Shown here: piece by piece, positions 1-36,254 of the stretch
How the letters are laid out: each line of letters opens with the position of its first letter
Numbering within the stretch: the stretch's first letter is position 1
Source of the DNA: Thermoplasmatota archaeon
Lineage (GTDB): Archaea; Thermoplasmatota; Penumbrarchaeia; Penumbrarchaeales; Penumbrarchaeaceae
Direction: 5' to 3'
Assembly: GCA_029762535.1 (NCBI GenBank)
Contig: JARVGK010000031.1
Location: 1-36,254 of the forward strand
DNA: 36,254 nt
The notes under the pieces: generated by a model
Seen by the model: the letters and a program-made list of their open reading frames with translations, nothing else
What the model was told of the DNA's origin: nothing
Database searches by the model: none
Made by a program: the position numbers and the translations under genes

Positions 1-2
1 AG

Positions 3-3000
3 GGATCCCTCCGGGGAGGGGGGCGGGCGATCTCCGGATTGTTCATAAACAGATCCCGTGATGAGAACATCGGGTTGTTCGGTTATTTGGACATTGGCAG
101 CTCTGTCATAGGCGTCCATCTCGTGGAAGTGAATATCACTGGCATGGAGAAAGTGGGAGGGATCTCCGGTTTTAATAGAGGGAGGCTGATCGACTGCTCG
201 ATATCCGGTGAGATCAGCGGATATTTGGATACGGGCGGGGTCGTGGGTAGGAATTGGTATGGATACGTTTCAGATTGCCGTGCCGATTTGGCCATTACCG
301 CGAACTATCAGATCGGCGGCATTGCCGGTTACAATGATTTCAATAGCATTCTTACGAACTGTTCGGCCAACGCAGAGATCTGGGGAAATTCCCGCATAGG
401 CGGGATCGTCGGTTACAACAAGAACACGGTATACAATTGCACATTCTCAGGATTCATCCAGGGGAATTCGAATATAGGCGGTATTACCGGATACAATCAC
501 CTCGACGGCAATGTCTCCAACGTATCTGCGAATGTGAAGATCATGGGCGGATCGGACATTGGAGGTATTGTCGGGGAAAATCTCGGATCGGTTGCGGATG
601 GGTTCGCTTCTGGCAATGCGACCGGTCAATATCGTTTGGGCGGCGCTGTCGGAATCAGTTACGGAACGGTTCGCGATTGCAGCACCGTCTTCGATTGCAA
701 TGGGTCCTTTTTTATCGGCGGTTTGATCGGATTTTCGACCGGACCTGTTTCACGCTGCCATGCCGCGGGAAATGTGATAGGAGAGAGGAATGTCGGGGGA
801 CTGGTCGGTGGAAATTCCGATTTGATCTCGGAATGCATGTCTGTAGGTAACGTGATCGGTCTCGTAGATGCCGGTGGATCAGTGGGACATAACACTGGTT
901 CGATGGTGAGTTGCCATTCGACCGGAAACGTCAATGGCCTTATAAATTTGGGTGGTCTTGTCGGATCCGGTTGGGGCGATATCGATAATTCCCATTACAA
1001 TATCGACACCGTAAAAATAAATGGCGCTCATCGTATAACGAGAGGTGGAATATTCGAGGATCAGTACCGTGATTGGTTCGAAAACGGCAAGGTACTGGAT
1101 ATAACGAATTACGATTCGACCCTTGTCCTCAATGATATTTATTATGAGATAAGCTCTATGGCCGGGATGAGGGATCTTCTGGGCTTTTGTGAGGTGGAGG
1201 AGTTCAGATTCGCCCTGATCTCCGATCTGGATATGTCCGATGAAGTGGGATTCCATATTCCTTACTTTGCTTGTTCGGAGTTCAACGGCAACGGTTTCTC
1301 GATCAGGAACTTCTCCTTGGATGATCTGAACGAAAACCTGGGTCTCTTCGATCAGGTCGATGCCAATGCCCGGATAAGCGATCTTAACATGATCGACTTC
1401 AGGATAAATGGGCCCTCTTTCGTAGGATCGATCGCGGGGACCAACAGAGGCATCATCAGTGATTGTTATGTGACAGGGAACGTATCTGGCGATCATTATA
1501 TTGGAGGCCTCGCTGGATTCAACGAGGGAGGGATCAAGAACTGCACGATAGGATCATATGTAAAGGGCGATAGAGGTCTTGGAGGGCTTGTGGGATACAA
1601 CATAGGGGAGATATTCAACTGTAAAGTGATAGGATATGTGAACGGCAATGACTTTATTGGAGGTCTATCCGGATCGAACTTCGGAAACGTTTCCAACTCG
1701 ACCGCAGAGGGGATCGTTCAGGGTAAGGACATGGTAGGCGGCCTCTTAGGTAGCAATCACATTGGTACGGTTACGGGATGCGGATCCGGTTCGAATGTGA
1801 GCGGTTCGAACTACTGCGGAGGGCTTGTTGGAGCGAATGTGGAAGGGACATTGGCCCACTCATATTCGAAAGGCAATGTCAACGGTATTTCTGGATCCGG
1901 CGGGCTGGTAGGTTGGAATACAGGCAACATATTCATCTGCCGCGCTACAGGTAAGGTCAACTGTGATGATCCGAGCGTAGGCGGACTCGTAGGGATCAAT
2001 GAAAGGGACGGGTCGGTAACGAACAGCTATGCGTGGGGGGACGTCATCGGCGGAAGGGGTGTCGGGGGGCTGATCGGGTCTAACTATGGGGAAGTATCGT
2101 TCTGTTATTCAGCCGGGCAGGTCTCAGGTGGGGAGGAAATAGGCGGACTAATCGGGTCCTATCATGGGACCGTATCCGATTCCTTCTACGACAACCATAC
2201 CTCCGGTATGAACGCCAGCTCCGGCGGGGTAGGTAAGAACACCTCGGACATGAAAAGAAGAGAGACTTTCGCCGATGCCGGTTGGGATCTCATCAACGTT
2301 TGGTCCATCATCGAACACGTCACCTACCCCTTTTTCAAAGAGGAAGTGGTTGAAAAGCCCGTTGCCGATGCCGGTCCGGACCTTGTTGTGGATCAGGGCA
2401 CATTGGTAACTTTCGATGGCAGCGATAGTTACGATCCGTTCGGGATCGTCAATTACACATGGACCTTTTTCGATGGATCGCCTGTTGTCCTATACGGGAT
2501 GCGATCTGCATACAGGTTCGACGATGCAGGTGTTTTTATTATCAATCTTTACGTTAAGAACGCCTACGGGATCCATGATGAGGATCAAATAACCGTGACA
2601 GTGAGGGACATCACCGCCCCTATCGCGTATGCAGGCCCCGATCAGATAGTCGATGAGGGATCGCTCGTGGCCTTTGACGGGAGCGAATCCCTTGATAACG
2701 TCGGTATGCTGAACTATTTCTGGACGTTTTATGACGGAGGAACGATCGAACTAAACGGAGTGGCACCCTCTTATCTTTTCGACAATCCAGGCATGTTCAT
2801 GGTGACGCTGAACGTCACCGATGGATCTGGGAACTGGGCAACGGACTCTATGACCGTGACGGTGAGAGATATCACCGCTCCCGTGGCAGTTGCAGGATCC
2901 AATCTCACCGTCGATGAAGGGACCGTTGTCTATTTCGACGGGAGCGGCAGTTACGACAACGTCGGGATCGCGAACTACACATGGACGTTCATCGACGGGG

Positions 3001-3779
3001 ATCCCATCGTTCTCTACGGGGTGGATCCCGGCTATCAGTTCGACAACTGGGGGATCTACGTAGTCACGTTGAAGGTGACAGATGCAGCGGGGAACTGGGC
3101 GTTCTCATCGATGACCGTTACCGTGAACGATATCACTCCTCCTATTGCAGTTGCGGGGCCCGATCAGAGGGTGGCGGTGGGGTCCACCGTTGTTCTCAAC
3201 GGATCGTTATCAACCGATAACGGAATAATATCGAGGTATATCTGGACCTTCACGGTGAACGGCGTGGGCGTCTTTCTTGAGGGCGTGGGATCCTCATTCA
3301 AGTTCGACGAGGGTGGAGTGTACGTCATCACCCTGAAAGTGATCGACGAGAGAGGGAATGTCGGAGAGGATCAGGTGACGATAACGGTCATCGACACCGG
3401 GATCGTCAAGGGAGCTGTGAGGGATGAGGAAGGGAACGAGGTCGAAGGCGCCCTGGTATCGATCACCGCCTCGAACGGTCGGGAGTTCACCTTCACTACC
3501 GGTGAGAACGGGTCCATCTTGTTATTGATCCCCCATGGTGAGTTCGAGTGGAGGATCTCCAAAACCGGTTATGTCCCGATCTCCGGGACATCGAGGGTGG
3601 ATCCAATGGGAGAAGTGGAACTGGATCTATCCGCTTCTCCGCTTGTAAAGGAAAAGGGATCCTCTCCGTCGATCGTTCCCTACCTGATCCTGGCTGCTAT
3701 CCTGATCGTCCTCATAGCCGGGATACTCTATGTGATCACAAGGGGGAGGTCCGTTCCGGGATCCTCAAATGAAGAATGA
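3..3779 (+). CDS. Cell-surface GLUG-motif beta-helix protein with 4 PKD domains, a carboxypeptidase-regulatory-like domain and a C-terminal membrane anchor (5' truncated by window edge)
   Basis: Frame is open from position 3 (GSLRGGGRAISGLFINR), so the listed TTG at 39 is not the true start. Many [IV]GG[LI][VAI]GxN repeats, four PxAxAGxD...Y.W.F PKD units, and a hydrophobic C-terminal segment (IVPYLILAAILIVLIAGILYVI) followed by TRGR. Confidence 0.85.
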   Translation, partial: GSLRGGGRAISGLFINRSRDENIGLFGYLDIGSSVIGVHLVEVNITGMEKVGGISGFNRGRLIDCSISGEISGYLDTGGVVGRNWYGYVSDCRADLAITANYQIGGIAGYNDFNSILTNCSANAEIWGNSRIGGIVGYNKNTVYNCTFSGFIQGNSNIGGITGYNHLDGNVSNVSANVKIMGGSDIGGIVGENLGSVADGFASGNATGQYRLGGAVGISYGTVRDCSTVFDCNGSFFIGGLIGFSTGPVSRCHAAGNVIGERNVGGLVGGNSDLISECMSVGNVIGLVDAGGSVGHNTGSMVSCHSTGNVNGLINLGGLVGSGWGDIDNSHYNIDTVKINGAHRITRGGIFEDQYRDWFENGKVLDITNYDSTLVLNDIYYEISSMAGMRDLLGFCEVEEFRFALISDLDMSDEVGFHIPYFACSEFNGNGFSIRNFSLDDLNENLGLFDQVDANARISDLNMIDFRINGPSFVGSIAGTNRGIISDCYVTGNVSGDHYIGGLAGFNEGGIKNCTIGSYVKGDRGLGGLVGYNIGEIFNCKVIGYVNGNDFIGGLSGSNFGNVSNSTAEGIVQGKDMVGGLLGSNHIGTVTGCGSGSNVSGSNYCGGLVGANVEGTLAHSYSKGNVNGISGSGGLVGWNTGNIFICRATGKVNCDDPSVGGLVGINERDGSVTNSYAWGDVIGGRGVGGLIGSNYGEVSFCYSAGQVSGGEEIGGLIGSYHGTVSDSFYDNHTSGMNASSGGVGKNTSDMKRRETFADAGWDLINVWSIIEHVTYPFFKEEVVEKPVADAGPDLVVDQGTLVTFDGSDSYDPFGIVNYTWTFFDGSPVVLYGMRSAYRFDDAGVFIINLYVKNAYGIHDEDQITVTVRDITAPIAYAGPDQIVDEGSLVAFDGSESLDNVGMLNYFWTFYDGGTIELNGVAPSYLFDNPGMFMVTLNVTDGSGNWATDSMTVTVRDITAPVAVAGSNLTVDEGTVVYFDGSGSYDNVGIANYTWTFIDGDPIVLYGVDPGYQFDNWGIYVVTLKVTDAAGNWAFSSMTVTVNDITPPIAVAGPDQRVAVGSTVVLNGSLSTDNGIISRYIWTFTVNGVGVFLEGVGSSFKFDEGGVYVITLKVIDERGNVGEDQVTITVIDTGIVKGAVRDEEGNEVEGALVSITASNGREFTFTTGENGSILLLIPHGEFEWRISKTGYVPISGTSRVDPMGEVELDLSASPLVKEKGSSPSIVPYLILAAILIVLIAGILYVITRGRSVPGSSNEE
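2358..3401 (+). repeat. Four tandem 261-bp (87-aa) PKD-domain repeats
   Basis: Units start at 2358, 2619, 2880 and 3141 (PVADAGPD, PIAYAGPD, PVAVAGSN, PIAVAGPD), spaced exactly 261 bp apart. Confidence 0.85.
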
Positions 3780-3861
3780 AAAGAACGTACCCCTCATTGA
3801 AATGCGAAAGCCACGAGTATGGAGCAGAAAGAAAGTATATCCTATCCCGTCGGAACGATCC

Positions 3862-5190
3862 TCACGGTAATTTATACCGAGTTCCTCTTCCCCTTCCAAT
3901 TTTATTGATCTTCCCCTTTTCAAGCATTGTCTTTAGATTCCTGTTTACGGTATCCCTCCCCACTCCGAGATAACCGGCCATTTCTCCTGATGAAGCAGAA
4001 CCATTTTTCTGGATAAGGGCCATTATCCTTCCTTCATGGTTCTTGTTCTCACCGAGGGAGAATATGACCTTGGTCTCGAACTCTCTTATATGGAACCGAG
4101 GTGGCGATATCCCAAGGTCCAGACAGGATGTGATCATTCTCCTGATCCCGGACCCGTACCGTTCAACATATCCCAGGTCATAGAAGTACTGCGATAGTAT
4201 CGGGTTCCTTGGTTTATGGATCGGGTTTTCCGGATCGACTCCTGGAGGAAATCCCCCTGCATTGATGATCTCTATCCGGTCAGGAAAGATGAACACCCTT
4301 GTATCGGCCATATCCAGATAGTTACGGTGACTGATCGCGTTGATCAAAGCTTCCCTGATGGCTATCAAAGGGTAAGCCCTCTTTGTAGCCCTTGACATCG
4401 AACCGTTCTGCAACGTGCTTGTCAGAGGTATGTAGCGGTCGATGAAAGGCACGACATCCTCTATGATCATGTTAAGGGGACCTTTGAAGATCCTGGTATC
4501 CAGGGATTCCAACATATCATTGTCCCTGAACACGACGACCCGGACAGAACTTTGAACGAATATCCTTTGAGGGTCCTTGAAGAAGAACAGTATCCCGGCG
4601 TTTGTCGGACAGATGTGTGAATTGACCCTGTTCGCGGCCCCGATCATGAGCAATGTGTCATCGATGCTCGCATCAGGTATCGAAACGTTCCTGGACTCAT
4701 TCCTCTTGGAGAAGAACCTTTTTACGAGACCCGGATCGAAATCGTTCATGGAAGCGTATGGGTTGGTCATCTGATCGAACCTGAGGAGGAGGCTCTCCGA
4801 TGCTTTCTCGACCAGCTCCTCAATGGATAATGGCTTACACATCGTTCCTATTCGCATGTATGCAACATTCCTGTATGTATGAAGATGCGAACTCTTATCG
4901 ACATGCAGAAGGCCGATCCTCCTACCCTCAAATTGAAGATCCTCCCAGTGCAGTCGCTTGAATGGTGGAGGTTCTATGGATTGAGCTATCTTGTCGTATT
5001 CGGTAGCTCCTTCCATACCCACGATCGCTCCGTCGTTATCCAAGCCAAATATCATGATGCCTCCAACTGTATTCAGAAAGGCTACCACGTTTCTTGCGCA
5101 ATCCGGGGACAATCTCCTTTTGAACTCAACGGTATCGCTCTCGCCCTTCCTTATAAGATCAAGGACTTCGATCAATTTCATGTCAACCAT
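3862..5190 (-). CDS. Schlafen/AlbA_2 + RecG-C-like HATPase_c_4 + winged-HTH protein
   Basis: N-terminal GESDTVEFK...VAFLNTVGGIMIFGLDNDG (AlbA_2), central REALINAISHRNY...DRIEIINAGG...RNPILSQYF...VERYGSGI, and a C-terminal HTH (SSGEMAGYLGVGRDTVNRNLKTM...IGRGRGTRY). The likely start is ATG 5190 or 5181 rather than 5247. Confidence 0.85.
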   Translation of the reverse strand: MVDMKLIEVLDLIRKGESDTVEFKRRLSPDCARNVVAFLNTVGGIMIFGLDNDGAIVGMEGATEYDKIAQSIEPPPFKRLHWEDLQFEGRRIGLLHVDKSSHLHTYRNVAYMRIGTMCKPLSIEELVEKASESLLLRFDQMTNPYASMNDFDPGLVKRFFSKRNESRNVSIPDASIDDTLLMIGAANRVNSHICPTNAGILFFFKDPQRIFVQSSVRVVVFRDNDMLESLDTRIFKGPLNMIIEDVVPFIDRYIPLTSTLQNGSMSRATKRAYPLIAIREALINAISHRNYLDMADTRVFIFPDRIEIINAGGFPPGVDPENPIHKPRNPILSQYFYDLGYVERYGSGIRRMITSCLDLGISPPRFHIREFETKVIFSLGENKNHEGRIMALIQKNGSASSGEMAGYLGVGRDTVNRNLKTMLEKGKINKIGRGRGTRYKLP

Positions 5191-5224
5191 AATGGGCCCA
5201 TTTAGTAAATATACCTGCCGATTG

Positions 5225-5298
5225 ATCAGACGTATTTTGCGTCGCAAAATAATCTATATCAGCAATATTATCAGACGTAAAATGCGACGCAAATATTA
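5225..5298. promoter_or_regulatory. Two imperfect direct repeats containing TGCG(T/A)CGCA palindromes; putative operators in a divergent promoter region
   Basis: ATCAGACGTATTTTGCGTCGCAAAATAAT (5225-5253) and ATCAGACGTAAAATGCGACGCAAATATTA (5270-5298). The first contains a 19-bp palindrome, TATTTTGCG-T-CGCAAAATA. Confidence 0.5.
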
Positions 5299-5361
5299 TT
5301 TCCATCAGGCGATTTGGCCCGGACCGAAAAAAGGAAATCCTCCGGGATCGGTCATCGTGGC

Positions 5362-5970
5362 ATGGCAGTGGATCAGCTCAGGACAGGATCCGACAACTTC
5401 GCTTACATTATACACGACGAGGCGGCCAGAAAGGCCGCCGTCGTGGATCCCGGATCCGGCATCCGGGACATCGCCGGATCGATCCGATCCCTGAGGCTCG
5501 ATCTTGAGCTCATCATCTGCACCCATCATCACGGCGATCACACTGCAGGGGCGGTCGAATTCAAGAGGATGCTCGGGGGAAGGATCGCCGCCCATGCCCT
5601 TGACGCCCCGTTGATCCCAGGAGTCGATCTCAAGCTCGAGGACGGGGACGTCCTCAAGGCGGGATCCATCGCGATCGAGGTGATACATACCCCCGGGCAC
5701 ACCCCCGGAGGGATCTGCCTCCTCGTGGAGAGCAGATTCCTTCTCACGGGAGACACCCTTTTCATCGGTGAGTGCGGAAGATGCGATCTCCCGGGGGGAA
5801 GCCTCGAGCAGATGTTCCATTCCCTGAAAAGGCTTGGATCCCTTCCTGACGATCTCATCGTCTATCCGGGGCATGACTACGGACCAAGACCTTCGGACAC
5901 GCTAATGAACCAGAAGAGGACCAATTACACCATGAGGGCGAGATCCATAGAAGAGTTCTCGGGGCTATGA
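5362..5970 (+). CDS. MBL-fold metallo-hydrolase (glyoxalase II-like)
   Basis: Motifs THHHGDH, HTPGHTPG, TGDTLF and PGHDYG. Likely start is ATG 5362 (MAVDQLRTG). Confidence 0.9.
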   Translation: MAVDQLRTGSDNFAYIIHDEAARKAAVVDPGSGIRDIAGSIRSLRLDLELIICTHHHGDHTAGAVEFKRMLGGRIAAHALDAPLIPGVDLKLEDGDVLKAGSIAIEVIHTPGHTPGGICLLVESRFLLTGDTLFIGECGRCDLPGGSLEQMFHSLKRLGSLPDDLIVYPGHDYGPRPSDTLMNQKRTNYTMRARSIEEFSGL

Positions 5971-6327
5971 ACCCTCCCCTTCCAGCCCCTCCCTGATACT
6001 TCGAGGCAGACCTTTCACCACAAGGTCGTATGAATGATCTATGAGAAAGACTATCGTATCGCTTGAAAGGGTCCCGTCCAATATCACCGTGTTCCAGTGT
6101 ACCTTGTTCATGTGATAGCCGGGAACTATGCAGGTGTATTCCTTCCTCAGTTCCTCGGCGAGGGCGGGATCGCATTTCAGGTTGATCCTGGGCGGATCGG
6201 AGTTGATATCGGTCAGGAAGAACATCCTTCCTCCGACCTTCATAACGAGGGTCTCCAGGTCGAAGGGGAAATCCTTCTGCGCTCCCTTCTTGCTTTCGCA
6301 GTATGCCAGGATCTCTTCTAAGTCCGT
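5965..6327 (-). CDS. MmcQ/YjbR family DNA-binding protein (apparent ACG start)
   Basis: Motifs DLEEILAYCESKKGAQKDFPF, KVGGRMF, NLKCDP, PGYHMNKVHWNTV and LIDHSYDLVV. Family-like sequence extends 28 codons upstream of the listed ATG to an ACG preceded by AGGAGG. Confidence 0.8.
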   Translation of the reverse strand, partial: TDLEEILAYCESKKGAQKDFPFDLETLVMKVGGRMFFLTDINSDPPRINLKCDPALAEELRKEYTCIVPGYHMNKVHWNTVILDGTLSSDTIVFLIDHSYDLVVKGLPRSIREGLEGEGS

Positions 6328-7076
6328 GGACCTACCCTCCTTCTGATCTCATCGGCCACTTCCAGGACCCTTGGCGGATCGCCAGTGACCCTGATTATGA
6401 CCTTCAGAGGGCCCTGGGGGTAGGATCCAATGTCCACATCGGGATCCCTTCCCTGCATCTCCTCGAGGAATGTGGCTATCTGGCTCTCCCTGCCGCTGTA
6501 GATGACCTCCTCGCTCACGACGTTCGTATGCCCGGGAAGCATCTGCAGGAACAGCGGGTGGTCCAGCAATGCCTTGTATTCTCTCGGGACCCCCGGGAAG
6601 ATGGCGACGAGAGTCCTCCCCACGAGGCCCATCTGCCCCTCCACCGCCCCGGCGGGGTTCTCGAGCGTCCTGAAGCCGTCGACGACCTGTGACATCTTTC
6701 TCAGTCCCTTCGCCGTCCCTTCGGGAATCTGCTCCCTGGGATTTCTGGTCATCCACTTCTCGAGGAGCCTCAATTGGGTGGCCTCGGAGATCTCCGCGCC
6801 CCTTCCCAGGGCGCGGGCGACGCTCTCAACGGTTATGTCATCGTGCGTCGGGCCCATTCCCCCACTGATCAGCACCAGGTCGTACTCCTTGTCGAGCAGG
6901 GTCCTCAGCCCTTCGGAGATAGCATCGGGATCGTCCGGGACGATGAACCACCTCTCCAGCCTTATCCCCCTTTCGAGAAGCCTCCGGATCAGGTGAAGGG
7001 TGTTGGTATCCTGGGTCCGACCGAGGAGGATCTCGGATCCCACCACAAGTACCGCTCCCGTATGGGGATGGATCAT
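6318..7076 (-). CDS. CinA-like molybdopterin-binding (MoCF_biosynth) domain protein, putative ADP-ribose/FAD pyrophosphatase
   Basis: Motifs VGSEILLGRTQDTN, SGGMGPTHDDIT, NPAGAVEG, FPGVPRE and IGSYP. No C-terminal NMN deamidase domain. Confidence 0.85.
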   Translation of the reverse strand: MIHPHTGAVLVVGSEILLGRTQDTNTLHLIRRLLERGIRLERWFIVPDDPDAISEGLRTLLDKEYDLVLISGGMGPTHDDITVESVARALGRGAEISEATQLRLLEKWMTRNPREQIPEGTAKGLRKMSQVVDGFRTLENPAGAVEGQMGLVGRTLVAIFPGVPREYKALLDHPLFLQMLPGHTNVVSEEVIYSGRESQIATFLEEMQGRDPDVDIGSYPQGPLKVIIRVTGDPPRVLEVADEIRRRVGPRT

Positions 7077-9160
7077 TCGGCAACCATCCTGGACATGTCC
7101 ATGTCCCCTGGGGGAAGGACGGAGAGCACCTGCTCGATCTCCGCGCCCAATTCCCTTGAGATCACCTTGGCCACGTCGTCCTTGGAGGACCTACCTGGTA
7201 TTATCCTGTATAGGGTACCCCTGCATCTGGCCTTGACAGCGGATATCGGGCCGAACATCACTTTTGGGACGCCCTCGATATACAACAGGCTTGCAGCTCC
7301 TTCCATGGGGAGCTTGAGCGCCATGTTCTTCTTTCCCCTTATCATGAAGGACCCTTTTGGCAGGAACTCGCCCGCCTGAGGCGTCCTAGATACCTGCTCC
7401 GGCATCACCCAGTAGGCACTCTCGTAGCCCACCTTCGAGGTCCATGCCTTCGAGTTCAGAATGGACAGATGGCACGCCTCTATGAACGTCTCCTCGGTAG
7501 GCTCGTCGCCCTTCTCGATCCTGACGATGACAGAAGGGGACCCCTTGACATCGGCGTGGGCGTATCTGTCCCCCTCCCTGAGGTATTTCTTGACCAGCCT
7601 CTCGTTGGACCTGGCATCTCTTCCGCCGATCATAAGAACGCCCTCGGATGAGAAGCACCATCTGAAATCCTCGAACCAGAACCTTCTTAGTACGGCCCTG
7701 GGACGGGGCTCGACCTTTTTCTTCTTGAGTGCCTCCAGTTTCCTTCGCGCGTCCTCGATGCCCTTCTCGATGCCCGGGATCTTCCCCTTTGCCCTCTTTG
7801 AAAGCTCGTAGTAGGTCTCGGCGTTCCGGTTGATATCGAGCGACAGGTCCAGATTCACCTCTTCTTTGCCAGAGGGTGTATCGATGGCCACGACGATGTG
7901 TCCGGGACCGCCCTTCTCGCCGTGAACGTACCGTATCGTGTCCGGATAGGTGCTGCGATCATCGAGGTATCTGTCCCTGTCGAATGAGCTGAGCAGTTCC
8001 TCGAGCCTGGTGTATTCGAGATATATGGAATCCGCTATGGCATGGTATCTTTCCGCCTCATCCAGCCTCTGCTTCAGGGCCCTGGTCTGGGTATCGATGA
8101 TCCTTCCGATCCTCTCTCCCTCCCTTTGCAGGCCCGCCTCCTCCTTGGGGAGGGGGATCGACCTCTCGTAGAGGTTCTCCTGCAAAGCCATGCTTATCAG
8201 GGGGTAGTATTCGACCCCCTTCCCTCCCTGCTCCCTCATGCCGCCGTAGCGTTCAAGGATGGAGGATGGATCGTTCGAAGAGAACACATGCCTCAGCAGG
8301 ACCGGCTCGAGGAGGGTCGGCTCCCCGTCGACATGATATAGATAGCAGCCCGAGGGCCCCTCCAGCTCAGAAAGTATCTCCTTGATCACTTCGACGATCC
8401 TCGCCATTGACGAATCATCGATATCCTCGAGAGGCGTGTTCTTGTCCAGCCCTGCCCTGAAGCATACCTCCTCGGAATAGACCGGAGGGAGCGAGGCCTT
8501 TTTTATCAGCGTCCTGACCAGGTCCCCGCTGCCCGTAAGGACCTCAGACATCCTTCCGACATCTATGTCCACCGGGTCCGTGGAGGCGGGGGGCAGCTCG
8601 AACCTCTCACCCCTCTTCACGGTCCTCGATGACCATGTCCGGGAAGTGAAAGGGGCCTCTATCGTATCGCCCTTGACCAACACGACGTTCCCGTCGCCGA
8701 AGAGCTCGACATACAGTCGGTAAGGCTCCTCCTCCGCAGGGTAGCGCCCGAATTCCAGGAACAGTATCCTGTCCATTCCGACCTGTTCTATTCTGTCGAG
8801 GACCCTGTTCCTGAGGGCCTTGCGAAGGGTCATGGCATAGCCGGAGGCCTCCCTAGGCATCTCCTGCAGCTGTTTTGCCGTCATGAAGACGTATTCGCCT
8901 ATCTTGATGACGAGGTCTATCTTTATGTAATTCCCCTTTTCAATGCCGAGCGATATCCCGATGTCCTCATCATCTACCTTTTCACCCTCGAAAAAGACGC
9001 TCATCTCATCGTTCGTAAGATTGGTCCTGGGGACGGCGAACCTGAGGATCAGCTTATCGTAATCGATCTGATACGCCTTGTGGAACCTGCCTCCGCGCAG
9101 GACCTCCGACTCTTTGACCAGCCTTCTTATGGCGAACGAGGTCATGGCGCTCTTGAGCAT
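7073..9160 (-). CDS. rqcH: NFACT / ribosome quality control protein RqcH (archaeal Rqc2 homologue)
   Basis: LRKALRN...EQVGMDRIL, ELFGDGNVVL, a coiled coil, NAETYYELSKRAK, and NFACT-R motifs WFEDFRW...GGRDARSNE...HADVKGSP...GEFLPKGSFMIRGKKN. Likely start is ATG 9160 after AGGTGA. Confidence 0.9.
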   Translation of the reverse strand: MLKSAMTSFAIRRLVKESEVLRGGRFHKAYQIDYDKLILRFAVPRTNLTNDEMSVFFEGEKVDDEDIGISLGIEKGNYIKIDLVIKIGEYVFMTAKQLQEMPREASGYAMTLRKALRNRVLDRIEQVGMDRILFLEFGRYPAEEEPYRLYVELFGDGNVVLVKGDTIEAPFTSRTWSSRTVKRGERFELPPASTDPVDIDVGRMSEVLTGSGDLVRTLIKKASLPPVYSEEVCFRAGLDKNTPLEDIDDSSMARIVEVIKEILSELEGPSGCYLYHVDGEPTLLEPVLLRHVFSSNDPSSILERYGGMREQGGKGVEYYPLISMALQENLYERSIPLPKEEAGLQREGERIGRIIDTQTRALKQRLDEAERYHAIADSIYLEYTRLEELLSSFDRDRYLDDRSTYPDTIRYVHGEKGGPGHIVVAIDTPSGKEEVNLDLSLDINRNAETYYELSKRAKGKIPGIEKGIEDARRKLEALKKKKVEPRPRAVLRRFWFEDFRWCFSSEGVLMIGGRDARSNERLVKKYLREGDRYAHADVKGSPSVIVRIEKGDEPTEETFIEACHLSILNSKAWTSKVGYESAYWVMPEQVSRTPQAGEFLPKGSFMIRGKKNMALKLPMEGAASLLYIEGVPKVMFGPISAVKARCRGTLYRIIPGRSSKDDVAKVISRELGAEIEQVLSVLPPGDMDMSRMVAE

Positions 9161-9223
9161 AATGATATCACCTAAGAGGATCGGGGCCGAAAGAAATCGA
9201 CCTGCGATCACTTGGGAGAGGAC

Positions 9224-9241
9224 AATATATAATATACTTAT
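9224..9241. promoter_or_regulatory. AT-rich TATA-like element between divergent rqcH and the 669-aa gene
   Basis: AATATATAATATACTTAT in a GC-rich background between divergent starts. Confidence 0.45.
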
Positions 9242-9285
9242 CGATAGATTAACCCCCCAAGGTAAAATGGGGCCGTAGCCTGTTC

Positions 9286-11295
9286 ATGGAGTTGAGAGCT
9301 ATGGAAGAAGAGCAGATAATCGATGTGGAGAGAAGGCTTGTGGGCAGGGTGCCCTTCAAATACCACCTTAACAAGAACGCGAGGACCCTGGAATCAGACT
9401 CCGGTTTCGGCAAGGTGGGAGCGAAGATGGATCCCAAGACAGGGGCCTTGATGTACGAGAAGTACGAGGACTGGATACACAAGCAGAAGGTTTTCAGGGA
9501 GGAGGTCAAGGAGACCAACATCCGTTTCTCGAAGGACTCTCAGGCAATAATCGACATACGGGAACGGGTCAACGGTTCCCTGGCCTTTGACGGGAGCGTG
9601 ATCGATCATTCATCAAAGGGTGTCGTTACGATATTCAACAGGTCCGATAGGGACAGATTGTGGGACATAGACGTCGGTATAAGGTCTGAGGGTTCGGAGG
9701 CCCAGCTGGATTTCAGGAATTACACAGTCAAGGAGCTGGAACCCACAAGGAAAGAAGGCCGGGAATACCCTATAGACCTTGCCGAACCGTCGCTTGCGGT
9801 CGAGGAGATCATCTCCACCCATCCCGACCATCCTGAATCCCTTGTGATCATCCCGGGAATACAGAATCCGGTAAGGATGCAGCTTGGGATAAAGAATCTG
9901 GACACGATCCCCTACAAGGAAGTGATCGTGACCAAGGCCGTCCCCCAGGAGCTCAAGAACATAATTTTCCCAGACCAGGCGACGGAGGATGTTATGATAG
10001 AGGGGGGAAAGCTTCGCTGGAAGATCAACGATCTTCAACCCGGGGCGATCAGGATCCTGAGGTACGAGGGTGAGATCGATACTAAAAGTCCCAACTCCTT
10101 CCCCACCGGAGATGTGTATATCATCGCGACCTCGGAGGACCTCACGACCAACATCGTGGTCGATTCCTTCGAGGCGATGTGCAGGAACATGTACATGATC
10201 GAGGCGGACGAGACGGATGAACCCGGCATCTGGATATGCAGGTTCGTCATAGAGAACACCTCACAGTTCGAGGTCGAGGTGCTCAGGGTCGAGGTGAAGG
10301 ACCCGCAGAGCGATGAGATATACGTTCAGCTCGAGGATCCGGGAATATACATACCCCCGGGTGATAGATGGGAGTCCAGGGAATGGACGGTCCCTGGAAG
10401 GGAGAGGCCGTCCTTCATTAAGAACATGGTTCTCAACGTGGTACCCGGGATATATCTCGAGACCAAGGTGGACATGCAGAAGGACGGCGGCGCCTTTCAT
10501 CCCGCGTCCCTCTCATTCTCCAAGGTGTACGACAGGAAGAAGGTCGAGGCCAGAAGGGAGACGTTGATACAGGCCGATATCAGGATCGAGAGCACCGCCG
10601 ACGCCGATCTGGAGCAGCTGTTCATCAGGGACGTGGTCCCGCCCTTCATGAGGCCGCCCCAGCCCTCGAACATCAAGGTATCAAGGGATGGGATAAACCT
10701 TTCGGACAACGTTTCCTTCGATCTTCAGCCGTCGGACAACGATCCGATGCAGGAGCAGCAGCTATATCTCAGAATAGACGATCTATCAAAGAACGGCGGG
10801 CCGCTGAGGAAAGGGGATCGGATAGATATCGCGTATGAGACCGAGGTGGTTCGACCGGAGCCCGGCTCCACCATAGGAGGAGGGGCCGAGGTCGATGCTC
10901 GCCCATACCTCCCCGGGCCGATGATATCCGGAAAGGATGTCGCGGGGATCCCCAGCATAGTGACTGTCCAGACCTTGAGGAAATTCACCGTTGGGAAATC
11001 GGTGGAGCAGGGCAAGTCCGCAGGAGAATACGCCATACAGCTGCTCTATCGCAACAGGGGCAACGTCAAGGTTTTGGATATGGTCCTGAAGGACATACTA
11101 CCGGAGAACTTCACCCCGGCGGGATTCTCCGTTGAGCCTGTGAAGGACAGCTCCCCGGAAGGGTTCACGATACTGAAGTGGCACATCAAGGAGATCCAGC
11201 CGGGCGAGTCCCTTGTCATAGATTATATGATAAAGGGATCGGGAGAATACCACCCGAAGGACGCCCAGATATTCTACAACGACACCATGGACTGA
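9286..11295 (+). CDS. Uncharacterised cytoplasmic multi-beta-sandwich protein (DUF11/Ig-like repeats; N-terminal part resembles a mu-homology domain)
   Basis: 669-aa ORF with host-like codon use, no signal peptide and no TM segment. Repeated beta patterns: IKNxxxxPYKEVIVTKAVP, LFIRDVVPP, MVLKDILPENF, LRWKINDLQPG, LKWHIKEIQPG. Confidence 0.7.
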   Translation: MELRAMEEEQIIDVERRLVGRVPFKYHLNKNARTLESDSGFGKVGAKMDPKTGALMYEKYEDWIHKQKVFREEVKETNIRFSKDSQAIIDIRERVNGSLAFDGSVIDHSSKGVVTIFNRSDRDRLWDIDVGIRSEGSEAQLDFRNYTVKELEPTRKEGREYPIDLAEPSLAVEEIISTHPDHPESLVIIPGIQNPVRMQLGIKNLDTIPYKEVIVTKAVPQELKNIIFPDQATEDVMIEGGKLRWKINDLQPGAIRILRYEGEIDTKSPNSFPTGDVYIIATSEDLTTNIVVDSFEAMCRNMYMIEADETDEPGIWICRFVIENTSQFEVEVLRVEVKDPQSDEIYVQLEDPGIYIPPGDRWESREWTVPGRERPSFIKNMVLNVVPGIYLETKVDMQKDGGAFHPASLSFSKVYDRKKVEARRETLIQADIRIESTADADLEQLFIRDVVPPFMRPPQPSNIKVSRDGINLSDNVSFDLQPSDNDPMQEQQLYLRIDDLSKNGGPLRKGDRIDIAYETEVVRPEPGSTIGGGAEVDARPYLPGPMISGKDVAGIPSIVTVQTLRKFTVGKSVEQGKSAGEYAIQLLYRNRGNVKVLDMVLKDILPENFTPAGFSVEPVKDSSPEGFTILKWHIKEIQPGESLVIDYMIKGSGEYHPKDAQIFYNDTMD

Positions 11296-11298
11296 TCT

Positions 11299-12336
11299 TC
11301 AGCCTCCGCGCCTGGGGGGCGGTCTCATCCGCCTCCTGTCCGGCACCAGGGGTGCCTCTTGCGGAGCCTCCTCCACCTTTTTTCCGAGCCTGGTCTGGAC
11401 GTAATGGACGGCCAGGTCCAGCAGGAAGGGGGTCAGGACCAGTGCTATGAGCGCGATCACCAGAAGCCTAACGGAGTTCTCCGGAGGATCAGACCTCCCC
11501 TCGATCTTGAGCTTGATTATGCCGAACCAGGGGAGTTCTCCCCTTGACTTCCCTATTATCCATTCCCTGAGCACGGGGAGAAGGAAAGGCGGGTCCTCGT
11601 TATGGAAGGGGACGGTCTGGTCGATCGCGGAGTTGTCGTCCCCTTTGGTGAGATAACCTCCATGGGGCTGAATGCCCAATGTCCTGAAGTTGTCAATTAT
11701 CCTCTCAACATCTATGACGAGGTCGTTGGTCAGGCTCTTGGGCCATTCGTAGTTCTTTATGGAGAAGGACCTTGTAACGTGATACAGGCCCATTGAGGGA
11801 ACATCGTATGCTCCTCCCTGCCAGGTCGTCGGGTCGAATGTGGTCTCGTTGAACTCGATATAGACCACGGAGCGATGGATTATAGCGGTTCGCTCGCTGT
11901 CACCGTTGGGCCTGAAGATGATGACGTCGCCCCAGGAATCGTAGGTCCTGTGCTTAATCTCCAGCCCGTTAATGTAAGGGATGATCTCCTCTTTGGGGCC
12001 CAGGGACTTGACGAAGACCAGATCGCCGGTGTCGATGGTCCCTACATAGGACCTTGTGTCCGAATGCTGCATGGAGCCTGACTGGACAACTACAAGGGGC
12101 GGCCAGTTTCCGGTGTATGTGTACAGAGACCCTATCAGTATGAGAAGTATGATGGCCGCGCCCATCAGGTCGTATACGAAAGACCTCTCTCCAAGAATAG
12201 GCTTTCGCGCCCGGTCCAACTTGGGATCTGTGAGGGCCCCCTTCTTTGCGGGTTCAAGTGGTCTTCGGGGCGCCCGCGGTCTTCGTTCGGTTTTTTTGCT
12301 GTCCATCTTCACACCGGTTATGGAGGGTAGGCCCAT
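11299..12336 (-). CDS. Signal peptidase I, archaeal Sec11/S26B type
   Basis: TM segment followed by VVQSGSMQH (catalytic Ser), GDLV, IIHR (His), TKGDDN and a C-terminal TM segment. Confidence 0.85.
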   Translation of the reverse strand: MGLPSITGVKMDSKKTERRPRAPRRPLEPAKKGALTDPKLDRARKPILGERSFVYDLMGAAIILLILIGSLYTYTGNWPPLVVVQSGSMQHSDTRSYVGTIDTGDLVFVKSLGPKEEIIPYINGLEIKHRTYDSWGDVIIFRPNGDSERTAIIHRSVVYIEFNETTFDPTTWQGGAYDVPSMGLYHVTRSFSIKNYEWPKSLTNDLVIDVERIIDNFRTLGIQPHGGYLTKGDDNSAIDQTVPFHNEDPPFLLPVLREWIIGKSRGELPWFGIIKLKIEGRSDPPENSVRLLVIALIALVLTPFLLDLAVHYVQTRLGKKVEEAPQEAPLVPDRRRMRPPPRRGG

Positions 12337-12355
12337 ATCTATAATAAGTTTTTAT
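12337..12355. promoter_or_regulatory. Compact divergent TATA-like promoter region
   Basis: ATCTATAATAAGTTTTTAT in the short gap between the divergent signal peptidase and PfkB genes. Confidence 0.4.
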
Positions 12356-12369
12356 CCGCTCTGTGCGAT

Positions 12370-13335
12370 ATGGTGGTGGACATGAAGGGATCGTCTGAGG
12401 CCGCATTGCTGGTGGTGGGCAACCTTAACGTCGACCGAATATACAGGGTTCCAAGTATCCCTTTGGCAGGCCAGTCCGTACCGGTACTGGCAGAGAGAAC
12501 GGCCTACGGCGGATGCGGGGGCAACATCGCCATAGCGGCATCCAGGCTGGGATTGAGGACGCATATCTCTTCCGTCGTCGGCGGTGACCTTCCAGAGGAT
12601 TATAGGTCGAGGCTGAAGGATTCGGGAGTGGACATGTCCGATCTATGCGTGATCGATGACAAGCCAACTCCTTACTGTGTCATACTGTCCGCCCCCGACG
12701 GATCCCAGATATACGCCTTCAACTTGGGGGCGATGGGGGAGCAGGCCTCGCTCCCGCTTCCCGGGATCGACCCCTCGGAACTAACATTCTGTCATGTGAC
12801 CACGTCGGATCCTGGATACTGCTTGAGGGTTCTCGAACGAATGTCAAGCGAGGGGATACGGACAGGGTTCGATCCCGGGCAGGAGATATTCTTCAGATGG
12901 AAGAAAGAGGAGTTGGTCGCATCGCTCGAGTTCTCCGACCGATTCTTCGGGAACCTCCAGGAATGGAGGGCTTTGGGGGATATGATGGGTTGGGCGTCCC
13001 GGAACGCGAGTCCGACCCTCCCCGGAGTGATGACGTTCGAAGAAGCGTTCGAACACATAGGGGAGGCGATAGTTACCATCGGGTCGAGGGGCGCTGTCCT
13101 GATGGATAGAAAAGGAGCGATCCACAGCAAGGCGTTCGGAAGCGCTGTACCGATGGACGCGACGGGTGCGGGGGACGCTTTCCGCGGAGCTTTTTACGCG
13201 GCCCTGGCAAGGGGCATGCCCTCTAAAGAAGCGCTCGAGATCGGCAATATCATGGGGGGAAAGGTCATATCCTTCGATGGTGCCCAGGAATACTCGGTAT
13301 CATGGGGGGAACTGCTATCATCAAGGGACCGATGA
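12370..13335 (+). CDS. PfkB/ribokinase-family carbohydrate or nucleoside kinase
   Basis: Motifs GNLNVD, YGGCGGNIAIAASRLG, FDPGQ, TIGSRGA and DATGAGDAFRGAF. Confidence 0.9.
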   Translation: MVVDMKGSSEAALLVVGNLNVDRIYRVPSIPLAGQSVPVLAERTAYGGCGGNIAIAASRLGLRTHISSVVGGDLPEDYRSRLKDSGVDMSDLCVIDDKPTPYCVILSAPDGSQIYAFNLGAMGEQASLPLPGIDPSELTFCHVTTSDPGYCLRVLERMSSEGIRTGFDPGQEIFFRWKKEELVASLEFSDRFFGNLQEWRALGDMMGWASRNASPTLPGVMTFEEAFEHIGEAIVTIGSRGAVLMDRKGAIHSKAFGSAVPMDATGAGDAFRGAFYAALARGMPSKEALEIGNIMGGKVISFDGAQEYSVSWGELLSSRDR

Positions 13336-13492
13336 CCCGCTCAGCTCGCCCATCAGTCATCATATATCAGACGTGTCTCGGTCATCATCGCGGGACATCG
13401 GAATGGTCTTCAAGGATATAATACGGTGTTTCCGGCGTTATACTTCGCCCAGGTGACAAACGATTAAATAATCCCGTTTTCATGCGCATTGC

Positions 13493-14251
13493 GTGACGGG
13501 CGTTCACGATCATATTATGAAAGTCCTGGAAAAGGGCCCCCTCCATGTGACCTTGATAGACCCTGATAAGCAGCCTCCGTCGAGGTCCGCTTCGATGGCA
13601 TCGGAAGCCTGGGAGGGGGGGACCGACATCATTCTCGTCGGGGGAACGACGGGCGTCGAGGCCTCGGTCATGGAGGAAGCCCTCAAGGCCATCAAGGGGT
13701 CGGTGCGGATTCCGGTGGTCATATTCCCCGCATCCTCGGTGAGCGTTTCATCATACGCCGATGCCATATTGTTCATGAGCCTTATGAACTCCAGATCGGT
13801 GAGGTATGTCAACAGGGAAGCAGTGATGGGGTCCCATCTGATACGCGAGATCGGCCTGGAGACGATCCCCACGGGATACATAGTTGTGGAACCGGGGATG
13901 CTAGTCGGCGAGGTTGGAGAGGTGGACCTTATCGGCAGGGAGGACTGTCGATCGGCATCCTGTTACGCTTTGGCGGCACAGTTCTTCGGCATGAAGCTCT
14001 TCTACCTGGAAGGCGGTTCGGGGGTTGTCCACCATCCGCCTCTCGGGATGATATCCTCCGTCAAGGAGGCCATAGACATCCCGCTCGTCGTGGGCGGCGG
14101 CATCAAAGGGCCTTCGGAGGCCCGAGATGTCGTCCGGGCCGGAGTGGATATCGTGGTGACCGGGACCCTGGTCGAGGTTGAAAATGACATTCAGGGCGCC
14201 ATTCGCTCGGTAAAGAAGGGAATGCTGGAGGGCTGGAGCGGGAGAAGGTGA
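13493..14251 (+). CDS. Geranylgeranylglyceryl phosphate synthase (PcrB/GGGPS family)
   Basis: Motifs HVTLIDPDK, ILVGGT, ADAILFMSLMNSR, YLEGGSG, VGGGI and VVTGT. Confidence 0.93.
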   Translation: MTGVHDHIMKVLEKGPLHVTLIDPDKQPPSRSASMASEAWEGGTDIILVGGTTGVEASVMEEALKAIKGSVRIPVVIFPASSVSVSSYADAILFMSLMNSRSVRYVNREAVMGSHLIREIGLETIPTGYIVVEPGMLVGEVGEVDLIGREDCRSASCYALAAQFFGMKLFYLEGGSGVVHHPPLGMISSVKEAIDIPLVVGGGIKGPSEARDVVRAGVDIVVTGTLVEVENDIQGAIRSVKKGMLEGWSGRR

Positions 14252-14736
14252 ATGCGGAACATTACCGCAGGTATCCAGCGCCCATTGGCGATCTCCATGC
14301 GGTTCTCGGCCCGCGAGGTCTTATCCATTTCGGCCTGACCCCTCTGGAAGGGGCGTTTTCAAAGGGAGCTTCACGGCCCCTTCAAGACCTGGGAGAATGG
14401 CTGGAGTCATATTTCTCCGGCAGGGATCCGGGACCCGCCCCTGTTGAGCCTGACATGAGAGGTCTGAGCCAGTTCCGGAGGGACATCTACCACAAGCTGA
14501 TGGAAGTGGGATTCGGAAGTATCGTATCATATTCGGAATTGGGGGAGCAAGCTGACCATCCCGATTCCGCCCGTGCAGTAGGGGGGGCCATGGGATCGAA
14601 CCCATACCTTCTGATTGTCCCATGCCACAGGGTCGTGGCCAAGGATAGGGGGGGACGATCATCGCTCGGAGGCTTCTCATGCGGTCTGGATGTCAAGAGG
14701 TACCTGCTGGAACTCGAGGGTCGCTACCCATTTTGA
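14248..14736 (+). CDS. ogt: Methylated-DNA-[protein]-cysteine S-methyltransferase
   Basis: RAVGGAMGSNP and the PCHRV active site; KRYLLELE. Confidence 0.92.
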   Translation: MNAEHYRRYPAPIGDLHAVLGPRGLIHFGLTPLEGAFSKGASRPLQDLGEWLESYFSGRDPGPAPVEPDMRGLSQFRRDIYHKLMEVGFGSIVSYSELGEQADHPDSARAVGGAMGSNPYLLIVPCHRVVAKDRGGRSSLGGFSCGLDVKRYLLELEGRYPF

Positions 14737-14751
14737 TACGATCGGGAGCAA

Positions 14752-14788
14752 ATTTATTATATACTAGATAATTTTGTACGTACTAAAA
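14752..14788 (+). promoter_or_regulatory. TATA box plus DtxR/MntR-like palindrome upstream of feoA
   Basis: TTTATTATATA at ~14753-14763, then TTTTGTACGTACTAAA (TTAG-N6-CTAA with one mismatch) at ~14772-14787. AGGTG RBS before ATG 14808. Confidence 0.5.
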
Positions 14789-14807
14789 AAGTGAACAGGT
14801 GCAGAAC

Positions 14808-15044
14808 ATGAACCCCGTCTTGAGAAACCCAAGGTCGTTATCCAGCATCCCCGAGGGGAATAGAGTTAGGATATTCGATATCCAAGGGGGAAGGGGCGTG
14901 AGGCTGCGCCTGCGCGAGATGGGTCTTTCCCCGGGCGATGAGATCGATGTGGTCCGGAACGGCGGTGGGCCGATGATCGTTCTCAACGGGACCCTGCGCA
15001 TCGCTCTCGGAAAAGGCGTCTCCAGCAAGATACTGGTGGAATGA
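14808..15044 (+). CDS. feoA: FeoA-domain (SH3-like) protein
   Basis: LSSIPEGNRVRI...RLRLREMGLSPGDEIDVV...GPMIV...RIALGKGVSSKILVE. Confidence 0.88.
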   Translation: MNPVLRNPRSLSSIPEGNRVRIFDIQGGRGVRLRLREMGLSPGDEIDVVRNGGGPMIVLNGTLRIALGKGVSSKILVE

Positions 15045-15086
15045 TTGGAAAATCCTTAATAGCATCGCCCCCACTCCGTCCCCGAG

Positions 15087-18041
15087 ATGAAGATGACCGA
15101 CCCTGCCCGGAGAACGGAGGAGGCGGATCCCGATGACGAGGTCAACGGAAGAAGCACCCAGTTCTACGATCTCATGAGACACAAGGTGACCAAGATACTG
15201 CTCGTATCATCGCCTTACGAAGCCTTCATCCTTGAGGAGGATGGGATACTCTTCGAGAAGATATCCTTCGAGTACGAGGATATGAGCCTGAGCTCTCCGC
15301 CCAGGATAAACCGCGTCTCCTCAGCGGCGGAAGCGTTGGAGGAGATCAGGAACCTTCGCTACGATCTGATAATAACGATGGCAAGGCTGCCCGATATGGA
15401 CCCACTCGAATTCGGCAGGAGGGTCAAGGAGGCCCAGCCATCCCTACCAGTGGTCCTATTACTGATGGATAGGGGCGATCTCTCCCAATTCCACAGGGCA
15501 GGAGAATACGATTCAGTTGACAAGGTGTTCCTGTGGAACGGGGATTCGACCCTTTTCCTGGCCATCAACAAGCTTATTGAGGACAAGAAGAACGTTGCAT
15601 CCGACACGTCGACGGGACTCGTGAGGGTAATACTCATAGTCGAGGATTCTCCCAGATACTATTCGATATTCCTGCCTTTGATCTACACCGAGATACTCAG
15701 GCAGAACAAACTGTTGATATCGGAGGGCTTCAACGAACAGGACAAGCTTTTGAGGAAGAGGTCCAGGCCCAAGATCATTATGGCAGAGACCTTCGAGGAG
15801 GCCCTTGAGAAATATACATTCTACAAGAGCTGTATGCTCTGCATAATAAGCGACGTTTCGTTTCCCAGAGCTGGCAGGCTGCATGAGGAGGCGGGGTTCG
15901 AGCTCATCGATGAGATTGATAAAGGGACGCCGGTCCTCTTGAACTCCTCGCACGACGATCATATGAAAAGGGCTCAGGATATGGGGGTGCCCTTCCTCAA
16001 CAAGAACTCGACCGTTCTGCTTTCGGGGATAAGGGAGTTCTTCAAGGAGAGGCTCGGTTACGGCGATTTCATCTTCAGAACGCCCGATGGTACCGAGATA
16101 GACCGGGCCAAAGGAATACACGAGTTCATGGAGATGATAAAGAGGATACCTTCCGAGTCATTGTATCACCACGGAAGGGCGAACCAGTTCTCCAGCTGGC
16201 TTCTGGCCAGAGGAGAGGTCGCCCTCGCCGCGAAACTCAGGCCCAAGAAGGTGTCGGATTTCCGAGACGGGGAGGAGATGCGAGAGCACATAATCGAGGC
16301 GATCAAGGAGATAAGAAGGAGCAAGCAGATGGGGGTCATACTGGATTTCGACAGCCAGGAGTTCGAGTTCGAGGGGACCGTCACAAAGCTTGGAACAGGT
16401 TCCCTCGGGGGTAAGGGCAGGGGTATCGCTTTCCTATCATCGATCGTCAAGAGGTCCTCTCTTTCCGATCGGTTCAGGGGCGTCAGGATAAAGATACCGG
16501 AGACGTTGATAATCGGCACCGAATGGTTCGACAGGTTCAGCGAGGCTAACCGCGAGAAATGGTTGGGAGACCCCGATATGGAGGACCATGAGATATCGAA
16601 GAGATTCCTGGAGATGGAGATGCCCGCTGAGCTCGTCGACTCTCTGCGCAAGTTCATCTCCCACGCAAGGTTCCCCTTGGCGGTGAGGTCGTCGAGCCTT
16701 CTGGAGGATTCGCACAACCAGCCTTTCGCCGGTATTTACTCCACCTACATGCTCCCGAACAACTGCCCCGAGGACGAAGTGAGGCTGGCCCAGCTGGTGG
16801 ATGCGGTGAAGCTCGTCTACGCCTCGGCCTTCCACAAGGCGGCCAGGAGCTACATGAGATCGACGGTCCACGTCACCGAGGAGGAGAAGATGGCCATTGT
16901 CATTCAGAGGCTCGTAGGGAACGGGCTCGGGGACAAGTTCTTCCCCCTCATGTCAGGGGTCTCCCAATCCCTGAACTTCTACCCCGCTCCGCCTCTCACA
17001 AGAGAGGACGGGATCACCAGCGCCGCATACGGCCTGGGTAGGATAGTCGTGGAGGGCGGCAGGGTGCTGTCCTTCTCCCCCAACCGCCCCGGAGTGCTCC
17101 CGGGTTTCTATACAGTTGAGGACATGCTGAAGAACTCACAGAAGGATTACTACGCTCTCGATATGGGGCCCAACTGCGCCCATCTTGTGGAGGGGGACCA
17201 TGCGACGCTCGTCAAGCAGGACATCGCCGACGCCGAGGATGCGGATTGGACCGGATATGTCATGAGCACCTACGATCCCAACGATGGAAGGTTGCGGGAC
17301 GGGATCGGAACGGAGGGTCCGCGCCTCGTCACTTTCGCCGGGATCCTCAAGGGAAAGATGGTCCCCGTGGACCTGATATTGAAGGAATTGACCGATATCG
17401 GCAGAAAAGGTATTGGAAGGCACATCGAGATCGAGTTCGCTCTCGCAATGGGATCGGACGGTGTCCCCGAGTTCTACCCGCTCCAGATCCGCCCCCTGGT
17501 AACATCGAGGGAAAAACAAGTAGTGTCGATCCCGGAGGCGGACCTCCAACATGCCCTGGTCCATACCGATTCAGCTCTCGGGAACGGGGCCATAGATGGC
17601 ATCCGAGACGTGATCTTCATACCCTACGACCTCTTCGATGTGAACAGGACCGTGGAGATCGCATCGGAGATCGGCGCGTTCAACGAGAAGATGTGCGGCA
17701 GCCCCTACATTCTGATAGGGCCAGGCAGGTGGGGTACCAGGGACCGCTTCCTGGGAATACCTGTCAAATGGGACCAGATCTCCTGCGCCAGGGCCATGGT
17801 GGAGTATTCCACTGAGGATCACAGGATAGATCCCTCCCACGGGACACATTTCTTCCATAATATAACCTCCCTGAACATACCCTACCTGTCCGCTGGCAGA
17901 TCTGGTATCGATTGGGATCGGATAGCCGGGATGGAGGTTCTCGAGAGGAGCGCCCATGTCGTGCATGCCGCTTCCAAAGAGCCGTTGAGGGTAGTGGTGG
18001 ATGGAAGGTCGGGAAAAGGGGCGGTAATGCATGAAAATTGA
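15087..18041 (+). CDS. PEP-synthase-like ATP-grasp (PPDK_N) protein with two N-terminal receiver-like domains, a DUF5752-like domain and a C-terminal GTHFF domain
   Basis: REC-like KILLV...DLIITM; REC VILIVED...IISD...LNSS...FLNK; GDFIFRTPDG...ESLYHH...NQFSSWL; ATP-grasp motifs GGKGRG, AVRSSSLLED...FAGIY, IEIEFA...LQIRP; GPGRWG and PSHGTHFFHN. No PEP/pyruvate TIM barrel. Confidence 0.85.
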   Translation: MKMTDPARRTEEADPDDEVNGRSTQFYDLMRHKVTKILLVSSPYEAFILEEDGILFEKISFEYEDMSLSSPPRINRVSSAAEALEEIRNLRYDLIITMARLPDMDPLEFGRRVKEAQPSLPVVLLLMDRGDLSQFHRAGEYDSVDKVFLWNGDSTLFLAINKLIEDKKNVASDTSTGLVRVILIVEDSPRYYSIFLPLIYTEILRQNKLLISEGFNEQDKLLRKRSRPKIIMAETFEEALEKYTFYKSCMLCIISDVSFPRAGRLHEEAGFELIDEIDKGTPVLLNSSHDDHMKRAQDMGVPFLNKNSTVLLSGIREFFKERLGYGDFIFRTPDGTEIDRAKGIHEFMEMIKRIPSESLYHHGRANQFSSWLLARGEVALAAKLRPKKVSDFRDGEEMREHIIEAIKEIRRSKQMGVILDFDSQEFEFEGTVTKLGTGSLGGKGRGIAFLSSIVKRSSLSDRFRGVRIKIPETLIIGTEWFDRFSEANREKWLGDPDMEDHEISKRFLEMEMPAELVDSLRKFISHARFPLAVRSSSLLEDSHNQPFAGIYSTYMLPNNCPEDEVRLAQLVDAVKLVYASAFHKAARSYMRSTVHVTEEEKMAIVIQRLVGNGLGDKFFPLMSGVSQSLNFYPAPPLTREDGITSAAYGLGRIVVEGGRVLSFSPNRPGVLPGFYTVEDMLKNSQKDYYALDMGPNCAHLVEGDHATLVKQDIADAEDADWTGYVMSTYDPNDGRLRDGIGTEGPRLVTFAGILKGKMVPVDLILKELTDIGRKGIGRHIEIEFALAMGSDGVPEFYPLQIRPLVTSREKQVVSIPEADLQHALVHTDSALGNGAIDGIRDVIFIPYDLFDVNRTVEIASEIGAFNEKMCGSPYILIGPGRWGTRDRFLGIPVKWDQISCARAMVEYSTEDHRIDPSHGTHFFHNITSLNIPYLSAGRSGIDWDRIAGMEVLERSAHVVHAASKEPLRVVVDGRSGKGAVMHEN

Positions 18042-18093
18042 TGTGTGACGTTAAAGTTTCTTATAGTGGCTGTAATATGCCCCCTCGACCTGC

Positions 18094-18624
18094 GTGGTCC
18101 GGGGTCGCCCTCGATCCCTGTCCAGCGGGCCTCTCGGGGTGTTCTCTTTGGATGATGTGCCGCCAGTTTCCGGGTCCCATCAAGCGAAAAAGATCGTCGA
18201 AAGAAGCAAGCTGATACCGCGACTGCAGAAGATACAGGAGAAGAACGGCTACCTGCCCGAGGCGGAGATAGTATCCCTTGCAGAGGAGCTCGGGATCCCG
18301 CTAAGTTCCATATATGGCGTTGCGACCTTCTATACGCAGTTCCGGTTCCAGCCTCTGGGCAAGTACGTGCTAAAGATATGCCACGGCACCGCCTGCCATG
18401 TGAACGGGGCCGTGAAGATGTCGGAGGTAATAACCGAGGTTCTCGGGATAGACGAGGGCCAGACGACCCCTGACGGTCTGGTCACCGTTGAGCGCGTCGC
18501 ATGCCTTGGATGCTGTTCCCTCTCACCGGTAATAATGATAAACGATAGGGTGTTCGGTAAGCTGGACACTGCGAAGCTCAGGGATATACTCGACAAGCTC
18601 AAGAGAGGTGAGATCGATGATTGA
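18094..18624 (+). CDS. NuoE/HydC-like thioredoxin-fold [2Fe-2S] subunit (StnA/NfnC-like); start uncertain
   Basis: LQKIQEKNGYLP, GVATFYTQF, ICHGTACHV and ACLGCCSLSP. Confidence 0.9.
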   Translation: MVRGRPRSLSSGPLGVFSLDDVPPVSGSHQAKKIVERSKLIPRLQKIQEKNGYLPEAEIVSLAEELGIPLSSIYGVATFYTQFRFQPLGKYVLKICHGTACHVNGAVKMSEVITEVLGIDEGQTTPDGLVTVERVACLGCCSLSPVIMINDRVFGKLDTAKLRDILDKLKRGEIDD

Positions 18625-20416
18625 ATACATATCGATCGGCATGAACTCCTGCGGGATCGCCGCAGGGGCGAAGGATACGTATCAAGCGCTTGTGAAGGGG
18701 TTGAAGGAGAGGTCGCTCGACATACCCATCAAAGTCGTGGGATGCGCCGGAATGTGCTACAGGGAGCCCCTCGTCGATGTGGTCGAGGGGTCCGGTATAA
18801 CGGGTTACGGCGGCGTGACGGCGGACAATGTGGAGAGGATCATAGAGGAGCACATCGTGAAAGGTTCCCAGGTTCAGGACCTGATGGTGAAGAAGGCCTC
18901 CAGGTCAGATCCTGACGATATCAGATGGGACATGGACATGTTCTTCAAGAAGCAGAAGAAGATAGTCCTTGAGAACTCCGGCATCATCGATCCGGAGCAG
19001 ATATCCGAATACATGGACAGAGGTGGATATCATGGCCTTCGAAAGGCCCTCTCGATGGCGCCGCCCGAGGTGGTATCAGAGGTGGATAGGTCCGGATTGA
19101 GGGGCAGAGGGGGGGCTGGTTTCCCCACCGGACTCAAGTGGAAGATAACAATGGAGGCCAAGGCGAACAAGAAGTATGTGATATGCAACGCCGACGAAGG
19201 CGATCCGGGGGCGTTCATGGACCGCAACGTCCTCGAGGGGGATCCCCACAGGGTGATCGAGGGGATGACCATCGGGGCATATGCCGTGGGCTCGGACGAG
19301 GGATACATCTACTGCAGGGCCGAGTATCCCCTGGCGATCAAGCGCCTCAGCATAGCCATAGACCAGGCCAAGGAGAAGGGATTCCTCGGGAAGAACATAC
19401 TCGGTAGCGACTTCTCCTTCGACATACACATCAAGGAAGGGGCCGGTGCTTTCGTATGCGGCGAGGAGACCGCCTTGATGAATTCCATCGAGGGTAAGCG
19501 GGGCATGCCCAGGCCCAGGCCCCCATACCCCTCCGAAAAGGGCCTTTTCGGCGCATCGACGATGATAAACAATGTGGAGACATGGGCGAACGTCCCCTGG
19601 ATAATGCGAAAGGGGGCCGATAGATACGCCGAGTTCGGCGTCGACAGGAGCAAGGGGACGAAGGTGTTCGCCCTGGCAGGAAAGGTGAGAAGGGGAGGGA
19701 ACGTGGAAGTGCCCATGGGCATGCCCATAAGGGAGATCCTCTACGATATAGCCGGAGGCTCCAGCACGGATAGGGATATCAAGGCCGTGCAGTTCGGGGG
19801 CCCCTCGGGCGGCTGCCTCCCATCCACGCTGTTCGACACTCCGGTAACGTATGAGGACCTGACCAAGACTGGCGCGATCGTTGGCAGCGGAGGTATGGTG
19901 GTGATGGACGAGGGAACGTGCATGGTCGATATAGCCCGTTTCTTCCTGGATTTCACCGTCAAGGAATCCTGCGGAAAATGCACGTTCTGCAGGCTTGGGA
20001 CCAGGAGGATGTGGGAGATTCTCGACAGGATATCCGAGGGGAAGGGCAGGGAGGAGGACGTATCTGCCCTCGAATCGTTGGCATATGATGTCAAGGCCGG
20101 ATCGTTGTGCGGTCTGGGCCAGACCGCGCCCAACCCGGTCCTGACCACCCTTCGGTACTTCAAGGATGAGTTCATGTCCCACGTCAACGACAAGGAATGC
20201 CCGGCGCACGTCTGCAAACCGTTAATGAGATTCAATATTACTGATCGGTGCGTGGGCTGCACCGCCTGCGCAAGGGTCTGCCCTGTGAAGGCCATCAGCG
20301 GGGAGGTCAAATTGATGCACGTCATAGATCAGGAGGCCTGCATAAAATGCGGATCCTGCGTACAGGCCTGCAAGTTCAAGGCGATTGAGATCACCGGGAT
20401 AAAGGAGGTGGCCTGA
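18617..20416 (+). CDS. NuoF/HydB-like FMN/NAD-binding subunit with N-terminal 2Fe-2S and C-terminal 2x[4Fe-4S] domains (StnB/BfuB-like)
   Basis: SGLRGRGGAGFPTGLKW, CNADEGDPGAFMDR, GAFVCGEETAL, GGPSGG, ESCGKCTFCRLG, SLCGLG and two CxxCxxCxxxC motifs. ATG 18617 follows GAGGTG. Confidence 0.92.
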   Translation: MIEYISIGMNSCGIAAGAKDTYQALVKGLKERSLDIPIKVVGCAGMCYREPLVDVVEGSGITGYGGVTADNVERIIEEHIVKGSQVQDLMVKKASRSDPDDIRWDMDMFFKKQKKIVLENSGIIDPEQISEYMDRGGYHGLRKALSMAPPEVVSEVDRSGLRGRGGAGFPTGLKWKITMEAKANKKYVICNADEGDPGAFMDRNVLEGDPHRVIEGMTIGAYAVGSDEGYIYCRAEYPLAIKRLSIAIDQAKEKGFLGKNILGSDFSFDIHIKEGAGAFVCGEETALMNSIEGKRGMPRPRPPYPSEKGLFGASTMINNVETWANVPWIMRKGADRYAEFGVDRSKGTKVFALAGKVRRGGNVEVPMGMPIREILYDIAGGSSTDRDIKAVQFGGPSGGCLPSTLFDTPVTYEDLTKTGAIVGSGGMVVMDEGTCMVDIARFFLDFTVKESCGKCTFCRLGTRRMWEILDRISEGKGREEDVSALESLAYDVKAGSLCGLGQTAPNPVLTTLRYFKDEFMSHVNDKECPAHVCKPLMRFNITDRCVGCTACARVCPVKAISGEVKLMHVIDQEACIKCGSCVQACKFKAIEITGIKEVA

Positions 20417-23344
20417 ATGGTGAAGGTCATCGTTGATGGCAGGGAGTTCGATCTCCCCGACGACCAACCGATATTATCGGGTTTGAGAGAACAGGGCGAG
20501 CACATGCCCGGGATGTGTCTGAACCCGGAGTTGGACCCTTTCGGGTCCTGCAGGCTCTGCCTGATCGACGTGAAGGGAAGGAAGATAACGGCATGCTCGA
20601 CCCTGCCGTCGGAGGGAATGGAGCTGACGACCATCAGCCCGGAGATATCCGGTCTCAGAAGGACCGCGCTCGAGCTGATGCTGTCGGACCATTACGGCGA
20701 CTGTATAGGCCCGTGCCAGAAGGGATGTCCCGCCCACAGCGACGTACAGGGATATCTGGCCCTCATCGCCAACGGAAGGATACACGAGGCCGTCAAGCTC
20801 ATGAAGGAAAGGTACATACTCCCGGCGACGCTCGGCAGGGTCTGCCCAGCCTTCTGCGAGGAGGAGTGCAGGAGGAAGCTTGTGGAGGGCCCGGTAGCCA
20901 TAAGGCAGCTCAAACGCTACGCCGCGGACGAGGACCTCAAGGATCCATGGATGCCGGAGATCCCGCCGGCGACAGGCAGGAAGGTCGCCGTTGTGGGGGG
21001 AGGCCCGGCCGGGCTCTCCAACGCCTTCTACCTGAGGTCCATGGGCCATGATGTGACGATATTCGAGGCCATGCCCAAGCTCGGAGGCTGGACCCGGTAC
21101 GGGATCCCCCGCTACAGGCTGCCCAAGGATGTCCTGGACCGGGACATCGCGACGGTCATCGATACAGGGATCGATGTTAGATGCTCCACGAGGCTCGGTA
21201 AGGATGTGGCCCTGGACGATCTTTCGCGGCAATACGACGCGGTCTTCCTGGGCATAGGCGCCTGGAAAGGGAGGGCCATGGGAGTTGAAGGGGAGGACCT
21301 CCCCGGCGTATTCCAGGGTATAGACTTCCTCTCAAGGGTCAATCAGGGGGAGGGGATCGATCTCGGAAAGAGGGTGGTGGTCGTCGGTGGCGGTAACACT
21401 GCCATGGACGTGGCAAGGACGTGCCGAAGGCTGGGATGCGAGGTGACGCTGACCTACAGGAGGTCCGAGGACGAGATGCCCGCGGCCAGGATAGAGATAG
21501 AGGAGGCGAAGGAGGAGGGGATATGCTTCATGCTCCTTTGCAACCCCGTGAAGGTAATTGGCAATGACAGGCTGGAGAAGCTTGAGTTGATCGCCATGGA
21601 GCTCGGCGATCCCGACGCGAGCGGAAGGAGGAGGCCGGTGCCGAAGGAGTGCTCGGAGTTCACCCTGGACGCGGACAGCCTCATACTGGCGATAGGGCAG
21701 TACAACGATGACGATGAGATGAAGCGTCTCGGCGTGGGCGTCCGCAAGGGTCTGCTGGAGGTGGATAGAACGACGCTTCGGACCACCTATCCCAACGTGT
21801 TCGCCGGCGGGGACGCGGTCCTTGGCCCATCGACCGTCATCGAGTCCATCGAGCAGGGCAGGCGTGGGGCCCTGATGATGGACATGTTCATGAAGGGAAA
21901 ATTGGAGACGGTCAAGAAGGTCCTTGAGCGTCCGGGTGAGCATGTGGCAGAGACGGTACAGGATAGCGAGATCGCCTCGATGTTGATGGACCTCAAGCCC
22001 TACGATCACTGGAAGAACGTGACCGAGGCGGACTACGAGCACATCGAAAGGTCCCCGCGACGCAAAGCACCCATAATGGATCCGGACACCAGGTCGGGGA
22101 CCTTCTCGGAGGTCGAGGGTTCATTCGACGAGGATTCGGCCAGGGCCGAGGTGATGCGCTGCATGTCCTGCGGATGCATGGACGTTTTCGAGTGCAAGCT
22201 CAGGGAGTATTCCACCATCTACGGAGCGGACCAGTACAGATTCGGGGAAGGCAGGACCAAGGTCGATATCGATCTCTCCCACCCTCAGATCGTACTCGAC
22301 AAGAACAAATGCGTGCTGTGCGGACAGTGCGTCAACCACACGCAGGATGTCGTCGGGGAGGGCGTACTGGACTTCTGCAACCGAGGCGTCGAGACCGTGG
22401 TCTCCCCTCCGCCGGGAAAAGGGCTCTCCGACATGTCCGGTGTTATGATGAGTGACATGATCGATGTATGTCCGACCGGTGCGTTCTCCGAGAACACGCC
22501 CCATCGCAAACCGGGGCCCTGGAACACTCGGACGGTCCGCTCCATATGCAGCGGATGCGGAGTTGGATGCGAGATGGGGCTCGAGGTATACGATAGCGAT
22601 ATCGTCAGGGCCAGGTCGATACCGGATACTTGGAACAGGGGCCACCTATGCGATCCCGGAAGGTTCGAGAGGATCTGGGCCATTTCCCATAGCGGACCGA
22701 AAGTTCGCGACGGGGATTCCTACAGGTCCATCTCTCCCGATAAGGCATCTTCCATATTCCTCGAAAGGTCCAAGGGAATGGCGATCGTACTTGGCGGGGA
22801 CGTGACCCTTGAGGAGGCTGAGATGTTCAGGTCCATCGCCGTGGAGAAGGGGATCCCGATCGGTTCCACTGCCGAAGAGGGGCTATCGACGGCCACATAC
22901 ATGGATATCAGCCGTTCCAGGTCCATCTATTTGGCATTGGATGTCAATGGATATCCCGTGCTGAAACCCTTCCTGAACGAGGCGATAAGGCGCGGGGCGT
23001 CGATCGTGATGAGCGAGGAGGAGGCCGATATGATCATCGCGGAGGCCCCCTACGTTCCGGGTGAGAAGAAGGCGCTGGTCATGCACAGGGGGCTCAACGA
23101 TGCCGGATTGCTCCAGATGGGCATAAAGGGCATCCCGAAGGCCGACTCCTACCTGTTCGTGGGGGCCCAGCGCGATGAGCTGCTGGGGTACACGATCGCC
23201 CTGGGCCACAGCGAGATCGCGGATATGGTCCTGCCCTATCCCTCCTTCGCCAACAGGTCCGGGAGCATCGTCAATTCCGGGCTCATCAAGCTTACAAAAA
23301 AGGGACTGGTAGAGTCGGATATCAGAGCCTACCTGCCTTTTTGA
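20417..23344 (+). CDS. GltD/NfnB-like FAD/NADPH oxidoreductase fused to NuoG/FdhA-type Fe-S domains (StnC/NfnA/NsoC-like)
   Basis: N-terminal 2Fe-2S (CRLC, TAC), PCQKGCP, LGRVCPAFCEEEC, VVGGGPAG, GGGNTAMD...YRRS (NADP-type), RCMSCGC, KCVLCGQCV and ICSGCGVGC...HLC, then a short degenerate molybdopterin-like remainder. Confidence 0.88.
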   Translation: MVKVIVDGREFDLPDDQPILSGLREQGEHMPGMCLNPELDPFGSCRLCLIDVKGRKITACSTLPSEGMELTTISPEISGLRRTALELMLSDHYGDCIGPCQKGCPAHSDVQGYLALIANGRIHEAVKLMKERYILPATLGRVCPAFCEEECRRKLVEGPVAIRQLKRYAADEDLKDPWMPEIPPATGRKVAVVGGGPAGLSNAFYLRSMGHDVTIFEAMPKLGGWTRYGIPRYRLPKDVLDRDIATVIDTGIDVRCSTRLGKDVALDDLSRQYDAVFLGIGAWKGRAMGVEGEDLPGVFQGIDFLSRVNQGEGIDLGKRVVVVGGGNTAMDVARTCRRLGCEVTLTYRRSEDEMPAARIEIEEAKEEGICFMLLCNPVKVIGNDRLEKLELIAMELGDPDASGRRRPVPKECSEFTLDADSLILAIGQYNDDDEMKRLGVGVRKGLLEVDRTTLRTTYPNVFAGGDAVLGPSTVIESIEQGRRGALMMDMFMKGKLETVKKVLERPGEHVAETVQDSEIASMLMDLKPYDHWKNVTEADYEHIERSPRRKAPIMDPDTRSGTFSEVEGSFDEDSARAEVMRCMSCGCMDVFECKLREYSTIYGADQYRFGEGRTKVDIDLSHPQIVLDKNKCVLCGQCVNHTQDVVGEGVLDFCNRGVETVVSPPPGKGLSDMSGVMMSDMIDVCPTGAFSENTPHRKPGPWNTRTVRSICSGCGVGCEMGLEVYDSDIVRARSIPDTWNRGHLCDPGRFERIWAISHSGPKVRDGDSYRSISPDKASSIFLERSKGMAIVLGGDVTLEEAEMFRSIAVEKGIPIGSTAEEGLSTATYMDISRSRSIYLALDVNGYPVLKPFLNEAIRRGASIVMSEEEADMIIAEAPYVPGEKKALVMHRGLNDAGLLQMGIKGIPKADSYLFVGAQRDELLGYTIALGHSEIADMVLPYPSFANRSGSIVNSGLIKLTKKGLVESDIRAYLPF

Positions 23345-23404
23345 TGAACGAACGGGTCGATCTTATCATCCATAGGGCCATATAACATAAGGAGCCGTTG
23401 GGAA

Positions 23405-24235
23405 ATGGAGTGCATATTCGCAAGCGATCTGCATGGAAGGAAGGAAAGGTACGACGCCCTCTTTAGGTCCATAGGCGAGATCGCTCCTCAAGCGGTGTTC
23501 CTGGGCGGGGATCTCCTGCCAAGGACGGGCGACGTGGTCCTGTTCATAGAGGAGATGATGGACAGGATAGACGAACTGCGATCGTCATCGTCACCATGTG
23601 AAGTGTACGTTATACTCGGCAACGACGATCCCAAACAGTACGAGGGCGAGTTCATCAGGGCCGATAGGGAAGGCAAGATACATTACGCCCACCAGCGGAG
23701 ATTCGAACTCGGCGGATACGTCATCAGGGGCTATTCACATGTACCTCCCTCGCCGTTCCTCCTCAAGGACTGGGAGAAGTACGACGTATCGCGATATGTG
23801 GATCCCGGCTGCGTCCCCCCCGAGGAGGGGATCTTCACCACGGATGTGGACAGGGGGGCGATACCACACACCACGATCAAGGGAGACCTATCGCCCCTCA
23901 TCAGGGATCCGGACATGCACAGGACGATAATGCTGTTCCACGCACCGCCATATGGAACATCTCTTGACATGGCGAACATCGGCGGGAAGATGATAGACCA
24001 CGTACCGCTGGACCCCCACGTCGGTTCGATAGCGATAAAAGAGTTCATCGAGTCGGCCTCTCCGCTGCTCACACTTCACGGCCATATCCACGAGTCCGCG
24101 ACCCTCACGGGGTCCTGGCGGGAAGAGATCGGAAAAACGACCTGCCTTTCCGCGGCCTATGAAGGCAAGGGCCTGGCACTTGTACGTTTCGACACGGAGC
24201 AGTTGGGATCAGCCACGAGGGGGATCATTTCCTGA
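23405..24235 (+). CDS. Calcineurin-like (Icc-related) metallophosphoesterase
   Basis: Motifs SDLHG, LGGDL, GNDD, FHAPP and HGHIHE. Confidence 0.88.
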   Translation: MECIFASDLHGRKERYDALFRSIGEIAPQAVFLGGDLLPRTGDVVLFIEEMMDRIDELRSSSSPCEVYVILGNDDPKQYEGEFIRADREGKIHYAHQRRFELGGYVIRGYSHVPPSPFLLKDWEKYDVSRYVDPGCVPPEEGIFTTDVDRGAIPHTTIKGDLSPLIRDPDMHRTIMLFHAPPYGTSLDMANIGGKMIDHVPLDPHVGSIAIKEFIESASPLLTLHGHIHESATLTGSWREEIGKTTCLSAAYEGKGLALVRFDTEQLGSATRGIIS

Positions 24236-27200
24236 ACGTGAGCTTCCTGGCGGGGTTGTAGACGGAGCCTATGTGGGAGGCCCATGATGTCTTGTTGGCG
24301 ATATCGCCATGAGTGACGACATGGACATCCAGGAGGCATCCGGACCGGATCCCGGTCCTATAGAAATTCTCCTCGTCGAGCCTCTCTCCCCATTCCCTGA
24401 AATATTCCAGGAGCCTCTCCTCCTGCTCCCGTTTGCCGTTGAAAACAACTATCAGATCGATGTCGGAACCTGGACCGGCCTTGTTCTCCTTGACGCTGCC
24501 GACTAGGTATATCTCCTCTATGCCCATGGTCTTACGATCTATATCGGATAGAACATCATCGAGCCTCTCCATCCTCCACGAGTTATGATCGGGTGTGGCG
24601 AGGTATCCCATCGCCTTTATCGATTCCCCATCCATTACAACCGACAGAGATCCCCCGGAGGAGATGTCGGAGGTCCTGATCAGCCTTACAACTTCTTTGT
24701 GTCCATTCGATATCTGTACGTGCTCGTGGAGGCGGTTCTCCGAGATGCCCAGCAGCTGTTCGTTAAGATAGCCTCCTTCCTCGTCAGGGTACAGGGGAAG
24801 GTATTGTATGCCCGCCTCCACGAGGTCCTGGAAGAAATGGGTGCCGAAGGAAAGGTCCGGAACGTATCCTCCCTTGCTCCTTGCGATCTCTATGAGCAGG
24901 CATGTATTATTGATATCACCGTACTGGACCGGGACCCCGAGCTTTATGTCTCCCCTGCTGCCCCATCTTCCAGGCCCCATGAGGAGGAACCGCTTCTTCG
25001 GCAGAGCCGAGTTCAACCTGGAAACGATGCCCGCAACGGCGTTCATCTCCTCCCTGCTATCCAGCTTCTCATATGCCTCAGGGTCCACGTACACGATCCA
25101 ATCGATGTTCTTTATAAGTCCCGATGTGACGTATCTGGCGGCCCGGAAGAGAACGTTCTTCTCCAGAACATCCGTTGGAAGTGAGATCTTCTCCGATATC
25201 ATGCCTCGCGTCTGGGGCCTGCACTGGAGAATGTACAGGCTCGATCCGTCGTGGGCGAACTCGATATCAACTGGCGTCCTCAATCTATCCTTCAATAGCG
25301 TCATTACCTTCTTCATCTGCCTGATGAACGGCGTCCTCTCCACTATGCCGTTGAAGGTCACCACCGGCTGCCTTTGATCGGTTCCCAGTATGACCCCTTT
25401 CGGGTCCACGATCCCCCCTTCCGCGTGGAACGATATCATCTTCTCGAGGTCGGGATACGAGGACGAATTGGCCCTTATCATGTCCTCTATCCTTATGGTA
25501 TCTATGGTCTTTGACCCCATGTTGATGACGTCCATGAATACCTGCGAGTATCTGGCGATGTCCTCCGTGCTGGTGTTAACCCTTATCATGGGCTTCATCG
25601 GGGATATGAGTAGTGGATAATCGTTCGATACCCGATCCACCGCTCTGGTACCCAAACCCATCACCATTCTAAGTATCCCGTCCTGCCTGTTGATCCTTGC
25701 GGACCACCGGAACTCGTTATTGGTAAGGGCCACTCCAGCGAAGCTCGGGGTGAAATAGGGCCCGATGCGGTTGCCCACCACCTCCTGGATCAGGACGCCC
25801 ATGTTCTCAGAAAGGTCCAGAAGTCCCCTCTCCCTTCTGTATTCGATCGGGTTCGGTCCGAACGTGGACGCCCATACCTCCGCTATGGCGTCCATCAACG
25901 CGTTCAACCTCTCATCGTCCGTTCCCGTATTGCACAGGAACAGGCTTTTGTACTTGCCCGAGAAGGCCGCCCCGTAACTGTCCTCGAGATGGCTTGAGGA
26001 CCTGACGATTATCGGCCGGTCCTTGATCTCCCTGAGCACGTCCCTGAGCTGATTGAGTATCTCTGACGGGAACATGCCGTTCTTGAACAGCTGCTCCAGG
26101 AAGGGCTGCTCCTTCCTGATCTCGTTCGGGTCCATGTATTTGATCTGGACGACCTCGTCCAAGGCGTTCTCGTGTATGAACTCCCTCATCGCCCCCGTGC
26201 TCATGTACCAGCTGCGGGGGAACCTGATGGACCCGATGTCCTCATCTCTCCCCATCTCCTTTTTGATTATTCTTTCTATGAGAAAGACCATCGATGATTT
26301 TCCTCCGAGGCCTCCGACCCCTTCGTAATGGCCTATGAACCTGTGGGCCATCTGGTGGAAATCCTCTATCTCCAGGTAATCCTTGGCGACGTTGAGGTAT
26401 TCTGGCCTGTCGTTGAGGAAGCGTCTTATGAGATTCGTGACGATCGTGCGTTTCATCTCCTCGGGTATGATGCGATCGCCGACGGGTATCCGCATGTAAT
26501 TGTCGAGTGCGGATTGCACCTCCTTGAGCGAGATCTTTCCCTGCTCGGAAACCAGAAGCAGGGGCCTGGCCTTGTTCTCCTTCAGCCATCTGACCAGAAG
26601 GTCCATGATCTCGGACGATGTGAGATGCTTCGAGGCGACGTCGAAAAGGCCCTGCTGTACCTGAATAAGCGACTGCATATCGAACCTCGGGTTCGGAATG
26701 TTGGAACCCAGCTGTTCATCCTCCTCCGAAGAGGACGGCTTCAATATCGCCAATAGGCTCTCTAGGCTCTCCTCCTTGAGCCTTGCGAGATGGTACATCA
26801 TCTTCCTGCTGATCATGAGATATGTCTGCGGATCGGTCTTGTTGAGAATGTCGATTATCAGCCTCCACTCCTCTCCAGGTGTCGAAGCAGGACCGATCAT
26901 ATTCTTAAGGCTCGCACCTTTGGCGGATAGCAGCCTCTTCATCTGATCGACATAGCTTCTCACCTCCGCCTCGCTGTAGTACTGGCTGACGTACTTCGAT
27001 ACGTTCTCCGATACAACGCGTAGCAGTTTCCCCTCCTCTTTCAGGAAAGGACCTATGTCCCTTTTCGGCTTTTTCTTGTGATAGTTGACCCTTATTTCGC
27101 CTACGCTCTTCCCGCCCTGCATTATCGCTCCGGATAGGGACCATTCGGTCTGAGCATGTCCGGGCGTCTGATATGATCTGGGGCCAAGGGTGATGCCGGC

Positions 27201-27419
27201 CGTCGCGATCTCCGGATACATCATGGCCTGTGGCAGGATCTCCACTATCATCTGCATCGTCCTGTCTATGTCCACGCCCTCGTTCTCGATGATCTCCGCC
27301 ACTTGGTATATGCAGTTGAGCTCCTTGAGTCTCTCCCTCAGCTGGCTGTCCTTTTCGGCGAGCTCCCTGTCCAGATGGCCCATCTTTACGTTCTTTGCGG
27401 TCTTCGTCGCCTTTTTCAT
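24225..27419 (-). CDS. GAF-like + PEP-synthase-like ATP-grasp + GTHFF domain + C-terminal Pol-beta-type nucleotidyltransferase protein
   Basis: LRERLKELNCIY...YPEI...GPFLKEE (GAF-like segment typical of sensor kinases); GGLGGKS, IVRSSSHLED...FSGKYKS, DIEFAH...LQCRPQ; GPGRWGS, LSFGTHFFQDL; IYLVGSV...GSDIDLIV...DVHVV. Confidence 0.85.
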   Translation of the reverse strand: MKKATKTAKNVKMGHLDRELAEKDSQLRERLKELNCIYQVAEIIENEGVDIDRTMQMIVEILPQAMMYPEIATAGITLGPRSYQTPGHAQTEWSLSGAIMQGGKSVGEIRVNYHKKKPKRDIGPFLKEEGKLLRVVSENVSKYVSQYYSEAEVRSYVDQMKRLLSAKGASLKNMIGPASTPGEEWRLIIDILNKTDPQTYLMISRKMMYHLARLKEESLESLLAILKPSSSEEDEQLGSNIPNPRFDMQSLIQVQQGLFDVASKHLTSSEIMDLLVRWLKENKARPLLLVSEQGKISLKEVQSALDNYMRIPVGDRIIPEEMKRTIVTNLIRRFLNDRPEYLNVAKDYLEIEDFHQMAHRFIGHYEGVGGLGGKSSMVFLIERIIKKEMGRDEDIGSIRFPRSWYMSTGAMREFIHENALDEVVQIKYMDPNEIRKEQPFLEQLFKNGMFPSEILNQLRDVLREIKDRPIIVRSSSHLEDSYGAAFSGKYKSLFLCNTGTDDERLNALMDAIAEVWASTFGPNPIEYRRERGLLDLSENMGVLIQEVVGNRIGPYFTPSFAGVALTNNEFRWSARINRQDGILRMVMGLGTRAVDRVSNDYPLLISPMKPMIRVNTSTEDIARYSQVFMDVINMGSKTIDTIRIEDMIRANSSSYPDLEKMISFHAEGGIVDPKGVILGTDQRQPVVTFNGIVERTPFIRQMKKVMTLLKDRLRTPVDIEFAHDGSSLYILQCRPQTRGMISEKISLPTDVLEKNVLFRAARYVTSGLIKNIDWIVYVDPEAYEKLDSREEMNAVAGIVSRLNSALPKKRFLLMGPGRWGSRGDIKLGVPVQYGDINNTCLLIEIARSKGGYVPDLSFGTHFFQDLVEAGIQYLPLYPDEEGGYLNEQLLGISENRLHEHVQISNGHKEVVRLIRTSDISSGGSLSVVMDGESIKAMGYLATPDHNSWRMERLDDVLSDIDRKTMGIEEIYLVGSVKENKAGPGSDIDLIVVFNGKREQEERLLEYFREWGERLDEENFYRTGIRSGCLLDVHVVTHGDIANKTSWASHIGSVYNPARKLTFRK

Positions 27420-27447
27420 ATATGATCTTCCCCTCCACGACCGTGTC

Positions 27448-30213
27448 TCATACCTTTTGACCCCCGGGTATCTGCATAACGGCGCGTGATCCGCTCCCGT
27501 CTATGAGGACCCGGACCCCCCTCTCCGACCTTAGATGCATGACCCTATCGGACTCGTAGGCTTTTGGAATATCATCCAGAGCGCTCCAAAGGGCGGATCC
27601 GTCCTCCTCCGCATCCAAAGTGAGATAACCCAGGCGAAGGGACGATATGTTCTGGAAGAAATGGGAACCCTGGGACGGGTCGATCATCCTGTCGCCCACG
27701 GGCCTCTCCACCATCACTCCGACGGCCGAAATGTCGTTCCAGGCGACGGGTATGCCGAGCCATGGGTCGCATGATCCCCATCTACCGGGACCTATGAGGA
27801 GATGCTTTCTCCCCGATGAGGACACCTCCTTGTTGAGCTTTCCTATCTCCTTGACGAGGGCGTCCGCGCTCCTTCCCTCCAGCTCGCGCCCTTTGACCAT
27901 GATTATATCATTGAAGGCGAACTCTCCGTTGCCCATGGTCCTTCCGCATCTGAGCACGATCTCGTCCTCGGGGACGGAATCGAGATCGGCGAGCGATCTG
28001 CGGTCCCTGCCCCTCATGCTTCGCAGCTGCAGAAGGTAAAGTTCCGCATTCTCCCCGTCATCGAATATGTTCATGGCGAACTCGATCTCGACGGGAGTAC
28101 CCAGCGAGCGCTGGGACGCATCTAATATGTCCTTCATGACCTCGGCCATGGGGAAACGCTTCATCTGAAGAATGGGGGCGAAATCCACTATCCGGGGTCC
28201 GTCCCTGCCGCATCCCGGGTAGGTCCTGTCGTTCTCGCATGAATAGGTGGATACAAGACTGTCGAGGACACCGTCCTCCTCCGCCCTGGATAAGTCCTCG
28301 AGGACGATCTGCACGTCCTCGCCGAACTCGTTGGACCTCACGGTAGGTGAGAACTTCAGCGCGTAGAAACGCCTTTGAGTTCGATCGAGGCATTCCCGCC
28401 CCCCTCCGAGGAACGAGGAACGCGGATGGACGGGGCAGAACTTGAAGGTCGCCCCTCCGTCGACTATCATCTTTCCCAGCCCCACAGCGAGGCTGACGGT
28501 CCCGTCCTCGCTCCTGCATGTCGGGAAGGGCCAGTAATCGTAGGACCTCCCCACCCCGGATAGGTCAGGATAGTATAGTTCGCCGTGCGTGTTTCCGACG
28601 ACCTCCTGAATAACTGCCGCCATCTTCTCATCAGCATTATGGTTCCCTGTGCTTTCGAGATAGGCTCGTGCCCTCTTCAGGAAGGTTGAGGCATATACGT
28701 ATTTGATCCCCATGCTGATGTGCTTGAACCTCCGATCGAGCTCATGGCCTGAGTTCGAGAGCATCACCGATGCGTATATCCCGGCGAAGGGCTGGAAGAG
28801 CGCGTCCTCAAGAAGGCTCGAGGACCTGATTATCACGGGGTTCCTCACGATATCGGCGAAGTGGCGTATATCCCCGATAATGGTGCTGGGAAGGTCCGAT
28901 CTGAGGAACAGGTCGACGATCCTCTCGTCCGTCTCGTCCTTGAGCTTTTCGGGATCCAGTCCGTTGTTCTTGAGGAACTGGTCGAACACATCCGTAGCAA
29001 GTACAACGGTTCTTGGGACCTTTATCGTCAGATTGCTGTACTTTCCCCGGTCGAGGCTCATAGCCAATCCCTTGAGGAAAGATAACCCCCTGCCCTTGCC
29101 TCCCAGCTGTCCGCTCCCGATCCTGGTGAACTCGTCCTTGACCTGGGCGCTTCTTGTGAAATCCATTACGCTTCCGGACCCTCCCGAGCGGCGCCGCTCC
29201 TTGATAAGATCGATAAGGTGGGCTTTCCAATCTTGAGAGGCGTCCCGAAGGAATGCGTCCATATCGCGAACGATCTCGAACTCCGTCCTGCTTATCAGCC
29301 AAGGCCTGATACTTTTCCATTGATCCGGGCTTGGCCGGGTCGAATACAACAGCCTCTCAAGGCCCCTCAGGTCGCCACAGCTGCCCAGTTCCGTAACGCC
29401 CTCATCCTTGAGGACCAGATCCTCGGGGATGAGCATGTCGGATACGTTCTCCTCGGTGAGCTCCAAGGGGGGGAGTGACGGGATCCCTTTGATGGGAGCC
29501 TGATCGGAAATGACGAGCGAGACCCTGTCCCCGAAGCGGTGCAAGGCTTTTTCCAGCCCTCCGTAACGGATCGCGTCCATGACGCGTATCCTCCTCTCGA
29601 AGGCTCTGATCTTCTCTTTGAGCGCTGTTTTTCGGCCCATGATCCCCGGAAGCCTGGCCCATACGGCGTCGCAGGCGGCGATGATCGCATGAGACCTATC
29701 GGCCATATTCTCGATGTCCAGGAGAATAATGTGAGAGAGGCCTTCGTCCCTATCCGGGTCGTCAAGATATGACCGGTCCTCCATGAACTGGACTATACGG
29801 GGAACTATCTCAATCCCCTCGGGCATCAGGAAGATCGAGTCAAAGGCCGAGGGATCGATCTCTCCTTCCTGGTCAAGAACGCCTTTGTTCCTCGTCAAAA
29901 AGGCCAGCTTACCGGCGGGTGAAAATGCCCTCGCTCTCTCGATAAGATCGCCCATTGGCATGTCCGCGGGAGGATTGAACACCAAGGCGAGATCGATCCC
30001 GCCTCCCTCAATGGATCCAAGGGCCTGTTGGCCTCCGGAAGCGAAATCCACATCCGGAACGAAACCAAGATCGGCCTCGGAGTACCTTTTGGACAGGGCA
30101 GTTATTATAGGGACCTCACCCTCCAGATACAGCCGGTCGAACTCCGATGCTATCAGCAGCATGTGCCGGACGCTGGAGGTGGTGTCCCGATCCGCATCCA
30201 CGCTTTCGCTCAT
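27448..30213 (-). CDS. PEP-synthase-like ATP-grasp protein with degenerate receiver-like N-terminus and GSHFF domain (paralogue of 15087-18041)
   Basis: GGKGRGLSFL, IIRSSSLLED...FAGIY, EKMAAVIQEVVG, VEIEFAM...LLQLR, GPGRWGS and DPSQGSHFFQN. Confidence 0.85.
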   Translation of the reverse strand: MSESVDADRDTTSSVRHMLLIASEFDRLYLEGEVPIITALSKRYSEADLGFVPDVDFASGGQQALGSIEGGGIDLALVFNPPADMPMGDLIERARAFSPAGKLAFLTRNKGVLDQEGEIDPSAFDSIFLMPEGIEIVPRIVQFMEDRSYLDDPDRDEGLSHIILLDIENMADRSHAIIAACDAVWARLPGIMGRKTALKEKIRAFERRIRVMDAIRYGGLEKALHRFGDRVSLVISDQAPIKGIPSLPPLELTEENVSDMLIPEDLVLKDEGVTELGSCGDLRGLERLLYSTRPSPDQWKSIRPWLISRTEFEIVRDMDAFLRDASQDWKAHLIDLIKERRRSGGSGSVMDFTRSAQVKDEFTRIGSGQLGGKGRGLSFLKGLAMSLDRGKYSNLTIKVPRTVVLATDVFDQFLKNNGLDPEKLKDETDERIVDLFLRSDLPSTIIGDIRHFADIVRNPVIIRSSSLLEDALFQPFAGIYASVMLSNSGHELDRRFKHISMGIKYVYASTFLKRARAYLESTGNHNADEKMAAVIQEVVGNTHGELYYPDLSGVGRSYDYWPFPTCRSEDGTVSLAVGLGKMIVDGGATFKFCPVHPRSSFLGGGRECLDRTQRRFYALKFSPTVRSNEFGEDVQIVLEDLSRAEEDGVLDSLVSTYSCENDRTYPGCGRDGPRIVDFAPILQMKRFPMAEVMKDILDASQRSLGTPVEIEFAMNIFDDGENAELYLLQLRSMRGRDRRSLADLDSVPEDEIVLRCGRTMGNGEFAFNDIIMVKGRELEGRSADALVKEIGKLNKEVSSSGRKHLLIGPGRWGSCDPWLGIPVAWNDISAVGVMVERPVGDRMIDPSQGSHFFQNISSLRLGYLTLDAEEDGSALWSALDDIPKAYESDRVMHLRSERGVRVLIDGSGSRAVMQIPGGQKV

Positions 30214-30269
30214 GGGGGGGCAATGGATCGGCGGGTTATTAATCTCCCGATGGGCATTTCATTACTTCA

Positions 30270-31556
30270 TCAGATCCATCCGCGGAGGTGGCAGGCCTCT
30301 GCCACTCTCGAGATGGCTATCATGTAGGCGGACTCTCTGAGTGGGATGTTCCTGTGCTTGGTGAGGTCGAGCACACCGTGGAACGCCTGGGTCATCTTCT
30401 CGTCGAGCTTTCCGAGGACCTCGTCTCTGGACCAGTAGTAGTTCATGTTGCACTGGACCTGCTCGAAGTAGCTGCAGGTGACCCCGCCGGCGTTCGCCAG
30501 GAAGTCGGGTATGACCATTATCTTCCTGGAGCTCAGGACCGAGTCGGCCTCCGGCGTGGTGGGGCCGTTGGCGCCTTCCGATACCAGCTTGACCCTCTTG
30601 TCGATCCTGTCAACGTTGGAGGCGGTTATCGAATTTTCGAGGGCCGCCGGTATCAGGATATCGACGTTCATTTCGATCCAGTCATCACCGGGAATGCGCT
30701 CGTAGCCCATCGCCTTGGCCTTGTCGAAATCTATTGACCCGTACCGGTCGGTGATGGATCGCAATTCCTTGAGATAGATGCCCTCTTCCTTGACAAAGGT
30801 GTAGGCCTTCTTCTCCTGCTGGTTCCAGCAGGATACGCATTTGACCGTCCCTCCATACTGGTTGTAGAGCTCGATGGTGTACTGGGCCACGTTGCCGAAA
30901 CCCTGAACGGCGGCGGTGGTCTTGGAAATGTCCATCTCGAGGTCCTTGAGCGCCTCCCTGGTGTGGTATATAACGCCGTAGCCGGTCGCCTCGGTCCTGC
31001 CGAGGGACCCGCCCATGCCGACCGGTTTGCCGGTAATGAATCCGGGGTACTTTCCACCGGAGAGCTTTTCGTACTCGTCAAGCATCCATAGCATGTGCTG
31101 CCCGCTCGTCATCACGTCCGGGGCGGGAACGTCCTTGAAGGGCCCTACGTTCTGATACACCTGCCTGACCCAGCCGCGGCAGATCCCCTCCTGTTCTCTC
31201 ATCGAGAGATCGTGAGGATCGCATATGACGCCACCTTTGCCCCCGCCCAGCGGGATGTCGGCGACCGCGCATTTCCAGGTCATCCACATCGCAAGCGCCC
31301 TGACGGTGTCGGCGGTCTCCTGCGGGTGGAACCTTATGCCGCCCTTGCAGGGACCGCGGGCGTCGTTGTGCTGCACCCGGAACCCTTTGAAGACGCGGTA
31401 CGTCCCATCGTCCATCCTCACCGGGATGGAAAAATGGTATTCCCTCAAGGGCTCCCTGAGAAGGTTCCTCGAGGCTTGGTCCAATTCCAGTTTCTCGGCG
31501 ACAGCATCGAACTGATCCTGCGCCATCTTGTAGGCGTTGAAACCCTTTTCGGCCAA
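30270..31556 (-). CDS. Glu/Leu/Phe/Val dehydrogenase, probable glutamate dehydrogenase (GudB/archaeal-like clade)
   Basis: RGPCKGGIRFHP, MTWKCA, GGGKGG, DVPAPD, TGKP, VQGFGNVA, EGANGP and NAGGVTCSYFE. TTG start after GGAGAG. Confidence 0.9.
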   Translation of the reverse strand: MAEKGFNAYKMAQDQFDAVAEKLELDQASRNLLREPLREYHFSIPVRMDDGTYRVFKGFRVQHNDARGPCKGGIRFHPQETADTVRALAMWMTWKCAVADIPLGGGKGGVICDPHDLSMREQEGICRGWVRQVYQNVGPFKDVPAPDVMTSGQHMLWMLDEYEKLSGGKYPGFITGKPVGMGGSLGRTEATGYGVIYHTREALKDLEMDISKTTAAVQGFGNVAQYTIELYNQYGGTVKCVSCWNQQEKKAYTFVKEEGIYLKELRSITDRYGSIDFDKAKAMGYERIPGDDWIEMNVDILIPAALENSITASNVDRIDKRVKLVSEGANGPTTPEADSVLSSRKIMVIPDFLANAGGVTCSYFEQVQCNMNYYWSRDEVLGKLDEKMTQAFHGVLDLTKHRNIPLRESAYMIAISRVAEACHLRGWI

Positions 31557-31609
31557 ACAAATCTCTCCATGCTTTCAGGCCATTAAGGCCATCTGCTCAT
31601 AGATGGGCA

Positions 31610-31619
31610 TTATATATAA
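31610..31619 (-). promoter_or_regulatory. TATA box for the second dehydrogenase and downstream genes
   Basis: Minus-strand TTATATATAA about 55 bp upstream of the TTG start at 31556. Confidence 0.5.
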
Positions 31620-31645
31620 CTTGCCGTAACAACACCGATGTTCAT

Positions 31646-31684
31646 ACGAACGAAAACGGTAAGGCCCCGATTGTGCGGGGCCTT
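31646..31684 (-). terminator. Hairpin terminator downstream of gdhA
   Basis: Perfect 9-bp stem AAGGCCCCG / CGGGGCCTT (31661-31684) with a 6-nt loop, followed on the minus strand by ACCGTTTTCGTTCGT, ~20 bp after the stop codon. Confidence 0.6.
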
Positions 31685-31703
31685 TGAACATCCGATATCC
31701 GGA

Positions 31704-33119
<1,416 letters not shown>

Positions 33120-33124
33120 TCACA

Positions 33125-33170
33125 TTATGATATTTAATATCGACACAACCCCCGAGGTAAGGTTAATACA
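33125..33170. promoter_or_regulatory. Divergent gdhA / purF-like promoter region
   Basis: AT-rich palindrome GATATT-T-AATATC (33129-33141) and GGTTAATA (~33161-33168) between divergent starts. Confidence 0.4.
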
Positions 33171-33202
33171 TTTGATACCCTTTATCTCGTGGGGGCATTT
33201 CA

Positions 33203-34600
33203 ATGAGTGGGATATTCGGTGTATTGGGGTCCTCGAACTGCGTTCAAGAACTGTTCTACGGCGTGGATTATCATTCCCATCTGGGGACCCAGTATGGAGG
33301 GTTGGCGGTTTGGGGCGACAACGGCATACCCAAGATCAAGATACACGGGATCTCGAACTCCCAGTTCAAGTCCAAGTTCCAAGAGGACTATCATGACCTT
33401 GAGGGTAACATGGGGATCGGGGCGATATCGAGCGCCCACCCCCAACCCCTCAGCTTCCTGTCGAGGGCAGGCCCATTCTGCCTCTGCATCGACGGGCAGA
33501 TCAGCAACAAGGACGATATCGTCAAAGAGGTACTCGAGAGGGGCGGATCGTTCTCCGAGCCCGAGGACGGGACCATCAACGATGCCGAGATCATAGCCAA
33601 ATTGATATCGTCAAAGAGGACCTATGTAGAGGGGATCGAGAACGCGTTCGAGAGGGTGGAGGGCTCCGTGTCACTGCTTTTGTTATGTCGCGAGGGCATC
33701 TACGCGGCAAGGGATCCTCGCGGCAGAAACCCTTTATCCATAGGCAAGAGCGAAGGTTCCTGGGTCGCGGCAACGGAGACCAGCTCTTTTTGCAACCTCG
33801 GTTTCTCTCCCTACAAGGACATCTCTCCCGGTGAGATAATGCTTCTTGGGGTGGACGGGCCCAAGGAGGTCAAGGGAGGATGCGGCTGCGGCAGGATATG
33901 CACGTTCCTCTGGATATACACCGGTTTTCCCCCTAGCGATTTCGAGGGTGTGAACACCGAGATCGTAAGGGAAAGATGCGGCTCCTATCTGGCAAAGAGG
34001 GATGATATCGTCCCTGACATTGTCTCCGGGGTCCCGGATTCCGGGGTGGGGCACGCCATCGGATATGCCATGGAGTCGGGCAGGCCCTACCGCCGCCCTC
34101 TGGTCAAATACACCCCTGGTTACGGCAGAAGCTACACCCCTCCGGACCAGTCCACGAGGGATCGGGTCGCCCAGATGAAACTGATCCCCAACAGAGCGGT
34201 GATACAGGGGAACAGCATAGTGGTTTGCGAGGACTCGATAGTGAGGGGGACACAGCTGAAGAACTTCGCCATAAAGAAGCTGTGGGACTGCGGGGCCAAG
34301 GAGATCCACGTGAGAGTGGCGTGCCCCCCGCTTTTGTTCCCCTGCGTTTACAACATCTCCACTCGGACCAGGTCCGAGCTTGCCGCGAGGAAGGCCATGA
34401 TGGCACTTTGGGGAAAGGATATGGAGGATGTCTCATCCTTCCTGGATCATAATAGCCCGGAGTTCAAGGATATGGTAGAGTGGATCCGGGTCGATCAGGG
34501 GATAACCAGCCTCCAGTATCAGACGCTCGAGGACATGATCTCGGCGATAGGGATCCCCCAGGAGAGGCTGTGCACCTACTGCTGGACCGGGAAGGAATGA
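33203..34600 (+). CDS. purF: Amidophosphoribosyltransferase (PurF)-like protein with degenerate glutaminase domain
   Basis: YAARDPRGRNPL, GVPDSG, KYTPGYGRSY, PRPP loop VCEDSIVRGTQ, GAKEIHVRVACPP...PC and CTYCWTG. The N-terminus is MSGIFG, not MCG. Confidence 0.8.
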   Translation: MSGIFGVLGSSNCVQELFYGVDYHSHLGTQYGGLAVWGDNGIPKIKIHGISNSQFKSKFQEDYHDLEGNMGIGAISSAHPQPLSFLSRAGPFCLCIDGQISNKDDIVKEVLERGGSFSEPEDGTINDAEIIAKLISSKRTYVEGIENAFERVEGSVSLLLLCREGIYAARDPRGRNPLSIGKSEGSWVAATETSSFCNLGFSPYKDISPGEIMLLGVDGPKEVKGGCGCGRICTFLWIYTGFPPSDFEGVNTEIVRERCGSYLAKRDDIVPDIVSGVPDSGVGHAIGYAMESGRPYRRPLVKYTPGYGRSYTPPDQSTRDRVAQMKLIPNRAVIQGNSIVVCEDSIVRGTQLKNFAIKKLWDCGAKEIHVRVACPPLLFPCVYNISTRTRSELAARKAMMALWGKDMEDVSSFLDHNSPEFKDMVEWIRVDQGITSLQYQTLEDMISAIGIPQERLCTYCWTGKE

Positions 34601-34712
34601 GGCCCGTATCCATCAACCAGAGACGGGGTATGGGTAAAAGATTTAAATCAAGAGGGCCATTTAATAATCGGACCCCGGCTCCCAGTTATATCGGAAAAGG
34701 CGATGATGATTT

Positions 34713-36047
34713 ATGAGGGTGAGTACCAGGAATATGATCCTCTTCGTATTGGGTCATTTTTGTCGTAAGGATAGCATGTCTTCGATCGACCATGTCCGTT
34801 TCTGTGAAGCTCTCAAAATAACCGAAAGGACCCTTAACCAAAGCTTAGGCGATTTGAGGAATGAGGGATATACCAAAAGAGGGAAGAATGACGGCCTTTT
34901 CGATCATCTTCTCACGGAAAAGGGAGTGGAGGAATACCGCCGATTGATGGATGAGATCTACAAGCTTGAGCTTGTGCCGGATCTGCATGGTGTCTTGAAG
35001 AGATACAAGATGAGGTCGATCCTATCCAAAATAAGGGATCCGTTTATATCGGTCAAGATCATTCAAATAGTATCTACTGGTAAACCATACGAAATATTCG
35101 ATATCGTCGGCAACCAATTATCTATGGGTTCGACCATAAGGGAGAATGCTATCTTCGAAGAGATGGCCCGTGCGAACGGAGGTATATCCTACCCATTGGA
35201 TCATTACATCCGTTCAACGACATTCGTCGGTTACCGATCGGACGATCCCATTAAAGAAGAAAGCTACGATTCGAGGAACGAAATCCTCTACAGGGCGAAT
35301 CTTCTCAGGAGGACCGGCCGAGTCAAGGGATCCCTTCGTCTGTATATGGACATATTATCCGCTGATAGGATCGATCCCGGATGTTGGATAAGCTGCATTG
35401 TGGGGGTTATACAATGCACCAAAGCATTGGAGGGCCCGGAGATAGCGATCGCATTATGCAACAAGGCTCTGGAGGATACGTCCTTGAACGCATCTCATAG
35501 AGCGTATATATTGAAAACAAAAGCAGATATTCTCTCTGACATTTGCCTTCATGATCAGGCAGACGAGGCATATGTCCTCTCGCTCAGGATCTCCAGGGCT
35601 GAGAAGTTGAATGTTTTGAAAACGTTGATCATGAACAACATGGGCGTCAATTGGTTCCGGTGTAACAAGAGAGATGAAGCCGAGAAAGCTTGGCGTGATT
35701 GCCGCAGATCCGCTCAAGCGCATCGCCTTCCCTGGATCAAGACACTAAGCGAGATCAACCTCTCGGATATTTATGCGTTGAAAGGCATGTTCCGTACTGC
35801 CAAAGACCTGCTCAGATCATCCAGGTCTTTCATGTTGAAGGTCGGAGATATGGAAGGCGTATCGGAAGTTGACTTCAACCTGGCACTGGTGAGCATCGCG
35901 GAAGGGAAACGAGAGAGGGCGCTTGACCATTTTCGGAAATGCGAGGAGTTCCCTCTTGTGTACAGGGCAAAGGCATTGGAGAGGAGAGAGGTGATGAGGG
36001 AGCGTTTTGAGGGTAAAGGCTGGGGCTGGAAATGGGAGAGTACGTAA
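34713..36047 (+). CDS. Winged-HTH + tetratricopeptide-repeat protein, putative regulator
   Basis: N-terminal FCEALKITERTLNQSLGDLRNEGY...LTEKG (MarR-like wHTH). C-terminal TPR-like helices (NNMGVNWF...EAEKAW, INLSDIY, FNLALVSIAEGKRERALDHF). Visibly more AT-rich than flanking genes. Confidence 0.7.
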   Translation: MRVSTRNMILFVLGHFCRKDSMSSIDHVRFCEALKITERTLNQSLGDLRNEGYTKRGKNDGLFDHLLTEKGVEEYRRLMDEIYKLELVPDLHGVLKRYKMRSILSKIRDPFISVKIIQIVSTGKPYEIFDIVGNQLSMGSTIRENAIFEEMARANGGISYPLDHYIRSTTFVGYRSDDPIKEESYDSRNEILYRANLLRRTGRVKGSLRLYMDILSADRIDPGCWISCIVGVIQCTKALEGPEIAIALCNKALEDTSLNASHRAYILKTKADILSDICLHDQADEAYVLSLRISRAEKLNVLKTLIMNNMGVNWFRCNKRDEAEKAWRDCRRSAQAHRLPWIKTLSEINLSDIYALKGMFRTAKDLLRSSRSFMLKVGDMEGVSEVDFNLALVSIAEGKRERALDHFRKCEEFPLVYRAKALERREVMRERFEGKGWGWKWEST

Positions 36048-36126
36048 AAGTTTATAACACCCCCCCCTCTCAAAATGGCAGATCAGGATAATCATTATAT
36101 CCTCAAGGTAGTTATTATACCAGCTG

Positions 36127-36254
36127 ATGTTGACAAAGCGACAAAAAAGGTTCCTCGCTCTTTGTATCTCTCTTTCAGCTATGATCATTATCGTATTATT
36201 GATGCAGGAGAAAGCGTCAGCCACCTCTAATCCGGAGACCAGATGCCTGATCAT
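36127..36254 (+). CDS. Start of a secreted protein (Sec signal peptide), truncated by window end
   Basis: ATG 36127 gives MLTKRQKRFLALCISLSAMIIIVLLMQEKASA|TSNPETRCLI: basic n-region, hydrophobic core and A-S-A cleavage motif. Too short for the ORF track. Confidence 0.65.
   Translation, partial: MLTKRQKRFLALCISLSAMIIIVLLMQEKASATSNPETRCLI

Follow-up and report, generated by a model that had tools for sequence, protein, structure and literature searches.

The window analysed is the whole of contig JARVGK010000031.1 (36,254 nucleotides) from a Thermoplasmatota archaeon. An uninterrupted open reading frame on its forward strand (15087–18041) specifies a product of 984 residues. All of the motifs quoted in a preliminary description of this DNA were located in the protein (DLIITM at residues 93–98, VED at 185–187, IISD at 253–256, LNSS at 285–288, FLNK at 303–306 and PSHGTHFF at 916–923). 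In this protein one dead and one intact two-component receiver are combined with an ATP-binding domain and a putative phospho-histidine carrier domain that had gone unrecognised, encoded as follows:

15087–18041, + strand: whole open reading frame (984 aa), with pseudo-receiver, receiver, DUF5752-like linker, ATP-grasp domain and swivel His domain
15183–15599, + strand: REC1 (aa 33–171), a receiver fold without an acidic pocket (S41/S42, M98); pseudo-receiver
15621–16061, + strand: REC2 (aa 179–325), an intact receiver with E186/D187, D256, S287, F303 and K306
15852–15854, + strand: D256 codon (GAC), predicted phospho-acceptor Asp at the end of beta3
16062–16376, + strand: DUF5752-like linker (aa 326–430), mostly helical; Pfam PF19027
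16377–17540, + strand: PPDK/PEPS-type ATP-grasp domain (aa 431–818), PF01326, with conserved residues and fold match
17541–18038, + strand: C-terminal swivelling beta/beta/alpha domain (aa 819–984), a putative divergent phospho-histidine carrier
17847–17849, + strand: H921 codon (CAT), candidate phospho-histidine at the N-terminus of helix 921–928

Pfam searches of the 984-aa protein detected neither HisKA nor HATPase_c domains and no PEP/pyruvate TIM barrel (PEP-utilizers_C); the chain ends 63 residues after H921. Conservation was counted in 113 full-length cluster representatives with 32–57% identity.

The first receiver-like domain had been described as lacking the acceptor Asp, and this was borne out. 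Its place is taken by M98 (ATG, 15378–80, checked in the sequence), and Asp was found at this position in 0 of the 113 homologues, which carry Met (64), Thr (19), Val (7) or other residues. REC1 is matched in part by Pfam Response_reg (residues 73–146, E = 1e-9), and its model aligned with the PorX and PmrA receivers at a Z score of about 15 over residues 33–167. It has the receiver fold, but S41/S42 stand where the acidic pair would be. REC1 is thus a pseudo-receiver. The canonical residue set attributed to the second receiver is present, each residue being kept in 97–109 of the 113 homologues: E186 in 109, D187 in 99, D256 in 102, S287 in 106 (plus 4 with Thr), F303 in 97 (plus 5 with Tyr) and K306 in 109. 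Motifs with counts of this kind are no accident. The helical insertion noted earlier was visible in the AF2 model as an extra helix (217–225) between alpha1 and beta2 of a (beta-alpha)5 topology. Pfam PF00072 gave no match over REC2 at E ≤ 1. The model of residues 180–327 aligned with the ComE receiver at Z 15.1 (124 residues aligned, rmsd 2.4), and a family profile built from 99 homologous segments matched receivers only when compared with the PDB, with RssB on top (E = 8e-4). In this profile match D256 aligns with the acceptor Asp motif of RssB, ICDIAMP. On the profile and the model, we regard REC2 as a real receiver despite the missing Pfam match.

A DUF5752-like domain had been placed between the receiver and the ATP-grasp domain, and Pfam located it at residues 340–428 (PF19027; 26.4 bits in the whole protein against a cut-off of 23, and 34.6 bits for the segment alone). 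By model secondary structure this segment is small and mostly helical. PPDK_N (PF01326) follows at residues 439–818, with positions 3–323 of the 328-position profile matched (E = 4e-34, 118.9 bits against a cut-off of 27), and in structure alignment the modelled domain matched the ATP-binding domain of rifampin phosphotransferase (RPH) at Z 23. The motifs are GGKGRG (K443), VRSSSLLED (R534), EIEFA (E781/E783) and LQIRP (Q800/R802), whose residues we take to be the equivalents of PPDK K22, R92, E323, Q335 and R337. K443, R534 and Q800 are kept in all 113 homologues, E783 in 112, R802 in 109 and E781 in 106. The ATP-grasp domain is complete, with a full profile and with all PPDK/PEPS catalytic or Mg/phosphate residues kept in 106–113 of the 113 sequences.

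We then turned to the C-terminal domain, for which a swivel fold had been proposed. The domain modelled alone (pLDDT 94.5) has such a fold, and its closest structural matches were phospho-His domains: the His domain of rifampin phosphotransferase (Z 7.4, chain 755–867) and the phosphoryl-carrier domain of PPDK (Z 6.7 with 2fm4, 6.5 with 1vbg 383–512), scores of 6–7.4 lying in the range where the common fold alone is certain, and the His domain of Enzyme I (Z 5.3–6.1). In the whole-protein model the ATP-grasp and C-terminal domains superposed as a single body on PEPS 2ols (Z 25.7, 420–984 on 4–467), RPH 5hv3 (Z 25.0, 431–983 on 7–866) and Clostridium symbiosum PPDK 1dik (Z 18.9, 431–984 on 8–511). 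These spans take in the ATP-grasp and phospho-His domains together, with 350–386 residues aligned on PEPS 2ols, RPH 5hv3 and PPDK, as against 262–283 for matches to the ATP-grasp domain only. In the model, the C-terminal domain is docked on the ATP-grasp domain as in PEPS 2ols, RPH 5hv3 and the ATP-proximal conformer of C. symbiosum PPDK.

The C-terminal domain carries the motifs GPGRWG (878–883) and S-x-G-[ST]-H-F-F (917–923). In the model H921 follows a loop, is preceded by G-[ST] and heads helix 921–928, the site expected for a catalytic His. It is near-invariant (111 of 113 homologues) and its neighbouring positions vary. The preliminary description had equated H921 with the His of the T-x-H motif of PEP synthases; the topology (helix start, swivel fold) agrees with this, but a link between sequence profiles was not obtained. 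Pfam assigned no family to the domain and did not detect PEP-utilizers (PF00391), the profile of 99 C-terminal sequences gave chance-level matches to PDB sequences with no phospho-His domain among them, and hhalign against 30 archaeal swivel domains aligned the last strand alone, at a probability of 1%. In the ESM Atlas, no annotation of the domain was found beyond the family's own clusters. A forced global hhalign to PEP-utilizers was meaningless, and a register argument (N-I-P versus G-I-P at H+9..11) was abandoned, since at those positions the family has the consensus G-Y instead of I-P. On the points that could be checked, the presence of the swivel fold and the conservation of H921 and D256, the preliminary description held.

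Among the closest known systems is rifampin phosphotransferase (RPH-Lm; 5hv1, 5hv3, 5fbs), in which a PPDK_N-type ATP-grasp domain likewise precedes a swivel His domain without a TIM barrel, and which was the best match both to the C-terminal domain alone (Z 7.4) and, at Z 25.0–25.3, to the two domains jointly. RPH has a rifampin-binding domain between ATP-grasp and swivel domains and no receivers, whereas here the ATP-grasp domain runs directly into the swivel domain and is preceded by 430 residues of signalling domains; identity to RPH is about 20% and confined to the ATP-grasp domain. PEP synthase and PPDK (2ols, 1dik, 1kbl) share the ATP-grasp residues K, R-S-S, E-x-E and Q-x-R and a swivel domain docked on the nucleotide domain, but they possess the TIM barrel that is missing here and a different His motif, G-G-x-T-S-H-A-A. 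NCBIfam PEPS models scored 20–56 bits on the 984-aa protein against cut-offs of 600–1060. Enzyme I of the sugar phosphotransferase system also has a swivel-type phospho-His domain and, by passing its phosphate to HPr, provides a precedent for a protein acceptor; in Enzyme I a TIM-barrel domain supplies the phosphate from PEP, whereas the domain described here would be charged from ATP by the ATP-grasp domain. Hybrid histidine kinases and His-Asp phosphorelays similarly unite a phospho-His carrier and a full receiver pocket in one polypeptide. Here, in contrast, HisKA and HATPase_c are absent, the would-be His carrier has another fold, the ATP chemistry would be AMP-forming and His-to-Asp transfer is hypothetical. 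PleD, the best Foldseek match to the whole model outside the dikinases (E = 3e-8), shares a tandem CheY-like pair with the acceptor Asp in one member only; the present protein differs in having the pseudo-receiver in front and an ATP-grasp/swivel module, rather than GGDEF, as its output.

A 2018 census (PMC5847659) places the same domain combination, from Heimdallarchaeota and Bacteroides, among response regulators whose output is predicted to be enzymatic, but only as a list entry, with no swivel domain, second receiver, glutamate dehydrogenase linkage or function. The hidden, predicted phospho-His carrier would turn this combination into a complete ATP-to-His module, the first to be joined to two-component receivers.

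The 11 homologues that have lost D256 all retain H921 and the ATP-grasp residues. Furthermore, the two paralogues in the window have no intact receiver and carry other N-terminal or C-terminal domains, yet they retain the His and the ATP-grasp domain. Judged from these sequences, the catalytic module does not depend on the receiver. Together with the swivel fold docked on the ATP-grasp domain and the conservation of H921, the retention of His and ATP-grasp residues without the receiver Asp makes the predicted ATP-to-His chemistry well supported.

These losses bear directly on the earlier proposal that H921 phosphorylates D256 or another target. In its self-contained form, H921~P, charged through the ATP-grasp domain, would phosphorylate D256 in the same chain or in a dimer partner, and D256~P would be the output state acting on glutamate dehydrogenase or other targets, a reading that we consider possible but doubtful. 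By analogy with a hybrid kinase, it would be a two-component-like switch in which the dikinase module replaces the histidine kinase. A predicted phospho-His carrier and an intact, conserved receiver pocket do lie in a single polypeptide. Because 11 homologues and both paralogues keep the His without an intact receiver, D256 is not an obligatory acceptor and H921 must have another one. The protein also has no other output domain for D256~P to control. The predicted complex of REC2 with the swivel domain, run without controls, scored 0.00, which speaks neither for nor against the relay.

The distribution of histidine kinases speaks more in its favor. As described earlier, no histidine kinase is encoded in the window, which is a whole contig bearing 0 of the genome's HATPase_c matches. 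Alone this means little, since the genome has about 13 HATPase_c matches elsewhere, along with about 13 Response_reg matches and ten or more histidine kinases. However, seven Thermoplasmatota genomes (91–97% complete, from three families, one of them a single 1.6 Mb contig) have one orthologue each and no detectable histidine kinase. Their HATPase_c matches are all GyrB, Top6B or MutL, and HisKA, HisKA_2 and HATPase_c_2 gave no match over the cut-off. D256, S287, K306 and H921 are intact in these orthologues, and the acidic pair is intact in the five that were aligned, bar one D187N. The pocket is thus maintained by selection even in genomes that lack a kinase, and gating by a conventional kinase cannot be general. 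Acetate kinase was likewise not detected in the seven genomes, and the only PTA_PTB matches fell in frames about 780 aa long, a length that is the sole ground for reading them as MaeB-like. Four of the seven have another Response_reg match over the cut-off, in a frame of 237–270 aa; the one inspected (G185) is degenerate.

In the kinase-free lineages D256 would have to draw on a different donor, perhaps the phospho-His of the protein itself, and such genomes offer a natural experiment on whether a His donor other than a kinase can feed receivers. If true, the relay would explain how an intact receiver survives in archaea without any histidine kinase. These genomes could also be explained by a small donor such as carbamoyl phosphate, or by a function of the pocket that does not involve phosphorylation. 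A His-to-D256 relay may exist, somewhat against expectation, but it cannot be the only job of the module. Separately, longer homologues (P0152, P0192 and five others) were considered as candidates for a fused histidine kinase and rejected: all seven show PPDK_N alone, with DUF5752 as well in P0152, and the N-terminal extensions of P0152 and P0192 contain no Pfam domain.

The family is very large. At E ≤ 0.001 the matches comprise 4604 clusters (50% identity), and a search with a Bacteroidales member gives more than 7000 proteins at E ≤ 1e-100. The family extends over archaea and no fewer than ten bacterial phyla. Its members go under the annotations 'PEP synthase' or 'PEP/pyruvate-binding protein', and apparently none is characterised: literature searches on receiver/PPDK_N/swivel fusions, DUF5752 and Bacteroides glutamate dehydrogenase inactivation yielded no characterised member and no biochemical datum. 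The family is tightly linked to glutamate dehydrogenase genes. Across Thermoplasmatota and ten or more bacterial phyla, 91 full-length loci were compared, and 50 of them have such a gene in the examined flank; among the 52 loci with at least 5 kb available on both sides the number is 33, including 14 with the gene less than 500 bp away. This genome (2.96 Mb) has its only two glutamate dehydrogenase genes and all three family members within 19.5 kb, and related loci add genes for 2-oxoglutarate:ferredoxin oxidoreductase or glutamate synthase. Given this recurrent neighbourhood in archaea and many bacterial phyla, the family's role is probably to control nitrogen metabolism, through an unusual kind of phosphotransfer.

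The linkage also makes the family a concrete candidate for post-translational control of glutamate dehydrogenase in anaerobes, including gut Bacteroidales. Reversible inactivation of this enzyme has been reported for gut Bacteroidales in the older literature, and to our knowledge it has no explanation. A 1996 paper by Baggio and Morrison reportedly concerns 'trans-acting gene(s) downstream of gdhA' in Bacteroides, and a family gene might be among these. No named B. thetaiotaomicron orthologue was found among the 120 matches listed.

The reading that we prefer, at roughly even odds, is that the protein is a receiver-gated 'mini-dikinase' with an external acceptor at the glutamate dehydrogenase node. 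ATP would be bound by the ATP-grasp domain, and the swivel domain would present H921 to it for phosphorylation by PEPS/PPDK/RPH-type chemistry, with the beta-phosphate predicted to stay on H921 and AMP and Pi to be released. The swivel domain would then carry the phosphoryl group to an acceptor; as the chain stops with this domain, that acceptor would not belong to a classical substrate domain. The conserved gene neighbourhood suggests the glutamate dehydrogenase or 2-oxoglutarate–glutamate node as the target, and the acceptor could be the dehydrogenase itself, a partner or a metabolite. The pseudo-receiver and true receiver would form a switch in which the phosphorylation state of D256, read through S287, F303 and K306, sets the module on or off; in this genome an orphan histidine kinase may charge D256. 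An external acceptor combined with a receiver gate is more likely than the His-to-D256 relay, and a self-contained, kinase-independent ATP-to-His-to-Asp relay whose phospho-state controls glutamate dehydrogenase seems to us rather unlikely.

All characterised enzymes with an ATP-grasp and a swivel His domain (PEPS, PPDK, RPH) act on small molecules. The module could accordingly phosphorylate a metabolite of the glutamate/2-oxoglutarate node, at an acceptor site in the DUF5752-like domain or at an interface, with the receivers in a purely regulatory role. The linkage to genes for glutamate dehydrogenase, 2-oxoglutarate oxidoreductase and glutamate synthase would suit such an enzyme. We nevertheless consider it improbable: Pfam and NCBIfam revealed neither a PEP/pyruvate TIM barrel nor an insert like the RIF-binding domain, the DUF5752-like segment is small and helical, and we know of no candidate phosphorylated metabolite at this node.

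It is very improbable that the protein is not a dikinase at all, with H921 never phosphorylated but structural or a general base and the ATP-grasp domain a direct kinase or ligase or a nucleotide sensor under receiver control, since the lack of detectable C-terminal sequence similarity to PEP-utilizers, the motif G-[ST]-H-F-F in place of T-S-H-A-A and the occurrence of the swivelling beta/beta/alpha fold in many non-phosphocarrier domains are set against best fold matches that are specifically phospho-His domains, a C-terminal domain that follows and docks on the ATP-grasp domain as in PEPS, PPDK and RPH, and a near-invariant H921 among variable neighbours. A separate, canonical PEP synthase/PPDK-type enzyme is encoded on contig C58 of this genome.

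The gene under study lies on the forward strand of the window, and no FeoB was found near the FeoA-domain ORF that precedes it.

Genes of the window considered here
3862-5247, -, AlbA_2 (Schlafen), HATPase_c_4 and wHTH protein, 461 aa; no histidine kinase, although the domain name suggests one
14799-15044, +, FeoA-domain ORF, 81 aa (Pfam E 1.7e-16), 42 bp upstream of the 984-aa gene
15087-18041, +, open reading frame of 984 residues
18094-23344, +, NuoE-like, NuoF-like and 975-aa GltD-like/Fe-S subunit genes, starting 53 bp past the stop of the 984-aa gene
24225-27419, -, paralogue of 1064 aa that differs at its N-terminus and ends in an NTP_transf_2 nucleotidyltransferase; retains the ATP-grasp motifs together with the G-[ST]-H-F-F His
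27448-30213, -, paralogue of 921 aa with eroded receivers; retains the ATP-grasp motifs together with the G-[ST]-H-F-F His
30270-33119, -, two glutamate dehydrogenase (GDH; ELFV_dehydrog) genes, the only two of the genome, adjoining the paralogues

Each motif quoted for the 984-aa protein in the preliminary description was found at its position, and the key codons were checked. Pfam returned a partial Response_reg match (aa 73-146), DUF5752 over its cut-off (aa 340-428; 34.6 bits with the segment scanned alone) and a full-length PPDK_N ATP-grasp (aa 439-818), with nothing for aa 179-325 (the second receiver, REC2) or for the C-terminal domain (aa 819-984). The NCBIfam PEP-synthase equivalogs scored only 20-56 bits, far under their cut-offs of 600-1060, and the protein is therefore not a PEP synthase. 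Judged by sequence, its C-terminal domain falls outside the PEP-utilizers.

The whole protein was modelled on 56 homologues (mean pLDDT 84.6, pTM 0.76), and in this model both N-terminal domains are predicted receiver folds. Residues 33-167 (REC1) gave Z about 15 to PorX, PmrA and other receivers, and residues 180-327 (REC2) gave Z 15.1 to the ComE receiver. REC2 follows the (beta-alpha)5 order with D256 at the end of beta3, S287 at the end of beta4, F303/K306 at beta5 and an additional helix (217-225) after alpha1. Searching the PDB with a profile built from 99 REC2 segments retrieved only receivers, led by RssB (E 8e-4), whose acceptor motif faces D256 in the alignment. Acceptor position 98 of REC1 is Asp in none of 113 full-length representatives, and REC1 is therefore a fixed pseudo-receiver, in line with the acceptor loss described earlier. 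REC2 is a receiver whose activation machinery is complete; the canonical set ascribed to it is conserved in 99-109 of the 113. The pair recalls the tandem true and pseudo receivers of PleD.

The C-terminal 173 residues were also modelled by themselves, from 99 diverse homologues (pLDDT 94.5), and compared with 48,161 chains in a Foldseek-independent search in which phospho-histidine domains ranked highest. The top match was the His domain of rifampin phosphotransferase (Z 7.4, chain 755-867), followed by the C-terminal domain of B. stearothermophilus pyruvate kinase (Z 7.0), which we take to be swivel-like; the PPDK phosphoryl-carrier domain gave Z 6.7 and 6.5 and the Enzyme I His domain Z 6.1. 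Many of the remaining matches presumably fall, under SCOP, into different superfamilies that share the swivelling beta/beta/alpha fold, and by themselves these Z values would prove only the fold. The whole-protein model strengthens the case: in it the ATP-grasp and C-terminal domains aligned together as a single unit on PEPS 2ols (Z 25.7, 364 residues, model 420-984/chain 4-467), RPH 5hv3 (Z 25.0, 386 residues, 431-983/7-866) and C. symbiosum PPDK 1dik (Z 18.9, 352 residues, 431-984/8-511). ATP-grasp-only chains aligned over 262-283 residues of the whole-protein model, and plant PPDK 5lu4_B and 5jvl_A (titled swivel intermediate or ATP-analogue-bound) over 415-810 only. In the 1dik conformer the His domain adjoins the nucleotide site, and the model therefore puts the C-terminal domain in a position from which H921 could reach ATP. 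H921 begins helix 921-928 after a long loop, where the topology of the fold would put the catalytic His. The swivel-His equivalence proposed for H921 has support at the structural level.

The homologue search gave 2136 hits among 8000 candidates scored. Among the best 120, about 900-1030 residues each, source-named hits were almost all from Thermoplasmatota or other archaea, the exception being one partial protein labelled 'bacterium'. At 50% identity the family comprises 4604 clusters with E <= 0.001 and 1035 with E <= 1e-30, and no functional study of any member was found in the literature. Conservation was scored in the 113 representatives (32-57% identity), where H921 and D256, on whose conservation the preliminary description had made its proposal depend, are both widely retained.

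Residues conserved among 113 full-length representatives
E186, 109/113
D187, 99/113
D256, 102/113
S287, 106/113, plus 4 Thr
F303, 97/113, plus 5 Tyr
K306, 109/113
H921, 111/113
GPGRWG residues, 106-112/113
ATP-grasp catalytic residues, 106-113/113

Both GDH genes and all three family members of this 2.96 Mb genome lie within 19.5 kb. Orthologues adjoin GDH in three other loci (L031-L033); in L032 the NuoE/NuoF/GltD-like equivalents are followed by a glutamate-synthase (Glu_synthase) domain gene directly 5' of the orthologue. This gene order and the 18094-23344 set suggest a ferredoxin/NAD(P)H-linked glutamate-synthase-type complex near the 984-aa gene. Among 20 Thermoplasmatota loci that were retrieved, GDH lies <=8.5 kb away in 12. 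With the C-terminal domain as query, a scan recovered at least 598 loci, whose sources include Bacteroidota, Desulfobacterales, Gemmatimonadota, Spirochaetota, Cloacimonadota, Acidobacteriota, Myxococcota, Fibrobacteraceae and Ignavibacteriales; 80 loci were kept, most with the complete domain architecture at about 40% identity, and GDH is nearby in 44 of the 80. Pooled full-length loci carry GDH in the flank in 50 of 91 cases, and those with >=5 kb on both sides in 33 of 52 (14 of them <=500 bp), against an estimated chance of about 1% of meeting one in 18 kb taken at random, if a genome has one to three GDH genes. In 42 of the 50, the nearest GDH belongs to the same type as window gene 31704-33119 (471 aa). 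In Bacteroidales locus L079 (3079-13989), korA/korB-like 2-oxoglutarate:ferredoxin oxidoreductase genes, two tandem family members and gdh follow one another in this order on one strand. These findings establish a strong, previously unreported GDH linkage of the family. The Bacteroidales members are about 1160 aa long, with roughly 160 additional residues at the N-terminus, where Pfam finds nothing, and in other genomes the paralogue pair is accompanied by a GudB-like GDH type and a metallophosphoesterase.

The most likely reading, held with about even confidence, is that H921 on the swivel domain would be charged by ATP through dikinase chemistry and would pass the phosphoryl group to an external acceptor belonging to the GDH / 2-oxoglutarate node, and that the REC1/REC2 pair may gate the ATP-grasp and swivel module through D256. 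The protein would join dikinase-type phosphotransfer to receiver control, both known kinds that the combination varies.

The preliminary description had proposed a self-contained His-to-Asp relay from H921 to D256, which we regard as possible but clearly less probable. D256 is not an obligatory acceptor: H921, K443 and E783 are kept in all 11 representatives that lack it, and both window paralogues (24225-30213, -) share the GPGRWG / G-[ST]-H-F-F domain and ATP-grasp. The ATP-grasp and swivel pair therefore stands as a module of its own whose regulatory ends can be exchanged, and such receiver-less relatives limit the relay.

What raises the relay is the occurrence of the family in genomes without detectable histidine kinases. 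Local kinase absence is uninformative because the source genome has many. In seven smaller Thermoplasmatota genomes (three families, 91-97% complete, one of them a single 1.6 Mb contig) no histidine kinase was detected; each has one orthologue, and together they offer a natural test case. Their HATPase_c matches are all GyrB, Top6B or MutL; HisKA, HisKA_2 and HATPase_c_2 gave zero matches over cut-off, and no acetate kinase was found. PTA_PTB matches were confined to frames of about 780 residues, taken as MaeB-like on length alone. All five aligned orthologues keep D256, S287, K306 and H921, as well as the acidic pair except for one D187N; the REC2 pocket is thus under selection without any kinase. 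Candidate explanations are the protein's own phospho-His, carbamoyl phosphate or a phosphorylation-independent role. Of the five genomes searched for receivers, four have a sole other match over cut-off, in a 237-270-residue frame. The one in genome G185 (L140 607-1317) is membrane-anchored and degenerate, without acidic pair or Lys; it has a proline-rich linker, and its anchor is C-terminal.

A small-molecule dikinase is improbable. Rifampin phosphotransferase and PEPS/PPDK are the nearest characterised enzymes and share the ATP-grasp and swivel His, but their substrate domains are missing from the 984-aa protein. That H921 is never phosphorylated appears slightly less probable still, given its place in the model and its retention.

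Homologues P0152 and P0192 (1557 and 1524 aa) carry 550-585 additional N-terminal residues without a Pfam domain. A family member in a related genome (G190:C2:35633-37249) reads through four TGA and two TAA codons and is probably a broken copy.

Follow-up and report, generated by a model that had tools for sequence, protein, structure and literature searches.

The window analyzed here is a stretch of 36,254 nucleotides from a Thermoplasmatota archaeon (GCA_029762535.1 JARVGK010000031.1:1-36254). On its minus strand lies the gene row gdh-P0002-P0001, which begins with a dedicated GDH subfamily member and ends with P0001, a 1064-aa multidomain protein. A metallophosphoesterase gene converges on P0001 from the other strand, and a further paralog of P0001 lies elsewhere in the window. 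The features are as follows (residue numbers are those of P0001).

24225..27419, minus strand: P0001, whole gene, 1064 aa; GAF-like, helical, PPDK_N ATP-grasp, C-domain, and MNT nucleotidyltransferase
26946..27356, minus strand: GAF-fold sensor module, residues 22-158; invariant E29 R30 x K32 E33 L34 x C36 and GPFLKEE
26337..26870, minus strand: all-helical domain, residues 184-361; AF2 secondary structure, pLDDT about 75-86
25203..26309, minus strand: PPDK_N-type ATP-grasp nucleotide-binding domain, residues 371-739; conserved GGK374, R473-S-S, D718xE720, and Q732xR734
24588..25202, minus strand: C-domain, residues 740-944; invariant G815-P-G-R-W-G-S821, E844, and S857-x-G-T-H861-F-F-Q-D; common to both paralogs
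24837..24839, minus strand: His861 codon; invariant in orthologs and paralogs, candidate phospho-acceptor
24228..24587, minus strand: minimal nucleotidyltransferase (MNT, Pol-beta fold), residues 945-1064; G974-S975-x9-S985-D986-x-D988, third carboxylate D1031
27448..30213, minus strand: paralog P0002, 921 aa, 28 bp upstream of P0001; degenerate N-terminal region, PPDK_N, and C-domain (GPGRWGS, GSHFFQ)
30270..31556, minus strand: dedicated GDH subfamily, 428 aa, first in the row
23405..24235, plus strand: metallophosphoesterase, 276 aa, GNDD motif, Pfam Metallophos and Metallophos_2; convergent, candidate eraser
15087..18041, plus strand: third paralog, 984 aa; Response_reg (Pfam E 1e-9), DUF5752, PPDK_N, and C-domain

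The first-pass annotation had read P0001 as a fusion in which a sensor is joined to an ATP-grasp of dikinase type and a nucleotidyltransferase (NTase) of the Pol-beta kind, and the domain and fold matches bear this out. Two of the sequence families that it named were found by profile search: PPDK_N (PF01326, E 8.5e-54, over profile positions 4-312 of 328) and NTP_transf_2 (PF01909, E 7.6e-9). The third was not: no Pfam GAF sequence model matched the N-terminal module at E up to 10. In a fold comparison, residues 11-160 do have the GAF fold (a beta-sheet flanked by helices), and the sensor domain of P0001 is GAF-like by fold only. Modules of this type are also found on LuxR-type HTH proteins, and the module is therefore an autonomous input domain. 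The helical domain that follows matched no Pfam family, and in a Pfam search at E 10 with the N-terminal 375 residues and residues 735-1064, only NTase models matched.

The sequence matches of the ATP-grasp in the PDB are the ATP-grasp domains of PEP synthase and rifampin phosphotransferase (5hv1/5fbs), and the closest sequence models to P0001 belong to dikinases that act on small molecules (PEP synthase, PigC, RedH, and rifampin phosphotransferase). At least 97% of 83 P0001 orthologs (∼40% identity) keep K374, R473, D718, E720, Q732, and R734; the 83 represent the Thermoplasmatota and over 15 lineages of bacteria. Full-length orthologs are 40 to 92% identical. The D-x-E...Q-x-R spacing is the same as in C. 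symbiosum PPDK, where we take the corresponding residues to be Lys22, Arg92, Asp321, Glu323, Gln335, and Arg337. Pfam detected neither the PF02896 TIM barrel (PEP/pyruvate-binding) nor a RIF-binding domain in P0001. After the C-domain, where PF02896 might stand, the residues form the MNT fold.

The C-terminal domain has the alpha/beta NTase fold and carries the hG[GS]x9-13Dh[DE]h motif (G974-S975...S985-D986-I-D988) with D1031 as third carboxylate. Matches to its model by Foldseek and VIA-align are confined to the MNT part, and the best are MNT antitoxins and protein- or drug-modifying MNTs. Minimal NTase folds also include the aminoglycoside adenylyltransferases. Sequence matches are limited to NTP_transf_2, Polbeta, and MTPAP-like models; the NCBIfam MntA model matches weakly (E 0.0012), and Pfam detected no GlnD or GlnE family domain in P0001. 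The first-pass annotation had proposed that its reading of P0001 would fall if homologs lacked the DxD motif. G974, S985, D986, D988, and D1031 are each present in at least 97% of the 83 orthologs, archaeal and bacterial alike, and the reading is not refuted on this count.

The C-domain is harder to place. All of 26 diverse family members and both paralogs carry its signature, GPGRWG, E, and SxG[TS]HFF, without change, and at least 97% of the 83 orthologs keep G815-S821, S857, G859, T860, H861, F862, and F863. Its shape is also present in PPDK_N-only Atlas clusters. The domain has no match by Pfam, PDB, or hhalign searches: PF00391 (GGxTSHAA motif) was not matched anywhere in P0001 even at E 10, and a PDB sequence search with the C-domain profile returned only chance matches (longin domains, E 0.09 and above). 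By eye, THFFQDLVEAGI is similar to SHAAIIARELGI, and the VVMDGxxxxA at the end of the C-domain is similar to VTVDGxxGxV. When C-domain profiles were compared by hhalign with 10 true PEP-utilizer domains from relatives, the match probability was 0.3% or less in three set-ups, and the idea that the C-domain is a PEP-utilizer swivel domain that has diverged is therefore unsupported. AF2 confidence is low for residues 818-871, folded without the ATP-grasp; with a model of this quality, the C-domain may yet be a diverged structural equivalent of the PEP-utilizer phospho-His domain. H861 in SFGTHFFQ, picked out in the first-pass annotation, is invariant, but a phospho-histidine reading of it drew no support from the profiles of true PEP-utilizer domains. 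Because homology between the two kinds of domain is not detectable, what marks His861 as a candidate phospho-acceptor is its position and its invariance.

P0001 had been noted to lie downstream of gdh on the same strand; this is so, and the link proved stronger than proposed, with the operon kept across phyla in archaea and bacteria and GDH co-occurrence near-obligate. The conserved order is the dedicated GDH, a PPDK_N paralog, P0001, and then the metallophosphoesterase. Synteny is kept in 15 of 16 Thermoplasmatota loci, and the phosphoesterase adjoins P0001 in 15/16. Among the best 80 species matches, 78 have the P0001 gene, 65 have the GDH subfamily codirectional and upstream, and the phosphoesterase is adjacent in 53 of the 78. 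When only loci with enough flank are counted, GDH is upstream in 65/67, the two without gdh being L064 and L121. Across 301 Thermoplasmatota genomes, P0001 and the GDH occur together in 37, P0001 alone in 3, the GDH alone in 2, and neither in 259. Most loci have a P0002-type paralog in the same position. Because some bacterial loci have no paralog or no phosphoesterase adjacent to the P0001 gene, these two are not obligatory neighbors.

The receiver-type (third) paralog is usually directly upstream in archaeal loci, and it adjoins the cassette in the family-level relatives L028 and L034. Bacterial cassettes have a short paralog lacking the receiver region (tblastn matches cover only ∼447-981 of the receiver paralog), or none at all, and still keep gdh. 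Natural fusions also occur, such as P0128 (1654 aa), in which a P0002-like half is joined to a full P0001-like half. In the window, the intergenic gaps are short (28 and 56 bp) and GGAGGGG stands 8 nt ahead of the start codon, which is compatible with a single transcript. The 3' end of the metallophosphoesterase gene overlaps that of P0001 by 11 bp, and its product has D8, H10, D36, N73, D74, and H179 as invariants.

The GDH forms a separate subfamily, marked by a particular insertion and a conserved N-terminal motif, and it has an altered segment adjoining the dinucleotide-binding strand. Its catalytic-core residues look canonical, and it is ∼50% identical to Pyrococcus GDH. No conserved Ser, Thr, or Tyr target site was identified on the subfamily. 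A Tyr in the insertion was considered as a modification site and rejected because some orthologs have W, R, or F there.

Parts of P0001 recall several known systems. In Mycobacterium tuberculosis, VadK (Rv1127c) is a truncated PPDK that acts as a regulatory histidine (di)kinase (PMC13400623). Both proteins come from the PEP synthase/PPDK ATP-grasp without the PEP/pyruvate TIM barrel. VadK acts on metabolic enzymes rather than in glycolysis/gluconeogenesis, and its autophosphorylation on His, dependent on ATP and Mg, is a precedent for such a step in P0001. P0001 has the ATP-grasp and lacks the TIM barrel, but the canonical His domain was not detected. VadK is described with the PPDK phospho-transfer His domain and without sensor or NTase, whereas the C-domain of P0001 has no detectable similarity to that domain and P0001 adds the GAF-fold sensor, helical domain, and MNT; VadK is linked to the methylcitrate cycle, P0001 to GDH. 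With PEP synthase, PPDK, and rifampin phosphotransferase (PF01326 plus PF00391, with or without PF02896), P0001 shares a PPDK_N domain with nucleotide and Mg ligands kept and an invariant His where those enzymes carry the His domain; it has signaling and NTase domains instead of a recognizable PF00391, PF02896, or RIF-binding domain. PtsP (EI-Ntr) combines a GAF domain with a PEP-utilizing phosphotransferase, but uses PEP through PF05524, PF00391, and PF02896, all absent from P0001, which has the ATP-grasp half instead.

The parallel that had been drawn with GlnD (the uridylyltransferase/UR enzyme) and GlnE (the GS adenylyltransferase) holds in logic but not in family. The common logic is a Pol-beta-fold NTase, ligand sensing, and a hydrolytic eraser in nitrogen/glutamate control through protein nucleotidylation; for P0001, the ligand sensing, the eraser, and the control are predicted. 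The P0001 NTase, in contrast, is of the ∼120-residue MNT type without GlnD or GlnE domains, the sensor has a GAF fold rather than ACT, and erasure would fall to a metallophosphoesterase encoded by its own gene instead of an HD or second NTase domain. MntA AMPylates protein Tyr. P0001 has the fold of the MntA-type MNTs (MNT-HEPN), with the GSx9-10SDxD motif and third Asp, but its MNT is fused to a 940-residue enzyme, without a HEPN partner and in a metabolic operon.

P0001 probably belongs to an unstudied system tied to a dedicated GDH. We lean toward the view that it is a sensor-bearing, ligand-gated, ATP-driven modifying enzyme of the GDH cassette, one that would combine His phosphorylation and NMP transfer with a phosphoesterase eraser. 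A small ligand would bind the N-terminal GAF-fold module and gate two ATP-dependent chemistries in one polypeptide. The PEP-synthase-type ATP-grasp would use ATP to phosphorylate His861 of the adjoining C-domain, a VadK-like autophosphorylating histidine (di)kinase step, and the C-terminal MNT would move NMP from an NTP onto a hydroxyl. Their output would fall on the coinherited GDH or a GDH-bound factor, through its covalent modification or through a complex that modification controls, and the convergent metallophosphoesterase would take the mark off. AMPylation of GDH itself is only one option. Less likely, in our view, is the more specific proposal that the cassette is a hitherto unrecognized system of posttranslational GDH control spread over archaea and bacteria, in which GAF-gated His phosphorylation and nucleotidyl transfer would switch GDH and the metallophosphoesterase would reset it.

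Operon conservation is as compatible with a shared metabolic pathway as with regulation. The cassette might be a small-molecule pathway, with P0001 and its paralog phosphorylating, and by way of the NTase also nucleotidylating, a substrate or product of the dedicated GDH (for example, a 2-oxoacid or a derivative of an amino acid or pyridine nucleotide) and the phosphoesterase processing what they make. The models would be rifampin phosphotransferase, PigC/RedH, or phenylphosphate synthase, in which phosphate passes from the ATP-grasp through a His-type carrier to a metabolite. The small-molecule dikinases nearest in sequence, the aminoglycoside adenylyltransferases among minimal NTase folds, tight linkage with an enzyme typical of pathways, and the altered segment next to the dinucleotide-binding strand of the GDH all suit such a role. 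We nevertheless think it unlikely, given that P0001 has no known dikinase substrate-binding domain (PF02896 or RIF-binding), that signaling modules (the GAF fold, and receiver domains in paralogs) are unusual in plain pathway enzymes, and that the GDH core looks canonical.

It is improbable that the MNT makes a nucleotide signal (a short oligonucleotide or NMP adduct) for allosteric control of GDH or another protein, with the metallophosphoesterase degrading the signal and the ATP-grasp and C-domain only sensing or supplying nucleotide. The NTase domain, at about 120 residues, has none of the additional lobes that known signal-making NTases carry, protein- or drug-modifying MNTs match its fold best, no protein stands out as a receptor, and the phosphoesterase is absent from about a third of loci. 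The three paralogs could instead form a noncanonical His-to-Asp phosphorelay (ATP-grasp to the His861-type His to a receiver Asp), its output unrelated to a gdh that is merely cotranscribed. The Response_reg domain of the third paralog, its usual place in archaeal loci, and the His invariant in all paralogs agree with a relay, but gdh persists in bacterial cassettes that have no receiver region or no paralog, and GDH co-occurrence is near-obligate; we give this little credence. Finally, the MNT antitoxin fold matches and the weak MntA match, together with weak domain-level PADLOC matches to PDC-S09 (MNT; E 3e-5), might suggest that the MNT is a toxin-antitoxin or defense module, related to MNT-HEPN, that became joined to a metabolic protein by accident. 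Because the PADLOC models gave only these weak domain-level hits and found no system, we rejected this reading as very improbable. Pfam scans of the window proteins also found no HEPN family, the neighbors of P0001 being P0002 and the metallophosphoesterase, and the fusion is a fixed trait of more than 15 phylum-level lineages, with gdh in nearly all loci with enough flank.

GDH forms the gateway that links amino-acid carbon with nitrogen, and we know of no covalent control system dedicated to a prokaryotic GDH. In the open-access literature, we found no paper describing such a system and none on the P0001 family. If the regulatory reading is true, a cassette of four genes in hundreds of species would fill this gap and would be the GDH counterpart of the control of glutamine synthetase by GlnE/GlnD, built from PEP-synthase parts. 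It would give a function to thousands of proteins labeled "PEP/pyruvate-binding domain protein" or "pyruvate, water dikinase," and it would add to the recent evidence from VadK that regulators can evolve from dikinases. Oligosphaera ethanolica DSM 24202 (locus L112, with the P0001 ortholog at 7892-11020) carries the cassette and is in culture, which makes the idea of GDH control directly testable. GDH is central to the organisms that carry the cassette, which are protein-degrading anaerobes and marine or sediment archaea.

P0001, the 1064-residue protein under study, belongs to a cassette that also comprises a dedicated gdh gene, a paralogue gene (P0002, 921 residues), and a metallophosphoesterase gene.

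Cassette and adjoining genes (window coordinates)
15087-18041, forward strand: paralogue with receiver, DUF5752, and PPDK_N domains
18094-23344, forward strand: NuoE-like, NuoF-like, and GltD/NuoG-fusion oxidoreductase trio, adjoining the cassette
23405-24235, forward strand: metallophosphoesterase gene, converging on the P0001 gene with a tail-to-tail overlap of 11 bp
24225-27419, reverse strand: P0001 gene, a single open frame of 1064 codons
27448-30213, reverse strand: P0002 gene, 28 bp upstream of the P0001 gene on the same strand
30270-31556, reverse strand: cassette GDH gene

P0002 is itself preceded by two GDH genes on its strand; the first-pass annotation likewise placed P0001 downstream of the gdh genes on one strand. 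With the window proteins as tblastn queries, the same row appeared in 15 of 16 Thermoplasmatota loci: (NADP-type gdh), archaeal-type gdh, PPDK_N paralogue, P0001 orthologue, and convergent phosphoesterase, often followed in the 16 loci by a NuoE/NuoF/GltD-type oxidoreductase. The trio, possibly an NAD(P)H/ferredoxin transhydrogenase, recurs near the cassette at several loci in archaea and some in bacteria: L026, L028, L033, L034, and L035 of this set and 8 to 9 of 80 cross-phylum loci. Across those 80 loci, a P0001 orthologue was present in 78, a codirectional archaeal-type gdh just upstream in 65, the paralogue between the two in about 58, and the phosphoesterase just downstream in 53. In bacteria the cassette paralogue is usually a short form, ATP-grasp plus C-domain (P0001 residues 740-944) alone. 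The phosphoesterase reads GNDD, conserved in 64 orthologues, where its family usually has GNH[DE].

Among loci with sufficient upstream sequence, gdh was absent from only two, L064 and L121. At L064 nothing related took its place. At L121 a saccharopine dehydrogenase gene (11736-13091, reverse strand), encoding another glutamate/2-oxoglutarate-linked dehydrogenase, lies just downstream. A full-length P0001 orthologue occurred in 40 of 301 sampled Thermoplasmatota genomes, a cassette-type GDH (≥65% identity) in 39, and both in 37, numbers that are no formal test of co-occurrence because the genomes are related; the five single-gene cases were mostly incomplete or fragmented assemblies. The pairing is near-obligate in Thermoplasmatota.

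At about 50% identity to Pyrococcus GDH, the cassette GDHs keep the usual core. They form a separate subfamily with its own insertion and N-terminal motif (alignment A5). The six-residue insertion, VSCW[DN]Qx[DE]xx[SA][YW], follows the second Rossmann strand, where canonical GDHs read VS-D; the N-terminal motif is FNxFxMAQxQFD, and Cys112 and Cys126 are conserved. Their cofactor handling may differ from that of ordinary GDHs. Some Thermoplasmatota have near the cassette a third, more distant GDH-family gene (∼40% identity) without the insertion (L024:12102-13337, L029:730-1965, and L030:5390-6625).

Elsewhere in the window, a Schlafen/AlbA_2, HATPase_c_4, and winged-helix protein (3862-5247, reverse strand) looks like a putative ATP-dependent regulator that binds DNA and seems to have no connection with the cassette. 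A large, probable surface protein that runs off the window start (39-3779, forward strand) carries GLUG motifs, a CarboxypepD_reg domain, and four PKD domains.

Pfam searches of P0001 matched both domains anticipated earlier, a PPDK_N ATP-grasp (residues 371-739; E = 8.5e-54) and a nucleotidyltransferase signature of the Pol-beta type (residues 962-1012; NTP_transf_2, E = 7.6e-9; Polbeta, E = 2.3e-6). Every residue named in the first-pass annotation was found at its position, which bears that observation out. No Pfam family matched residues 1-370 or 740-960 at thresholds up to E = 10, so that the label "GAF-like" given to the N terminus holds by fold only, not by sequence. Two AlphaFold2 models, built from a 24-sequence orthologue alignment, gave a long helix at residues 7-46 and helices only at 184-361. 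No fold could be assigned to the C-domain; its best-conserved stretch, 818-871, had pLDDT <50 in the model without the ATP-grasp.

P0001 has more than 7,000 homologues in the protein database. The best 120 are full-length (∼1040 to 1105 residues), are 46 to 92% identical, mostly carry PPDK_N and NTP_transf_2, and are labeled Thermoplasmatota in their source records. Relatives of the C-terminal 327 residues occurred in at least 566 species (one genome scanned per species). Besides Thermoplasmatota, the best 80 of these species include members of numerous bacterial lineages: Aminicenantes, Acidobacteriota, Cloacimonadota, Zixibacteria, Planctomycetota, Bacteroidota/Ignavibacteria, Calditrichota, Krumholzibacteria, Chloroflexota, Bacillota (Syntrophomonas), Deltaproteobacteria/Myxococcales, Spirochaetota, Verrucomicrobiota, and Lentisphaerota (the cultured Oligosphaera ethanolica DSM 24202).

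Among 83 full-length orthologues (∼40% identity), the following were ≥97% conserved: E29, R30, K32, E33, L34, and C36 of the sensor; K374, R473-S474-S475, E479-D480, D718, E720, Q732, and R734 of the ATP-grasp; G815-P-G-R-W-G-S821, E844, S857, G859, T860, H861, F862, F863, Q864, and D865 of the C-domain; and G974, S985, D986, D988, N1018, and D1031 of the nucleotidyltransferase. Poor conservation of the DxD motif (D986 and D988) in homologues would have counted against the nucleotidyltransferase proposal; the motif is conserved to this degree. In residues and spacing, D-x-E...Q-x-R matches the Mg/ATP ligands Asp321, Glu323, Gln335, and Arg337 of Clostridium symbiosum PPDK; the ATP-grasp therefore looks catalytically competent. 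The 26 diverse PPDK_N plus C-domain members compared, including both window paralogues, share an invariant core: GPGRWG, a single Glu, and S-x-G-[TS]-H-F-F. Profile comparisons and a PDB search found no relatedness between the C-domain and the PEP-utilizer phospho-His domain, and His861 is thus a candidate phospho-acceptor by position and invariance alone.

All three PPDK_N/C-domain paralogues of this genome, P0001 among them, lie inside the window. Several proteins of 1500 to 1650 residues (P0128, P0130, and P0147) join a P0002-like half (ATP-grasp plus C-domain) to a complete P0001-like half; in P0128, P0002 matches residues 18-586 at 36% identity and P0001 matches residues 608-1651 at 42%. 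These natural fusions argue for joint action of the two paralogues. The sensor module is also N-terminal in LuxR-type (GerE) DNA-binding proteins of about 280 residues, which identifies it as an input domain in its own right. Cys36 (window 27312-27314, reverse strand), in the ERxKELxC motif on the helix that runs into the GAF-fold module, is shared by LuxR-fused copies P0123 to P0125 and absent from P0126; it could serve to sense redox state or to bind a ligand.

Past anatomy, conservation, and linkage, our account of P0001 is inference. A ligand sensor, a dikinase-type ATP-grasp, the adjoining invariant-His domain, and an intact minimal nucleotidyltransferase (MNT), partnered by the paralogue and the conserved phosphoesterase and all tied to a dedicated GDH, would make P0001 a modifying enzyme driven by ATP and gated by a ligand. 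Its effect would fall on that GDH, and the phosphoesterase would erase its mark. In this general form we lean slightly toward the proposal; direct covalent modification of the GDH seems rather unlikely.

Identical gene linkage would be expected if the cassette were a small-molecule pathway resembling those of RPH, PigC, or phenylphosphate synthase, and also if the MNT produced a nucleotide signal that the phosphoesterase breaks down. The bacterial cassettes have no receivers, which excludes a His-to-Asp relay through the receiver paralogues as the core mechanism. An MNT of toxin-antitoxin or defense origin is unlikely, since we found neither a HEPN partner among the window proteins in Pfam scans nor any PADLOC system.

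A recent precedent for the proposed modifying enzyme is VadK of Mycobacterium tuberculosis, a truncated PPDK that has lost its TIM barrel, autophosphorylates on His422, and interacts with methylcitrate-cycle enzymes, tuning their flux (PMC13400623). P0001 resembles it in evolutionary route but differs in its His domain and accessory domains. Its ATP-grasp is like that of PEP synthase and PPDK, but two of their three defining features were not found. It is a member of the minimal-nucleotidyltransferase fold class and shares logic, not ancestry, with GlnD and GlnE. Database names for its homologues are "PEP/pyruvate-binding domain-containing protein," "nucleotidyltransferase domain-containing protein," and "pyruvate, water dikinase," and a search of open-access papers found none on the family. 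We rate P0001 as kin in kind to PEP-synthase-derived regulators and nucleotidyltransferase-based metabolic switches, and there is a real chance that the cassette is a new GDH control system.
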